Position numbers and translations under genes: made by a program. A stretch of DNA of 64,000 bases from an uncultured candidatus Porisulfidus sp. (GTDB taxonomy: Bacteria > Pseudomonadota > Gammaproteobacteria > Poriferisulfidales > Poriferisulfidaceae): contig OZ220480.1 in the NCBI GenBank assembly GCA_965116025.1, positions 193,335-257,334 of the forward strand. The letters run 5' to 3'. Below the pieces are notes generated by a model. That model saw only the letters and a list, made by a program, of their open reading frames with translations, searched no databases and was not told where the DNA came from. Shown piece after piece: positions 1-64,000 of the stretch. Positions within the stretch are counted from its first letter, which is position 1, and each line of letters opens with the position of its first letter.

Positions 1-1018
1 TCCTGGATGTGCATGAAGCGGTTCTCGAAGATCGTCTCGGTGATGGCGCTGGTTCCCTCCGCCACCGCGCTGACCGCCGCCATCTGCGCCTGCATATCCG
101 TCGGAAACCCCGGATAGGCCGCCGTGTGGATATCCGCGGCCCGGGGCCGGCCGCCTCGCATGTCCAGTTCCACGTAGTCCTCTCCCAGCTTGATATCCGC
201 GCCGTATTCGCCAAGTTTGACCAGCACGGCCTCCATGGTGTCGGGCCGCACCCGAGTGACCCGGACGTTCCCTCCGGTGACGCAACCCGCGGCCAGATAG
301 GTGGCCGCCTCGATTCGGTCGGGCAATACCCGGTGCGTCGCACCACGCAACGCGCGGACCCCCTCAATCTCGATTCGGCTGGTCCCCGCCCCCCGAACAC
401 GCGCGCCCATCGCCGTCAGACAGGCGGCCAAGTCCTCGACCTCAGGCTCGCGGGCGGCGTTCTCGATCACTGTCGTGCCCTCGGCCAGCGTCGCGGCCAT
501 CATCAGATTCTCCGTTCCGGTCACCGTGATCTGGTCAAAGGCCAGCGCAGCGCCCCGAACGCGCTTGGCGCGCGCCCGAATATAGCCGCCGTCAACCTCG
601 ATGCGGGCGCCCATCAACCTGAGATTCGAAAGATGCAGGTCGATCGGCCGGGTCCCGATCGCGCACCCGCCAGGCAACGACACCTCCGCTCGGCCATAAC
701 GCGCCAAGAGCGGACCCAGAACCAGAATGGACGCGCGCATGGTGCGCACGATCTCGTACGAGGCATGGCAACGGTCGAGCTTACGGGCGTCCACGCGCAA
801 GCTGTTGTCCTCGCCTAACGTCACGGTCGCCCCCATGCTGCTCAGCAAGAGCATGGTCGAGGCCACGTCCTGAAGGTGCGGGACGTTCTGGACTATCAAA
901 GGCTCCTCGCTCATCAACGAGGCGGCTAGCACGGGAAGCACGGAGTTCTTGGCGCCGGAGATCGGCACCTCGCCGCATAGCGGCGCTCCGCCCTCGATCA
1001 GCAGCCGATCCATCGCGA
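1..1018 (-). CDS. murA: UDP-N-acetylglucosamine 1-carboxyvinyltransferase MurA; ATG start at 1018, C-terminus runs off the window
   Basis: Reverse-strand translation from ATG at 1016-1018 reads [50 protein letters not shown]...[36 protein letters not shown], which collinear-matches E. coli MurA. It is absent from the ORF track because no stop codon lies inside the window. Confidence 0.85.
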
Positions 1019-1032
1019 GGGTGGAACGCGAA

Positions 1033-1689
1033 TCAGGCCCGCGCGGTCGGCGGCGCGAGCCGTCGGGAGGATATCCCGGGAGCCTCGCCCCGCAAACGCT
1101 GAATCACGGAATCCAAGCCATTCTGGTTGATTTCGGGACGCAGGCTATCTTTCAGGCTCTTGATCAGGAACACCCCGTCGGCGCGAATCTCGAACACGCG
1201 CCACTCGCCCTCGGTCTCGCGCATCAGATAGGTCAGGTCGACCGGCTCCTTGCCCGACATCACGAACTTGGTGCGAACCACTTGGTAGCTCTTGTCTGGC
1301 AGCATCTCGAACGGCAGGTAGCTCACCTTTCCATCGGCGTACTTGAGAATGATCTTCGCGTACAGCTGAAGCAACTGCCGCCTCAGAGAGACGATGAACT
1401 CGCGACGCTTCTCGAAGGACGTTTCCTGGTAGACCTTCTTGCCAAGAATAATTCGCGCGATCCGGTCGTAGTCCAGCACCCCGCCCAGCGTATCACTCAC
1501 GAACCTGTACAGCGTCTCATCGTCGCGCTCGAACTCATCCATTCTCAGACGGATCTGCGACAGCAACTCGTCGCTAACGCCGCGCAACCGGGCCTGCGGA
1601 GAGTCCGCCGCCTCAAGATTTGAGCACGGCAACAGGACGGAGAGCGCGAGCGCGCCCCCGAACAAACGCAGCGATGCAATGCTCGTCAC
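1033..1689 (-). CDS. mlaC: MlaC/Ttg2D-family periplasmic phospholipid-binding protein (GTG start)
   Basis: 218-aa ORF with an N-terminal signal peptide ([27 protein letters not shown]). The body resembles the Tgt2/MlaC family ([27 protein letters not shown]...[10 protein letters not shown]). It sits immediately upstream of murA, as in mlaFEDCB-ibaG-murA loci, but without mlaB or ibaG. Confidence 0.65.
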
Positions 1690-1745
1690 CCTACAGTCTC
1701 GCGCGGATCAAGTGAGGAATTATAGCAAGTCGGGCGTGGTCGGGA

Positions 1746-3527
1746 GTGCCATTTCTAATGCCATTGGCGCTATTGGCGGCGGGGCTTTCGGCGCTGGCGC
1801 TGCCGGCGCGGGCGGAGACGATCAACCTGTACGGGTGGCAGAACCACTCGTGGGAGTTCGTGGACATCGACGGCGGGCGCAGCTTCGACCGCATCCAGTC
1901 GAACGCCGGGAACATCGGCTTCTCGGCCAGCGTGGACACTGGCATGAGCGACATAAAGGTGAACCTGCAGTGCGAGCAGTTCACCTACTACAACCACTTC
2001 GCCGGCGGCACCGGCTGGTGCAACCGCAACTCCAAGATCGGGCTGGCGCACCCGATGGCCGGCGAGATCATGTTCGCCACCTGGCTGCTGCCGTACAACG
2101 AGGGCGTGGCCCAGTGGGTGGACCCGTTCTACGACGCCGGGGCCGACTCGCACACCAGCATCATGGGCTCGGTCGGGGCCAACACCATCTTCTACAACAC
2201 CGGCGACTTCGACCAGCAGGCGTCGGCGTCGGGGCCGGCGACCGGCTTCTCCGGGGCGGAGTTCAACTACGCCGGGGCCGGCTACGACACCGGCTTCAAC
2301 CGGCGCCAGGAGAACATCATCCAGTACTGGTCGCCGAACTGGAACGGCTTCGTGTTCCGCTTCGCCTGGACGGCCGGCAACCGCGACGAGACGAACGCGC
2401 CGACCGGCGGCGGGAAGATCGACCCGGTGATCCGCTCGAGCAGCCTGGCGTACACGAACGGCCCGCTGTGGCTGGCGGCGACCTGGCAGGACCACGAGGA
2501 CTGGACGGCGGTCTCGGTCGGGGAGATGGAGAGCTCGGACGCGGAGAGCTTCCGCCTGGCCGGGCGCTACATCATGGACCTGGGCGACGGCATGAGCGTT
2601 CAACTGTCGGCCATGTGGGAAACGCTGGAGTACGAGTTCCACGGCGTGACCACCATCGATAAGGCCATGAAGGCGTTCGGGTATGGGAATTTCATGGATT
2701 CTTACGAGTTGAGCGTCACGGATGCGGAGATAATGAAGAAGAAGACCCAAGGGCTGGCGCTCGATATCTTGACGGATGAGAAGGGCATGCTGATTCCTAT
2801 GGGGGACACGGCGCGGGGTTTATATGGGGAGCAGGTTAAAACCACTATGAGCCTGTACACCGCATACATGGGTGAGATAGACACCGTAACCTCCACCAGC
2901 TTGAACTTGGTCGCTGAACGCAGAACTGTGGTCGACTGGAACGACTATTACAAAGAGGCGCCTGATAATCCTGTTAAAGTCAGCACTACCGCCATGCGAA
3001 CCGGGTCCCAAAATGTCATGCTTTTCACGACCATGCTGAGCACGACTACGCTGAACGCGGCTAAAACGGCCGCGGAGGAGGCCAAAATGAAGGATATGGA
3101 TGATCGAACGGACGAGGACAAATCGAAAATCAAGTTCTATGACGATCTGGTCTCGATGGCGAAATCCCGAGCCCGCGACGAGAAGAGCATGGGCGGGAAC
3201 GTGAAGATCGAGCGAGACGCCTGGATGGTGTCGGGCAAGATCAAGTTCGGCGGCCCGCTGGACTTCCGCTTCTCCTACATGGACGCCGACGACCTGGAGC
3301 TGTCATGCAACTACTGCATGGGAGACTGGGACGAGACGGCGGCGGACGCCTGGAACGTCGGGGTGTTCTACACGATGCCGGCGGGAACCGAGCTGCGGCT
3401 GACGTATTCGGAGGTCAACAACGACGACAACGGGACCTACGGGCAGGGCATCTCGGGGACCGGCTTGGGAACGCCGGGGGCGGAGATCGAGATGTTCGCG
3501 CTGGGGATCGTGCACTGGTTCGACTGA
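1746..3527 (+). CDS. Porin-like outer-membrane protein with hypervariable central insert, copy A (N-block type 1, insert type alpha, tail TPGAE)
   Basis: 593 aa. The signal peptide MPLALLAAGLSALALPARA is followed by AETINLYGWQNHSWEFVDIDGG, which resembles the A(D/E)VTLYG start of general bacterial porins. It has the conserved C-terminal block SMGGNVKIERDAWMVSGKIKFGGPLDFRFSYMDADD...FALGIVHWFD. An in-frame ATG sits at 1758 inside ctaATGcc. It is one of 8 paralogs in the window. Confidence 0.8.
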   Translation: MPFLMPLALLAAGLSALALPARAETINLYGWQNHSWEFVDIDGGRSFDRIQSNAGNIGFSASVDTGMSDIKVNLQCEQFTYYNHFAGGTGWCNRNSKIGLAHPMAGEIMFATWLLPYNEGVAQWVDPFYDAGADSHTSIMGSVGANTIFYNTGDFDQQASASGPATGFSGAEFNYAGAGYDTGFNRRQENIIQYWSPNWNGFVFRFAWTAGNRDETNAPTGGGKIDPVIRSSSLAYTNGPLWLAATWQDHEDWTAVSVGEMESSDAESFRLAGRYIMDLGDGMSVQLSAMWETLEYEFHGVTTIDKAMKAFGYGNFMDSYELSVTDAEIMKKKTQGLALDILTDEKGMLIPMGDTARGLYGEQVKTTMSLYTAYMGEIDTVTSTSLNLVAERRTVVDWNDYYKEAPDNPVKVSTTAMRTGSQNVMLFTTMLSTTTLNAAKTAAEEAKMKDMDDRTDEDKSKIKFYDDLVSMAKSRARDEKSMGGNVKIERDAWMVSGKIKFGGPLDFRFSYMDADDLELSCNYCMGDWDETAADAWNVGVFYTMPAGTELRLTYSEVNNDDNGTYGQGISGTGLGTPGAEIEMFALGIVHWFD

Positions 3528-3551
3528 CCCGTTGGGTCATCCACGACAGCG

Positions 3552-3582
3552 AGCGGGCGCCTTCGGGCGCCCGCTTTCTTTG
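3552..3582 (+). terminator. Rho-independent terminator of porin copy A
   Basis: agcgggcgcc-ttcg-ggcgcccgct hairpin followed by ttctttg, about 25 nt after the stop codon. Confidence 0.7.
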
Positions 3583-4060
3583 AGGATCAGGATTCTCGAC
3601 TTGATCCGCCGCCACGAGGCAAATCGTGATGATGGCGGATCGCGAGAGCCAGATGTAACCGCTTCGGATGGTCGCGCGGGCGCTTGGAGTGATGCCACGA
3701 AAGCTGTGCGGGGCGTTCCGGCTTCAGGCTTTCATCAAAGATCGGAAACTCGATAGTTCCAGAGATCGATAGGCTGACCCCTGTTCGTCGCCACGCGGGA
3801 AGTCTGCTTGATCGAGGACGACGGGCCTCTCACCCTCTTTCCTCCCCGAGGCGCGCGCCGATCCACGCCCTCCGATTTCTCACCGCGTCTCTTATATCCA
3901 AGCGATATCAAGAATTCTCAGTCCACCGCACCACCTTGTGGTGGATCGGGTCATCCCGATCCGGTCTGCCGCGAGCGGATCGCCTTCCGGGCGCGTCGGA
4001 ACCAGGCCTCGCGCCGCCGGCGCTGGCCCGACTCTCGATCTGGTCGCGAAGCGCCGACCT

Positions 4061-4092
4061 CAAAGAAAGCGGGCGCCCGAAGGCGCCCGCTC
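4061..4092 (-). terminator. Rho-independent terminator of porin copy B (mirror image of 3552-3582)
   Basis: caaagaaa-gcgggcgcc-cgaa-ggcgcccgc on the plus strand, which is a hairpin plus U-tract on the minus strand. Confidence 0.7.
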
Positions 4093-4115
4093 GCTGTCGT
4101 GGATGACCCAACGGG

Positions 4116-5947
4116 TCAGTCGAACCAGTGCACGATCCCCAGCGCGAACATCTCGATCTCCGCCCCCGGCGTCCCCAGGCCGGTCCCCGAGATGCCCTGC
4201 CCGTAGGTCCCGTTGTCGTCGTTGTTGACTTCCGAATACGTCAGCCGCAACTCGGTTCCCGCCGGCATCGTGTAGAACACCCCGACGTTCCAGGCGTCCG
4301 CCGCCGTCTCGTCCCAGTCCCCCATGCAGTAGTTGCACGACAGCTCCAGGTCGTCGGCGTCCATATAGGAGAAGCGGAAGTCCAGCGGGCCGCCGAACTT
4401 GATCTTGCCCGACACCATCCAGGCGTCCCGCTCGATCTTCACGTTGGAGCTCATGGTTTGCTTCAGCTTGGCGTCGGCGTATTCCGTCATCTTCTTCTCG
4501 TACTCCATCACCTTCTCGTTGTGCGGCTCCAGGGCGTACTCCCTCGCCTTCGCCACGTATTCCTTGTAGAAGTCCATGTCCGTCTTGTCATCCAGATACT
4601 TCGTGGTCGATGTCTTCAACTTGTTCAGGATCGTGGTGCTCAGCTTGGTAGTCAGGGCCGCTTTGTACGCCGTGTTCAATCCCCCAGTGGTGAACCTGTA
4701 GTAGCGATCGATCGCTGGGATGTTCTGATAATTACTCCAACTTTGATTATCGAAGTATTTTTTATAGGACCCCCCGTATCACTAGGACTTAAGTCGGTGG
4801 GCCATACGGCCAGACCGGCCATGTTGGTCCTCCATTTCCCGTTCTCGTCCGTCAGCAGCTCGACCGCGAGCCCCCCGGTCATCTGCGCCTCTATCAGCGG
4901 CTTCAGCTCCGCTTCGGTGGGCATCGTCGGCTTCGTCGGCATGTCCATGTCGGCGGGGGCCATGACCTTCATGTCGTAGTAGGTTTTCTCGAAATGGTTG
5001 ATGTTGGGATCGGTACCGCCGTACCCGAACGCCTTCATGGCCTTGTTGATGTCGGTCACGCCGTGGAACTCGTACTCCAAAGTCTCCCACATGGCCGACA
5101 GTTGAACGCTCATGCCGTCGCCCAGGTCCATGATGTAGCGCCCGGCCAGGCGGAAGCTCTCCGCGTCCGAGCTCTCCATCTCCCCGACCGAGACCGCCGT
5201 CCAGTCCTCGTGGTCCTGCCAGGTCGCCGCCAGCCACAGCGGGCCGTTCGTGTACGCCAGGCTGCTCGAGCGGATCACCGGGTCGATCTTCCCGCCGCCG
5301 GTCGGCGCCATCGTCTCGTCGCGGTTCCCGGCCGTCCAGGCGAAGCGGAACACGAAGCCGTTCCAGTTCGGCGACCAGTACTGGATGATGTTCTCCTGGC
5401 GCCGGTTGAAGCCGGTGTCGTAGCCGGCCCCGGCGTAGTTGAACTCCGCCCCGGAGAAGCCGGTCGCCGGCCCCGACGCCGACGCCTGCTGGTCGAAGTC
5501 GCCGGTGTTGTAGAAGATGGTGTTGGCTCCGACCGAGCCCATGATGCTGGTGTGCGAGTCGGCTCCGGCGTCGTAGAACGGGTCCACCCACTGGGCCACG
5601 CCCTCGTTGTACGGCAGCAGCCAGGTGGCGAACATGATCTCGCCGGCCATCGGGTGCGCCAGCCCGATCTTGGAGTTGCGGTTGCACCAGCCGGTGCCGC
5701 CGGCGAAGTGGTTGTAGTAGGTGAACTGCTCGCACTGCAGGTTCACCTTTATGTCGCTCATGCCGGTGTCCACGCTGGCCGAGAAGCCGATGTTCCCGGC
5801 GTTCGACTGGATGCGGTCGAAGCTGCGCCCGCCGTCGATGTCCACGAACTCCCACGAGTGGTTCTGCCACCCGTACAGGTTGATCGTCTCCGCCCGCGCC
5901 GGCAGCGCCAGCGCCGAAAGCCCCGCCGCCAATAGCGCCAATGGCAT
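4116..5947 (-). pseudogene. Porin-like OMP copy B (N-block type 1, insert type beta), frameshifted at a C6 (coding-strand G6) tract at 4770-4775; possibly phase-variable
   Basis: An ATG start at 5947 gives MPLALLAAGLSALALPARAETINLYGW... (ORF 4676-5947). The frame is lost after ...TDLSPSDTGG. A second frame (ORF 4116-4679, open upstream to 4774) carries YGGSYKKYFDNQSWSNYQNIPAIDRYYRFTTGGLNTAYKAALTTKLSTT...GIVHWFD. One extra G in the G6 tract fuses the two frames into a full-length paralog. Confidence 0.75.
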
Positions 5948-6171
5948 TAGAAATGGTATCGTAGGGCATCAGCAAATCGAAAAACTCTCCACGGAATATC
6001 TGGCCAAAACGTCGCTTCTCCCATATATTGTTCGGTGAAATTCCGCCTCCCAAACTCTCGATTTCCGTTCCCTAGATTCCGCATTGAATTGCGGCACCAT
6101 TTCCTTTGTGGGAAAATAAGACGCTATGGGACGGGATTATCAATGTTGGCAAGGAAACCGGGAGAGGGTTG

Positions 6172-7395
6172 ATGAGAGGAACTAGAGTCCCACCGCGAAT
6201 CGAGCGATTAAAGGTGCAGAACTTCCGCGCGTTGCGCGATGTGGAGCTAAACCTTACGCCGCTCACCGTGTTACTTGGCCCAAATGGCAGTGGAAAGTCC
6301 ACGATTTTTGATGTCTTCGCCTTTTTGGCAGAGTGTTTTGAGAGCGGGCTACGTCGAGCGTGGGAAAAACGTGGCAAAGCTCGGGAACTTAGGTCGCGGG
6401 GCGGAGAGGGTCCTATATTGATTGAAATCGCATATCGCGAAAAACCGCGCACACCCTTGATCACGTATCACCTTCAAGTGGACGAGAAAAATGGCCGACC
6501 TCGCGTGGTCTGCGAATGGCTCCGATGGAAGCGGGGGCGCTACGGGCAACCGTTCAAATTTCTCGATTACGCGGACGGAGTTGGGCAGGTCATCTCGGGT
6601 GAGATGCCTGACGCGCGGGCTGAGCGGATAGAGATCCCTTTGAGTTCTCCTGATACGCTCGCGGTTAACGCGCTTGGCCAACTGGCGGAAAATTCTCGTG
6701 TCGTCGAGCTGAGAGATTTCATCATGGGATGGCATGTGTCCTACTTGTCAGCCGAGGATACGAGAGGACAACCGGAAGCGGGGCCACAGGAACGCCTGAG
6801 CAGGACAGGAGACAATCTCGCTAACGTGATTCAATATCTGTCCGAAGAACATCCAGAACTTTTGGAGTCCATTCTTGGCAGCATCAGAGAAAGGATCCCG
6901 AAAGCCCAGAGCGTGGTGGCGGACCAGATGCCGGACGGAAGGTTGTTGCTGAAAATCAAGGATGCCCCATTCGCTGACCCCGTCATGGCGCGCTTCGCGT
7001 CCGATGGCACACTTAAAGTGCTCGCCTATCTAGTCTTGTTGCGTGATCCAACCCCTCCTCCTTTTATTGGCATTGAGGAGCCGGAGAACTTCCTGCATCC
7101 ACGCCTGCTTCACGGTTTGGCGGAAGAATGCCGAACCTCCTCCGAGGCCACACAGGTCCTCGTGACCACCCATTCTCCTTTTTTCCTTGATGCGCTTCGT
7201 CCCATGGAAGTTCGGGTGTTGTGGCGCGACGAATTCGGTTACACGAGATGCGACCCCTTGGATGAGAACAAAAAAATTTTGGCGTTTATGGAAGCGGGCG
7301 CCCAGCTTGGAGATCTTTGGATGGAAGGACATTTCGGGGTTGGAGATCCGCTGACTTCGGAAGGAATGGCCATGCCGGGAAGAGGCGGGAGCTGA
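6172..7395 (+). CDS. ABC/AAA-type ATPase (AAA_21/OLD-like ATPase domain), first gene of a two-gene cassette
   Basis: Walker [12 protein letters not shown], Walker-B-like [13 protein letters not shown] and H-loop [10 protein letters not shown] are present. The start is probably the ATG at 6172, preceded by GGAGAGGG (the ORF track extends to 6106). GC is roughly 50-57% against ~62-68% in flanking core genes. The stop is 1 nt from the next gene's ATG. Confidence 0.7.
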
Positions 7396-7396
7396 C

Positions 7397-8014
7397 ATGC
7401 CCGCGTCTCATTTGGAGTTCCTCGTGGAGGAGCGTTCCATGGAAGCGTTTCTCGTTGCTTGGCTACCAAAGTTTCTGCCGGAGGGCTGCACTTTCAAGGT
7501 CTATGCGCACCAAGGCAAAAACGCGTTGTTGAGAAAAATCGAAGATCGACTCGGAGCATATAAGGCATGGATGCCAAACGAATGTCGTATCGTGGTGGTA
7601 GTGGACCGCGACCGGGATGCGTGCGATGAACTCAAGCTCAAGATGGAGCGATTCTGTGAGAAAGCGGGATTGCGGTCGAGACGGGCCGCTGATGGTTCGG
7701 ACTGGCAAGTGGTGACGCGGATAGCCATAGAAGAGCTTGAAGCATGGTATTTTGGGGACTGGCAGGCGGTGTTGGCCGCTTTTCCGGGTGTCGCGGAGAA
7801 TATCCCAGACCGCGCGGCTTACCGGGATCCAGATGCGATTCAAGGTGGAACTTGGGAGGCATTCGAGCGGATTCTCCAGAAACATGGATATTTCGCGCAA
7901 GGACTGGCAAAAGCGCAGGCCGCTAGCGAGATTGGCCGACATATCGACCCTGTTCGCAATCGGTCCCGCAGTTTTATCGTTTTTCGCGATGCCATCGTCG
8001 ATGCCACCACATGA
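7397..8014 (+). CDS. DUF4276-family protein, predicted TOPRIM-like partner of the upstream ATPase
   Basis: 205 aa beginning MPASHLEFLVEERSMEAFL, with a DxD-type acidic motif IVVVVDRDRDAC and EELEAWYFGDW. This matches my recollection of the DUF4276 family, which characteristically follows AAA_21 ATPases. Translationally coupled. Confidence 0.55.
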   Translation: MPASHLEFLVEERSMEAFLVAWLPKFLPEGCTFKVYAHQGKNALLRKIEDRLGAYKAWMPNECRIVVVVDRDRDACDELKLKMERFCEKAGLRSRRAADGSDWQVVTRIAIEELEAWYFGDWQAVLAAFPGVAENIPDRAAYRDPDAIQGGTWEAFERILQKHGYFAQGLAKAQAASEIGRHIDPVRNRSRSFIVFRDAIVDATT

Positions 8015-8123
8015 ACATGCCATAGAAGCTATCGTGTTTCCGCAATTGAAATATCTTTGCTATGGCTATAGGAAAGCCGGTTTTCAGGACCCTCTGACCT
8101 CTGCGGTAAAATAATCGCCCAGC

Positions 8124-9308
8124 ATGATTTTCTGGGCCCGCCGAGCCCGAAGCCGGACTTTCAGGAGACGTTACTTGGCCAAACGCGCGTTGCTCGCTCT
8201 CGAAAACGGCGCGTTGTTTTTCGGAGATTCCATCGGGGCGAACGTCACCGCCATCGGGGAGGTCGTCTTCAACACCTCCATCACGGGCTACCAGGAAATC
8301 TTGACTGACCCGTCGTATTGCCGCCAACTGATCACGCTGACGCATCCGCATATCGGGAACGTCGGGGCGAATGACGAAGACAGCGAATCCGGCGCTCCGG
8401 CGCGCGCCGCTGGCCTGATCGCGCGCGATGTCCCTGCGCGCGCGAGCAACTGGCGCGCCAAGCGGTCTTTAGGGGATTTTCTTGACGAGCACGGACTGCC
8501 TGGGATCGTGGGCATCGACACGCGCCGCCTCACGCGAATCCTGCGCGACCAAGGAGCCCAGTCGGGTTGCCTCACGACCGATGTCTCCGACCCGGACCAA
8601 GCGGTCGATCAGGCCCGCGCGTTCCCGGGGCTAGCGGGAATGGATTTGGCGCGAGAAGTCTCCACGAAGGAGTCGTACGAGTGGGACGAGGGACCTTGGG
8701 GGGCAATGCCAGACGAGCTGCCGCCCGCGCGATATCGAGTTGTGGCTTACGACTACGGGATCAAGCGAAACATTCTCCGCCTCCTGCGCGCGCGCGGATG
8801 CGCGGTCACGGTCGTGCCGGCCAAGACCCCGGCATCCGAGGTGCTGAGCCGGGATCCAGATGGAGTTTTTCTATCCAACGGACCTGGAGATCCAGATCCA
8901 TGCACGTACGCCCGGGACACGATCCGAGAATTGATCCAGACCCGGACTCCGATGTTCGGCATCTGCCTTGGTTGCCAGTTGCTCGGCTTGGCCAACGGAG
9001 CGCGCACGGTCAAGATGAAGACCGGGCATCACGGAGCCAACCACCCAGTTCTCGAGATGGACACGGGCCGGGTTCTGATCAGTAGTCAGAACCATGGTTT
9101 CGCGATTGAGGAAGAGTCTCTTCCAGAATGCCTGCGCTTGACCCACCGCTCGCTTTTCGACGGCACCGTGCAAGGCATCCGGCATGTCGAGGCCCCAGCG
9201 TTCGCTTTCCAAGGACACCCGGAAGCGAGCCCCGGGCCACGCGACTTGGCTGGCTTGTTCGATCAGTTCATCGACCTGATGCGGCATCGCCCCGGACGAC
9301 TTGGTTAA
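8124..9308 (+). CDS. carA: Carbamoyl-phosphate synthase small subunit; true start probably downstream of 8124 (TTG near 8175, [17 protein letters not shown])
   Basis: Glutamine amidotransferase region with GICLGCQLL and HGANHPV motifs. The N-terminal domain [32 protein letters not shown] is collinear with CarA. Confidence 0.85.
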
Positions 9309-9312
9309 CGCC

Positions 9313-12300
9313 ATGGCGAAGCGGACCGATATCGAGAGCGTCCTCGTGATCGGGGCAGGACCAATCGTCATCGGCCAAGCCTGCGAATTCGATTACTCCG
9401 GGGCGCAAGCTTGCAAGGCGCTACGCGAGGAAGGCTACCGCGTCATCTTGGTCAACTCCAACCCCGCCACCATCATGACCGACCCGCAGATGGCGCAATC
9501 CATTTATATCGAGCCAGTCGAGTGGCGAACGCTGTCGCGCGTCATTGAGCGTGAGAAGCCGGACGCGTTGTTACCAACCATGGGCGGACAGACCGCGTTG
9601 AACTGCACGCTGGACCTGCATCGAGAGGGAACGTTGCAGGCTCATGGCGTGGAGTTGATTGGCGCCTCCCTTGAAGCCATCGCGATGGCCGAGGACCGGC
9701 AACTGTTCCGGGAGGCTATGGAGGAGATCGGGCTGGAGCAGGCGCGGTCCCGGGTGGTGCGCGGCGTGGAGGAGGCGCTGGGCTTTCAGCCCCACATCGG
9801 CTATCCCGTCATCGCGCGGCCCTCGTTCACCTTGGGCGGAACGGGAGGGGGCGTGGCCAGGAGCGAGGAGGAGCTCAGGCGCGTCGTCGCGCACGGGTTG
9901 GATCTGTCGCCCACCCGCGAGGTCCTTTTGGAGGAATCTCTTCTGGGCTGGAAGGAATTCGAGATGGAGGTGGTCCGCGACGCCAAGGACAACTGCATCA
10001 TCGTCTGCTCGATCGAGAATCTGGATCCGATGGGGGTGCACACCGGAGACTCGATCACGGTCGCGCCAGCGCAGACCTTGACGGACAAGGAATACCAGCG
10101 GATGCGCGACGCCTCCATCGCGGTATTGCGCAAGATCGGCGTGGACACTGGTGGTTCCAACGTGCAGTTCGCGACGCATCCAGGAACTGGGCGATTGCTC
10201 ATCATCGAGATGAACCCGCGCGTCTCGCGCTCCTCGGCGCTGGCCTCCAAAGCGACCGGATTTCCTATCGCCAAGGTGGCGGCCCGCCTGGCCGTGGGCT
10301 ACACCCTGGACGAGTTGCGCAACGACATCACGGACGGCGCGACTCCGTGCTCGTTCGAGCCGACTCTGGATTACATCGTGACCAAGATCCCGCGCTTCAC
10401 GTTCGAGAAGTTTCCGCAGGCGGAACCGCTCCTGACGACCCAGATGAAATCGGTCGGGGAGGCGATGGCGATCGGGCGCACCTTCCAGGAATCCTTGCAG
10501 AAGGCGTTGCGTAGCTTGGAGACTGGGCAATGCGGACTGGATCCGCTTGGCCCGATGGATCGGGAAGAGCGGAAAGATCGGCTAGTCCACCCGGATCCGC
10601 ATCGGCTGAGACATGTCGCCGACGCCTTGCGCGAGGGCTGGAGCCTGGAGGAGATCCACGAACTGACCGGCATCGATCCGTGGTTCATCGCGGAAATCGA
10701 GGATCTTGTGGCGCGTGAGCGAGCCCTGTCGGGAAGGGACTTGGACGACTTGTCGAGGGAAGAGTTGCTCGTCCTGAAGCGCGCCGGGTTTTCGGACCGG
10801 CGCCTAGGGCAATTGCTTCATGTGGATGAGGAAGACGTGCGCGCGCGGCGTCACGCGCAGGGCCTGCGGCCAGTATACAAGCGGGTCGACACTTGCGCGG
10901 CGGAGTTTCCGACTTCCACGGCCTATCTCTACTCCACCTACGAGGAGGAATGCGAGGCCCGACCGACGAACGCGCGGAAAGTGGTGGTGCTCGGCGGCGG
11001 CCCAAACCGAATCGGACAGGGCATCGAATTCGACTACTGTTGCGTGCATGCCGCGCAGAGCGCGCGCGAGCTGGGCTTCGAGACCATCATGGTCAACTGC
11101 AATCCAGAGACGGTCTCCACCGATTACGACACTTCCGATCGTCTGTATTTCGAGCCTCTCGCGCTGGAGGACGTGCTGGAGATCCTGCATGTCGAGCGTC
11201 CGTACGGAGTGATCGTCCAGTTCGGGGGGCAGACTCCCCTGAAACTCGCTCAAGGATTGGCGCGGGCGGGGATCCCGATCCTGGGCACGTCCCCGGACGC
11301 GATCGACGCTTCCGAGGATCGAGAGCGCTTTACCGGAGTGCTTGATCGCCTAGGCCTGCGTCAGCCGCCGGGGGGAACGGCGCGCGACCGCGAGGGAGCG
11401 CTGAGGTTGGCCCGCGAACTAGGCTATCCTTTGGTCGTGCGGCCTTCCTACGTGCTGGGTGGGCGGGCGATGGAGATCGTGTTCGACGAAGTGGAACTCG
11501 AGCGCTACATCAAGGACGCGGTCCAAGTGTCCGACCAGACCCCGGTGTTGCTCGATCGCTATTTGCAGGACGCGGTGGAAGTCGATGTCGACGTGGTGCG
11601 CGATGGGGAGGAAACGCTGATCGGAGGGATCATGCAACACATCGAGCAGGCCGGGATCCACTCCGGGGATTCGGCCTGCTCCCTGCCCGTCTACTCGATC
11701 GAGGAACCGGTCCTGGATATCCTGCGCGACCAAGCCACGGCGCTGGCGCGCGCGCTGGAGGTGGTGGGCCTGATGAATATTCAGTTCGCGGTGCGGGGAG
11801 ACTCGATCTACGTGATCGAGGCCAACCCCCGCGCCTCGCGTACCGTGCCGTTCGTTTCCAAAGTGACCGGTCGCTCGCTGGCGCGGATCGCGACCGCCTG
11901 CATGCTGGGCCGGTCCTTGCGCGAGCAAGACTGCCGCGAGGAGGCGCGGCTGGAATACTTCGCGGTTAAGGAAGCGGTGTTTCCCTTTCTCAAATTCTCG
12001 GGGGTCGACCCGATCTTGGGCCCGGAGATGAAGTCGACCGGCGAGGTGATGGGGGTTGGCGAGCGCTTCGAGGAGGCGTTCGCCAAATCGCAACGCGCGG
12101 CCGGGGTGCGCATCCCAACTGGCGGGCGAGCCCTGATCAGCGTGCGAGACCAGGATAAGCCTGGATGCTCTCGGTTGGCGCGCGAACTGCTCGCGGCTGG
12201 CTTCGAACTGGTGGCGACCCACGGAACGGCGGAACACTTGCGCCAGGAAGGCCTGGACTGCGCTGGCATCAACAAGGTGGCGCAAGGCTCGCCTCATGTC

Positions 12301-12552
12301 GTTGACAGGATTCGGGGCGGCGAGATCGACTTGATCATAAACACGACCCAAGACAAGCTGGCGATCCGCGATTCGCTAGCCATTCGCCGGGAAGCGCTGC
12401 AACGTCAAGTTTGCTACACGACGACCTTGACCGGCGCCAGCGCGTTGGTCCGCGTGTTAAAATCCGAGGTGATCGAGGATGTGTATCAATTGCAAGCCTT
12501 GCACGAGAAGCGCGTGCGCCGGATGCCGGCGCGAGATGATGTTTCCGAATAG
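9313..12552 (+). CDS. carB: Carbamoyl-phosphate synthase large subunit
   Basis: ~1080 aa beginning [37 protein letters not shown], with duplicated ATP-grasp halves and a C-terminal MGS-like domain. ATG at 9313; the ORF track's 9301 start is a short N-extension. Confidence 0.9.
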
Positions 12553-12564
12553 ACCGGGAGATTG

Positions 12565-13041
12565 ATGGGCATGGTGCCAATGACCGCGCGCGGGGCCTCC
12601 CTCTTGCGCGAAGAGCTTGAGCGGCTCAAGCGAGTGGAGCGCCCGGCCGTCATCCAAGCGATCGCTGAGGCGCGCGCCCATGGGGATTTGCGCGAGAACT
12701 ACGAGTACAAGGCGGCGCGGGATCAGCAAGGATTCCTGGAAGGACGCATCAAGGAAATCGAGGCCAAGCTATCTCGCGCGCAGGTCATAGACATCTCCGA
12801 ACTGCAACTCAACGGCAAGGTGGTGTTCGGCACCACGGTGGAATTGGTCGACTTGGAATCTGGAGAGCGGGTGCGCTACCAGATTGTTGGCGAGGATGAG
12901 GCGGATATCGAGAAAGACCGGCTCTCGGTGCATACGCCGATCGCTCGGGCGTTGATCGGACGCCCGGAGGGAGAAGAGATAACGGTGGAAACGCCGGGCG
13001 GGAAAAGGGTTTTCGAAATTGTCGCGGTGCGCCGCGAATAA
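12565..13041 (+). CDS. greA: Transcription elongation factor GreA
   Basis: [22 protein letters not shown]...[26 protein letters not shown] is collinear with GreA. GGGAG lies upstream of the ATG. Confidence 0.85.
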
Positions 13042-13118
13042 TCAGGACCGCGTAGACCGCTCGCTTACCACCATCCCGCCGCTCTTCACGGGCGTACAAT
13101 GACTCTTGCGTTCACGAG

Positions 13119-15929
13119 TTGAAGCGGCGCATGCGAAAAACCACCATTTCGACCTCTTGGTTCATTCGCTGGACCCTCGTCGCTCTGACGCTGATTCTGG
13201 CCGCGTCCCCGGCGTGGGCCGAAAGCGCGTCAAAGCCATCCGGCGATTTAGAGCAAGTGACGGTGACTGGATCTCGCATCAAGCGGACGTTGCAACAGGA
13301 TGTCGCCACGCCACTGGCGAGCTACGATTTGGAAGATCTTCGGAATCTGGGCGCCAGCGATATCCGGGATCTGGTGCAGTCGCTGCCCGGCAACGCCGGC
13401 GCCCAGAACAACGCTGACGCTCTTTCGCAGAACTACACGGTCGGCACCTCGAACATTAATCTTCGCGGACTCGGAGTGTCCTCGACCTTGGTGCTGCTCA
13501 ACGGTCGCCGGCAGGTCGTCTCGGCGCTTCCCACCATCGACGGATCTAGTTTCGTGGATCTGTCGGCATTGGTGCCGACGCTCGCGTTGGAGAGGGTCGA
13601 GATCCTGAAAGACGGAGCGGCCGCGGTCTATGGTTCAGACGCTATCGCCGGCGTCGCCAATTTCGTCACCCGCTCCGATTTTCGAGGATTCGAAGTAGCG
13701 GCCGAGCGTCGCGAGCGGACCAACGACGGATCCCAGTCGGATGATCGCGTGGAACTCGTGTATGGACGAGATTTTATAGAATCTGGCGATCTGCTGCTCG
13801 CGCTGAGTTATTTGGATCGGACGCGGCTGGTTATGGATGAGGTTTCTTGGGTCACCCCGTCGTGGAGCACCGCGGCGAATCCTGGTAATTTCGTCATGTT
13901 GGGCGAGACGGCTTTGCCGGACGGAACCCGGCTAGCGTCCGGCGCGATCACGGCCGCGCCCCATTGCTCCGAGCACGTCCCGCCAGCCAGTTACGTCCCG
14001 CCAGCGGCCTTCGCCAAGAACTCTGGAACGCACAGCGTCTGTCGTTTCGACTATGGACCGCAGGTTACGGTCGTGCCAGAGGAAGAGCGAGTCCAGGCTT
14101 TCGCCCAACTCAAATTCGGTCTTGGCGAGAAGGCCCGCCTGACGGCGGAACTCGGCTACGCGCGAAACGATATCCGCCGCCTCATCTCTCCCAGCCTTCC
14201 CGCCATCAGTCCCAATCTGTCCTACATTCCGGCCATGCACCCCGGCAACCCGTTCCGAAATGACGATGGCGACCCAGTCGCGGCGCGCTACATCGGTCGC
14301 GTATATGGTGTCAGCGAGCCGCCCGAGACCAACGATTTCAAGAACGAGACAAGCCGCATGGCGCTGATGGCCGAAGGCGACGCGACTGACCGTCTGTCGT
14401 GGGAAATGTCCTTCCTGCATGCCCGTAGCGATATCGATTGGCGGATCCCCGACACGCTATACCGCAATCTGCAGAGCGCCATGGGCGCGGGCGAGAACGA
14501 TACCGCCTTGCTCGGCGTGGGCCCGGACTGTCCAGTCGATCGCGGCGCTCTTGAGAAAGGAGATGTCTGCCTGTTCTACAATCCGTTCAGCGTCGCCAAC
14601 AAGGTGCTGGCCATGACTTGGGATGGCGGCGCGTTCGGAGGAACGCGCGCTGGCACGGCGGGCGAGCAAGCGTTCATGCGCGACTATCTTCTCGCGGACG
14701 CGCTTGGCGCCGCCGAATCCGAGTTGAACGTCTTCGAGGCGGTTTTGACCGGCGATGGAATGTCTCTGCCAGGCGGCAATCTAGTCGGCTACGCCCTCGG
14801 CATTCAGTACCGAGACGAAACCATTCGTGGCGATTTCAGCTCGCTCTTCAACGACTTCGAGTTCTCGTTCGTAGGGGGAGGCCCCGACTATTCTGGCTCC
14901 CGGGACGCTATCGCCGTCTTCGGTGAGGTTTTGTTGCCTTTGGGGCCGGATCTTGAGGCGACGCTTGGCGCGCGCCATGAGGACTACGGAGGCGCCATCG
15001 GTAGCGCGACCGATCCGAAGCTGTCTCTGCTCTGGACGCCAACGAACATTCTTTCGCTACGCGCTTCCGCGAGCAGCTCGTTCCGCGCTCCCGCGTTGCA
15101 CCAAACGCAGGGCGTGCAAACGTCCTTCTCCGATATCGTGGAAGGCGGGCGACAGTTCTTCGTCCCCAACCTGACCTACGGCAACGAGAATCTAAAACCG
15201 GAAACCGCCACGTCTCTGAATCTGGGCGGCTCCATAGCCGTGGAAGATTGGGAGCTCAACCTGGATTACTGGAACTTTCGCTTCGAGGACGCTCTGGCGC
15301 GCGAGAACCCTCAGTCGGTCGTCGAGGCCGACGCGCGACGCGTCGCCGCTGGCGAGGAGAGCCGTGTGATTCGCACGGCGGACGGAACGGTCGCTCGCGT
15401 TCGCACTCGATACATCAACACCGACGAGATCCGCGCCTCTGGATTGGATTTCTCGGTCAGCGGGAGAATCTGGACGGAATTCGGGAGCCTCCTTCCCGGC
15501 TTGCGGGCGACGCGCGTCCTCGAATACGAGATCACGCGCCCCGACGGGCGAAAGATCGATGGGGCCGGCTACCTGAATTTCGCCAATATTGGCAGTCCCA
15601 TGCCGGAATGGCGTGGCGCGCTGAGTCTGGTCTGGCGGCGCGGCGACCACCAAGCGGGCTTGACTCTCAACTACACGGATGGCTATCAGTATCGCCGCTC
15701 AGTCGCGGCCTTGGATCGCATCGATTCCACTACCACCCTTGATTTCCAGTATCGCCTCACTCTCGGAGGACTGTTCGACTCGGATTCCGAGACATCGCTG
15801 ACGGCCGGGGCGCTCAACATCATGGACGAGGACCCACCGTACGTGAACATACCCGGTGGGTACGACTCGCGCACCGCCGACCCACGGGGGCGACGGGCGT
15901 ACGTGTCGATCCGGTCCCGTTTCGAATGA
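13119..15929 (+). CDS. TonB-dependent outer-membrane receptor
   Basis: Signal peptide, TonB box EQVTVTGSR, and plug domain (NINLRGLGVSSTLVLLNGRR, ALERVEILKDGAAAVYGSDAIAGVANFVT), followed by a ~700-aa barrel. The C-terminus ...SIRSRFE has the terminal aromatic displaced by one residue. Confidence 0.8.
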   Translation: MKRRMRKTTISTSWFIRWTLVALTLILAASPAWAESASKPSGDLEQVTVTGSRIKRTLQQDVATPLASYDLEDLRNLGASDIRDLVQSLPGNAGAQNNADALSQNYTVGTSNINLRGLGVSSTLVLLNGRRQVVSALPTIDGSSFVDLSALVPTLALERVEILKDGAAAVYGSDAIAGVANFVTRSDFRGFEVAAERRERTNDGSQSDDRVELVYGRDFIESGDLLLALSYLDRTRLVMDEVSWVTPSWSTAANPGNFVMLGETALPDGTRLASGAITAAPHCSEHVPPASYVPPAAFAKNSGTHSVCRFDYGPQVTVVPEEERVQAFAQLKFGLGEKARLTAELGYARNDIRRLISPSLPAISPNLSYIPAMHPGNPFRNDDGDPVAARYIGRVYGVSEPPETNDFKNETSRMALMAEGDATDRLSWEMSFLHARSDIDWRIPDTLYRNLQSAMGAGENDTALLGVGPDCPVDRGALEKGDVCLFYNPFSVANKVLAMTWDGGAFGGTRAGTAGEQAFMRDYLLADALGAAESELNVFEAVLTGDGMSLPGGNLVGYALGIQYRDETIRGDFSSLFNDFEFSFVGGGPDYSGSRDAIAVFGEVLLPLGPDLEATLGARHEDYGGAIGSATDPKLSLLWTPTNILSLRASASSSFRAPALHQTQGVQTSFSDIVEGGRQFFVPNLTYGNENLKPETATSLNLGGSIAVEDWELNLDYWNFRFEDALARENPQSVVEADARRVAAGEESRVIRTADGTVARVRTRYINTDEIRASGLDFSVSGRIWTEFGSLLPGLRATRVLEYEITRPDGRKIDGAGYLNFANIGSPMPEWRGALSLVWRRGDHQAGLTLNYTDGYQYRRSVAALDRIDSTTTLDFQYRLTLGGLFDSDSETSLTAGALNIMDEDPPYVNIPGGYDSRTADPRGRRAYVSIRSRFE

Positions 15930-16036
15930 AAACAGATTTTTGATTCGACGGGCGCGCCCTCGCCTCGCGGCGATCAGGAAGAATCGGGACGAAACGCCAT
16001 TGACGATTTTCGCGCGCGTGATTCGATAAGCGGGTG

Positions 16037-16099
16037 TATAATTAGCGGCAGGAGATCATCCGGGTTCCAAAGAGAAGCCCCCGAAAGGGGGTTTCTGTT
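16037..16099 (+). promoter_or_regulatory. Candidate -10 box (TATAAT 16037-16042) plus leader hairpin and U-tract (gccccc-gaaa-ggggg tttctgtt, 16077-16099) upstream of rimP
   Basis: The -10 hexamer is perfect but no good -35 was found. A GC hairpin followed by a T-run sits 14 nt before the rimP ATG and resembles a leader attenuator or terminator. Confidence 0.3.
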
Positions 16100-16112
16100 A
16101 GGTGCGGGAGGA

Positions 16113-16586
16113 ATGTTGATGAGGGCCGATGGCGCGACTCACACATTGAGATCCCTGGTCGCTCCCCAAGTCGAGAAAATGGGCTATGAGTTATGGGGGC
16201 TGGTGTGCCGGCTCGGCGCGCGCCAGGGTCGGGTGTGCGTGTATATAGACCATCCGGACGGCATCAGCCATGCGGATTGCGAGGTCGTGAGCGACCAAGT
16301 GAGCGGATTGCTGGACGTGGCGGATCCGATTCGAACCCCGTATCGGCTGGAGGTTTCCTCGCCGGGGCTGGACCGGCCGTTGCTGTGTCCGGAACACTTC
16401 CGGCGTTATCGGGGCTCGCGGGTCGACATGCGCTTGCGCTGGCCGCTGGAAGGACGCCGCCGTCTGTTTGGGCGAGTGGAGGAAGCCGACGGTGACGCCG
16501 TGGAAATCCGGGAGGAGGATGGGCGGACGTTCGTGGTTCCGTACAACGTGATCGCGCGGGCGCGATTGCATTACGAGGAGGAATGA
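16113..16586 (+). CDS. rimP: Ribosome maturation factor RimP
   Basis: ...VSDQVSGLLDVADPIRTPYRLEVSSPGLDRPL... is collinear with E. coli RimP. It is the first gene of the rimP-nusA-infB-rbfA-truB block. Confidence 0.85.
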   Translation: MLMRADGATHTLRSLVAPQVEKMGYELWGLVCRLGARQGRVCVYIDHPDGISHADCEVVSDQVSGLLDVADPIRTPYRLEVSSPGLDRPLLCPEHFRRYRGSRVDMRLRWPLEGRRRLFGRVEEADGDAVEIREEDGRTFVVPYNVIARARLHYEEE

Positions 16587-16592
16587 CTGGCG

Positions 16593-18089
16593 ATGGGCGA
16601 TGACGTGATAGACGTTCTGGGCGTGGTTGATGCCGCTTCCGCGGAGAAGGGCATTGAGCGCGAAGTGATTTTCGAGGCTCTGGAGATGGCGCTGGCCGCC
16701 GCGACCCGCAAGAATCTGGGTGGCGATGCCGACGTTCGCATCGCCATCGACCGGGAAACGGGAACCTACGAGACCTTCCGGCGCTGGCTGGTGATGGCGG
16801 ACGACGACCCCGAGTTTCAGTCGCCCGATGGGCAGAGGCTGTTGAGCGTCGCGCGGCAGACCGATCCGGGGGACCCAAAGCTTGAGGTCGGAGACTACAT
16901 TGAGGAACCGATCGATTCAGTAGACATCGCGCGGATTTCCGCGCATACCGCCAAGCAGGTCATCGTGCAAAAAGTGCGCGAGGCGGAGCGAGCGCAGATC
17001 GCGGAAGCCTACCAGGACAAGGTCGGCGAGTTGCTCATTGGGATCGTCAAGCGAGTCGAGAACTCTGGGGCTTACATAGACTTGGGCGGCAACACGGAAG
17101 GATTCATTCCGCGAGAGGACACCATCCAGCGCGAAATCATTCGCACGGGCAACCGACTGCGCGCCTATCTGCGCGAGGTGCGCGAGGAAGCCCGAGGCCC
17201 GCAACTGATCCTGTCCCGGACCGTTCCGGAGTTCCTGGTCCAGCTGTTTCACTTGGAGGTTCCAGAGATCGACCAAGGACTCATCGAGATCGTGGGAGCG
17301 GCTCGGGACCCAGGAATTCGCGCCAAGATCGCGGTGCGCACCAACGATTCGCGACTGGACCCGGTCGGCGCCTGCGTGGGCATGCGGGGATCCCGGGTGC
17401 AGGCGGTCTCCAACGAGCTTTCGGGCGAGCGCATAGACATCATCACCTGGAACGAGAACGCGGCGCAATACGTGATCAACGCCATGTCGTTGCCTTCGGT
17501 CGACGAGATCGTTCAGGACGAGGAAGGGAAGGTTATGGACATCGCGGTCGAGGAGGATCGTCTGTCGCAGGCGATTGGCCGCAACGGGCAGAATGTCCGT
17601 CTGGCGAGCCAGCTGACCGGTTGGACGCTGAACGTCATGACCGCGCAGGAGTTGCGCGAGAAAAGCGACCAGGAGCAACGGGCGCTGGAGGAGCGCTTCC
17701 AGCAAGAGCTGGATGTCGATGAGCACATCGCGGCGATTCTGGTGGAGAATGGCTTCCGCGAGATCCAGGAGTTGGCGTATGTCCCGGATCAAGATCTTCT
17801 GCAGGTGCCCGAATTCAACGAGCAAGTGGTGACGGAGCTAAAGGAGCGGGCGCGAGACAGTCTGGAGCAGAGCGCGGAGGTGGCGGAAGACGAGGATATC
17901 CTCAACGTCGAGGGAATGGATCCCGACCTCGCTATGCAACTGGCGCTTCATGGCATCACCACGCGGCGGCAGCTAGCGGAACTGGCCCTGGACGAGTTGC
18001 CCGAGATCGAGTCGTTGGACGAGGAGCGCGCGGGCGCCTTGATCATGAAAGCGCGAGAAAATCTGGAACTGCAGTTGCCGGACGCTTGA
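16593..18089 (+). CDS. nusA: Transcription termination/antitermination factor NusA
   Basis: 498 aa with S1 and KH domains ([25 protein letters not shown]) and C-terminal acidic repeats. Confidence 0.9.
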
Positions 18090-18100
18090 GGCGCGCCAAC

Positions 18101-20500
18101 ATGCCCACGATCGCCGAATACGCCCCATCCTTGCGCATGTCGCCCGAGCAGTTGCTCGCGATGTGCCAGCGGGCTGGACTGGCGAAGCGCGACGAGTCGG
18201 ACGCGCTCAGTGACGAGGACAAGAAACAGTTGGTGCGCTACATGCGCGGCGGCGGACCCATGGGCGCGACGCTGGTGAAGTCCCGGCCATCGGCTGGCCA
18301 GGTCGAGATCCCGAGGACGGGCGGACCCGGCCGCAATCGAGTCAAGGTCAAGCTCAAGGGCAAGTATCGCGTGGTGCGACCCAAGATCGAGACGAGTGAA
18401 AAGACGCCAGAGCCACCTGTCGAGCCCGCGCCCGAGGTCCAGTCCGGGTCCCCTGCCGAAGTGAAGTCGGAGGAGCCGCGAGAGGAGCGGCCGGAGAAGC
18501 CCGCCACGCAGCCCAAGGAAGAGAAGAAAACCCCTGCCGCGCCGCCTCGCTCTGGGCGAAAGGGTAAGCCGCGCTCCAAGCCGCGCGACGCCAAGGATTC
18601 TCGCGGCAAGGCGCCCTCAGGCCGAGGGCGGCGCCGTGGCCAGTTGCACATAGACGACCAACGCCGAACGCGCAAGCCACGCGCCAAGAAGCAGGGCAAG
18701 GTGGTGGTCGACAACAAGCATCAGTTCACCGAGCCAACCGCCCAGATCGTGCGGGAGGTCGTCTTGGGGGGGCCGATGACGGTGGCGGAGCTGGCGATGG
18801 CGATGGCGGTCAAAGCCTCCGCGGTGATCAAGACCATGATGGAACTGGGCGAGACGGCCACCATCAATGATGTGCTGGATCCCGACACCGCGGAGTTGGT
18901 CGTCGAGAACATGGGACACAAGGCGCGGCGCTCCCGCGACGAGGATGTGGAAGCGGGCTTGCTTTTGGATTCCGCGTCGGAAGGCGATCCCGTGCCGCGC
19001 CCGCCCGTGGTGACCGTCATGGGGCATGTCGATCATGGAAAAACCTCGTTGCTGGACCATCTGCGAGAAACTCGAGTGGCCGCCGGCGAGGCGGGCGGGA
19101 TCACCCAGCACATTGGCGCCTACCAGCTGGAGACGCCGCGCGGCAAGATCACGTTCCTGGACACGCCCGGGCACGCCGCGTTCACCGCGATGCGTGGACG
19201 TGGCGCTCGGTGCACCGACATCATCGTGCTGGTGGTCGCGGCCGACGATGGCGTGAAACCGCAAACCGAGGAGGCGATCCGGCACGCGCGGGAAGCGGAA
19301 GTCCCGATCATCGTGGCGATCAACAAGATTGATCGCGAAAACGCGGATATTGAGAAGGTGCGCACGGAGCTCACGGCTCTGGGCTTGCAGCCCGAAGATT
19401 GGGGCGGCGATACGATGTTCGTACCGGTCTCGGCCAAAACGGGAGAGGGAATGGACGCGTTGCTGGAGGCTATCTCCCTGCAAGCCGAATTGATGGACCT
19501 CAAAGCACCAGCCGAGGGCATGGCCCGTGGCGTGGTGATCGAATCCAGTCTGGATCGCGGCCGTGGCTCGACCGTGACGGTGCTGGTCGAGGAAGGACGT
19601 CTGCGTCAGCGCGATCTGCTTCTGTGCGGCCAGGAATACGGGCGAGTCAGAAGCATCTTCGACGACAACGGGCGAAAAGTCGACCAAGCGGGACCGTCTT
19701 CCCCGGTGCTGGCGCTGGGCTTGTCGGGAGTCCCCCAAGCGGGGGATCCTATGCATGTGGTGGCGGACGAGCAAAAGGCGAGGGAAATAGCCGATTATCG
19801 AAAGGAGGCAGCGCGACGCCAGCAGACGGACGAGCCGCGCGAGGCTAGCCTGGCCTGGGCGATGCAAATGGGCGAGGAGCGGAAAGCGGCACTCAATCTG
19901 ATCATCAAGACGGACGTGCGCGGGAGCGGCGAAGCCCTTCGGGGAGCGCTGGATGGCTTGTCCACCGACGAGGCGACTATCAAAATCGTGCTATCAGGGG
20001 TCGGGGGCATCAACGAATCCGATGCCTTGCTGGCGGATGCCTCCAAGTCCACCCTGCTAGGCTTCAACGTGCGCGCCGATAGCGCGGCGCGGCGCGTCGT
20101 CGCGGACCGAAGCCTGGACTTGCGCTATTACAGCGTGATCTACGAGCTGGTCGACGACATCAAGGAAATGCTGGAGAAGCAATTGGCTCCAGAAGTCCGC
20201 GAGGAGATCATGGGACTGGCGAACGTCATCGAGGTCTTCCGTTCCAGCAAGATGGGTCCAGTCGCCGGTAGTCGGGTGGACCAAGGCGTGGTCCAGCGAG
20301 GTGGCTACCCAATCCGGGTGCTACGCGACAACATAGTCATTTACGAGGGAGAACTAGAGTCTTTGCGGCGCCACAAGGAGGATGTCCAGGAAGTGCAGGC
20401 CGGTACTGAATGCGGCATAGCGGTGGCCAACTACAACGATGTGCAGGTCGGCGACCAGATCGAGGTGTACCGCCGCGTGGAGACCGCCCGCACGCTTTAA
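18101..20500 (+). CDS. infB: Translation initiation factor IF-2
   Basis: GTPase motifs [14 protein letters not shown] and DTPGH, a K/E/P-rich N-terminal region, and C-terminal beta-barrel domains. The likely ATG is at 18101 (MPTIAEY); the ORF track starts at 18086. Confidence 0.9.
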
Positions 20501-20509
20501 GGAAGGCGA

Positions 20510-20875
20510 GTGATTCCCGGACGGCGCCCGTTGGCGGTGGGCGAGCAAATGCGCCGGCTTCTCGGCTTGGCTCTGTTGCATGAGGCCAATGACCCGCGCT
20601 TGCGGCGGCTGACGGTCGCCGATGTCGTCATGAGCCGCGACCTCAAGCACGCCACCGTGTACGTAATCAGCGCCGAGACTCCAGATTCACGCCGTCGCGC
20701 GGAGATCGCCGCCGGGCTCACGCGCGGCATCCCGTTCTTTCGCCGGTTGATCGGCGCGCGCGCGGGCCTGCGCTATGTGCCAAAACTGCGTTTCGTTTTG
20801 GACGATACCGAGGATCGGGCGGAGCGGATCGAGAGCCTCCTGAAGGAATCCGCCCGCGCCAAGACGACCTCATGA
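20510..20875 (+). CDS. rbfA: Ribosome-binding factor A
   Basis: ...HEANDPRLRRLTVADVVMSRDLKHATVYV... is collinear with RbfA. Confidence 0.85.
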   Translation: MIPGRRPLAVGEQMRRLLGLALLHEANDPRLRRLTVADVVMSRDLKHATVYVISAETPDSRRRAEIAAGLTRGIPFFRRLIGARAGLRYVPKLRFVLDDTEDRAERIESLLKESARAKTTS

Positions 20876-21786
20876 ATCGGCGGGAGCCTTGTGGCTGGCT
20901 ACTGCTGGACAAGCCGATCGGCCTGAGCTCGGCCCACGCCGTGGCCCGCGTCAAGCGCGCTTTTCAAGCGCGGCGCGCTGGCCACGCGGGCACTCTCGAC
21001 CCACTGGCGAGTGGTCTTTTGGCGATTGCGCTGGGTCCGGCCACGCGCTGGTGCGCCTACCTGCTGGACGCCCCGAAATCTTACCGGTTCACGATCCGCC
21101 TAGGGCAGACCACGGACAGTCACGATGCGGAAAGCCTTGCGCGCACGGTCCCGCCCGAAGTTGACATTCCTTCACTAAATCAAGACGATATCAAGGCTTT
21201 GCTGGCTCGCTTCACCGGGACCATCCAACAGGTTCCGCCGATGTTCTCCGCGCTCCACAGCGGGGGGCGGCGCCTGTACGAGCTGGCCCGCGAGGGCAAG
21301 GAGGTCGCTCGACCCGCCCGCGCCGTGCGGATCGATCATCTACGCTTGGTCCGGGACCGCGGGGAGGAGTGGGATCTGGAAGTCCGCTGCGGCAAGGGCA
21401 CGTATGTGCGCTCGCTCGCCCACGATATTGGCCAAACCTTGGGTTGCGGAGCTTATGTGAGCCGGTTGCGCCGCTCGGGACTCGGCTCCTTCGACGAATC
21501 GCGGGCTGTTAGCCTTGAGTGGATCGAGAGAGACTCGCGCGAGGGTCGCGAGGCGCGCTTGCTACCAGCGGATGCGGCGTTGCCGGAATGGCCGATTCGC
21601 GTCTGCGCGGCGGACGAGGAGCGCGCTTTGCGCGCCGGGAAACAGGTCACGCTTGAAGGGCCTGCGGGGTTCTGGAAACTGGTGGACGCGCGCGGGCGGT
21701 TCTTCGGCGTGGCTGAATCGCGGGACGCGGGGCGGCTTCAGCCGCGCCGCCTGATGACGATGCCAGAAGATTCGGTACAATCGTGA
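20872..21786 (+). CDS. truB: tRNA pseudouridine(55) synthase TruB
   Basis: GWLLLDKPIGLSSAHAV...AGHAGTLDPLASGLL (catalytic Asp) with a C-terminal PUA-like region. The start overlaps the rbfA stop. Confidence 0.85.
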   Translation: MNRREPCGWLLLDKPIGLSSAHAVARVKRAFQARRAGHAGTLDPLASGLLAIALGPATRWCAYLLDAPKSYRFTIRLGQTTDSHDAESLARTVPPEVDIPSLNQDDIKALLARFTGTIQQVPPMFSALHSGGRRLYELAREGKEVARPARAVRIDHLRLVRDRGEEWDLEVRCGKGTYVRSLAHDIGQTLGCGAYVSRLRRSGLGSFDESRAVSLEWIERDSREGREARLLPADAALPEWPIRVCAADEERALRAGKQVTLEGPAGFWKLVDARGRFFGVAESRDAGRLQPRRLMTMPEDSVQS

Positions 21787-21805
21787 AACTGGAGGTGTAG
21801 CCGCT

Positions 21806-22729
21806 ATGGACGAAAAAGAATCCGCCTTGGTCGTCGCGGTCCGGGAACTAACCGTCGAGACCCGCCGGGCCCGACGCTGGCGGACCGCGTTTGGGCTGTT
21901 ACCGGTTTTGGTTCTGTTTTTAGTGCTGCTCGCGGTTCTTGGAAACGAGACTTCCCTGCCGAGCCAGAGTCCGCACTCCGCCCGGATCGACGTGTCCGGT
22001 TTGATCGCGCCCCAAGCCCCGGCAGGCTCGGAGTTCGTGAACCAGTCGTTGCGGGCCGCGTTCGAGGAAGATCTGGCGAAAGGGGTGATTCTGTGGATCA
22101 ACAGCCCCGGAGGGTCCCCGGTACAGGCGGATCGCATAGCCGTGGAGATCCAGAAGTTGAAAGCGGAATACCCAAGCAAGAAAATCTACGCGGTGGTCGA
22201 GGATCTGTGCGCCTCCGCCGCGTACTACATTGCCGTCGCGACGGACGAGATCTATGTGAACGAGAGCAGTCTGGTCGGCTCTATCGGGGTGATCGCTAGT
22301 GGGTTCGGCTTGGTAGATCTGATACGGGAGTGGGGCATCGAGCGGCGCGTGATCACGTCCGGGCGCCACAAGGCGATGTTGGACCCGTTTCTACCAATGG
22401 ATCCGGAAGCCGAGGCGCATCTGCAGGCGATAGTGGACGAGGTCCATGGGCAGTTCCGGGATATCGTCAAGGAAGCGCGGGGGGATCGCTTGGTCGCGTC
22501 AGACGAGACGCTGTTCGATGGACGGATCTGGACGGGCGATCAGGCTTGGGAAATGGGGCTGGTGGATGGATTCTCGGATGTCGAGCGAGTCGCGCGCGAG
22601 TTGATCGGTGCCGAGGATGTGGTGGATTACACCTACGAGCCGGATCTTTTGGAGCGCTTCGCGGATCGAGTCGGGACCCGCGTTGGCCAGATCATGGAGG
22701 CCTGGTCGCGCGCGCCCGTCAGATTCTAG
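21806..22729 (+). CDS. sppA: Signal peptide peptidase SppA (S49 family, short 36K type)
   Basis: N-terminal TM segment, then GVILWINSPGGS and SAAYYIAVATDEIYVNESSLVGSIGV, typical of S49 peptidases. Confidence 0.75.
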   Translation: MDEKESALVVAVRELTVETRRARRWRTAFGLLPVLVLFLVLLAVLGNETSLPSQSPHSARIDVSGLIAPQAPAGSEFVNQSLRAAFEEDLAKGVILWINSPGGSPVQADRIAVEIQKLKAEYPSKKIYAVVEDLCASAAYYIAVATDEIYVNESSLVGSIGVIASGFGLVDLIREWGIERRVITSGRHKAMLDPFLPMDPEAEAHLQAIVDEVHGQFRDIVKEARGDRLVASDETLFDGRIWTGDQAWEMGLVDGFSDVERVARELIGAEDVVDYTYEPDLLERFADRVGTRVGQIMEAWSRAPVRF

Positions 22730-23382
22730 TCCGAGCCGGGAATCTCGAGCCCGGCATCCTGAAGCAACTCGATCAGGCGGATCATCGGCAACCCAATCAG
22801 AGCGGTCGGGTCGTCGCCTATGATGTGATCCGTGAGGCTGGCTCCCAGTCCCTCGGATCTGAAACTCGCGGTGCAGTTGTATGGCCTCTCGCTTCGCAGG
22901 TAACGCTTGATTACGTCCTCGCTCAATTCCTTGTAACGTACCGTGTGGCGGGACTCGGAGTAGCGGCATACGCCGGCGCTGGTGTCCAGAAGGCATAGAC
23001 CGGTCAGGAAAGCCACCTCCTGCCCGCTGAGCTGGCGTAGTTGCTCCACGGCCGCGCCATGCGTTCCCGGCTTGCCCAGCAACTTCCCGCTTAGCTCCGC
23101 GCACTGGTCGCTACTGATTATCAGGGAATCCGGGTGTCGGACCCCAACCTCCGCGGCCTTCTCATGGGCGAGCCGTCGCACGTAGTCCGAAACCCTCTCG
23201 CCTAGCCGCGGGGTCTCGTCGATATCGGGCGCGTCCACCGTGAAGTCTAGGCGCAAGCGTTCAAGAAGTTCTCGACGATAAGGAGAGCTGCTACCGAGCA
23301 CGAGAGGACGCGTCGCCGCCATTTCGATCATCATGGCGAGAGACCGACAGGATTTTCGTTGGACAGCGGAGCTCGGTTCCAT
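22726..23382 (-). CDS. maf: Maf-like nucleoside-triphosphate pyrophosphatase; true start probably the MMIEM/MAATRP Met near 23330
   Basis: LVLGSSSPYRRELLERLRLDFTVDAPDIDE...LLGKPGTHGAAVEQL is collinear with the Maf/YhdE family. Confidence 0.75.
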   Translation of the reverse strand: MEPSSAVQRKSCRSLAMMIEMAATRPLVLGSSSPYRRELLERLRLDFTVDAPDIDETPRLGERVSDYVRRLAHEKAAEVGVRHPDSLIISSDQCAELSGKLLGKPGTHGAAVEQLRQLSGQEVAFLTGLCLLDTSAGVCRYSESRHTVRYKELSEDVIKRYLRSERPYNCTASFRSEGLGASLTDHIIGDDPTALIGLPMIRLIELLQDAGLEIPGSD

Positions 23383-24968
23383 CGCGCGTCTCGCTTCCGG
23401 TCTGGATTCGCGATTACGTGCAAGTAGGAAGTGGCGCGGCTAAACCCGACGTAAGCGAATCGGTCTGGACTCTCTCCAGAAGGTCGGTCGAGCACCACGA
23501 CCACCGCGAGGGATTCCAGTCCCTTAAAACGAGCGATCGTCTCGGTCACGATGCCATCGGCATCATACTGGCAAAAAACAGTGTCGGATACATCCATATC
23601 GAGGAGGCGATTCCGGAGAGACGGCGTTTCGCAAAGCACGACAATATCCTGCCGTTCAAAGTTCTCGGACAATAGGCGGTCAACGACTCGGCGTACGATC
23701 TTTTCTGGTTTCTGGGAAGGCTGGAGGTCCGTCCAGCGGGGTTTCGGACCGGATGCCCCGGAAGCGAGCGTGGTCGCCCCAGTGGTAGCCGCGACTCGCT
23801 CGGCGATCGGTTGCGCGTTTCGGCAGTTCATGGACAAATCGATCATCACGAAACCTTCGGGCGTGTCCCAGTCCCTTTCCCACAGTTTTTGGTCCTCATC
23901 CGCCAAAATCAGGAACGGAGTGTCCGAACCCCTTTCGCAAAGCGTCTGGAGCGCCTCGAGCCAAAGGCTGGAAAAGTCTTGGCCCTCATCAACGATGATC
24001 GCGTCGAATCGCGCGCCCGCCCGCTCCGCCGCGTCAACGAGAATATAAGGCACTTCCTTCTCCCACCATTCCGCTTGAGGCGCGTCGGGAACCTCGACTC
24101 CGGCCTGGCGCGCCGTGGACATGCATAAGGCATGAAACGTGTGCGCCGCAACCCCCTCCAAGGAGGGGTCGTCCCCGAGTTTTTGACCAAGCAGTTTGTT
24201 GTAGCAGGTCAGCAGCACTCGATGACCCGACGCGTGAAGTTGCCTCGCTTTCTCGCAAGCGAGAATCGTTTTTCCTGTGCCAGCCCCACCGAACACGACG
24301 ACTCGCCGATTCCGGCGCATCATGTCAAGAACCCGAATCTGCTCCTCGGTCAAATTCACAAGGCGGACCTTGGCATCGTGCGCCTCATCAGACAGGGTTC
24401 GCCGAACCTGGACGGTAGGCGCCAAGGCGTTAGCGATATCTTGGACTTGACGGAAGGATAAATCCGCGGAAAGCCGCCAATGAAGAACTACATCGCGAAT
24501 GGCGGAAGGCGCGTCCGTCAAATGGCCCGCGTCCAACGCGATCGCTTTCGGGGCATCTGGACCCAACAACGGCAATTCCCGCAAGTCAGGGAACCAAACG
24601 GCATGGCACGTCGGAACGCGACGCTCGAATCGCTCCGCTATGAACCGACCCAGAGCGGCCTTGGACGCTACCGCCTGCTCAAACGGGTTTTTGATGTCGT
24701 GGACTTCCTCGTTTCGGTCCCGGGACTTCCAACGTCCGGCTTCGACGTGGACTCCTCCGCCCTTCACCTCAAGCACGACGATCCCATGCGACCGATGAAT
24801 CAGGACAAAATCCGCTTCTCCGTCGCCGGTCCGTCGCCCGCGCGGGCCCTGCCAAGCGACGGAGTGAAGCACCGTCCAATCATCGGATAGCGTAGACAGC
24901 GCGTCGTAGACCTTCCGTTCCGAATCGGCATCGACTCCGACTGTGGGGCAGGCGAATGTGATGGCCAT
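23331..24968 (-). CDS. NERD-domain protein fused to UvrD/AAA_30-like DNA helicase
   Basis: N-terminal NERD-like segment (DALSTLSDDWTVLHSVAWQ...EADFVLIHRSHGIVVLEVKGG). Helicase motif I VVVFGGAGTGKT, motif II DAIIVDEGQDF, and C-terminal YVGFSRATSYLHVIAN. ATG at 24968 (MAITFACP). GC is visibly lower than the core. Confidence 0.65.
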   Translation of the reverse strand: MAITFACPTVGVDADSERKVYDALSTLSDDWTVLHSVAWQGPRGRRTGDGEADFVLIHRSHGIVVLEVKGGGVHVEAGRWKSRDRNEEVHDIKNPFEQAVASKAALGRFIAERFERRVPTCHAVWFPDLRELPLLGPDAPKAIALDAGHLTDAPSAIRDVVLHWRLSADLSFRQVQDIANALAPTVQVRRTLSDEAHDAKVRLVNLTEEQIRVLDMMRRNRRVVVFGGAGTGKTILACEKARQLHASGHRVLLTCYNKLLGQKLGDDPSLEGVAAHTFHALCMSTARQAGVEVPDAPQAEWWEKEVPYILVDAAERAGARFDAIIVDEGQDFSSLWLEALQTLCERGSDTPFLILADEDQKLWERDWDTPEGFVMIDLSMNCRNAQPIAERVAATTGATTLASGASGPKPRWTDLQPSQKPEKIVRRVVDRLLSENFERQDIVVLCETPSLRNRLLDMDVSDTVFCQYDADGIVTETIARFKGLESLAVVVVLDRPSGESPDRFAYVGFSRATSYLHVIANPDRKRDARWNRAPLSNENPVGLSP

Positions 24969-25438
24969 GACCGTGGCGTTTCCGTTCGACTCCGGCTCAC
25001 CCGAAGTCAATCATGAATTCGATCAAGAGCGCGCGCCAAGGGCCGCGGTCAGATTCCGGAAAACTTGAGGAATCAATAGTTCGCCAAGAGGTCTTGAACG
25101 TCGACTTGAAGTCAAGCAAGCCCGGCGTGCCCGGAAAAAGAAAGATATCGCGTCTTGAGCCATGCTCGAGATGGAAATCCCTCCTTCTTGCGGCATTTCA
25201 CTCGGGGTGGTTTCTTTCGGGATAGGAAAAGGCAAAGTGCCAACATGTTACTCAATAGATCGCTGGCGTTTCTCCGGCTCTACGGCGTTGGCCGCGAAAG
25301 GACCAGATCATGTGAAAGAGGGATCAAAGCTGGGTGGGAAATACAAACGAACGCATAGCCGAGTCTCTAACTCGTGATGCGTGGTCGATTATAAATCACG
25401 CGCGATCATCATGAGCGCGGACGCGCTCGATATCCAAA

Positions 25439-27268
25439 TTGGCCCGAGCACGGGATTCCGTAGCAATCTCATTTCTAATCCCATTGACGCTGCTGGCGGC
25501 GTCGCTGTCGGCGCTGTCGCTGTCGGCGCGGGCGGAGACGATCAACCTGTACGGGTGGCAGAACCACTCGTGGGAGTTCGTGGACATCGACGGCGGGCGC
25601 AGCTTCGACCGCATTCAGTCGAACGCCGGGAACATCGGCTTCTCGGCCAGCGTGGACACCGGCATGAGCGACATAAAGGTGAACCTGCAGTGCGAGCAGT
25701 TCACCTACTACAACCACTTCGCCGGCGGCACCGGCTGGTGCAACCGCAACTCCAAGATCGGGCTGGCGCATCCGATGGCCGGCGAGATCATGTTCGCCAC
25801 CTGGCTGCTGCCGTACAACGAGGGCGTGGCCCAATGGGTGGACCCGTTCTACGACGCCGGGGCCGACTCGCACACCAGCATCATGGGCTCGGTCGGGGCC
25901 AACACCATCTTCTACAACACCGGCGACTTCGACCAGCAGGCGTCGGCGTCCAATCCTGGCACTGGCTTCTCCGGCAACGAGTTCAACTACGCCGGGGGCG
26001 GCTACGACACCGGCTTCAACCGGCGCCAGGAGAACATCATCCAGTACTGGTCGCCGAACTGGAACGGCTTCGTGTTCCGCTTCGCCTGGACGGCCGGCAA
26101 TCGCGACGAGACCCACGCGCTCAAGGACGCCAAAGGTAATTACGCGGCCGGCCCCAAGATCGACCCGGTGATCCGCTCGAGCAGCCTGGCGTACACGAAC
26201 GGCCCGCTGTGGCTGGCGGCGACCTGGCAGGACCACGAGGACTGGACGGCGGTCTCGGTCGGGGAGATGGAGAGCTCGGACGCGGAGAGCTTCCGTCTGG
26301 CCGGGCGCTACATCATGGACCTGGGCGACGGCATGAGCGTTCAATTGTCCGCCATGTGGGAGACCTTGGAGTACGAGTTCCACGGCGTGACCACCATCGA
26401 TAAGGCCATGAAGGCGTTCGGGTATGGGAATTTCATGGATTCTTACGAGTTGAGCGTCACGGATGCGGAGATAATGAAGAAGAAGACCCAAGGGCTGGCG
26501 CTCGATATCTTGACGGATGAGAAGGGCATGCTGATTCCTATGGGGGACACGGCGCGGGGTTTATATGGGGAGCAGGTTAAAACCACTATGAGCCTGTACA
26601 CCGCATACATGGGTGAGATAGACACCGTAACCTCCACCAGCTTGAACTTGGTCGCTGAACGCAGAACTGTGGTCGACTGGAACGACTATTACAAAGAGGC
26701 GCCTGATAATCCTGTTAAAGTCAGCACTACCGCCATGCGAACCGGGTCCCAAAATGTCATGCTTTTCACGACCATGCTGAGCACGACTACGCTGAACGCG
26801 GCCAAAACGGCCGCGGAGGAGGCCAAAAAGAAGGATATGGATGATCGAACGGGCGAGGACAAATCGAAAATCAAGTTCTATGACGACCTGGTCTCGATGG
26901 CGAAATCCCGAGCCCGCGACGAGAAGAGCATGGGCGGGAACGTGAAGATCGAGCGAGACGCCTGGATGGTGTCGGGCAAGATCAAGTTCGGCGGCCCGCT
27001 GGACTTCCGCTTCTCCTACATGGACGCCGACGACCTGGAACTGTCGTGCAACTACTGCATGGGAGACTGGGACGAGACGGCGGCGGACGCCTGGAACGTC
27101 GGGGTGTTCTACACGATGCCGGCGGGGACCGAGCTGCGGCTGACGTATTCGGAAGTCAACAACGACGACAACGGGACCTACGGGCAGGGCATCTCGGGGA
27201 CTGGCTTGGGAGTGGCTGGCGCGGAGATCGAGATGTTCGCGCTGGGGATCGTGCACTGGTTCGACTGA
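25439..27268 (+). CDS. Porin-like OMP copy C (N-block type 2, insert type alpha, tail VAGAE)
   Basis: 609 aa. The insert is near-identical to copy A but the N-block differs (SNPGTGFSGNEFNYAGGGY...HALKDAKGNYAAGPKIDP). There is no ATG at the conserved ctaatcc position; the first possible start is the TTG at 25439. Confidence 0.75.
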   Translation: MARARDSVAISFLIPLTLLAASLSALSLSARAETINLYGWQNHSWEFVDIDGGRSFDRIQSNAGNIGFSASVDTGMSDIKVNLQCEQFTYYNHFAGGTGWCNRNSKIGLAHPMAGEIMFATWLLPYNEGVAQWVDPFYDAGADSHTSIMGSVGANTIFYNTGDFDQQASASNPGTGFSGNEFNYAGGGYDTGFNRRQENIIQYWSPNWNGFVFRFAWTAGNRDETHALKDAKGNYAAGPKIDPVIRSSSLAYTNGPLWLAATWQDHEDWTAVSVGEMESSDAESFRLAGRYIMDLGDGMSVQLSAMWETLEYEFHGVTTIDKAMKAFGYGNFMDSYELSVTDAEIMKKKTQGLALDILTDEKGMLIPMGDTARGLYGEQVKTTMSLYTAYMGEIDTVTSTSLNLVAERRTVVDWNDYYKEAPDNPVKVSTTAMRTGSQNVMLFTTMLSTTTLNAAKTAAEEAKKKDMDDRTGEDKSKIKFYDDLVSMAKSRARDEKSMGGNVKIERDAWMVSGKIKFGGPLDFRFSYMDADDLELSCNYCMGDWDETAADAWNVGVFYTMPAGTELRLTYSEVNNDDNGTYGQGISGTGLGVAGAEIEMFALGIVHWFD

Positions 27269-27289
27269 CCCTTCGTCATCCACGAAGCG

Positions 27290-27320
27290 AGCGGGCGCCC
27301 TCGGGCGCCCGCTTTCTTGT
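27290..27320 (+). terminator. Rho-independent terminator of copy C
   Basis: agcgggcgcc-ctcg-ggcgcccgct followed by ttcttgt. Confidence 0.7.
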
Positions 27321-27842
27321 GGGCTCAGGAATTCCTGACAGGTCCGCCACCAGGCGGGACCAAGACGATGGCCAGCCTCGAGACCGAGACGGACCCGCTT
27401 CGGACTACCCCCCGAATGCTTGGAGTGGCTCCACGGAAGCCGTGAGGGAAACTCCGGTTTCAGGCTTTCATCAAAGACTGTGCACCCGATATTCTTGAGA
27501 AAGGAGTTCCGGGGACCGATGGACTTGTGAAAGCCTTGGTTCACCCACCGCGCGAGCGAGACGCGTCGCGCGAAGTCCACTCGATCAAGGGCGATGGCCC
27601 TCTCGCTCTTTTCCTCCCCGAGGCGCGCGCTGACCCGAACCCTCCGGTTTCCCGCCGCCTCGCCTGGATTCCAGCTATACCGAGAATTCTCGGTCCTCCA
27701 TCACTTTGTCGTGGATTGGGTCATCCCGATCTCGCCCGCCGCGAGCGAATGGCCTTCCGAGCGTGTGGCGGGCGCGGCGAAGCCAGGTCTCGCGCCGCCG
27801 GCGCTGGCCCGACTCCCGATCTGGCCGCGAAACGCCGGATCC

Positions 27843-27873
27843 AAAGAAAGCGGGCGCCCGAAGGCGCCCGCTC
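27843..27873 (-). terminator. Rho-independent terminator of copy D
   Basis: aaagaaagcgggcgcccgaaggcgcccgctc on the plus strand, a mirror of the copy-C terminator. Confidence 0.7.
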
Positions 27874-27894
27874 GCTGTCGTGAATGACGAAGGG

Positions 27895-29802
27895 TCAGTC
27901 GAACCAGTGCACGATCCCCAGCGCGAACATCTCGATCTCCGCCCCCGGCGTCCCCAGGCCAGTCCCCGAGATGCCCTGCCCGTAGGTCCCGTTGTCGTCG
28001 TTGTTGACTTCCGAATACGTCAGCCGCAGCTCGGTCCCCGCCGGCATCGTGTAGAACACCCCGACGTTCCAGGCGTCCGCCGCCGTCTCGTCCCAGTCTC
28101 CCATGCAGTAGTTGCATGACAGCTCCAGGTCGTCGGCGTCCATGTAGGAGAAGCGGAAGTCCAGCGGGCCGCCGAACTTGATCTTGCCCGACACCATCCA
28201 GGCGTCCCGCTCGATCTTCACGCTCGACCCCATGGTCTGCTCCAGCTTGGCGGCAGCATATTTTTCCTTGCCCTCCTCGTATGCCGTCATGGCATCGTCG
28301 TAGGCTTTCTTAGCCTCGTTGTACTTCTCGTCATATGGCCTCATGGCCTCCTCCTTGACCTTCGCCACGTATTCCTTGTACCAGTCAGCGCCTGTTTTGT
28401 CGCCCGAATATTTCGTGGTCGATGTCTTTAAAGTATTCAGTGTCGTGGAGCTCAGTTTGGTGGTAACGAGCGTTCGCAGCGCCTGATCCGTTCCTATAGT
28501 GTTAAGTCTATAGTATTGAACCAGCTTTCTCCGATGTACGAGGCCAGAACCCCATTGCGCTAGCTCTGTGTGGAAGCTGCCTTGGAGAGTACTTAATTCC
28601 TTGGGCACCGCGATATTACTGAGGCTTGATGTCGCGCTCTTGCTATCCACTGGAATGGTCCGCCAGTACCCGCTCTCGTCAAGCAACATCTCCATCGCAA
28701 GCCCTTGGGTCATCTGCGCGTCGATCTCGGCTTGGGTGGCCATCCCTCGTTCAGGCTTCGTCGTGGTCGGCTTCGTCGGCATGTCCATGTCGGCGGGGGC
28801 CATGACCTTCATGTCGTAGTAGGTCTTCTCGAAATGGTTGATGTTGGGATCGGTGCCGCCGTACCCGAACGCCTTCATGGCCTTGTTAATGTCGGTCACG
28901 CCGTGGAACTCGTACTCCAAAGTCTCCCACATGGCCGACAATTGAACGCTCATGCCGTCGCCCAGGTCCATGATGTAGCGCCCGGCCAGACGGAAGCTCT
29001 CCGCGTCCGAGCTCTCCATCTCCCCGACCGAGACCGCCGTCCAGTCCTCGTGGTCCTGCCAGGTCGCCGCCAGCCACAGCGGGCCGTTCGTGTACGCCAG
29101 GCTGCTCGAGCGGATCACCGGGTCGATCTTGGGGCCGGCCGCGTACTTGCCCTCGGCGTTCTTGAGCGCGTGGGTCTCGTCGCGATTGCCGGCCGTCCAG
29201 GCGAAGCGGAACACGAAGCCGTTCCAGTTCGGCGACCAGTACTGGATGATGTTCTCCTGGCGCCGGTTGAAGCCGGTGTCGTAGCCGCCCCCGGCGTAGT
29301 TGAACTCGTTGCCGGAGAAGCCAGTGCCAGGATTGGACGCCGACGCCTGCTGGTCGAAGTCGCCGGTGTTGTAGAAGATGGTGTTGGCCCCGACCGAGCC
29401 CATGATGCTGGTGTGCGAGTCGGCCCCGGCGTCGTAGAACGGGTCCACCCACTGGGCCACGCCCTCGTTGTACGGCAGCAGCCAGGTGGCGAACATGATC
29501 TCGCCGGCCATCGGGTGCGCCAGCCCGATCTTGGAGTTGCGGTTGCACCAGCCGGTGCCGCCGGCGAAGTGGTTGTAGTAGGTGAACTGCTCGCACTGCA
29601 GGTTCACCTTTATGTCGCTCATGCCGGTGTCCACGCTGGCCGAGAAGCCGATGTTCCCGGCGTTCGACTGGATGCGGTCGAAGCTGCGCCCGCCGTCGAT
29701 GTCCACGAACTCCCACGAGTGGTTCTGCCACCCGTACAGGTTGATCGTCTCCGCCCGCGCCGACAGCGACAGCGCCGACAGCGACGCCGCCAGCAGCGTC
29801 AA
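27895..29802 (-). CDS. Porin-like OMP copy D (N-block type 2, insert type beta-long, tail TPGAE); ORF is open upstream to 29973 with no in-frame ATG
   Basis: The conserved block starts ...EEIPFLIPLTLLAASLSALSLSARAETINLYGW. The insert shares TDINKAMKAFGYGGTDPNINHFEKTYYDMKVMAPADMDMPTKPT with copy B and then diverges into a longer cassette. The coordinate 29802 corresponds to the TTG at the LTLL position used for E, G and H. Confidence 0.7.
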   Translation of the reverse strand: MTLLAASLSALSLSARAETINLYGWQNHSWEFVDIDGGRSFDRIQSNAGNIGFSASVDTGMSDIKVNLQCEQFTYYNHFAGGTGWCNRNSKIGLAHPMAGEIMFATWLLPYNEGVAQWVDPFYDAGADSHTSIMGSVGANTIFYNTGDFDQQASASNPGTGFSGNEFNYAGGGYDTGFNRRQENIIQYWSPNWNGFVFRFAWTAGNRDETHALKNAEGKYAAGPKIDPVIRSSSLAYTNGPLWLAATWQDHEDWTAVSVGEMESSDAESFRLAGRYIMDLGDGMSVQLSAMWETLEYEFHGVTDINKAMKAFGYGGTDPNINHFEKTYYDMKVMAPADMDMPTKPTTTKPERGMATQAEIDAQMTQGLAMEMLLDESGYWRTIPVDSKSATSSLSNIAVPKELSTLQGSFHTELAQWGSGLVHRRKLVQYYRLNTIGTDQALRTLVTTKLSSTTLNTLKTSTTKYSGDKTGADWYKEYVAKVKEEAMRPYDEKYNEAKKAYDDAMTAYEEGKEKYAAAKLEQTMGSSVKIERDAWMVSGKIKFGGPLDFRFSYMDADDLELSCNYCMGDWDETAADAWNVGVFYTMPAGTELRLTYSEVNNDDNGTYGQGISGTGLGTPGAEIEMFALGIVHWFD

Positions 29803-29975
29803 TGGGATTAGAAATGGTATCTCCTCGAAATCCCAATCCCACCGAGAACCATGATGACCATGCGCCCCAAGACTCCGCCCAAGAGACCGTGGAAACCGAA
29901 ATCCACCGATCCCCGGAGCATGGGAAACTGAGACGAAACCATGGCTGATTCTGAAACTTCGGGATGACTCCAACT

Positions 29976-31311
29976 CACTAGTGTCCCAACGTTTCAGTTC
30001 GATTGGTCTGCAATAGATTGTTTATAATGAGTTTTTTCGCGATTTCCAGCGTTGTCGATTTCAATCTTTGGCCGGAGCCCGTGGCGGACCCTGCCCGGCG
30101 CGAGCTGTCGCGAGGGGGGTCAAGCCAATGCATTCCGGAAAACTCGTGTTCGCTCAAGTGATGGATCATCTTCCCTGGCCCAGTTTCCAGCGGCGCGTCG
30201 AGCGCCACGGCGGACATCACAAGGTCAAGTCCTTCAGTTGCGGCGATCAGTATCGCTGCATGGCTTTCGCGCAACTGACCTATCGGTCCTCCCTGCGCGA
30301 CGTCGAGGCCTGCCTGCGCGCGCAGTCGAGCAAGCTGTACCACATGGGCATCCGCGGGGGCGTGGCGAGGAACACGCTGGCGAACGCCAACGCGACCCGG
30401 GACTGGAGGATCCATGCCGATTTCGCGCGCGACCTGATTGACGAGGCGCGGCGTCTTCTTGGCGAGGAGAGCCACGGACTGGATCTGGACCGCACCGTCT
30501 ACGCGTTGGACTCGTCCACCATCGACCTGTGCCTGTCGCTGTTTCCGTGGGCGCCGTTTCGCGCGACCAAGGCGGCCGTCAAGATGCATACGCTGCTCGA
30601 CCTGCGCGGAAACATCCCGACTTTTCTGCATGTTACGGACGGAAAGGTTCACGACGTGAACATTCTGGACCTGCTGGTTCCAGAGCCCGGGGCCTTCTAC
30701 GTCATGGATCGGGCCTACCTCGATTTCTCCCGCTTGCACGCGCTGCGCCTGCATGGGGCCCACTTCGTGTTGCGCTCCAAGTCCAACATCAAACTCCGGC
30801 GCTTGTCTTCCCGCGCGGCCGACCGCGACGCGGGCGTTCTTCGCGACCAGGTGGTCCGGGCCAGCGGCGCCACCACCGCGAGCGCCTATCCCGACCGGCT
30901 TCGGCGCGTCAAGCATCGAGACCGAGAGCGGGAGAAGACCCTCGTGTTCCTGACCAACGACTTCACGCTTCCGGCGCGGACGATCGCCGAGCTGTATCGG
31001 GCGCGCTGGCGCGTGGAGCTGTTCTTCAAATGGATCAAGCGGCATCTGAGGATCCAGTCGTTCTTCGGCACGACGGAGAACGCCGTGAAGACCCAGATCT
31101 GGATCGCGATCTCGGTTTACGTGCTGGTGGCGATCCTTCGGAAGCGGTTGCGGCTGGAGACGGAGCTGCGCGCTATTCTCCAGATTTTGAGCCTCACTCT
31201 TTTTGAGAAAGTTCCTTTATATCAATTACTTGCGAAGAATGAACCCCAAATCGAACTGCCGGGGGGCCCTAAACAGTTGAATTTGCTACCATTAACGTTG
31301 GGACACTAGTG
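29976..31311 (+). mobile_element. Complete IS4-family insertion sequence (1336 bp) with 18-bp terminal inverted repeats and a 9-bp target-site duplication
   Basis: Left inverted repeat cactagtgtcccaacgtt at 29976-29993; right inverted repeat aacgttgggacactagtg at 31294-31311. Direct repeat actccaact at 29967-29975 and again at 31312-31320. Confidence 0.8.
30128..31309 (+). CDS. IS4-family DDE transposase
   Basis: MHSGKLVFAQVMDHLPWPSFQRRVERHGGHHKVKSFSCGDQY...YRARWRVELFFKWIKRHLRI, a YREK-type C-terminal signature typical of IS4-family transposases. The stop codon lies inside the right inverted repeat. Confidence 0.8.
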   Translation: MHSGKLVFAQVMDHLPWPSFQRRVERHGGHHKVKSFSCGDQYRCMAFAQLTYRSSLRDVEACLRAQSSKLYHMGIRGGVARNTLANANATRDWRIHADFARDLIDEARRLLGEESHGLDLDRTVYALDSSTIDLCLSLFPWAPFRATKAAVKMHTLLDLRGNIPTFLHVTDGKVHDVNILDLLVPEPGAFYVMDRAYLDFSRLHALRLHGAHFVLRSKSNIKLRRLSSRAADRDAGVLRDQVVRASGATTASAYPDRLRRVKHRDREREKTLVFLTNDFTLPARTIAELYRARWRVELFFKWIKRHLRIQSFFGTTENAVKTQIWIAISVYVLVAILRKRLRLETELRAILQILSLTLFEKVPLYQLLAKNEPQIELPGGPKQLNLLPLTLGH

Positions 31312-31473
31312 ACTCCAACTATGCCGACAGATTGCCGAACCAACCCATTCCGAGGCAGGAAACGACGACGATGGCCACCCTAATAGGCGAGCGTCTTGAG
31401 CGTTGGCTTATGCGGTGTGAGAGTCGATGTCTACCATCGGGCGATACTGAGTGATGGAATTGATAATTCGCGC

Positions 31474-33033
31474 TTATTTGACTGGCACGGGAGACGTGAA
31501 CACGAATCGAGCCAAGCCATCGCCATAGCGGACCGCGCACCGTGATGGCAAAGACTGCAACATGTTGGTGTCCACAAGGTAGCGCTCTGACTGACGCAGG
31601 CCACGAATGTTTCGCTCGCGCTCGGCGAGGACCGCGTTGGCCTCGAAATCGCGCATCTCGTCATCGATTAGGATGCTGCCGCTCATGCGGGCCAGCCATA
31701 ATGCCGTGTCTGGATCGTTGACCCGGTAGGCGAATTTCAGGCCGCAGTTCTCGGTTACTGAAGATATCACCTGTTCCGGGTCCAGATCGTCGGGAACGTT
31801 GCGCAAGTCGTTGACCGTCTGATGCGCCAGCACTAGGTGCGCCCGTTTGTCCCGGATAGAGGCGAGCGCCTCCAGTAGCGGAGCGCTGATCAGATAGCGG
31901 AGCTCATCCAGAAACATGCAGACTTGGCGGGATCTTTCGCGGGCGCGGCGCTCGCAACTCTGGATCACCGACAGCACGAACATCTTCTGAAGCTTGAGAA
32001 TACGGGAGTGGCGTGGGGAGCCGAGCACGTAGATCACCGCGCCCTCCTCAATCGCTCGCGCGACATCCAACCCCTCCTCGGCCCGAGCCGCGGGGGTCGC
32101 CGCGATCTCTTCCATATCATCAATGAACTTCGTGGCCTTGCGCGCAACGGTCTCGCTTCGGAACGTCGCCAAAAGATTCGGCAGGGACTCGCCGTCATGC
32201 AACCGCGCGAATTCTCGTGCGGCGCGACGATCATTGAGACGATAGAAATCCGCCTCGGAGCCTCGCTCTCCGAGGCCGAAGCTTGCCACCAGGAGCTCCT
32301 CAATCTCATCGGAACTCTTTCCGCGCAGGGGATTCCATCGCGCCTCCTCGCCCATGAGATCCAAGCGATAGAAGGGTTTGCCGGCCTCGCGGGCCGCACG
32401 CTCCAAGACTCGTGGAGCGTACTCGTCACGCTTAGGGTCCACCACCACGACCGCCTCGCCTTGCCGCGCGGCCTGGGTTAGCAGAATTCCTGCCAAGACA
32501 CCTTTTCCACTTCCGGTCATCCCGATAATATCGATATGGGACCGCCTCCATAGATTCTGATCCACGTGCACGGGATCGCCGTTCGGATCCAGCCCTAAAA
32601 ATAGTCGGTCATCAGACTGGCAGAACGGCAAGGGGTCATACTCGTTCCGGGCCTTCGGCAGGAAGTCTCCGATGTCGCGGATATCGGTCCGCGCGTCCCG
32701 GGCCAGTGGGCTACGTTTCATCCATCGCGCGCGCCACCGCTCGAGCGCGCCGCTTCCTCGACGCGCCATGAGGATGGCCAGCGCGGTGCCAATGAGAAAC
32801 TGTCCCATGAAGAGCGGGACATGCCAGCCCGGATGGTTTGTCCCTATCGCATGCGGCACCAGCACCAAGAGCGCCGTAAAGACGGACAAGGTCAGCATCA
32901 GCAAGCCAAGCGCCCTCGGCGCTTGTAGCAGACCAAGCGTCATGAGAATGCCGCCGGGCAACCCAAGCCAAGGCCAACTCCATCCGTAGAACATGTTTTC
33001 GGACAGGCCGCCGACGATCTCCCAAAACCCCAT
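31474..33033 (-). CDS. TraD/TraG/VirD4-like type IV coupling protein (T4CP), orphan
   Basis: N-terminal TM helices, Walker [15 protein letters not shown], and [10 protein letters not shown]. No other conjugation genes are in the window. It starts 25 bp beyond the 3' end of tRNA-Ser. Confidence 0.6.
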
Positions 33034-33057
33034 GCGAGCGTCCTATTGGGGTCGGGC

Positions 33058-33145
33058 TGGCGGAGAGGGAGGGATTCGAACCCCCGGAACCTTTCGATTC
33101 AACGGTTTTCAAGACCGCCGCATTCGACCACTCTGCCACCTCTCC
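33058..33145 (-). tRNA. tRNA-Ser (anticodon TGA), class II with long variable arm
   Basis: Reverse complement reads GGAGAGGTGGCAGAGTGGTCGAATGCGGCGGTCTTGAAAACCGTTGAATCGAAAGGTTCCGGGGGTTCGAATCCCTCCCTCTCCGCCA. There is a 7-bp acceptor stem, a CTTGAAA anticodon loop, a long extra arm, and a TPsiC arm GGTTCGAATCC. Confidence 0.85.
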
Positions 33146-33183
33146 GCATAGCGTTCCGGTGGACCGCGTCCGCGCGAGCCAGT

Positions 33184-33993
33184 CTACACCGCGAGCACGT
33201 CCTGCATGGAATACAGGCTAGGAGGCTGACCCACCACCCAAGCGGCCGCGCGCATGGCGCCACTGGCGAAGATCTCCCGGCTTCCGGCATGGTGCGCCAG
33301 CTCCAGCCGCTCGCCGTTCCAAGCGAAAATCACCCGGTGCTCACCGACCACGTTCGCCATTCGCATGATGTGGAACTGTATCTTGTCGATTTCCCGCTCG
33401 ACACCCGTCGCCAGTGCCTGAAAAGACGCGCAATCCGGGAATCGCTGGCCAGTTCCCTTGGCCACGGCCTCGCCCAGCGCTAGCGCGGTGCCAGAGGGCG
33501 CGTCATGCTTCTCGCGATGATGCAATTCTACGATGTCCGCTTCCGCTTCGGAACCAAGCGCCTTGGATGCCGCGGTGACCAGATTCAGCATCAGGTTAAT
33601 GCCAACGCTCATGTTCGGCGCCATCACGATAGGAATTTCCCGGGCTCCTTGGGCGATAGCCTCCAGCTGCTTTTGGTCGTGCGCGGTCGTGCCGATGACC
33701 ATTCCCTTGTTTTTCTCCACGCAGAATTGAACCAGATCCACCGTGTACTCGGGGCAGGTGAAGTCAATAGCCACATCGAAGTCCGTGTGACAGTATTCCA
33801 GCGATCCAGAAATCGCCACGCCCGATTCCTTTCCTCCCGTGAACAGTCCCGCATCCCGCCCAATCACCAACTCGTCCTTGCTACGCGAGCTAGCCGCGCC
33901 GAGCGTGATGCCGGGGGTCTCCAGCGATACTCGAACCAGGATGCTTCCCATGCGGCCGGTGACCCCGGCGATTCCCACGCGAACCTTCTCCAT
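33184..33993 (-). CDS. dapB: 4-hydroxy-tetrahydrodipicolinate reductase
   Basis: [16 protein letters not shown] (NAD(P)-binding motif) ...[16 protein letters not shown]... is collinear with DapB. The ORF track start at 34050 is a short N-extension. Confidence 0.85.
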
Positions 33994-33995
33994 CT

Positions 33996-35141
33996 CTAGT
34001 GCAGCCACGATTTCAGGTTGTCCACGAAGTGCCGCCCTCGTTTCAGCCAAGAATCGGCACGGGGGGAGTGTACCTCATTTCCGGTCAGGGAGCCCTCCAG
34101 CTCTTCCAAGAGCCTGCGTTGCTCGGGGTTCAAGTTCACGGGAGTCTCCACGACCATAGCGCAAATCATATCGCCCTTAGCTTGGTCGTGGAGCGAGCGC
34201 ACGCCCTTGCCGCGCAGGCGCAACGACATCCCGGTCTGCGTTTCCGGTGGAACTCTCAGATTGACGTGACCGTCAAGCGTCGGCACTTCGATAGTCCCTC
34301 CCAACGCGGCCGTGGCGAAACTGACCGGCACGTCGCAATGCAGATCGTCGCCCTCGCGACGAAACAGGTGGTGCGGCCGCACCGTCACGTCGACGTACAG
34401 GTCCCCCGGCGGGCCACCTCGCGCGCCGGCCTCGCCCTTGCCAGACAAACGAATCCGGTTTCCTTGGTCCACGCCCGCCGGAATCTTGACGTTCAGGGTG
34501 CGCGTTTCGCGCACGCGCCCTGAGCCATGACACTTATGGCATGGCACGCGAATGATCCGACCCCGCCCGTGGCATTTCGGGCAGGTCTGGCGCAAGGTGA
34601 AAAATCCTTGCTGGACGGTCACCTCGCCTCGGCCTTGGCAATTCGGGCAGATTTCCGGCTTAGTGCCTGGCGCGCAACCGGAGCCGTCGCAAGCAGGGCA
34701 TTGCACGGCCATGCTGACATTAATTTCGCGGGAGGTCCCGAGCGCCGCCTCTTCCAGATCCAGATCAATGCGGTAGACAAGATCCGCGCCACGCGATTCC
34801 GCGTGCCCTCGAGCGGCTCGACCGACGCCACCGAACAAGTCCCCGAACATGTCGCCAAACATGTCCTCGAACCCGGCGGCGGCCCCCGACCCCGCCGCAT
34901 TCGCGTAGCCCGCGGCCCCGACTGCATCGTGCCCAAAACGGTCGTAGAGGGAGCGTTTCTGGGAGTCGGAAAGAACGCCGTAGGCTTCCTGGACTTCCCG
35001 GAATTTCTCGTCGGCCCCGGTATCGCCCTTGTTGCGATCCGGGTGGTGCTTCATGGCCAGCCGGCGATAGGCTTTCTTTAGATCCGCCTCATTGACCTGG
35101 CGATCCACGCCCAGCACTTCATAGTAGTCACGTTTGGCCAT
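33996..35141 (-). CDS. dnaJ: Chaperone DnaJ
   Basis: J-domain MAKRDYYEVLGV...HPDRN, a G/F-rich region, and four CxxCxGxG zinc-finger repeats. Confidence 0.9.
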   Translation of the reverse strand: MAKRDYYEVLGVDRQVNEADLKKAYRRLAMKHHPDRNKGDTGADEKFREVQEAYGVLSDSQKRSLYDRFGHDAVGAAGYANAAGSGAAAGFEDMFGDMFGDLFGGVGRAARGHAESRGADLVYRIDLDLEEAALGTSREINVSMAVQCPACDGSGCAPGTKPEICPNCQGRGEVTVQQGFFTLRQTCPKCHGRGRIIRVPCHKCHGSGRVRETRTLNVKIPAGVDQGNRIRLSGKGEAGARGGPPGDLYVDVTVRPHHLFRREGDDLHCDVPVSFATAALGGTIEVPTLDGHVNLRVPPETQTGMSLRLRGKGVRSLHDQAKGDMICAMVVETPVNLNPEQRRLLEELEGSLTGNEVHSPRADSWLKRGRHFVDNLKSWLH

Positions 35142-35171
35142 CGGATGCTCGGCATCGAGCCACCTTCACCT

Positions 35172-37127
35172 TCAGGCGGATTTGCCGTTGCCCTTGTCTG
35201 ATCGATTCTCGGGCGAGTCGTCGACCTCGACGAAGTCGGCGTCCACCACGTCCGGGTCACGCTCGGAATCTCTCGCGGACTCTTCGTCGCCGTCCTTTTT
35301 CCGCCGAGTTTCCTGATAGGCGCGTTGCACGATATCGCCGCTGGCCTCGGTCAGCGCTTTGGTCTTGGCCTCTACGGTGGCCAGGTCGTCGCCTTTCAGC
35401 GCGTCCTTGAGATCGTTCATCGCGCTCTCCACTCGCGCGCGCTCGTCGCCCGAAACTTTGTCGCCCAAGTCCTCCATCGCCTTGCCCGTGGCATGGACGA
35501 GAGCATCCGCGGCGTTGCGCGCCTGCACCAGCTCTTGGAATTTTCGGTCCTCATCGGCGTGCTTCTCGGCATCCTTGACCATCTGCTCAATCTCGGATTC
35601 CGACAGCCCACTGGACGCTTTGATCACGATAGACTGTTCCTTCCCCGTGGCCTTGTCCTTGGCCGACACGCTGAGAATGCCATTGGCATCGATATCGAAC
35701 GACACCTCGATTTGCGGCACGCCGCGCGGCGCGGGCGGCAGGTCCGCCAGATCGAACCGGCCCAGAGACTTGTTGGCTTCCGCGCGCTCCCGTTCACCCT
35801 GCAGCACATGCACCGTAACGGCGGGTTGGTTGTCCGCCGCGGTCGAGAATACTTGGGTCTGGGTGGTCGGGATGGTAGTGTTCTTCTCGATCAGACGCGT
35901 CATCACTCCTCCCAAGGTCTCAATGCCGAGCGACAGCGGGGTCACGTCCAGCAACAAGACATCCTTGACGTCTCCGCCAAGCACGCCGCCTTGGATGGCC
36001 GCGCCGATCGCCACCGCTTCGTCTGGATTGACATCCTTGCGCGGCGCCTTGCCGAACAGGGATTCGACTGCTTCCTGAACTTTAGGCATTCGGGTCTGAC
36101 CACCAACCAGGATGACTCCAGAGATATCCCCGGCCGAAACGCCAGCGTCGCGCATCGCGACGCGGCATGGCTCCATCGTGCGCTCGATCAGGCCCTCAAC
36201 CAAGGACTCGAGCTTGGCGCGGGTGATCTTCGCGTTCAGATGCTTCGGTCCACTGGCGTCAGCCGTGATATACGGAAGATTCACTTCCGTTTGCTGCGAG
36301 CTGGATAACTCGACCTTGGCCTTCTCGGCCGCCTCCTTCAGGCGCTGGAGGGCGATCGGATCGTTGTGCAGGTCCACGCCGTGCTCTTTTTGGAAGCCTT
36401 CCGCCAAGTGGTCGATCAGGCGCAGGTCGAAGTCCTCGCCGCCTAGGAAAGTGTCGCCGTTGGTCGCCAGCACCTCAAACTGATGCTCGCCATCAACCTC
36501 GGCGATCTCAATGATCGAGATGTCGAACGTCCCGCCACCCAAGTCGTACACCGCGATCTTGGTGTCGCCATGCTTTTTGTCCATGCCATAGGCCAGCGCC
36601 GCGGCCGTGGGCTCGTTAATGATGCGCTTCACCTCAAGCCCGGCGATTCGCCCAGCGTCCTTGGTCGCTTGGCGTTGCGAATCGTTGAAGTAGGCCGGCA
36701 CGGTGATCACCGCCTCAGTCACTTTCTCGCCCAGATACTCCTCGGCCGTCTGCCTCATCTTGCCAAGCACGCGCGCAGAGACCTCTGGGGGCGCCATCTT
36801 CTTTGCGCGCGCCTCGACCCAAGCGTCGCCATTGTCCGCCTTGACGATGCCGAACGGTACCAGCTTAATATCTTTCTGCACCTCGTCTTCATCGAAACGC
36901 CGGCCAATCAGCCGCTTGACCGCGAACACGGTATGCTTCGGATTGGTGACCGCCTGGCGCTTGGCGGTCTGGCCCACCAGCACCTCGCCACCCTCATCAG
37001 GAAACGCCACAACCGACGGGGTGGTCCGATCACCCTCGCTGTTCTCAAGGACGCGCGCGCCAGAGCCCTCCATCACCGCTACGCAGGAATTGGTGGTCCC
37101 CAAGTCAATGCCAATTATTTTTCCCAT
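35172..37127 (-). CDS. dnaK: Chaperone DnaK (Hsp70); start at [15 protein letters not shown]
   Basis: Hsp70 signatures [12 protein letters not shown] and [12 protein letters not shown]; C-terminal EEVDDSPE-like tail. Confidence 0.9.
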
Positions 37128-37200
37128 GAGGTCTGATTCTCCTGAAAGACTGGCCGACACCGGCCGCGTTAGTCATAAATATGGATTAATTGGGGGAAAA

Positions 37201-37854
37201 TCAAGCCAGGTCCGCGGGCCCACCCGGCGGGGCGGCATCAGCGTCCTCGGCATCTGGTTCCTGTTTCTCGGACTTTGGCTCAGCCGCTACTACGACCCGA
37301 GCTGGGCGCAACAAGCGATCATGCATTCGGTAGCCTTTCCGAAACACTTCCAGCACGCCGCCAGGAGCCAAGTCCTCGCTGGGCCGCGTCGCCACCGCCT
37401 CATGCAACTGCGGATCGAAAGGCTTTCCTTCCGGGTCGAGCGCCTCAATCGAGAATCGTTCCAGCACCCGCGCCATGTGGCGCAAGGTCAGCGCATGTCC
37501 CTCGCGAACGATTTCCGGCACGCTCTCATCCTGCGTCATCACTTCCCGCGCCTCCTCCATCACGTCCAAGATTTCTGGAAGCTCGCGCGCTAGCGGCTCG
37601 ACCCGGTAGCGCGCCGCCGCCGCTCGCTCGCGCTCATGCCGTTTCTGCAGGTTAGCGAGCTCCGCTCGCGCCCGCGCTAGCCCGTCCTGGAGCCGCCGCG
37701 TCTCCTCGCGCAGGCGCTCAATCTCCGCGTCTTCCTCGGATGGCTCTTCCAGAACGTCCTCGCCAGTGGTTTCCTTGGGCTCGGCGGCATCCGTGGGCGG
37801 AGCGTCGTTCGATGAGATGGAAGCCATGGATTGAAACGCTGGAATTCCTTTCAA
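37201..37854 (-). CDS. grpE: Nucleotide exchange factor GrpE
   Basis: Acidic N-terminus, a coiled-coil, and a C-terminal GrpE domain (...HEAVATRPSEDLAPGGVLEVFRKGYRMHDRLLRPARVVVA). Confidence 0.85.
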   Translation of the reverse strand: MKGIPAFQSMASISSNDAPPTDAAEPKETTGEDVLEEPSEEDAEIERLREETRRLQDGLARARAELANLQKRHERERAAAARYRVEPLARELPEILDVMEEAREVMTQDESVPEIVREGHALTLRHMARVLERFSIEALDPEGKPFDPQLHEAVATRPSEDLAPGGVLEVFRKGYRMHDRLLRPARVVVAAEPKSEKQEPDAEDADAAPPGGPADLA

Positions 37855-37965
37855 TATGGGGGCTAATCGAGTGGATTCAAGCCGGGCGGGTCGTTGTGGC
37901 CCAACGCGCTCCCGTCGCAGGGATTACAATACGAACCGCCATCAAGTCATGAGGATCGTCCCCTG

Positions 37966-38829
37966 ATGCCCGAATTCCGGCGCGTCGGCGTCGTCTCCCG
38001 CCCTAGCGCGGAAACCGACGCGGAAACCCTCCGTCGGGTGGCCCGGCTGGTTCGGGAGAAAGGGCGGGAGTTGCTGGTGGACCCGACGACCGCCCGAGCT
38101 CTCGGGATGTCTGGAGGACTCGAGTTGCCCGAACTCGCCAAGCGGGCCGATCTCGGCGTGATCGTTGGCGGTGACGGCACCTTGTTGCGCGCGGTTCGCC
38201 AAATGGCGCCGCGCGGCGTTCCGGTTTGCGGCGTCAACCGGGGCCGGCTGGGCTTCTTGGCGGACATCTATCCAGAACAGGTCTCCAGCGTCTTGGGCGC
38301 CATCCTAGATGGAGAGCATATGGCCGACCTGCGCTCAATCTTGGTCGGTGAAGTATGGCGCGGAGAAGAGCGGTTGCGCGTCTCGGACGCGCTCAATGAC
38401 GTAGTGGTCCACAGCTATCGGGATCTGCATATGATTGAGCTCCAAACCTTGATTAGCGGACATCCGTTGAGCGCGCTACGCGCGGACGGCCTGATCATTT
38501 CCACGCCGACTGGCTCGACCGCTTACGCTCTGTCCGGAGGTGGGCCGATCCTGCATCCCTCGCTGGATGTGCTCGTGATGGTGCCCATTTGCCCTCACAT
38601 GCTGAGTAGCCGGCCCATCGTGGTCGATCTGGACAGCGAGATTGAGCTGGAGGTGATCGGCCGCCCAGAAAGCCGGGGAATGGTTTCTTTCGACGGTTCC
38701 GCCAACCAAGAACTGAGGATCGGCGATCGCGTGCGCATCCGCCGACAGAAATACCCGCTGACCATCGTCCAGCCGAAGGGTCATGATTATTTCGAGATCC
38801 TGCGGCGGAAACTGTCTTGGAATTTGTAG
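37966..38829 (+). CDS. nadK: NAD kinase
   Basis: GGDGTLL motif (VIVGGDGTLLRAV), NDVVV, and the C-terminal STPTGSTAYALSGGGPILHP segment. ATG at 37966 (MPEFRRVGVV). Confidence 0.85.
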   Translation: MPEFRRVGVVSRPSAETDAETLRRVARLVREKGRELLVDPTTARALGMSGGLELPELAKRADLGVIVGGDGTLLRAVRQMAPRGVPVCGVNRGRLGFLADIYPEQVSSVLGAILDGEHMADLRSILVGEVWRGEERLRVSDALNDVVVHSYRDLHMIELQTLISGHPLSALRADGLIISTPTGSTAYALSGGGPILHPSLDVLVMVPICPHMLSSRPIVVDLDSEIELEVIGRPESRGMVSFDGSANQELRIGDRVRIRRQKYPLTIVQPKGHDYFEILRRKLSWNL

Positions 38830-38835
38830 CTTCCA

Positions 38836-40524
38836 ATGTTGCGCGCCCTGAGCATTCGCGGCCTGGCCGTTATCGAGAAGCTGGACTTGGAGTTTCATCC
38901 GGGGCTGAGCGTTTTCAGTGGAGAGACCGGGGCTGGAAAATCTATTCTGGTCGGCGCGCTCGGCCTCGCGCTCGGCGCCCGCGCGTCTCGAAGCCTGATT
39001 CGCCGTGACGCTGAGCGGGCCGAGGTGACCTTAGAGTGCGATCCTGCCGCGCGGCCTGAAGCCTGCGCGTGGCTTGATCGACGCGATTTCGATTTCCGCG
39101 ACGGATTATTCCTTCGGCGCGTCCTCGCCCGGAACGGCTCATCCCGCGCGTACATTAACGACACTCCGGTCTCGGCCGCCGCCTTGCGCTCAATCGGCCA
39201 ACGACTGATCGAGATTCATGGCCAGCGAGAGCACCAGCGCTTGCTACGCCGCGACCAGCAACGCGTTATCTTGGATTCGGCCTGCGGTCATGCGGAAACG
39301 CTGGACGCGCTGGCCGAGCATTATCGGCTCTGGAGCGAGGCGCGGGCGCGGCTTGACGAGATCAGCGGGGACGCTGAACAGCGCTCCCAAGCCTTATCCC
39401 TCTTGAAGTTTCAAGTCGAGGAGCTCAATGCCCTTGAGCTTGAAGACCAGACGTACGAGGATCTGGACGAACGCCAGCGCGCGCTCGCTGGAGCGGACGA
39501 GCTTCAGGCGCTCTGCCAAGAGTTGATTGATGCTCTGTACGATCATGACGAGCGGGCCGAGTACGCCCGGCTCGCGGAGCTCGCGGACCGACTGGAGCGG
39601 GCCGCGCGAATCGACCCAAAGCTGGAACCGGCCCGGGAACTGCTTCCGCAAGCGATGGCCTGCGTGGAGGAGGCGGTCGGGCTGTTGCGCGCGACGCTGG
39701 ATCGAGTGGATCTGGATCCCGAAAGCCTGGCTGAGGTCGAGCAGGGACTAGGCGCTCTCCACGACCTCGCCCGCAAGCACCAAGTCGCCCCGAGAGATCT
39801 ATGGAAGCATGCGCGAGGCCTGAGCGAGAAATTGGAGCGATGGCAGTCACCGGAGCATGATATCGTCTCATTGTCCGAAGAAGTGGACCGGCTGGAACGA
39901 GAGTATCGCGCCTTGGCCAGAATGGCGCACCAGACCCGATCCAAAACGGCGAAGCGAATCTCTGAACGGGTCACCGAAATCCTGCACCGTCTAGGTATGC
40001 CGCACAGCGAGTTTCGGATCTCGGTGAGCTATGATCACCAGCGTGCGCCCGGGCCGCATGGGCTGGACGACATAGACTATCGCCTCGCTACCGGTCCTAG
40101 ACAGGATCCCGGTCCAGTCGGCGAGATCGCCTCGGGCGGCGAGCTATCGCGCCTGTCACTCGCCGTCCAACAATCCACGACCGGCGGCGATGACCCTCCG
40201 GTCATGATTTTCGATGAGGTGGACGCGGGAATTGGGGGCGGAGCCGCGGAAATCGTCGGCCAGCTGTTAGCCCGGCTCGCCGAGCGCGCGCAGGTGTTGT
40301 GCGTCACGCATTTGCCGCAAGTGGCGATGCAGGCCCATCACCAATATCGCGTGCGCAAGCATGGAGGAACGCGCGCCGAAGTCGAATCGCTGGATCGGGA
40401 AGGCCGGGTGGAAGAACTTGCGCGCATGCTCTCGGGGGTGAGGAAAACCGATACCGCGCGCGAGCATGCCGAAACGCTGCTTCAGCGTGGCCGCGACCGC
40501 TCCTTGCTAGAATTGGAGTCATGA
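38836..40524 (+). CDS. recN: DNA repair protein RecN
   Basis: SMC-like ends: Walker A FSGETGAGKSIL, a long coiled-coil, and signature/Walker B ...LSRLSLAVQQ...VMIFDEVDAGIGG. Confidence 0.85.
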   Translation: MLRALSIRGLAVIEKLDLEFHPGLSVFSGETGAGKSILVGALGLALGARASRSLIRRDAERAEVTLECDPAARPEACAWLDRRDFDFRDGLFLRRVLARNGSSRAYINDTPVSAAALRSIGQRLIEIHGQREHQRLLRRDQQRVILDSACGHAETLDALAEHYRLWSEARARLDEISGDAEQRSQALSLLKFQVEELNALELEDQTYEDLDERQRALAGADELQALCQELIDALYDHDERAEYARLAELADRLERAARIDPKLEPARELLPQAMACVEEAVGLLRATLDRVDLDPESLAEVEQGLGALHDLARKHQVAPRDLWKHARGLSEKLERWQSPEHDIVSLSEEVDRLEREYRALARMAHQTRSKTAKRISERVTEILHRLGMPHSEFRISVSYDHQRAPGPHGLDDIDYRLATGPRQDPGPVGEIASGGELSRLSLAVQQSTTGGDDPPVMIFDEVDAGIGGGAAEIVGQLLARLAERAQVLCVTHLPQVAMQAHHQYRVRKHGGTRAEVESLDREGRVEELARMLSGVRKTDTAREHAETLLQRGRDRSLLELES

Positions 40525-41039
40525 GAACGTTCTTGGCTCGATCCGCCCTCGCGCGCTTGGCGCTATCGTGCGGATGCGCGGCGACCGCTGGATGCGAATA
40601 CATGTTGCCGGACGGGTTCGAGTTGGGGCAGCATCGGATCGCCGTGCAGCAAGGCAACACGCTGACGGAGGAATCTATCCGGAACCTGCGCGCCGGAATG
40701 GATGCTCAGCAAGTGCTGTTCTTGCTAGGAACGCCCTTGGTCAAGGACGCGTTCCACCCGGATCGATGGGATTATCCTCTGTACGTAGAGGCGAAGGAAA
40801 GCGGCGAGAAATCCCGCCTCGACGTGGTCAGCTTGCGCTTCAAGGAGGGCAAACTCGAGGAGGTTCGCAGGCTAGTGCCGATTAACCCGGAAGTCGCGAG
40901 CGTCGAGCCTGGAGGCCAACTTGACGCGGCGGCTGAATGGTTCGAACTAGGCGACGCGTTGGTCGCGGACAAATCTCCAGAACCAGCGGCGATTGATGGC
41001 GAGGTCATCGCGGAGCCCGAGCAAACGCATCGGGACTGA
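40521..41039 (+). CDS. bamE: Outer-membrane protein assembly factor BamE (SmpA/OmlA) with C-terminal extension
   Basis: Lipoprotein signal ...LALSCGCAATAGC. The BamE fold motifs are IAVQQGNTLTEESIRNLRAGMDAQQVLFLLGTPLVKDAFHPDRWDY. It follows recN as in E. coli. Confidence 0.7.
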   Translation: MRTFLARSALARLALSCGCAATAGCEYMLPDGFELGQHRIAVQQGNTLTEESIRNLRAGMDAQQVLFLLGTPLVKDAFHPDRWDYPLYVEAKESGEKSRLDVVSLRFKEGKLEEVRRLVPINPEVASVEPGGQLDAAAEWFELGDALVADKSPEPAAIDGEVIAEPEQTHRD

Positions 41040-41089
41040 TAACGCCCACGGATGAGCGTCGCCCGAACGGCGTTCTCCGTTCAGACATC

Positions 41090-41353
41090 TCACTTTTTCG
41101 CCGCCGCGCGGCGGCGGACCTCTTGCGGCGATATCTCCAACGGCGGACAGATCTCTAGCCGGTCTCCCTCCCGAAGCTCGTACCCAAGGGAGACCGTTCG
41201 GCCGAACACGCCAATCCCCCATTTTCCTCTCTTTTCCTCCGGCTCTGTCCAGCCATAGTGGGACAGCGCGTCGGACACGGTCGCTCCTTCTGGCAACGTT
41301 AGGATCCGCGTCGCCGGACGCGGGTCGCTAGCGTCAACCACCTCGATTTTCAT
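41090..41353 (-). CDS. rnfH: RnfH-family ubiquitin-like protein (RatB/YfjF-like)
   Basis: MKIEVVDASDPRPATRILTLPEGATVSDAL...GIGVFGRTVSLGYELREGDRLEICPPL matches the UPF0125/RnfH pattern. It lies in the conserved bamE-rnfH-ratA arrangement. Confidence 0.65.
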   Translation of the reverse strand: MKIEVVDASDPRPATRILTLPEGATVSDALSHYGWTEPEEKRGKWGIGVFGRTVSLGYELREGDRLEICPPLEISPQEVRRRAAAKK

Positions 41354-41782
41354 CCCCGCTCCGCGCGCGGCGGTGAGCTTCCGCGACGAAAGACTGCACC
41401 AACCGCCCACATACTTCGGCGAACACGGCGGAAAGCGGCAAAAAACGGAACGAGCCTTTCACCTCGAATTCCATGTCCAACGCGACCCGGCAGCCATGTG
41501 GCCGTTCGGAAAAGGTCCAGATTCCCTGCAGATGCCGGAACGGGCCGTCTTGCAGGCGCATGTCGATTCGCTCGCGTGGGGTCAGCGCGTTGCGCGTGGT
41601 GAACGAAGTGCGCAAGCCACCACGCGCGAGCGTCAATCGGGCCGTCACTTCAGCGTCAGCATGGCTCAGCAACTCCGCCCGGGGACACCAGGGAAGAAAT
41701 TTCGGATAGGATTCGACGTCGTTGACGAGCTCGTACATCAAGGAAGCCGGGTACGGCACCCGGGCCTCGCGGTGAATGCGCA
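41334..41782 (-). CDS. ratA: SRPBCC-family RatA/PasT (Coq10-like) protein; GTG start proposed at 41782
   Basis: ...REARVPYPASLMYELVNDVESYPKFLPWC... is collinear with E. coli RatA (ALVPYSAEQMYQLVNDVQSYPQFLPGC). The ORF-track start at 41873 would overlap the upstream transporter gene. Confidence 0.65.
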
Positions 41783-41794
41783 CGGAACCGTGGG

Positions 41795-43162
41795 TCAGAG
41801 CCAGCCGAAACCGTTCAGCAGGATCAAGAAGACCGCCACCGGGACGAGCAACCGGACCAACCAGAGCCAGCACTCGAACAGCCAGCCTTTTCCCATATCC
41901 GCTTCGCCCTCAAGCACGGATCGCTTGACCATCCAGCCCGCGTAGACCGCGATCAGGATGCCGCCGACCGGCAACATGACGTTCGAGGCCAAATAGTCCA
42001 TCCACTCGAAGAAGTTCTGCCCGTGGAATGTCCAGTCCTTTCCGATATTGAACGAGACCACGGTGCCTAAGCCCGCGAGCCAGATCACGGCCGAGCTGGC
42101 CAAAGTCGCCGCGCGGCGACTCATTCCACGCGAGTCCACCAGCCAAGAGACCGCTGGCTCTAGTAGCGAGATCGCCGAGGTCCAAGCCGCAATCAGGGTC
42201 AGCGCGAAAAACAGGACACCGATCAGCCAACCCCCAGGCATTTGTCCGAAGGCGATCACCAGGGTCTGGAAAATCAATCCCGGTCCGGCATCCGGCTCCA
42301 TGCCGCTCGCGAATACGATTGGGAACAAGGCGATGCCCATCAGGATCGCGACGAGCACATCCGCGGTCACGACTACTCCGGCCGCTTCCGGGATAGAGAA
42401 CTGGCGAGGCAGGTAGGCACCATAGACCATAATCGCGCCCATGCCAATGCTCAGCGAGAAGAACGCCTGGCCCATCGCCTTGAGCGCGACTTCTGGAGAT
42501 AGCTGCTCATAGTTGAACGAGAACAGGTAATTGATGCCACGGCCGAAATCTCCATGCAACGCGGCGAAACCGACCAGTAGCAGCAACAACCCGAAGAGGG
42601 AGGGAATGAGAATGGTCGTGGCCTGCTCAATGCCTCTGTTGACACCGCGCAGAATGATCCAGGCGACCAGAATGGTCATCAGGGTGTGCCAGCCAAGCAA
42701 CCTCCAGGGACTTTCAGTCAGTCGGGCGAAGTGACTCTCCGCGGTCGCCCGATCAAAGCCTTGGAACGTGCCGAATATGCTGTCCACCAAATACGCCGCG
42801 GTCCAGCCAGAAATAACCAAGTAGAAAGACAAGATCATCACTCCGGCCAGCATGCCGAGCCAGCCGATCGCTTGCCAGTTCCTTGAGCGTCCGTCCTGCT
42901 TAGCTAAGCGACGCATGGTCTGGATCGGACTGTGGCGGCCGCGACGACCTAGCACGATCTCGGCCATCATGACCGGAAAACCGATCAGCACCACGCAGGC
43001 TAGGTACACTAGGACGAACGCGGCCCCGCCATTCTCCCCAGTCATGTAGGAAAATTTCCAGATGTTGCCTAATCCCACCGCTGAGCCAATGGCGGCGAAC
43101 ATGAACGCGGTGCGCCGCGACCACAACCCATGTTGCGAGAATTCGGGGGAAGACGCTTTCAT
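41795..43162 (-). CDS. Sodium-dependent transporter, neurotransmitter:sodium symporter (NSS/SNF) family
   Basis: N-terminus RRTAFMFAAIGSAVGLGNIWKFSYMTGENGGAAFVLVYL (the NSS signature) and roughly 12 TM segments. Confidence 0.75.
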   Translation of the reverse strand: MKASSPEFSQHGLWSRRTAFMFAAIGSAVGLGNIWKFSYMTGENGGAAFVLVYLACVVLIGFPVMMAEIVLGRRGRHSPIQTMRRLAKQDGRSRNWQAIGWLGMLAGVMILSFYLVISGWTAAYLVDSIFGTFQGFDRATAESHFARLTESPWRLLGWHTLMTILVAWIILRGVNRGIEQATTILIPSLFGLLLLLVGFAALHGDFGRGINYLFSFNYEQLSPEVALKAMGQAFFSLSIGMGAIMVYGAYLPRQFSIPEAAGVVVTADVLVAILMGIALFPIVFASGMEPDAGPGLIFQTLVIAFGQMPGGWLIGVLFFALTLIAAWTSAISLLEPAVSWLVDSRGMSRRAATLASSAVIWLAGLGTVVSFNIGKDWTFHGQNFFEWMDYLASNVMLPVGGILIAVYAGWMVKRSVLEGEADMGKGWLFECWLWLVRLLVPVAVFLILLNGFGWL

Positions 43163-43275
43163 CGAAAAAGAGGGAGTGCCGACTTCCGTATGGAATCGGA
43201 CGCGACAAAATCACCGCGCCCGGATCTAATAACGGTTATCCGAGCGCGATCAGAGCTGGTTGTGGATCGCGCGCG

Positions 43276-43953
43276 TCAATCGTCGCCGAACGCGGAGAGC
43301 AGATGCAGCAGACTAGTGAACAGGTTATACAGCGACACGTACAAAGTCACGGTCGCCATGATGTAGTTGGTCTCCCCACCGTGGATGATGGCACTGGTCT
43401 GGTATAGGATCAGGCCACACATCAGCAGAACGAACATGGCCGAGATTCCGAGCATGGCTCCAGACACCTCCATGCCGAACATTGAGGCGACGACCAAGCC
43501 CAGCCCAGACAGGAAAGCGACCAGAATTCCCACCATCAACATCCCGCCCATGAAACTGAAGTCTTTGCGCGTGGTCAGCACATAGCCGGACAGTAGCAGG
43601 AAGATGCCGCCGGTCATCCCGAGGGCAGTGGTCACCAGTTGCGAGCCGTTTCGCGTAGCCGTCAGGTAATAGTCGATGATCGGACCAAGCGTGAGTCCCA
43701 TGAAGCCGGTCAGGGCGAAAACGCATAGCAGTCCCCATCCGCTGTCACGGAACCGGGTCGTGAGAAACAACAGCCCGAAATAGCCAACCAGCGTCAGAAT
43801 CAGCCCCGGATGCGGCCAGTTGAATGCCATGGAAAGTCCGGCCATCGCCGCGCTGAACAACAGCGTGAGAGACAGTAGCGCATAGGTGTTGCGCAAAACG
43901 CGGTTGACGGCAAATGCCGGAGCCGAGGCGGAAATCGCGCGATGTTGATTCAT
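43276..43953 (-). CDS. yccA: Bax-inhibitor-1/YccA-family inner-membrane protein
   Basis: Collinear with E. coli YccA: VLRNTYALLSLTL...PGLILTLVGYFGL...YVLTTRKDFSFMGGMLM...IIHGGETNYIMATVTLYVSLYNLF. Confidence 0.8.
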   Translation of the reverse strand: MNQHRAISASAPAFAVNRVLRNTYALLSLTLLFSAAMAGLSMAFNWPHPGLILTLVGYFGLLFLTTRFRDSGWGLLCVFALTGFMGLTLGPIIDYYLTATRNGSQLVTTALGMTGGIFLLLSGYVLTTRKDFSFMGGMLMVGILVAFLSGLGLVVASMFGMEVSGAMLGISAMFVLLMCGLILYQTSAIIHGGETNYIMATVTLYVSLYNLFTSLLHLLSAFGDD

Positions 43954-44061
43954 TGGAGAATCCTCCCTGAAAAGATAGCGACTAGTTTACCAAATCCCTA
44001 GCCACGCGAGTTTCTGGGTTTCTCGATTTGCTGATGCTCTACGATACCATTTCTAATCCCA

Positions 44062-45948
44062 TTGACGCTGCTGGCGGCGTCGCTGTCGGCGCTGTCGCTG
44101 TCGGCGCGGGCGGAGACGATCAACCTGTACGGGTGGCAGAACCACTCGTGGGAGTTCGTGAACATCGACGGCGGGCGCAGCTTCGACCGCATCCAGTCGA
44201 ACGCCGGGAACATCGGCTTCTCGGCCAGCGTGGACACCGGCATGAGCGATATCAAGGTGAACCTGCAGTGCGAGCAGTTCACCTACTACAACCACTTCGC
44301 CGGCGGCACCGGCTGGTGCAACCGCAACTCCAAGATCGGGCTGGCGCATCCGATGGCCGGCGAGATCATGTTCGCCACCTGGCTGCTGCCGTACAACGAG
44401 GGCGTGGCCCAATGGGTGGACCCGTTCTACGACGCCGGGGCCGACTCGCACACCAGCATCATGGGCTCGGTCGGGGCCAACACCATCTTCTACAACACCG
44501 GCGACTTCGACCAGCAGGCGTCGGCGTCGGGGCCGGCGACCGGCTTCTCCGGGGCGGAGTTCAACTACGCCGGGGCCGGCTACGACACCGGCTTCAACCG
44601 GCGCCAGGAGAACATCATCCAGTACTGGTCGCCGAACTGGAACGGCTTCGTGTTCCGCTTCGCCTGGACGGCCGGCAACCGCGACGAGACGATGGCGCCG
44701 ACCGGCGGCGGGAAGATCGACCCGGTGATCCGCTCGAGCAGCCTGGCGTACACGAACGGCCCATTGTGGCTGGCGGCGACCTGGCAGGACCACGAGGACT
44801 GGACGGCGGTCTCGGTCGGGGAGATGGAGAGCTCGGACGCGGAGAGCTTCCGTCTGGCCGGGCGCTACATCATGGACCTGGGCGATGGTATGAGCGTGCA
44901 GCTGTCGGCCATGTGGGAGACTTTGGAGTACGAGTTCCACGGCGTGACCACGGTCGAGAAGGCGATGGCGGCGTTCGGCTACGGGAACTTCGCGTCCTCC
45001 TACGCCGAGCCGATCTACGCCATGGATGCGGCCACCAAGAAGGTGGACGAGACGGTCATGGACCCCACCCAGGCCGAGATCGACGCGCAGAAAACTCGTG
45101 GAGCGGCGCTCGAGTTCCTCACGGACGAGAAGGGGCTCCTAAGGTCGATGGAGGTTAAAGAAGGGGACAGTGGCAACCCGAGAGGCACATCCTTAAAAGG
45201 AATGTTCGTATCCAAGCCTTTATTCAATGATCTCACCACGAACGATAAAGGAATGCTGATCGGCTGGACGGATCAGACCGATCTGAGCATGCCTGATGCC
45301 ACCTCAGTTCATGGCGCGTACGCGGCCTTCCTCACCACTGACGCCGCCAAAACGGCTATTCGAGCGGGAAACCTGAAAGAGGTGATGCGCAAGCAGTCGT
45401 TCTACACCACCCGGCTGACCTCCACCGAGCTCACGGCTCTGAAGCTACCCGATAAAGCTGTCTCAGGAGCGGATACCGGCGCGGTGGTTGGCGACAAATG
45501 GCTCTACGACAACATCGTGGCGCATGCCAAGACCGAGGCCAAGAAGATGAAGGAAACGGCCAAGGAGGCGGAGATGAAGGCCGTGGAGACGGCCCGGATG
45601 GCCAAGAGCATGGGGTCGAACGTCAAGATCGAGCGGGACGCCTGGATGGTGTCGGGCAAGATCAAGTTCGGCGGCCCGCTGGACTTCCGCTTCTCCTACA
45701 TGGACGCCGACGACCTGGAGCTGTCGTGCAACTACTGCATGGGGGACTGGGACGAGACGGCGGCGGACGCCTGGAACGTCGGGGTGTTCTACACGATGCC
45801 GGCGGGGACCGAGCTTAGGCTGACGTATTCGGAAGTCAACAACGACGACAACGGGACCTACGGGCAGGGCATCTCGGGGACCGGCCTGGGGACGCCGGGG
45901 GCGGAAATCGAGATGTTCGCGCTGGGGATCGTGCACTGGTTCGACTGA
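44062..45948 (+). CDS. Porin-like OMP copy E (N-block type 1, insert type gamma-1, tail TPGAE); no ATG at conserved start, TTG at 44062
   Basis: 628 aa. Its leader gatttgctgatgctctacgataccatttctaatcccattgacg has an in-frame TGA 9 codons upstream of the TTG. Insert: TVEKAMAAFGYGNFASSYAEPIYAMDAATKKVDETVMDPTQAEIDAQKTRG... then ...TTRLTSTELTALKLPDKAVSGADTG...KKMKETAKEAEMKAVETARMAKSMGSNVK. Confidence 0.75.
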   Translation: MTLLAASLSALSLSARAETINLYGWQNHSWEFVNIDGGRSFDRIQSNAGNIGFSASVDTGMSDIKVNLQCEQFTYYNHFAGGTGWCNRNSKIGLAHPMAGEIMFATWLLPYNEGVAQWVDPFYDAGADSHTSIMGSVGANTIFYNTGDFDQQASASGPATGFSGAEFNYAGAGYDTGFNRRQENIIQYWSPNWNGFVFRFAWTAGNRDETMAPTGGGKIDPVIRSSSLAYTNGPLWLAATWQDHEDWTAVSVGEMESSDAESFRLAGRYIMDLGDGMSVQLSAMWETLEYEFHGVTTVEKAMAAFGYGNFASSYAEPIYAMDAATKKVDETVMDPTQAEIDAQKTRGAALEFLTDEKGLLRSMEVKEGDSGNPRGTSLKGMFVSKPLFNDLTTNDKGMLIGWTDQTDLSMPDATSVHGAYAAFLTTDAAKTAIRAGNLKEVMRKQSFYTTRLTSTELTALKLPDKAVSGADTGAVVGDKWLYDNIVAHAKTEAKKMKETAKEAEMKAVETARMAKSMGSNVKIERDAWMVSGKIKFGGPLDFRFSYMDADDLELSCNYCMGDWDETAADAWNVGVFYTMPAGTELRLTYSEVNNDDNGTYGQGISGTGLGTPGAEIEMFALGIVHWFD

Positions 45949-45972
45949 CCGGTTGGGTCACCCACGATAGCG

Positions 45973-46003
45973 AGCGGGCGCCTTCGGGCGCCCGCTTTCT
46001 TTG
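45973..46003 (+). terminator. Rho-independent terminator of copy E
   Basis: agcgggcgcc-ttcg-ggcgcccgct followed by ttctttg. Confidence 0.7.
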
Positions 46004-46486
46004 AGGATCAAGATTCTCGACTTGATCCGCCGCCACGAGGCAAATCGTGATGATGGCGGATCGCGAGAGCCAGATGTAACTGCTTCGGATGGTCGCGCGG
46101 ACGCTTGGAGTGATGCCACGAAAGCCGTGCGGGGCGATCCGGCTTCAGGCTTTCATCAAGGATCGGAAACTCGATAGTTCCAGGGATCGATAGGCTGACC
46201 CCTGTTCGTCGCCGCGCGGGAAGTCTGCTTGATCGAGGACGACAAACCTCTCACTCCGTTTCTTCCTCGCGGCGCGCGCTAACCCGAACCCTCCGATTTC
46301 CCGCCGCCTCGCTTGGATTCCAGCGATGTCAAGAATTCTTGGTCCACCACCTTGTCGTGGATCGGGTCATCCCGATCTGGCCTGCCGCGAGCGGATCGCC
46401 TTCCGGGTGCGTGGGGGCGCGTCGGAACCAGGCCTCACGCCGCCAGCGCTGGACCCACTCTCGATCCAACCGGAAAACACCAGTCT

Positions 46487-46519
46487 CAAAAGAAAGCGGG
46501 CGCCCGAAGGCGCCCGCTC
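46487..46519 (-). terminator. Rho-independent terminator of copy F
   Basis: caaaagaaagcgggcgcccgaaggcgcccgctc on the plus strand. Confidence 0.7.
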
Positions 46520-46541
46520 TCGTCGTGAATGATCCAACGGA

Positions 46542-48449
46542 TCAGTCGAACCAGTGCACGATCCCCAGCGCGAACATCTCGATCTCCGCGCCAGCCACCC
46601 CCAGCCCGGTCCCCGAGATGCCCTGCCCGTAGGTCCCGTTGTCGTCGTTGTTGACTTCCGAATACGTCAGCCGCAGCTCGGTCCCCGCCGGCATCGTGTA
46701 GAACACCCCCACGTTCCAGGCGTCCGCCGCCGTCTCGTCCCAGTCTCCCATGCAGTAGTTGCATGACAGCTCCAGGTCGTCGGCGTCCATGTAGGAGAAG
46801 CGGAAGTCCAGCGGGCCGCCGAACTTGATCTTGCCCGACACCATCCAGGCGTCCCGCTCGATCTTCACGTTCGACCCCATGCTCTTGGCCATCCGGGCCG
46901 TCTCCACGGCCTTCATCTCCGCCTCCTTGGCCGTTTCCTTCATCTTCTTGGCCTCGGCCGTCGCATGCTTCACGATGTTGTCGTAGAGCCATTTGTCGCC
47001 AGTCACATCACCGGTATCCGCTCCTGAGACAACTTTATTGGGTAGCTTCAGGGCCGTGAGCTCCGTGGAGGTCAGCCGGGTGGTGTAGAACGACTGCTTG
47101 CGCATCACCTCTTTCAGATTGCCCGCTCGAATAGCCGTTTTCGCGGCGTCAGTGGTGAGAAAAGCTCCGTACTCGCCGTGAACCGTGGACGTACTAAGAT
47201 TGTTGAAGTTTCTCGTCGTCCAACCGGTCAGCATTCCTTTATCGTTCGTGATCAGCGTATTGAATAAAGCGCCAGTTACGGCTCTTGTGATGGATGTACC
47301 GGCATTAGTACTCCCAGAAGGCGTCATTAATCCTTTCTCGTCCGTCAGAAACTCAAGCGCCGCTCCACGAGTTTTCTGCGCGTCGATCTCGGCCTGGGTG
47401 GGGTCCATGACCGTCTCGTCCACCTTCTTGGTGGCCATGTCCATGGCGTAGGCCTGCTCGGCGTAGGAGGACGCGAAGTTCCCGTAGCCGAACGCCGCCA
47501 TCGCCTTCTCGACCGTGGTCACGCCGTGGAACTCGTACTCCAAAGTCTCCCACATGGCGGACAATTGAACGCTCATGCCGTCGCCCAGGTCCATGATGTA
47601 GCGCCCGGCCAGACGGAAGCTCTCCGCGTCCGAGCTCTCCATCTCCCCGACCGAGACCGCCGTCCAGTCCTCGTGGTCCTGCCAGGTCGCCGCCAGCCAC
47701 AGCGGGCCGTTCGTGTACGCCAGGCTGCTCGAGCGGATCACCGGGTCGATCTTGGGGCCGGCCGCGTAATTACCTTTGGCGTCCTTGAGCGCGTGGGTCT
47801 CGTCGCGATTGCCGGCCGTCCAGGCGAAGCGGAACACGAAGCCGTTCCAGTTCGGCGACCAGTACTGGATGATGTTCTCCTGGCGCCGGTTGAAGCCGGT
47901 GTCGTAGCCGCCCCCGGCGTAGTTGAACTCGTTGCCGGAGAAGCCAGTGCCAGGATTGGACGCCGACGCCTGCTGGTCGAAGTCGCCGGTGTTGTAGAAG
48001 ATGGTGTTGGCCCCGACCGAGCCCATGATGCTGGTGTGCGAGTCGGCCCCGGCGTCGTAGAACGGGTCCACCCATTGGGCCACGCCCTCGTTGTACGGCA
48101 GCAGCCAGGTGGCGAACATGATCTCGCCGGCCATCGGATGCGCCAGCCCGATCTTGGAGTTGCGGTTGCACCAGCCGGTGCCGCCGGCGAAGTGGTTGTA
48201 GTAGGTGAACTGCTCGCACTGCAGGTTCACCTTTATGTCGCTCATGCCGGTGTCCACGCTGGCCGAGAAGCCGATGTTCCCGGCGTTCGACTGAATGCGG
48301 TCGAAGCTGCGCCCGCCGTCGATGTCCACGAACTCCCACGAGTGGTTCTGCCACCCGTACAGGTTGATCGTCTCCGCCCGCGCCGACAGCGACAGCGCCG
48401 ACAGCGACGCCGCCAGCAGCGTCAATGGGATTAGAAATGGTTTTTTCAT
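46542..48449 (-). CDS. Porin-like OMP copy F (N-block type 2, insert type gamma-2, tail VAGAE); canonical SD plus ATG start
   Basis: 635 aa beginning MKKPFLIPLTLLAASLSALSLSARA, preceded by caggagtcaaaaaATG. Its insert shares the TVEKAMAAFGYGNFASSYAE...LTSTELTALKLP...MKETAKEAEMKAVETARMAKS frame with E, G and H but has a different middle. Confidence 0.8.
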   Translation of the reverse strand: MKKPFLIPLTLLAASLSALSLSARAETINLYGWQNHSWEFVDIDGGRSFDRIQSNAGNIGFSASVDTGMSDIKVNLQCEQFTYYNHFAGGTGWCNRNSKIGLAHPMAGEIMFATWLLPYNEGVAQWVDPFYDAGADSHTSIMGSVGANTIFYNTGDFDQQASASNPGTGFSGNEFNYAGGGYDTGFNRRQENIIQYWSPNWNGFVFRFAWTAGNRDETHALKDAKGNYAAGPKIDPVIRSSSLAYTNGPLWLAATWQDHEDWTAVSVGEMESSDAESFRLAGRYIMDLGDGMSVQLSAMWETLEYEFHGVTTVEKAMAAFGYGNFASSYAEQAYAMDMATKKVDETVMDPTQAEIDAQKTRGAALEFLTDEKGLMTPSGSTNAGTSITRAVTGALFNTLITNDKGMLTGWTTRNFNNLSTSTVHGEYGAFLTTDAAKTAIRAGNLKEVMRKQSFYTTRLTSTELTALKLPNKVVSGADTGDVTGDKWLYDNIVKHATAEAKKMKETAKEAEMKAVETARMAKSMGSNVKIERDAWMVSGKIKFGGPLDFRFSYMDADDLELSCNYCMGDWDETAADAWNVGVFYTMPAGTELRLTYSEVNNDDNGTYGQGISGTGLGVAGAEIEMFALGIVHWFD

Positions 48450-48909
48450 TTTTTGACTCCTGAAAAATTAGTCTCCGCAAGGCAATCACTCCTCACGAAC
48501 AATGTGGTGAAATTACCACATTTCGGCGTGGATTATATAGCCTAGAGATGATGTCAATCGGCCATGCTGTTGTTTTTTAGAAACAAGTTTGGTTTAGGTA
48601 AGGTGGATGTCGATATCAGCATCTTTCTAATTTAAAAACAACAGGATTTCTTTACCTACTGCATTGCCTCGATAGGCGTATAGATATCCGAAACTGATAA
48701 TGTTTTCTAGCTTTAGGAGATTTTCTGGAGTCATAGCGAGATGATCACTTCCCATGGATATGGTAGTAAAACGACCACATTTCTGCACGGTTATAGAACC
48801 TCTGGACACAGGCAAACGTCATGCCTATTGTTAGATTTTAGTGACAGGAGCGAATGAGAAAACCAGAAGCTGGTTTCAGTTTTCTATTGTTCTAAAAACA
48901 ACAACATAT

Positions 48910-49181
48910 CTTTCCACCAAAATTTCTATCGGATAGGATATAGTGAACGTATCAAGTTCGCCGTTATCAACTCGGCAACTGATTAGCGAATTGGCCTACA
49001 AAAATGAACGGAGCGGCGACGAAAATGCGTTCAAGCCAATTCGATTTTGCAACTGGCTTGGCACGGGTTTTCATGGTCCAAATATAGTAATGAATCCAAT
49101 TATCAATAGTGACCGTCGCTTGCTCCCGCCTGAAATCTCGTTATCAGAGCTCGGAAGAGCGACGCTCAAACTTAATCCTTA
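48910..49181 (+). ncRNA. Candidate IS110-family bridge-RNA region (non-coding left end immediately 5' of the transposase gene)
   Basis: About 270 bp of AT-rich non-coding sequence lie directly upstream of an IS110-type DEDD transposase. The bridge RNA sits in this position in the IS110 group. No covariance model was run, so the boundaries are a guess. Confidence 0.25.
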
Positions 49182-49199
49182 ATGAAGGAGAAAATAAAA

Positions 49200-50357
49200 A
49201 TGACAGCAAGAGACTTTGAGATGGTTGAGGAATCTGGCCGTTCGGTCCCTTCCAAAACGTACGCTAGCTACGTCGGACTCGATGTCCACAAGGACAGCAT
49301 CGCCGTCGCCGTCGCTCATGCGGGCCGAGGAGCTCCAGAATCCTGGGGTACCATACCGAACACGAAGAAAGCGATCGCAAAACTCGTGGATCGGCTGTAT
49401 GCGAAGAACGAGACTTTCCTGATTTGCTACGAGGCTGGCCCATGCGGATACACCCTGTATCAGAACCTGATTGCCATGGGGGTAGATTGCCGGGTCGTGG
49501 ATCCTCCAAGAAACGAAAAGATCAAGACGGACCAGCGGGACGCGTTACGTTTGGCACGGCTTTTGCGCGCTGGAGAACTGGTAGAGATTTGGGTGCCGGA
49601 TCAAGAGCAAGAAGCGATTCGCGACCTGTGCCGTTGTCGAGCCGATTTCATGGTGCAGCAACGGAAACTGCGCCAGCAATTCAACGCTTTCTTGCTACGC
49701 CATGGACACCATTGGCCAACAAACTGGAAACGCTGGACGCAAAAACATCTCGATTGGTTGGAAAAGCTCGATTTCCCGTATATTTTCATGAGCGAGGTTC
49801 GAGATGAATATATCTCGGCCGTCCGCCTGTCCGCGTCAAGAATTCTTGATCTCGACAAAAAAATCGACAAGGCTGTGCAGGCTTGGTCGTGGGCGCCAGT
49901 GGTCAACAGCCTGAAAGCGTTGCGTGGGTTCGACCAGTTATCCGCGGTTATGTTGCTATCCGAATTGGGTGATATCAGTCGTTTCGAATCTCCTAGTCAA
50001 CTTATGGGCTACTTGGGACTGGTTCCGTGCGTGTATAGCTCTGGGGCGTATCACCGCACCGGGGGCGCCACGCGAGCGGGAAACCGTCATGCCCGGCAAG
50101 TATTGATCGATTCGGCTTGGTGCTACCGGTTCCCCGCTCGTCAAACCGCCTACATGAGCCGCAAATCGGAAGGCGCATCCGCATACGCCCAAACTATTTC
50201 GTGGAAAGCGCAAAAACGATTGTGCGGACAATATCGGAAGTTGACCACGGCGGGAAAGAGCCAGAAAGTTGTTTGCGTGGCGATTGCGAGAGAATTGTCG
50301 GGGTTTGTCTGGGATATCGTCTGTCACGAAAAAGCCCGCCTAAGCCGAGTGAGATAG
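49200..50357 (+). CDS. IS110-family transposase (DEDD N-terminal catalytic domain plus C-terminal IS1111-type domain)
   Basis: YVGLDVHKDSIAVAV (DEDD motif 1) ...LLSELGDISRFESPSQLMGYLGLVPCVYSSG (conserved C-terminal helix-hairpin-helix-like segment). AAGGAG lies 8 nt before the ATG at 49200. GC is about 45%. Confidence 0.8.
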   Translation: MTARDFEMVEESGRSVPSKTYASYVGLDVHKDSIAVAVAHAGRGAPESWGTIPNTKKAIAKLVDRLYAKNETFLICYEAGPCGYTLYQNLIAMGVDCRVVDPPRNEKIKTDQRDALRLARLLRAGELVEIWVPDQEQEAIRDLCRCRADFMVQQRKLRQQFNAFLLRHGHHWPTNWKRWTQKHLDWLEKLDFPYIFMSEVRDEYISAVRLSASRILDLDKKIDKAVQAWSWAPVVNSLKALRGFDQLSAVMLLSELGDISRFESPSQLMGYLGLVPCVYSSGAYHRTGGATRAGNRHARQVLIDSAWCYRFPARQTAYMSRKSEGASAYAQTISWKAQKRLCGQYRKLTTAGKSQKVVCVAIARELSGFVWDIVCHEKARLSRVR

Positions 50358-50608
50358 GAGGTATATGCCGAGACTTGTCGCAAAAATCAGGGTGCTTCAG
50401 TCTGTCGGAGAATCCTTGTAATTTCTATATCGGTGCGAGACCGTGTATGCTTGATTCGCATATTTGAACTCGTGATCCATGCTATTAGACAAAGGTTCAG
50501 CTCCGCGACTTCTACAGGTCACATCGGTAACCAACCCGAGTTTCATCCATGGCCTGCTATCGCAAATGATTGGAGTATCCTGGTTTTTGCGCCGCGTCTA
50601 GGGGGCAG

Positions 50609-57436: not shown

Positions 57437-58648
57437 ATGTCGAAATACCGCAAGGTCGTGTTAGCGTATTCGGGAGGTTTAGACACATCGATCATCCTGA
57501 AATGGTTGCAGGAACGCTACGAATGCGAAGTCGTAACGTACACTGCCGATTTGGGCCAGCAAGAGAATCTCGAACCAGCCCGGCAACGGGCGCGAGCGTT
57601 GGGCATCCAAAATATAAGGATTGAGGACCTGCGCGAGACGTTCGCGCGGGACTATATTTTTCCGATGTTGCGGGCCAACCCTTTGTATGAGGGACAGTAT
57701 CTTCTTGGCACCGCGATCGCCCGGCCGCTCATCGCGGCGGGAATGGCGCGGGCCGCGCGCGAGACAGGAGCCGACGCGGTCGCGCATGGCGCGACCGGGA
57801 AAGGAAACGATCAGGTGCGTTTCGAACTGGCTATCCGCGCGCTGAATCCGAACTTGGGCATTATCGCTCCATGGCGAGAATGGGATCTGAGGTCCCGGGC
57901 CGACTTGCTCGCGTACGCGGGACGAAATGGCATTGAGGTCGAACGAAATCCAGATGGTGGGAGCCCCTACTCAATGGATGCCAATCTGTTGCACATCTCT
58001 TACGAGGGAGGGGTTCTGGAAGATCCGAATGCCGCCCCACCCGTCGATATGTGGCGTTGGACCACGGACCCTCGGGAAGCTCCGGACGAGCCCCAGATAT
58101 TGCGTATCTCGTTCGAGGAGGGAGACCCCGTCGCCGTGGATGGGGAAGAATTGGAGCCAGCCGCGTTGATGAAGGCGGTTAACGCGGTTGCCGCGCGCCA
58201 TGGCATCGGCCGGGTCGACATGGTTGAGAACAGATATCTGGGCCTCAAGTCACGTGGGTGCTACGAGACTCCCGGCGGTACTGTGCTGATGGCCGCGCGC
58301 CGGGCAGTGGAATCGCTGACTCTGGATCGCGAGGTCGCGCACCTCAAGGAATCGCTAATGTCACGGTACGCGACGATGGTCTACAACGGCTACTGGTTCA
58401 GTCCAGAGCGCGAAGCCATGCAACGGATGATCGATTATTCCCGACAAGATGTTCGCGGAGAGGCCAGAATGCGCCTGTACAAAGGCTCGGTCACTGTGGA
58501 AGGCAGGCAGTCCCCCAACAGCCGGTATGACCCAACCCAGGCGACTTTTGAGGACGACCAAGGCCGGTTCGATCACACTGACGCCACGGGATTTATCCGG
58601 CTGTCCGGCCTGAGACTGGAATCCTGCCGACCTGTGGATGGTATATAG
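57437..58648 (+). CDS. argG: Argininosuccinate synthase
   Basis: [13 protein letters not shown] (PP-loop) ...[17 protein letters not shown]...[13 protein letters not shown]. Confidence 0.9.
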
Positions 58649-58679
58649 TAGCCTAGCAACGTTCATGCCCCGGAAATCC

Positions 58680-59402
58680 ATGCATCGTCAACTCCGTTCT
58701 TCCGCCCTGTCATTGGCTTGCCTGTTGACGCTCTCTGTTCCCGCGCTAGCTGACGATCTCGCCCCCAACGATCCGCGTGATCCTTGGGAAGGATACAATC
58801 GCGCGATATACGGCTTCAACAAGGGAGTCGACTCGATGCTCTTGAAACCGGCCGCGCAAGCCTACGACGCGCTGACCCCGGAAGCGGTCGACCAAGGCAT
58901 CACCAATTTTTTCTCCAACCTCGGAGAGATCCGAAATTCGCTCAATAATTTCCTGCAGGGCAAGCCGGACAAGGGAGCCACTTCTCTCGCGCGGTTGCTG
59001 ATCAACACTACGGTCGGATTGCTTGGGTTCATTGATGTCGCTACCGAGGTTGGAATTCACAAATCCAAAGAGGACTTCGGTCAGACTCTTGGTGCTGGAG
59101 GGATCGAGCCTGGTCCTTATTTCGTGTTGCCATTTCTTGGCCCAAGCACGGTGCGCGACGCCATCGCCACACCTGTCGATATCGCCACCAATCCCTTCAC
59201 TTGGGCGGATGACAGCGAAGTCAGAGCCGTCGCCTTTGGGGTTCAAGTCGTGGATTATCGGGCTGACCTTCTGGATACGGAGGAGGCCGTTGAAGGCATT
59301 ACCGAGGATGAGTACGCGCTGGTGCGCAACGCCTATTTGGATCAGCGCCGGTTCGACGTAAGCGATGGCGCGGTCGCCGACGACTACGAGATAGAAGACT
59401 GA
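58680..59402 (+). CDS. mlaA: MlaA/VacJ-family outer-membrane lipoprotein
   Basis: Signal peptide, then DPWEGYNRAIYGFNKGVDSMLLKPAAQAYDALTPEAVDQGITNFFSNLGEI...GPYFVLPFLGPSTVRD, all typical MlaA motifs. Confidence 0.8.
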   Translation: MHRQLRSSALSLACLLTLSVPALADDLAPNDPRDPWEGYNRAIYGFNKGVDSMLLKPAAQAYDALTPEAVDQGITNFFSNLGEIRNSLNNFLQGKPDKGATSLARLLINTTVGLLGFIDVATEVGIHKSKEDFGQTLGAGGIEPGPYFVLPFLGPSTVRDAIATPVDIATNPFTWADDSEVRAVAFGVQVVDYRADLLDTEEAVEGITEDEYALVRNAYLDQRRFDVSDGAVADDYEIED

Positions 59403-59682
59403 CGAGCGGCCCACCGACTAGGCGGATCGCTCGCCCACAGGTGCTTTCCTCGGCTTGGCTCTAACCGCAAAACAGCTTTTTCAGCCAAGCGCAGAACCCA
59501 CTGTTCTGGCTTTGTTGCCCCTCGCTTTGGCTTTGGGAATCGCTACACGAACCACTGTCGCTGGCCGCGGTGGAAGAACCGCCTGAACCGCTTCGGCTGA
59601 TCATTTGTTCGTGATGGCGTTTCAACACGGAATCTGTTGGTGCGCTCATTATCAGTTGGCCCTCGTGCCATTATCACTCTGA

Positions 59683-61134
59683 CATTGTACATAGTCGTTG
59701 CTGAAGTATCCGCCTCCGGTCATGCGGGACGGAGAGAAAATCGCCTCGAAAAGCTGAGGATCCGGCCTCGGAGGAGAAATTCCCGGAATTTTCTCCAGGC
59801 GCGGGAAAACCCGGCCAGAAGCTTGGCGAAGTCGTGCCCGGCCGCCGCCAGAACCGCGTTGGCGCGGTCGCCGGAGCGGCCTTTCAGCCGATTCCGATGC
59901 AGCCGGTGATCCGATTTCAGATGGCCGATGGTCGGCTCGATCACCGCCCGCCGCTTCATCCACTTCCGCGCCATTCGCGTCGCCGTCTTCGGGATCTTCC
60001 CCACCACATGCGCCCGCGTCTCTCCCGACACCCCGTGCCCCCGATACCCCTGGTCGCAGTAGACCCGCTTCGGCCGCTGGCCCGCCAGCCGCTCGATCCG
60101 CTCCAGCGCGGCGGCCAGCGTGCGCCCGTCATACGGGTTCCCCGCCAGGCTCATCGCCGACACCAGCCAGTTCCCCTTCGAGGTCGTCGCGAACGAGACC
60201 TTGCACCCGAACTCGTAACGCCGATGCGGCCTGCCCTTGGCGACGCGCTCCACCTCCGGCGCATGCACGCTGTACAGCTTGCCCTTGTCCTCGCGCTTCT
60301 GTTTCAGCAGGTGCTCGGATCGCTCCAGTAGCGTCTCCAGCGCCGCGTCCGGGCTCGGAACCTTCCGCCGAATGTCCCGCGCCACCCGCCCGAGCATCGT
60401 CTTCAAGGTGCGCTTCTGGCGCACGTACCCGTAACGCCCGCACAGGATCAGCGCCTTCTTCCCGACCCGCTGGTAGCTCTGCCGCAGAGCCACGCCGCGC
60501 TTCCACGCCTCCCGAACCAGCGCCGCCCGCGCCTTGTGATACAGCCGCGCGTCGGTCGGGAACGCCACCGCCTTCTCCTGCACCGTCGTGTCCACGTTCA
60601 CCCGCTCCAGCTCGCGCGCCCATGAACCCTTCCCGCCGCGCCACCCGGATCGTCCGCGTCAGCAAGCAGTCCAGACGCTCCCCCACCCGCTCTCGCCAGC
60701 ACGTCATGCCGCTCGAGTGCAGAGGCGCCTTCATCTGCATGCGCTCATAACCGCAGAACGCCTGCCAGTACGGGTTCTGCCGCCAGATCCAGACCACCCG
60801 CTCGTCGCTCATGCGCGCGCTTCAGAAAGTGGAGACCCGCCATCAGCCGGGTCGGCAACGGCAGCTGTCCCGGTCCGGGCGTGTGCAGGCCGCCGAGCTC
60901 CTCCTCCATCTCCTCCCAGTCGATCTTCTCGCCCAGAAGCGGCAAGGGCTCCTTCGGGTCCAGCATCTGGGACAGGCGGGCGCGGAACAGGTCGGCGTGA
61001 TTATCGGGCTTTTTCGGTTTCATGTTTCGCAAGGAATCGGCGCTCGAGCGCGGGAAAACTTGCGATGCGGCATACCCGAAAACGGATTCTATGTCAAGTG
61101 AATCAGGCAGTTAGGAATATTTCAGCAACGACTA
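59683..61134 (-). mobile_element. IS5-family insertion sequence, about 1.45 kb, with imperfect 18-bp terminal inverted repeats
   Basis: tagtcgttgctgaagtat at 59683-59700 versus the reverse complement of atatttcagcaacgacta at 61117-61134, a 17/18 match. Confidence 0.6.
59720..61032 (-). pseudogene. IS5-family DDE transposase broken into three frames (at least 2 frameshifts)
   Basis: InsH-N-like start MRNMKPKKPDNHADLFRARLSQMLDPKEPLPLLGEKIDWEEMEEE (60745-61032). Middle ...SDERVVWIWRQNPYWQAFCGYERMQMKAPLHSSGMTCWRERVGERLDCLLTRTIRVARREGFM (second frame). C-terminal VNVDTTVQEKAVAFPTDARLYHKA...CDQGYRG...IEPTIGHLKSDHRLHRNRLKG (59720-60601). There is no slippery heptamer at either junction. Confidence 0.65.
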
Positions 61135-61327
61135 AAATATCTGAAATAAATTAAACTTTATTCGGTGCAAGTAAGCCTGCCGGGAAGGTAGCGCGGTCGC
61201 AAAAAAGTTTTTAGCTTCGCCTGTTTTGGTGTCGTGTTATGATTATCAAACTTGACCAGATGGATTACTGACATCCTTGTGACCTTCCTTAAAAAACGTT
61301 TGATTTTTATTCGGGAAGAAAATTTTT

Positions 61328-61909
61328 ATGACTCAAGCCCACGCTCAAGAGGCTTCCCAGCGGCCGCCCGCGTTTGATACGATAAAGGGGCAGAAGAAGC
61401 TGACGAACGGGGGCTTCTCGGAGAATCAGGCCATGACCATCGTCGAGACCATCCAAGACTCCCAAGCGGAGCTCGTCACGAGAGACGATTTGCTCTCGAC
61501 GCGGAAAGATCTGAAAGCCGAGATCGTGAAATTGGGACTTGAGCTTCGCAACGAGTTCCGTAACGCGATTAACACCTTGCGCGACGAGTTCCGAGGCGAG
61601 TTGCATAGAGAGATTGACGGCCTGCGCCAGGAGATGCATAGAGAGATTGGCGACCTGCGCCAGGAGATGCATAGAGAGATTGGCGGCCTGCGCAAGGAGA
61701 TGCATAGCGAGATTGGCGGCCTGCGCAAAGAAATGCGAGATCAATTTTCCGCCATGCATGATCAATTTTCGGCCATGCAGGGTCAGTTTTCCGCTATGCA
61801 GGATCGTCTTTCCACTATGCTGTGGCGCATCCTGATTGGTTTCGGGGTGATCGTTGGTATTTTCGGAACCATTGTCGGGATCATCTTCACGCTGATTGGC
61901 GGAAAGTAG
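61328..61909 (+). CDS. DUF1640-like coiled-coil membrane protein with internal tandem repeats
   Basis: N-terminus FDTIKGQKKLTNGGFSENQAMTIVETI...LVTRDDL and a C-terminal TM helix ILIGFGVIVGIFGTIVGIIFTLIGGK fit the DUF1640 pattern as I recall it. The middle contains LRQEMHREIG(D/G) x4 and DQFSAMH x3. Confidence 0.55.
   Translation: MTQAHAQEASQRPPAFDTIKGQKKLTNGGFSENQAMTIVETIQDSQAELVTRDDLLSTRKDLKAEIVKLGLELRNEFRNAINTLRDEFRGELHREIDGLRQEMHREIGDLRQEMHREIGGLRKEMHSEIGGLRKEMRDQFSAMHDQFSAMQGQFSAMQDRLSTMLWRILIGFGVIVGIFGTIVGIIFTLIGGK
61610..61804 (+). repeat. In-frame tandem repeats inside the DUF1640 gene: 33 bp x4 (gagattggcggcctgcgccaggagatgcataga-like) then 21 bp x3 (caattttccgccatgcatgat-like)
   Basis: Direct reading of lines 61601-61810. 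The units differ at 1-4 positions each. Confidence 0.8.
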
Positions 61910-62230
61910 TGCTTCGAGCCAGACGGCTTTACCAGATCGTCAACGTCGCGAGCTGGAGTGCCCACCGGACAGTGCGGGGATTCCTGAACAAATGACTAGA
62001 GCAAGTGAAGACGCGCGATCACCATGATCGTGCTTAATCTGGCGAGGCAGCGGACTTAAAAACAAGATGAGCGACAATCCATCGATCTCCGTATGGTCGC
62101 TATTGTCAAAGCCGAGTTGATCTCTGGTGAAAACCACGGTCTTGCCCGCAAAACGGTCGGATCCGTCCTTAATTTCTCGAAGGTTCTGGATACGAACAAG
62201 GAAGAGACCAAAGTACCCCGGACATCCTGA

Positions 62231-64000
62231 ATGGAAAACCGAAAATGGATGCGCCGAGCATTATGGATCACGCTGGCCTGCATCATCATCGTTTTGGCTT
62301 CGACGCTCGCCGCGCTTTTTCTCAGCCGCCCGCAAGTTTCTGGATTTGAGAATCTCATTGGTCTGGACCACCCGGTCGCCGTTTCCCGAGACATCATCGG
62401 GCATACCAAGATACAGGCTAGATCGCGGGAAGACATCGCTCGGGCCGCGGGCTTCATCCATGCGCAGGAGCGCTTTCTTTCCATGGATTTACGTCGTCGG
62501 TTCGCGGCGGGCGAGATAGCCGCTTTGCTGGGAACCTTTGGATTAGGACAGGATCGAGAAAATCGACCGCACCGTTTTCGAGAAAAGGCGCGGAAAATCG
62601 TCACCGGCTTATCCGAAAAGGAGCACGCCATCCTGCGGGCCTACGCGGAAGGAGTCAACCAGGGTCTGGAAGCGCTTCCCGTTTGGCCTTTTCCCTATGT
62701 CTTGTTTCTGACCCGACCCGATCCATGGAAACCGGAAGACAGCATTCTGTCGCTCTTCGCCATGCATTTGGTTCTCCAAGGCGGGCGCTGGAAATACGAT
62801 TCCGTGGTGGGAGTCCTCCACGAGGTTTTCGGGGCGGATGTCACGGACTTCCTAGTGCCGGTAGGCACCCACCACGACGCTCCTTTGGATGACACTCCGA
62901 TTCCACTATATCTCCCACGAGTGCCCGAAGCGCATGAGATTGACCTGAGATCAACCCCCTTGAATCCAGAAAATATCAAGAATGTACGAATGTCGTGGGA
63001 AACCCCCGGAAGCAACGCTTTCGCTGTTAGTGGCGACCTGAGCTCTCACGACAGCGCTTTATTGGCCAACGATATGCATCTGGTATTGCTGGTGCCGAAC
63101 ATTTGGTATCGGATGCATTGGCAATGGAAAGAAGATGGAACGAGTCACATGGTCAGTGGCCTTACCCTCCCGGGGCTGCCTTGGCTGATCGCTGGAAGCA
63201 ACGGACGAATCGCTTGGGGCTTCACCAATAGCAACGTCGATAGTCAAGACTTGATCGAGCTTAGTCCCGGAGATGCCTCGTTAACCACGATCAAGGAAAC
63301 GTTGGAAGTCCGCTTTGGTATGGACGAGAAATTCGCTTATGAAGTTTCTCCTTGGGGGCCCGTCGTCAGCGAAACATCCGAAAACCGGAAGCATGCGCTG
63401 CGCTGGGCCTCGTATTGGTTGACGGGAGACCACATCAATTTCAGCCAGATTGAAACGTCCGAAGACGCGCGTTCCGCTATTCCTTTGTTTCAGAAATCCG
63501 CGATTCCAGGGCAAAACGTGGTGATGGCGGACCATAAAGGAAATATCGCTTGGACTATCGCCGGCATCTTGCCCAAGCGCGATGGTTATAGTGGCCGAAT
63601 CCCGATCGGGAGCACCGTGCCGAGCCTTCCTCCTCAGTGGCTGTCGCTCGGCGAATACCCTGTGGAGATCAATCCTCCCGGCCAACGCCTCTGGTCAGCG
63701 AACAGTCGTCATGTCGGTGGCGAGCGATTCGCCGTTCTGGGAGATGGCCGCTACACATCCGGGATGCGAGCTCGGCAGATTCGAAACCGTCTGAGAGAGC
63801 AAGAAACGTTTCGCGAATCCGACTTGCTGGCTATACAACGTGACAACCGGGCGGAATATTTGGATGAGTGGTATCCCAGGATCGAGCGCGCGATGAACCA
63901 GCCCAGCGTCACCCCTTTGGTGAAGCGCCACCGCATTCGCGAATGGCTGGAAAAATGGAACGGGCGAAGCGATGCTGACAGCGTCGGCTACCGAATCATG
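62231..64000 (+). CDS. Penicillin-acylase (S45 Ntn-hydrolase) family protein, possibly acyl-homoserine-lactone acylase-like; 3' end beyond the window
   Basis: ATG at 62231 (MENRKWMRRALWITLACIIIVLAS), with no stop through 64000. V.VSRDIIGHTKIQARSREDIARAAGFIHAQERFLSMDLRRRFAAGEIAALLG fits the family's N-terminal alpha-subunit pattern. GSNAFAVSG fits the nucleophile Ser motif. Confidence 0.7.
   Translation, partial: MENRKWMRRALWITLACIIIVLASTLAALFLSRPQVSGFENLIGLDHPVAVSRDIIGHTKIQARSREDIARAAGFIHAQERFLSMDLRRRFAAGEIAALLGTFGLGQDRENRPHRFREKARKIVTGLSEKEHAILRAYAEGVNQGLEALPVWPFPYVLFLTRPDPWKPEDSILSLFAMHLVLQGGRWKYDSVVGVLHEVFGADVTDFLVPVGTHHDAPLDDTPIPLYLPRVPEAHEIDLRSTPLNPENIKNVRMSWETPGSNAFAVSGDLSSHDSALLANDMHLVLLVPNIWYRMHWQWKEDGTSHMVSGLTLPGLPWLIAGSNGRIAWGFTNSNVDSQDLIELSPGDASLTTIKETLEVRFGMDEKFAYEVSPWGPVVSETSENRKHALRWASYWLTGDHINFSQIETSEDARSAIPLFQKSAIPGQNVVMADHKGNIAWTIAGILPKRDGYSGRIPIGSTVPSLPPQWLSLGEYPVEINPPGQRLWSANSRHVGGERFAVLGDGRYTSGMRARQIRNRLREQETFRESDLLAIQRDNRAEYLDEWYPRIERAMNQPSVTPLVKRHRIREWLEKWNGRSDADSVGYRIM

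Follow-up and report, generated by a model that had tools for sequence, protein, structure and literature searches.

Spacers between convergent porin genes of a sponge-symbiont genome: two predicted terminators around a mosaic, probably neutral interior

The window, by which we mean the whole 64-kb stretch of DNA analysed here, contains eight copies of a gene for a ~600-aa porin of the Porin_4 family (PF13609), and these form four convergent pairs, referred to below as units 1 to 4. Each pair encloses a spacer, and the genes are laid out as follows:

1746-3527, + strand: porin u1A, partner of spacer 1
4116-5947, - strand: porin u1B, frameshifted, the other partner of spacer 1
25439-27268, + strand: porin u2A, partner of spacer 2
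27895 to ~29840, - strand: porin u2B, partner of spacer 2
44062-45948, + strand: porin u3A, partner of spacer 3
46542-48449, - strand: porin u3B, partner of spacer 3
51591-53486, + strand: porin u4A, partner of spacer 4
54085-55998, - strand: porin u4B, partner of spacer 4

The encoded proteins are essentially identical among copies over their first ~310 and last ~115 residues, and carry in the middle an insert of ~230 residues which is unalignable between most copies. Homology among the four units sets in exactly at the porin 5' ends and continues without a break through the pair, spacer included, while the DNA beyond the units is unrelated among them; the spacer thus sits between recombining arms. 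These arms are 94-100% identical among units (98-99% within the pairs of units 1 and 2, repeats I6 and I4), and have a GC3 of 0.94-0.97, whereas it is 0.68-0.77 in the variable cassettes that they flank and ordinary genes have 0.59-0.80. Defence-like genes also lie near the porin pairs, as do a gene for an IS110-family transposase between units 3 and 4 (49182-50357) and a DDE transposase gene at 59720-60601.

Each spacer runs between the stop codons of its two convergent Porin_4 genes, and the coordinates that an earlier sequence-only reading of this DNA had assigned to the four spacers proved correct:

3528-4115: spacer 1, 588 bp, between u1A and u1B; alpha haplotype throughout
27269-27894: spacer 2, 626 bp, between u2A and u2B; beta haplotype throughout, with private insertions of 14, 6 and 17 nt
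45949-46541: spacer 3, 593 bp, between u3A and u3B; recombinant, alpha in the left and middle parts and beta-like at columns 397-500 of alignment A1
53487-54084: spacer 4, 598 bp, between u4A and u4B; recombinant, beta on the left, alpha in the middle, beta on the right

The four align end to end, with a mean column identity of 86% (in an alignment that includes ~28 nt of gene on each side) and pairwise blastn identities of 72-88% (E from 0 to 1e-97). A mobile-element origin of the spacer was rejected, as blastn detected neither a further spacer copy elsewhere in the 64-kb window nor any similarity to the DNA around the IS110 gene. The spacers have a GC content of 0.61-0.65, as against 0.41-0.52 in the other intergenic DNA beside the units. 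GATC sites are numerous in spacers 1 and 3 (11-12, against ~5-7 expected), but spacer 2 has only 4, and enrichment of this motif was therefore dropped as a conserved property of the spacer.

The pair and its spacer had been described as an imperfect palindrome with arms of ~1 kb, a description that holds for the inverted repeat but not for the place of the long arms. The inner arms, which adjoin the spacer, measure only ~0.43 kb, of which 345 nt belong to the 3' end of the gene and 50-80 nt to the spacer; in unit 1 they form the inverted repeat I23 (3181-3606 / 4037-4462, 426 nt, 94%), which reaches 79 nt into the spacer from each side, and in spacers 2, 3 and 4 the repeat of the gene ends intrudes by ~50-58 nt. 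The ~1-kb arms lie farther out, beyond a non-homologous variable cassette of ~0.5-0.75 kb: these outer arms of 0.94-1.0 kb are the 5' parts of the genes, for example 1749-2686 / 5019-5956 at 99% identity.

The ends of every spacer are mirror images of one another, each made of the stop codon, ~25 nt, an 11-bp GC hairpin with a TTCG loop and the run TTTCTTT. This symmetry, already claimed from the sequence, is borne out by I23 and by the following eight hairpins at the porin 3' ends:

3552..3582, + strand: intrinsic-terminator-like hairpin of u1A, AGCGGGCGCC-TTCG-GGCGCCCGCT followed by TTCTTTG, 25 nt past the stop codon
starts at about 27290, 45973 and 53511, + strand: equivalents of the u1A hairpin in spacers 2, 3 and 4
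4061..4091, - strand: mirror-image terminator-like hairpin of u1B
cores at 27850-27871, 46496-46517 and 54038-54059, - strand: equivalents of the u1B hairpin

The pattern GCGGGCGCC-NNNN-GGCGCCCGC occurs exactly eight times in the window, each time at a porin 3' end, where 0.07 occurrences would be expected by chance. A stable GC-rich stem-loop, as intrinsic terminators have, is present at 8/8 of these sites, and the end segments of 62-65 nt fold at -31 to -37 kcal/mol with z-scores of -3.4 to -4.7. The tail that follows the stem, TTTCTTTG, has 6 T in 7 positions, the first of which can pair into the stem; the run TTTCTTT is interrupted, and a strict terminator scan (at least 5 T in 8) reported no site. 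Judged by their stem-loops, the spacer ends are predicted to be two inward-facing Rho-independent terminators, one for each porin gene.

Between the terminators, the interiors are mosaics, as had been proposed. The elements that matter for this are given here with their positions in spacer 1:

3580..3669: left module, A1 columns 81-170, 33 sites separating spacers 1 and 3 (alpha) from spacers 2 and 4 (beta)
3603-3641: alpha hairpin in the left module, GATCCGCC...GGCGGATC, 8-bp stem, in spacers 1 and 3
3683..3741: best-conserved island of the interior, CTTGGAGTG...GGCTTCAGGCTTTCATCAAAGA
3859..3962: right module, A1 columns 397-500, 17 sites separating spacers 1 and 4 from spacers 2 and 3
3943..3961: interior hairpin or palindrome of 8 bp, GGATCGGG-TCAT-CCCGATC, in 4/4 spacers with one G-U change in spacer 2

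In the left module, the 8-bp hairpin reported earlier for spacers 1 and 3 is present, and the beta haplotype uses the same left arm in another hairpin, GGTCCGCC-ACCA-GGCGGGACC. From A1 column 170 to 345, spacer 2 alone differs (64 columns, its insertions included), and to the right of columns 397-500 spacers 2 and 4 are grouped again. The strings said to be shared among the spacers were found, except that GGCTTCAGG, present in spacers 1, 3 and 4, is replaced by GGTTTCAGG in spacer 2. The partitions 13|24 and 14|23 lie in separate blocks (Fisher p = 1.2e-12), and since those of the left and right modules (33 and 17 sites) are incompatible, recombination has occurred; the window comes from a metagenome-assembled genome, and assembly or polishing errors across its 4.4-kb repeats could add to the mosaic or to the frameshift in u1B. 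Such clustered, incompatible site partitions are the mark of gene-conversion tracts. The simplest description starts from an old alpha haplotype, seen in spacer 1, and an old beta haplotype, seen in spacer 2, which are ~67-74% identical, and takes spacers 3 and 4 as recombinants between them. Beyond the terminators, blastn found no inverted segments within the mosaic.

Alpha and beta do not match evenly but in clumps, with identical runs of 27, 21, 19 and 14 nt; the longest exceeds the ~14-18 nt expected (p 0.003-0.03), and there are four runs of at least 14 nt where 0.6 would be expected. This clumping could mean local constraint, though short conversion patches explain the clumps equally well, and the same holds for the hairpin GGATCGGG-TCAT-CCCGATC that is kept in all four spacers. 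The hairpin occurs nowhere else in the window or in the 91 loci scanned for it, and a search for it in viral contigs and all loci scanned likewise gave none.

In agreement with the sequence-only reading, the interiors do not code for protein; nor are they genes that decayed recently. The four spacers have no ORF in common, every frame of spacer 2 being interrupted by indels (14, 6, 17 and 11 nt). The phase-specific range of GC is 0.03-0.13 in the interiors, whereas the porin arms have 0.50. In Pfam, neither haplotype had a match at E up to 10 when translated in six frames, and selected frames of the spacer translations had none in NCBIfam; a conserved frame, codon periodicity and a recognisable protein family, by which a coding gene or a recent pseudogene would be known, were thus all lacking in the spacers. 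It is nevertheless conceivable, if unlikely, that the interior derives from a small gene (a toxin-antitoxin or Xre-type cassette) that was lost by erosion after it had been copied to the four pairs, a reading about where the interior came from, which can stand together with its being mere stuffer now. Spacers of the closest relative do hold genes of this kind (an HTH_3/HTH_31 gene in one, and a MazE gene with a decaying PIN-like ORF in the other, described below), and the GC content of the spacers is nearer to that of coding than of local intergenic DNA. The C-terminus of a Phd antitoxin from the same relative gave a weak tblastn match to 3659-3751 (E 0.17 against the window), and in BLASTP the translation of this segment was identical to Phd at 11/31 positions. 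A profile HMM built from 116 homologues, run against all 24 spacer frames, nevertheless stayed at or below 1.6 bits with E values of 0.35 or worse, the best match being on the wrong strand, and a Phd/YefM relic was rejected; relics of the HTH and MazE genes were rejected as well, as tblastn with these queries found nothing in the spacers at E up to 10. The missing codon periodicity also counts against an eroded gene, given that genes here have a GC3 of 0.6-0.97, as does the missing Pfam and NCBIfam signal.

It had further been suggested that the spacers enclose a conserved and structured functional core, and this found no support. Over the whole window, Rfam 15 at gathering score reported only a tRNA-Ser (33061-33145) and hence no known sRNA family in the spacers, and a permissive Rfam scan of 3400-4250 returned chance matches far below gathering (best E 0.041). 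No sigma-70-like promoter was found on either strand in or around spacers 1 and 2. The folding z-scores of the two strands were -1.6 and 0.0 for spacer 1 and -3.7 (plus) and -1.2 for spacer 2, and are therefore inconsistent between alleles and strands. RNAalifold gave covariation terms of -0.9 and -1.9 kcal/mol with many broken pairs, from 4 sequences that amount to two effective haplotypes. In the plus-strand consensus, 8 pairs are changed on both sides as against 4.8 +/- 1.2 in shuffles, a count that is biased upward because the structure was derived from the same 4 sequences, that is, two haplotypes.

These figures bear on the alternative that the interior is a species-specific sRNA or a cis-acting RNA or DNA element, which might act on porin mRNAs or bind a regulator, with the CTTGGAGTG...TTCAGGCTTTCATCAA island and the GGATCGGG-TCAT-CCCGATC hairpin as candidates. 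We consider it quite improbable. Conserved islands longer than expected for haplotypes of uniformly 67-74% identity, the interior hairpin retained in 4/4 spacers and the left-module hairpin formed in both haplotypes with the same left arm but different right arms would all agree with it, as would the excess of pairs changed on both sides and the z-score of -3.7 for the plus strand of spacer 2; but the latter is offset by values near zero in spacer 1, the pair-change count carries the bias just described, the covariation terms are small, and neither an Rfam family nor a promoter-like site on either strand accompanies them. Comparison with relatives, all of which are distant, could miss a young RNA confined to this species, yet no similar sequence was found in any related genome or collection searched, and the orthologous spacers of the closest relative have different content.

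This leads us to the comparison between genomes. The window belongs to a sponge symbiont resembling Candidatus Porisulfidus, and its porins form a family confined to Candidatus Porisulfidus and to allied sulfur-oxidising Gammaproteobacteria that live in association with sponges and have genomes of 1.6-1.9 Mb. The source genome has no strain-level relative on record; in the arms, identity to the nearest porins is ~90%, and the genomes compared below are accordingly distant (porin arms ~85-90% identical in amino acids). Convergent porin pairs with a spacer of 350-905 bp and mirror-image hairpins exist in at least 5 other genomes, but between species only the ~30-nt hairpin region can be aligned and the interiors are unrelated. 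None of 42 related loci (L001-L035 and L089-L095) has similarity to the interior: none of the 35 Porisulfidus loci matched in blastn at word size 7, even at the hairpin, and in L089-L095 the terminator hairpin alone was matched. The hairpin is the sole part of the spacer that is kept in other Candidatus Porisulfidus genomes, and the interiors thus lack the conservation in related genomes that would be expected of a structured RNA. A metagenome scan for TTCAGGCTTTCATCAARGA gave 53 matches, all attributable to chance, with likeness limited to the queried motif, and plasmid and phage collections contained no match to the spacer.

L089, the contig most closely related to the window, is syntenic with it and has the same IS110-orf296 block between two porin pairs and also shares the ArgG-RNase T block beside one pair, although the gene order around the pairs differs. 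Orthologous proteins are 64-85% identical, the neighbouring syntenic blocks 71-80% and the porin arms 85-89% at the nucleotide level, and yet the alignments end at the terminator, with nothing in the two syntenic spacers that can be aligned to the interior in the window. One of these spacers instead contains an HTH_3/HTH_31 (Xre-type) gene of 97 aa, and the other a MazE gene of 97 aa followed by a truncated, visibly decaying PIN-like ORF. Apart from the terminator hairpin, the similarity of the spacers vanishes, which speaks against a functional core; the sequence-only reading itself had counted neutral-like decay of the spacers in related genomes as its refutation. At the same time, paralogs are more alike than orthologs (spacers 72-88% identical within the window as against unalignable in L089), as expected under gene conversion.

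Within other genomes, too, spacers tend to resemble one another. Two spacers of OY764335.1 are 99% identical, and two of OZ251520.1 are 85% identical and inverted relative to each other (L020 7288-7718 versus 11795-12143). In sample ERZ25068685, two co-existing contigs (9x and 24x coverage) share 8 kb around one porin at 99.8% identity but have unlike flanks beyond the porin repeats, and they differ by an indel of ~190 bp inside the spacer, a sign of structural instability.

Taken together, we favour, with a probability of roughly 0.7, the reading that the spacer consists of two intrinsic terminators and a neutral stuffer, and that it is the loop of a large inverted repeat which has been homogenised and reshuffled by gene conversion. 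It would be the unique non-coding centre of an inverted repeat built by two convergent porin paralogs, in which only the terminators have a sequence-specific function and the ~480-bp interior is lineage-specific filling under little or no sequence constraint. The likeness at four loci would then come from common descent and concerted evolution. As the arms are 94-100% identical, recombination from them can copy or exchange the DNA in between; we infer gene conversion to be the homogenising process, and recombination starting in the arms would have reshuffled the alpha and beta haplotypes into spacers 3 and 4. The GC-rich spacers and the high GC3 of the arms would fit GC-biased gene conversion. 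Among the three functions proposed by the sequence-only reading, the evidence favours hitch-hiking with gene-conversion tracts and disfavours both an sRNA and a recombination site.

What may be under selection is the presence and length of the spacer rather than its sequence. Long palindromes without a central spacer are unstable in bacteria, and the spacer would both part the convergent transcription units and allow the cell to tolerate the long inverted repeat. Across the genus, pairs retain a spacer of a few hundred bases but not a particular spacer sequence, which suggests that length and the two terminators are the selected property.

A more specific role in recombination would be that of a recombination or pairing site for a dedicated recombinase which drives cassette exchange or inversion. 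Breakpoints inside the spacers, the short palindromes, the IS110-family transposase gene between units 3 and 4 and the spacer inverted between the two OZ251520.1 pairs could be read in this way. On the other hand, the 30 neighbouring ORFs scanned include no serine or tyrosine recombinase and no resolvase, invertase or integrase domain, only the IS110 and DDE transposases, and these are not adjacent to all units, which is not the layout of a Hin/Gin-type switch or a shufflon. The spacer moreover has no similarity to the surroundings of the IS110 gene, the candidate motifs are absent from all relatives that share the pair architecture, and arms of 0.4-1 kb at 94-99% identity would probably suffice for RecA-type recombination. 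We regard such a site as very improbable.

The reading of the spacer as a neutral loop between recombining arms also invites the question of what the recombination might do to the porins. Homology among the paralogs begins at codon 3-4 of the signal peptide, and u3B alone in the window has a ribosome-binding site and a start (AGGAG-N8-ATG AAA AAA at 48449). In u3A, u4A and u1B there is an in-frame TGA four codons upstream and no start codon, and u4B has ATT CAA AAA where u3B has ATG AAA AAA. Elsewhere in the genus, too, MKKPFLIA... copies occur beside start-less ones, and a convergent pair often has one of each. The inverted spacer of OZ251520.1, the flank difference in ERZ25068685 and the different gene order in L089 suggest a porin variation system based on recombination, in which the pairs are the units and the spacer is simply the loop. 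In its most explicit form, which we put forward tentatively and hold to be possible though doubtful, the spacer would be the loop of a candidate homologous-recombination switch for porin surface loops. Inversion between the N-terminal arms (~0.95 kb) would flip the segment cassette-spacer-cassette and bring the other cassette behind the start codon; the hypervariable insert of ~230 aa lies between these arms and the C-terminal arms of ~0.35 kb, and gene conversion from the other pairs would add further variants. Such a switch would require of its spacer a terminator on either side and a loop length of ~350 bp or more; the spacer would be free in sequence, and its orientation would record past flips.

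These observations carry a more general message, namely that 500 bp of what looks like conserved non-coding DNA at four loci can arise by concerted evolution without any function. The spacers matter little on their own, and the surrounding porin repeat system is the more interesting object, but as two haplotypes and their recombinants they offer a clean internal marker of the recombination that shapes the porin family. Eight near-identical porins with hypervariable inserts, arranged in palindromic pairs beside defence-like genes in a sponge-symbiont genome of ~2 Mb, resemble the diversification of surface receptors against phage or towards a host. A literature search by genus name found no paper on these porins, as judged by titles and abstracts.

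Each layer of this architecture has counterparts among known systems. Like face-to-face intrinsic terminators elsewhere, the spacer ends have a GC-rich 11-bp stem with a TTCG tetraloop ~25 nt past the stop codon, one per gene and pointing inward, with a T-rich run behind it. They depart from the classical bidirectional terminator, which is shared or overlapping, in that the two terminators here stand ~480 bp apart and are near-exact mirror copies, because they are part of the repeated gene arms. A further difference is the T-run, TTTCTTT, which is interrupted and does not pass the strict scan.

For the putative variation system, a close parallel is sapA of Campylobacter fetus, where RecA-dependent inversion operates among full-length surface-protein cassettes that have a conserved 5' region and are served by one promoter. 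The porins are likewise full-length paralogs with near-identical 5' regions, variable remainders and opposite orientations, and apparently only some copies have a proper start. The C. fetus genes, however, are divergent and their invertible segment carries the promoter, whereas the porin genes converge and the segment that might invert would include neither their promoter nor their start codon; moreover, they encode porins rather than S-layer proteins, and the spacer would be only the loop of the module.

For the preferred reading of the spacers themselves, the relevant precedents are dispersed multigene families that evolve in concert by gene conversion, such as the bacterial tuf and rrn genes or the pilS/pilE cassettes of Neisseria, in which adjacent non-coding DNA hitch-hikes. 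As in these families, identity of porins and spacers within the genome is far above that between genomes, the copies of the porin unit are mosaics with incompatible site partitions, homogenised arms flank a less homogenised segment, and GC is enriched in the recombining parts. What sets the porin units apart is that the segment which hitch-hikes forms the loop at the centre of an inverted repeat rather than a flank, and that this segment is replaced wholesale between species while the architecture around it is kept.

Eight porin copies make up the four convergent pairs (u1-u4, with copy A on the + strand and copy B on the - strand), and of these u3B alone (46542-48449, - strand) has a canonical ribosome-binding site followed by ATG and a Lys-Lys signal-peptide start. 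The u3B start at 48449 was compared with the corresponding regions at 1749, 5956, 25469, 29817, 44047, 51576 and 56013. In u3A, u4A and u1B, an in-frame TGA lies four codons upstream and a start codon is absent, while in u4B the ATG is replaced by ATT. The homology shared by the copies starts exactly at codon 3-4 (PFLI), and porins of other Porisulfidus genomes are likewise split into copies with a proper start and start-less ones. This split suggests a single expression copy accompanied by start-less, possibly silent, full-length porin cassettes. Separately, TTGACA and TATAAT motifs, both without mismatch, occur at 48530-48560 (- strand), approximately 110 nt 5' of the u3B start codon; the pair is a candidate porin promoter, with a 14-nt spacing that falls below the range of a standard scan.

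Each porin carries a hypervariable insert of approximately 230 aa, with lower GC3 (0.68-0.77) than the near-identical gene ends, or arms (0.94-0.97).

Hypervariable porin inserts in the window
2690-3180, + strand, insert of u1A
26440-26920, + strand, insert of u2A
28240-28860, - strand, insert of u2B
45010-45600, + strand, insert of u3A
46900-47460, - strand, insert of u3B
52540-53140, + strand, insert of u4A
54470-55030, - strand, insert of u4B

Given that the u1A and u2A inserts are essentially identical (98-100% per 100-nt window, 2712-3114 versus 26453-26855), they point to a recent copy event. In u1B, a frameshift within the variable cassette (region 4676-4790) breaks the gene into two ORFs (4676-5947 and 4116-4679); this copy is a pseudogene unless faulty assembly produced the frameshift.

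A spacer separates the two genes of each pair. Spacers 1 and 3 (3528-4115, 45949-46541) contain 11-12 GATC sites against 5-7 expected, about a twofold excess; spacer 2 has 4 sites, without excess. In OZ251520.1, from a related genome, two adjacent porin pairs have a common spacer interior that is inverted in one relative to the other (7288-7718 versus 11795-12143 of locus L020; 85% identity over 213 nt, minus strand), the outcome expected if recombination between inverted arms flips the centre. In the closest relative (L089), the spacers of the syntenic pairs (2755-3291, 9810-10714 of that contig) bear genes, namely a 97-aa HTH_3/HTH_31 protein, and a 97-aa MazE/AbrB protein followed by a truncated PIN-like ORF. 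With a Phd antitoxin gene just beyond one pair, toxin-antitoxin-like genes seem to gather around the pairs.

The porin units of the window are also adjoined by defence-like and mobile genes (6106-8014, 23331-25010, 31474-33033, 49182-50357, 59720-60601), interspersed with core genes (carAB, greA, rimP-nusA-infB-truB, dnaKJ, recN).

Defence-like and mobile neighbours
AAA_15/AAA_21 ATPase with a DUF4276 partner
NERD-helicase
TraD/TrwB-like coupling-protein fragment
IS110 transposase
DDE transposase

Two contigs of sample ERZ25068685, ctg6449_9x and ctg6867_24x, are 99.8% identical over approximately 8 kb around one porin (P0010). An indel of ~190 bp distinguishes their spacers, and past the porin repeats their genes differ: one contig continues with CbbQ and penicillin amidase, its counterpart with rimP-nusA-infB. 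The two represent either a structural variant at the repeats within one population or a mixture of two strains. Gene order in the window (8124-13041, 56081-58648) differs from that of the closest relative (L089/L090), where ArgG-RNase T-glutaredoxin adjoins greA-carBA, whereas in the window they lie approximately 43 kb apart. Porin pairs sit at the junctions of this change, and their repeats may be what brings about rearrangement on a larger, chromosomal scale.

Follow-up and report, generated by a model that had tools for sequence, protein, structure and literature searches.

Results

Gene structure of the locus

The window, a 64,000-nucleotide stretch of DNA from an uncultured candidatus Porisulfidus sp., contains two adjacent genes that stand between a porin gene and carA. 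The first (6172..7395, + strand; ATG at 6172, TGA at 7393-7395) encodes a 407-residue ATPase of the ABC type (AAA_15/AAA_21), HEC-01A, which is one residue shorter than the 408 given in the first-pass annotation of this DNA. The second (7397..8014, + strand; ATG at 7397) encodes HEC-01B, a Toprim-like DUF4276 protein whose length, 205 residues, and position after a 1-nt gap were as first annotated. Specifically, the stop/start junction reads TGA-C-ATG (7393..7399, + strand), a single base (7396) separating the two ORFs, and is consistent with translational coupling. The Shine-Dalgarno-like sequence GGGAGAGGG (6160..6168, + strand) lies 3 nt 5' of the ATPase ATG, and GGGAG occurs 6 nt 5' of the DUF4276 ATG. 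Both proteins are present in NCBI/ENA as exact sequences with the same starts, on one contig of 2,018,984 bp.

The two genes are not chance ORFs: the DUF4276 protein has 4219 homologues, the ATPase gene lies directly 5' of the DUF4276 gene in 79 of 80 related loci, and the spacing between stop and start is conserved. Of the 73 intact related pairs, 66 have a spacing of -4 (18 pairs), -1 (11), +1 (32) or +2 (5). With its 1-nt gap and both genes on the + strand, the window copy has the adjacency and co-orientation of HEC-01.

The cassette lies in a low-GC island (6017..8174, unstranded) that extends from the end of a repeated porin-upstream sequence, whose homology stops at 6016, to the start of carA (TTG at 8175). 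The latter was placed based on the public carA product, which has 377 residues. Upstream of the ATPase gene, only one sequence resembles a sigma-70 promoter, TGGCCA-17-TATATT (6001..6029, + strand). This match is weak and is not evidence on its own, as shuffled sequences were expected to yield 1.0 such match and 1 was found.

The ATPase

The motifs quoted in the first-pass annotation were all located in the two proteins. In the ATPase, the motifs of an ABC ATPase are present: a Walker A (GPNGSGKST, 6277-6303), a Q-loop, a signature (SDGT, 7000-7011), a Walker B (IGIEEPE, 7066-7086, the EEPEN motif; the quoted 12-residue stretch spans 7066-7101), and an H-loop (TTHSP with its THSP core, 7165-7179; TTHSPFF begins at 7165). 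Among 74 homologues, residues G36-K42, Q170, S277/G279/T280, G300/E302-N306, and T332-P336 were invariant or at least 90% conserved. The protein matched Pfam AAA_21 (1e-29) and AAA_15 (2.6e-20).

The structural model of the ATPase was only moderately confident (pLDDT 65), and its input alignment was shallow (75-83% identity). Its best fold matches in the PDB were PtuA and the Thermus OLD protein TsOLD, with E-values of 1e-13 to 5e-11, and both proteins were also matched at the level of sequence. TM-scores of this model and of that of the DUF4276 protein to solved structures were approximately 0.4-0.45. The AAA_21/OLD-like character originally ascribed to the ATPase is therefore upheld: it belongs to the AAA_15/AAA_21 defense ABC class, which broadly also takes in PtuA, AriA, and the ATPase domains of OLD and GajA.

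The DUF4276 protein

The second protein matched Pfam DUF4276 (4.7e-26) and contains the motifs MPASHLEFLVEE and IVVVVDRDRDAC. Its candidate Toprim glutamate, E11, occurs with E12 at 7427-7432; D70-R-D72, within IVVVVDRDRDAC, is encoded at 7604-7612, and an acidic block, E112-E113-L-E115, at 7730-7741. In a comparison of 74 DUF4276 sequences, E11, K41, D70, E113, and E115 were invariant, while E12, D72, and E112 were conserved in at least 90%.

An AF2 model of the protein (pLDDT 86.2, pTM 0.83) has predicted strands at residues 5-10, 32-37, 63-70, and 105-111 that alternate with helices to form a four-strand core. The predicted structure is thus the three-layer α/β arrangement around a four-stranded parallel sheet that is expected of a Toprim domain. 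Strand 1 is followed by E11 and strand 3 by D70-x-D72, the arrangement of the Toprim Glu and DxD. Indeed, the top Foldseek match in the PDB was 6nk8_B, the Toprim C-terminal region of OLD from B. pseudomallei (BpOLD; E 4.8e-5, prob 1.00, TM 0.44). In BpOLD, E400, D455/D457, and T506/E508 bind two Mg2+ ions. By position only, E11, D70/D72, and E113/E115 of the DUF4276 protein correspond to these residues in type and order. A candidate second metal site, equivalent to E404 and T506/E508 of BpOLD and likewise mapped by position only, could be formed by the invariant E113/E115, which lie just after strand 4, and by E12, conserved in at least 90%.

A profile of the DUF4276 alignment yielded nothing significant when run against the sequences of the PDB, and the basis of the Toprim assignment is therefore the predicted fold together with the motifs. 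The similarity to Toprim proteins that the first-pass annotation had proposed from an E and a DxD was therefore found as a fold match to BpOLD and not by sequence profile. The second-best fold match, PH0156 (2p62), was considered as a DUF3226 link between DUF4276 and neighboring AAA_21+DUF3226 pairs. This link was unsupported, with no sequence match to 2p62 and an hhalign probability of 0.7%.

The literature concurs with the assignment. Payne et al. (bioRxiv 10.1101/2024.01.29.577857) describe HEC-01B as Toprim-like with a conserved metal site, and a second paper (PMC12065111) describes DUF4276 as a member of the Toprim superfamily with E and DxD; the two arrived at this independently. Overall, the DUF4276 protein is predicted to be a small, metal-dependent nuclease of the Toprim fold.

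Identification of the pair as HEC-01

Both proteins fit PADLOC models nearly end to end. The ATPase matched HEC-01A (PDLC04182) with an E-value of 1.8e-154 and 512.6 bits over residues 8-392 of 407 (profile positions 2-404 of 406). The DUF4276 protein matched HEC-01B (PDLC04202) with an E-value of 1.5e-80 and 268.1 bits over residues 5-202 of 205 (profile positions 2-199 of 204). The gene order, ABC ATPase followed by Toprim-like DUF4276 protein, is also that of HEC-01. The candidate phage-defense pair of an ATPase and DUF4276 to which the first-pass annotation referred without a name is, accordingly, HEC-01.

HEC-01, the "Hma-embedded candidate 01", was described by Payne et al. in 2024 (bioRxiv 10.1101/2024.01.29.577857) and is included in PADLOC-DB v2. 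The system is thus already catalogued, and this copy adds one member. In contrast to the context that gave the system its name, the present copy is not embedded in Hma or in any other defense system. In metagenomes from the environment, HEC-01 ranks among the more abundant candidates.

Comparison with other defense systems

Weaker PADLOC matches of the pair were to AriA (1.3e-28), AbiLi (4.8e-24), mad3 (1.6e-23), mad4 (1.1e-5), Old (4.5e-17), and GajA (5.4e-16), and NCBIfam MAD3 was matched at 8e-33. These matches could be taken to indicate a fragment of PARIS (AriAB), MADS (Mad3/Mad4), AbiL, OLD or Gabija, or a divergent version of one of them, which we consider very improbable. All were far weaker than the matches to HEC-01, that to MAD3 reached 114 bits against a cut-off of 420, and in PADLOC the DUF4276 protein matched neither AriB, AbiLii, Old, nor GajA. 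Moreover, mad3 matches at this level are unspecific, as the RecN protein encoded in the window matched PADLOC mad3 at 1e-32, more strongly than the ATPase did; MADS membership based on these matches was discounted. No methyltransferase, helicase or other mad gene adjoins the pair.

PARIS is likewise a split, two-gene combination of an AAA_15/21 ATPase (AriA) and a small Toprim effector (AriB), and it suggests a plausible mode of action, with the nuclease kept sequestered by the ATPase until a trigger arrives. In HEC-01, however, the effector is DUF4276 rather than the DUF4435 of AriB, the match to AriA is partial, and no AriB model was found among the 12 PADLOC matches of the DUF4276 protein.

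With respect to OLD and GajA, the predicted DUF4276 fold is nearest to the C-terminal region of BpOLD, with an apparently equivalent Glu, DxD, and second acidic pair, and the ATPase resembles that of TsOLD. In those proteins the ATPase and Toprim occur in one polypeptide, whereas here they are separate proteins encoded by two genes. The matches of the pair to the Old and GajA models are partial, and no partner such as a UvrD-like GajB or a class 2 OLD helicase adjoins it. The pair thus belongs to none of OLD, Gabija, and PARIS in the strict sense and has in common with them only the combination of an ATPase with a Toprim protein or domain.

Mad4 and the effector domains of some Menshen NsnC-C proteins are DUF4276 Toprim modules (PMC12065111). 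The matches of the pair here were only weak, namely those to mad4 and MAD3 given above, and none of the other genes of these multi-gene systems, including the methyltransferase of MADS, occurs beside it, the neighbors being the porin gene and carA. PtuA of Septu and retron systems was the best solved fold match of the ATPase (E ~1e-13), in addition to matching in sequence, but its partner is an HNH nuclease (PtuB) and not a Toprim protein. Finally, RloA/RloB and AbiLi/AbiLii have the same habit as HEC-01, being pairs of an ATPase and a Toprim-like protein found within type I restriction operons. Both RloB and DUF4276 are newly recognized as Toprim families (PMC12065111), and a viral RloB-like protein was the only meaningful structural match of the DUF4276 model in a viral library (prob 0.94). 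RloB and AbiLii are nevertheless separate families, and the DUF4276 protein has no sequence-level match to the models of either.

Foreign origin and distribution

The GC content is 0.51-0.57 over 6001-8000, as compared with 0.62-0.65 in carA and carB and 0.61-0.68 in the flanks. The lower GC noted at first pass thus stands, although the upper figure of 68% then given for carA was too high. The contrast with the neighbors is stronger at third codon positions: GC3 is 0.59 and 0.58 for the pair versus 0.72 for carA, 0.80 for carB, and 0.88-0.93 for the porins. No HEC-01 pair occurs upstream of carA in any of its four nearest carA relatives. Copies of the ATPase with 65-83% identity occur in at least 11 phyla, many of these copies in sponge-symbiont lineages, while carA, beyond its closest relatives, is 64-66% identical to most of the gammaproteobacterial matches among those listed. 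Together, the GC3, the absence at this site in the four relatives, and the cross-phylum identity support the horizontal acquisition of the pair, as had been suggested from its GC. Members of the clade to which this copy belongs come for the most part from MAGs of uncultured organisms, many of which represent sponge-symbiont lineages.

Across 80 related loci, nucleotide homology is confined to the two ORFs (6190-8014). The GC of the cassette tracks that of the host with a slope of 0.56 and is below that of the flanks in 58 of 75 loci; it is thus only partly ameliorated. Related copies occur on plasmids, and on the viral-labelled contig MT836340.1 a HEC-01 pair is two ORFs from an integrase, with a helicase between. 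An imperfect 16-nt inverted repeat (6084-6099 / 8035-8050) was rejected as the end of a mobile element, given the extent of the homology and the presence of 17 such repeat pairs in 2.8 kb.

This compactness, the spread across phyla, the plasmid copies, the integrase neighbor, and the incomplete amelioration would also fit a selfish addiction or stabilization cassette, in which the ATPase restrains a toxic nuclease and the pair persists by horizontal transfer and post-segregational killing rather than by a benefit in defense. We consider this unlikely: no recombinase or terminal repeats were seen to travel with the cassette, and the enrichment of restriction genes near related copies and one positive phage assay, both described below, point to defense. 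Addiction and defense roles of the pair are not mutually exclusive.

The same distribution bears on whether the pair is a housekeeping module for DNA repair or recombination of the RecF/Rad50-SbcCD type. The N-terminus of the ATPase weakly matches the SMC_N, RecF, Rad50, and SbcC models, and in five Latescibacterota loci the pair lies beside genes for ribonucleotide reductase and a tRNA synthetase. However, these model matches are limited to ~40 residues at Walker A, with scores well under the curated cut-offs, and the window carries its own recN (38836-40521). Considering also the patchy distribution across phyla, the atypical GC3, and the absence in nearest relatives, a repair function is scarcely credible.

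Genomic context and linkage to type I restriction

The window copy stands alone. No restriction system or other recognized defense gene was found within ~6 kb upstream or 15 kb downstream of the pair, and the nearest defense candidate in the window is a NERD-helicase gene (23331-25007). Within this window, the pair is not in a defense island.

Among the relatives, 16 of 80 loci have hsdR at most three genes away, and in 11 of these 16 it directly follows the pair. HSDR_N genes were immediately adjacent in 12 of 125 neighbors; among 114 control genes at distances beyond 6 kb there were none (Fisher p = 4e-4). In an annotated operon on a Meiothermus plasmid, hsdM-DUF262-hsdS-DUF4433-macro-AAA-DUF4276-hsdR, the pair lies between hsdS and hsdR. 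Close homologues are thus recurrently embedded in type I restriction operons. The association with defense genes that the first-pass annotation looked to in the neighborhood was found among these relatives but not for the window copy.

This embedding raises the question of whether the pair serves type I restriction-modification as an accessory guard, comparable to PrrC with EcoprrI, and works only with the Hsd complex. An orphan such as the window copy would then be functionless and decaying, and frameshifted or truncated related copies do exist (L012, L042, L053, L057, L071, L076, and L078). We regard such strict dependence as quite unlikely. In approximately 80% of the related loci hsd genes are missing from the vicinity, and the window copy is full-length and retains every invariant residue. 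In addition, occurrence outside host systems as well was the very criterion by which Payne et al. (bioRxiv 10.1101/2024.01.29.577857) chose the HEC candidates.

Discussion

We consider it likely that this locus is an intact, stand-alone, horizontally acquired copy of the two-gene candidate defense system HEC-01, which would act as an ATPase-gated Toprim nuclease. In the literature, tests of defense by HEC-01 are mixed, and the representatives tested were other sequences than this copy. The one that Payne et al. (bioRxiv 10.1101/2024.01.29.577857) assayed failed to protect against any of the BASEL or classic coliphages. With another, E. coli B was protected from one or more of T4, T5, and T7, the magnitude for HEC-01 not being stated.

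With the gene structure, family membership, conservation of catalytic motifs, predicted fold, foreign origin, and restriction embedding of homologues as the observed basis, the system might work as follows. HEC-01A and HEC-01B, translated at a constant ratio from their coupled operon, would assemble into a complex whose ATPase is the sensor and also gates the nuclease. When a phage infects, the trigger may be one of its products, an anti-restriction factor or some other. Binding or hydrolysis of ATP would then license the Toprim protein to cut nucleic acid, either DNA, as in OLD and GajA, or tRNA, as in AriB. As a result, the phage would be stopped or the infected cell killed.

A more specific reading, which we put forward tentatively, is that the HEC-01 clade is a cassette shared horizontally across the sponge microbiome (at least 11 phyla, 55-83% protein identity) and acts as an anti-anti-restriction guard. 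It might sense phage inhibitors of type I restriction and release the DUF4276 Toprim nuclease, whose target could be RNA, such as the tRNA cut by AriB, rather than DNA; orphan copies could act autonomously.

For annotation, the pair is better labelled HEC-01 (candidate defense) than "AAA family ATPase / DUF4276". By itself the locus adds little; it is the comparative data that provide experimental handles, namely the invariant catalytic residues, the conserved translational coupling of the two genes, the recurrent position beside hsdR, and the spread of the clade through many symbiont phyla. Together, these make the idea that HEC-01 guards type I restriction a testable one.

Gene structure and composition

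The pair is an intact two-gene operon. The ATPase gene extends on the forward strand from an ATG at 6172 to a TGA at 7393-7395 and encodes 407 aa; GGGAGAGGG ends three bases 5' of its start codon. After a one-base gap, the DUF4276 gene extends on the same strand from an ATG at 7397 to 8014 and encodes 205 aa. Identical sequences of both proteins, with the same starts, occur in NCBI/ENA on one 2,018,984-bp contig. The first-pass annotation gave the correct length for the second protein but 408 aa for the ATPase. The GC content was 0.51-0.57 across 6001-8000 versus 0.62-0.65 in carA/carB. The contrast was larger at third codon positions: GC3 was 0.59 and 0.58 for the pair versus 0.72 for carA, 0.80 for carB, and 0.88-0.93 for the upstream porin genes. 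The ORFs, the GC content and the quoted motifs, every one of which was found in the two ORFs, confirm the earlier description of a two-gene, low-GC cassette.

An imperfect 16-nt inverted repeat (6084-6099 / 8035-8050; core TTGAATTGCGG / CCGCAATTGAA) has one arm in each of the two intergenic regions flanking the cassette. It is not kept in related loci, was rejected as a meaningful cassette end, and is probably due to chance.

Family assignment

The ATPase matched Pfam AAA_21 (1e-29) and AAA_15 (2.6e-20), and the 205-aa protein matched DUF4276 (4.7e-26). Against PADLOC-DB, a search proposed in the first-pass annotation, the pair was identified as HEC-01: the ATPase matched the HEC-01A model PDLC04182 over nearly its full length (1.8e-154) and the DUF4276 protein matched the HEC-01B model PDLC04202 (1.5e-80). 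Matches to AriA, AbiLi, mad3, Old, and GajA in the same database were weaker by at least 100 orders of magnitude. The NCBIfam MAD3 equivalog scored 114 bits against a cut-off of 420, and mad3-level matches are uninformative because RecN of the same window reaches the PADLOC mad3 model at 1e-32. The pair almost certainly belongs to HEC-01, a system type that is already catalogued.

HEC-01, "Hma-embedded candidate 01", was described by Payne et al. as an ABC ATPase together with a Toprim-like protein whose metal site is shared with Burkholderia pseudomallei OLD (BpOLD); their representative gave no protection against any phage tested (bioRxiv 10.1101/2024.01.29.577857). In a later cold-seep study, one HEC-01 representative shielded E. 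coli B from one or more of T7, T5, and T4. Independently of Payne et al., a 2025 Menshen analysis assigned DUF4276 and MADS Mad4 to the Toprim superfamily and found the Glu and DxD conserved (PMC12065111). Record MT836340.1 (2734-4620) combines HEC-01A model PDLC04182 (1.4e-167) with a different HEC-01B subfamily, PDLC04206 (5.6e-96). The ATPase and Toprim subfamilies are therefore recombinable.

Predicted structures and conserved residues

Among 74 ATPase sequences, the Walker A motif (G36-K42), Q170, the signature SDGT (S277, G279, T280), Walker B (G300, E302-N306), and the H-loop (T332-P336) were invariant or at least 90% conserved. Judged by these motifs, HEC-01A appears to be a catalytically competent ABC ATPase. 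Its structural model was of moderate quality (pLDDT 65, pTM 0.72), with low-confidence inserts at 134-172 and 191-216. The solved structures matching this model were defence ABC ATPases throughout, including PtuA (Septu; retrons Ec78, Eco7, Ec83; E 1e-13 to 1e-11) and Thermus OLD (5e-11), and the sequence search was concordant.

The DUF4276 protein was modelled using AlphaFold2 from 49 sequences (mean pLDDT 86.2, pTM 0.83). The model has strands at 5-10, 32-37, 63-70, and 105-111 with helices between them, and a helical C-terminal half. The best PDB match, and the sole one below E 1e-3, was the C-terminal Toprim-plus-helical region of BpOLD (6nk8_B; E 4.8e-5, prob 1.00, TM 0.44), followed by PH0156 (2p62; E 2.6e-3). 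In a viral library, the only meaningful match was an RloB-like protein (prob 0.94).

In 74 homologues, E11, K41, D70, E113, E115, and the block ELEAWYFGDW (113-122) were invariant, and E12, D72, and E112 were at least 90% conserved. In the model, E11 is placed where strand 1 ends and D70-x-D72 where strand 3 ends; E113/E115 come just past strand 4. In BpOLD, metal A is bound by E400 and D455/D457, and metal B is served by E404, T506, and E508. The DUF4276 acidic residues match these in kind and order, the metal-B mapping being positional only. A sequence profile of the DUF4276 family found no solved structure, so the Toprim assignment rests on the predicted fold and the motifs. The placement of the E and DxD as in Toprim and the BpOLD fold match favour the earlier TOPRIM-like proposal: the model predicts a Toprim fold whose acidic site looks complete.

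Conservation and genomic context of the pair

Homologues were compared using the best 80 related loci (L001-L080), on contigs from one genome per species. The ATPase gene was directly upstream of the DUF4276 gene in 79 of the 80. The stop/start spacing in 73 intact pairs included -4 (n = 18), -1 (n = 11), +1 (n = 32), and +2 (n = 5); translational coupling is thus conserved. Homology to the related loci at the nucleotide level extended from 6190 to 8014 and no further, so that what is conserved is precisely the two ORFs. Neither a recombinase nor conserved ends or repeats were found to travel with the cassette in the window or the related loci. Copies in L012, L042, L053, L057, L071, and L078 are frameshifted and L076 is without the ATPase, which suggests that transferred cassettes often decay.

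Neighbouring ORFs, the nearest three to either side, were clustered for all 80 loci. An HsdR-type protein was encoded within three genes of the pair in 16 loci, directly downstream in 11, and an HsdS-like protein upstream in 7 of the 80. In a Pfam scan, HSDR_N occurred in 12 of 125 immediate neighbours from 64 loci and in none of 114 control ORFs taken from these loci at distances above 6 kb (Fisher p = 4e-4). The HEC-01 family recurrently nests in type I restriction operons. Further near neighbours included additional AAA_21 ATPases, Fic/RhuM, ThsB-TIR, Phd/YefM, and DUF1828/1829. On a Meiothermus taiwanensis plasmid, the annotated order is hsdM-DUF262-hsdS-DUF4433-macro-AAA-DUF4276-hsdR.

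This type I operon (pMtWR-220, 47824-59681) holds three modules between hsdM and hsdR: the DUF262 protein, the DUF4433 and macro-domain pair (DarT/DarG-like by domain names), and AAA plus DUF4276. In three cyanobacterial MAGs (L030, 2992-4923; L033, 10834-12894; L040, labelled Synechococcus sp. SB0662_bin_14, 10835-12742), HEC-01 is followed by an AAA_15/AAA_21 and DUF3226 pair and then by hsdR; two such modules therefore stand in tandem within a single type I restriction operon. A comparison of DUF3226 with DUF4276 gave no sign of sequence relationship. In L001, the gene for a 764-aa AAA_13 ATPase (6442-8733; E 5.7e-162) immediately precedes the HEC-01 pair and also lies upstream of an HsdR-type gene; it is another ATPase module of the same restriction locus.

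Most related loci have ordinary neighbours, including five Latescibacterota loci beside ribonucleotide reductase. This accords with the report that HEC candidates are mostly without enrichment in defence islands (Payne et al., bioRxiv 10.1101/2024.01.29.577857). Phage records seldom contain the family: a genuine HEC-01 pair occurs on one gut viral contig of unverified status (MT836340.1), followed downstream by a helicase and, beyond it, an integrase. Nine plasmids carry the family.

Horizontal acquisition

The nearest carA relatives encode proteins 81, 78, 73, and 73% identical to CarA of the window. All four keep carA-carB-greA, and the HEC-01 pair is absent upstream of carA in all four. That position is occupied by a TraG-like gene, an HTH gene, and TnpB after dapB in one; by a methyltransferase, a large helicase, and AAA_14 in another; and by a BMFP-domain protein and purD, respectively, in the others. 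Copies 65-83% (ATPase) and 53-74% (DUF4276 protein) identical to the pair occur in Alpha-, Beta- and Gammaproteobacteria, Binatia, Acidobacteriota, Thermodesulfobacteriota, Cyanobacteria, Actinomycetota, Rhodothermales, Latescibacterota, Entotheonella, Planctomycetota, and Chloroflexota. For comparison, CarA shares 64-66% identity with most listed matches past its closest relatives, those named being gammaproteobacterial. The GC3 contrast, the absence in carA relatives and the cross-phylum identity bear out the proposed acquisition: the HEC-01 operon in the window is horizontally acquired.

Cassette GC partly tracks host GC (slope 0.56, r 0.71; 75 loci) and is below that of the flanks in 58 of the 75. 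A search of 1.84 billion representatives at E up to 1e-3 gave 1216 clusters (50% identity), which makes this a family of moderate size. According to the record titles, MAGs from at least 11 phyla supply the closest homologues. Many of these records carry sponge-lineage names (Ca. Poriferihabitaceae, Poriferisocius, Entotheonella, Ca. Synechococcus spongiarum, Aphanocapsa feldmannii), from which we infer their sponge origin; this suggests cassette sharing inside sponge microbiomes. One control gene in the related loci encodes a long ankyrin-repeat protein.

Neighbourhood in the window

Upstream of the pair are murA (inferred from translation), mlaC, and two inverted porin paralogues; downstream are carA, carB, greA, a TonB-dependent receptor, rimP, nusA, and infB, the last three named by comparison with the nearest carA relative. 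A PADLOC scan of 42 other window ORFs found a single plausible defence-type gene, so the pair is a solo system in the window. This gene (23331-25007, reverse strand; GC3 0.66, below its neighbours) encodes a 558-aa NERD plus UvrD-like helicase matching the DRT-associated 'RTasNERD-Hel' model nearly full length (1.6e-55); no reverse transcriptase gene adjoins it.

Eight paralogous Porin_4 genes (~600-690 aa; GC3 0.84-0.93) lie in the 64 kb, mostly as inverted pairs: 1746-3527(+), 4116-5947(-), 25439-27268(+), 27895-29973(-), 44062-45948(+), 46542-48449(-), 51591-53486(+), and 54085-55998(-). Their first 930-1070 nt are 92-99% identical and their last ~340 nt 94-97%, flanking a variable central 500-600 nt. 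The set resembles a variable outer-membrane protein family of cassette style, which may serve to diversify a phage receptor or host-interaction surface. The copy beside the cassette is split (4116-4679(-) and 4676-5947(-), overlapping by 4 nt in the variable middle); a frameshift, a pseudogene or misassembly of the repeat may account for this. Three transposase genes are scattered among the porins: 30068-31309(+), DDE_Tnp_1 with DUF4372; 49182-50357(+), IS110 family; and 59720-60601(-), DDE_Tnp_1.

Gene order was compared between the locus of the nearest carA relative and window segments 8175-21786 and 31474-37854. The relative has grpE-dnaK-dnaJ-dapB-TraG-like-...-carA-carB-greA-...-rimP-nusA-infB; in the window, dapB-dnaJ-dnaK-grpE and a TraG-like gene are found on the opposite strand (31.5-37.9 kb). 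The porins 4116-5947 and 25439-27268 are in inverted orientation, and an inversion between them may give back the relative's order.

Proposed mechanism

By analogy with PARIS, OLD, and Septu, the ATPase would hold or gate the nuclease, an infection cue would free it, and the freed nuclease would degrade DNA or tRNA. The placement by hsdR, in Meiothermus between hsdS and hsdR, suggests that the cue is a phage anti-restriction factor, which is a conjecture. A defence role via an ATPase-controlled Toprim nuclease is likely; any specific trigger or substrate of HEC-01 is far less so. Overall, the data support the first-pass reading of an acquired ATPase plus TOPRIM-like defence candidate. Of greatest use beyond this are the constraints given above at the residue and context levels, along with the unrelated observations made in passing.
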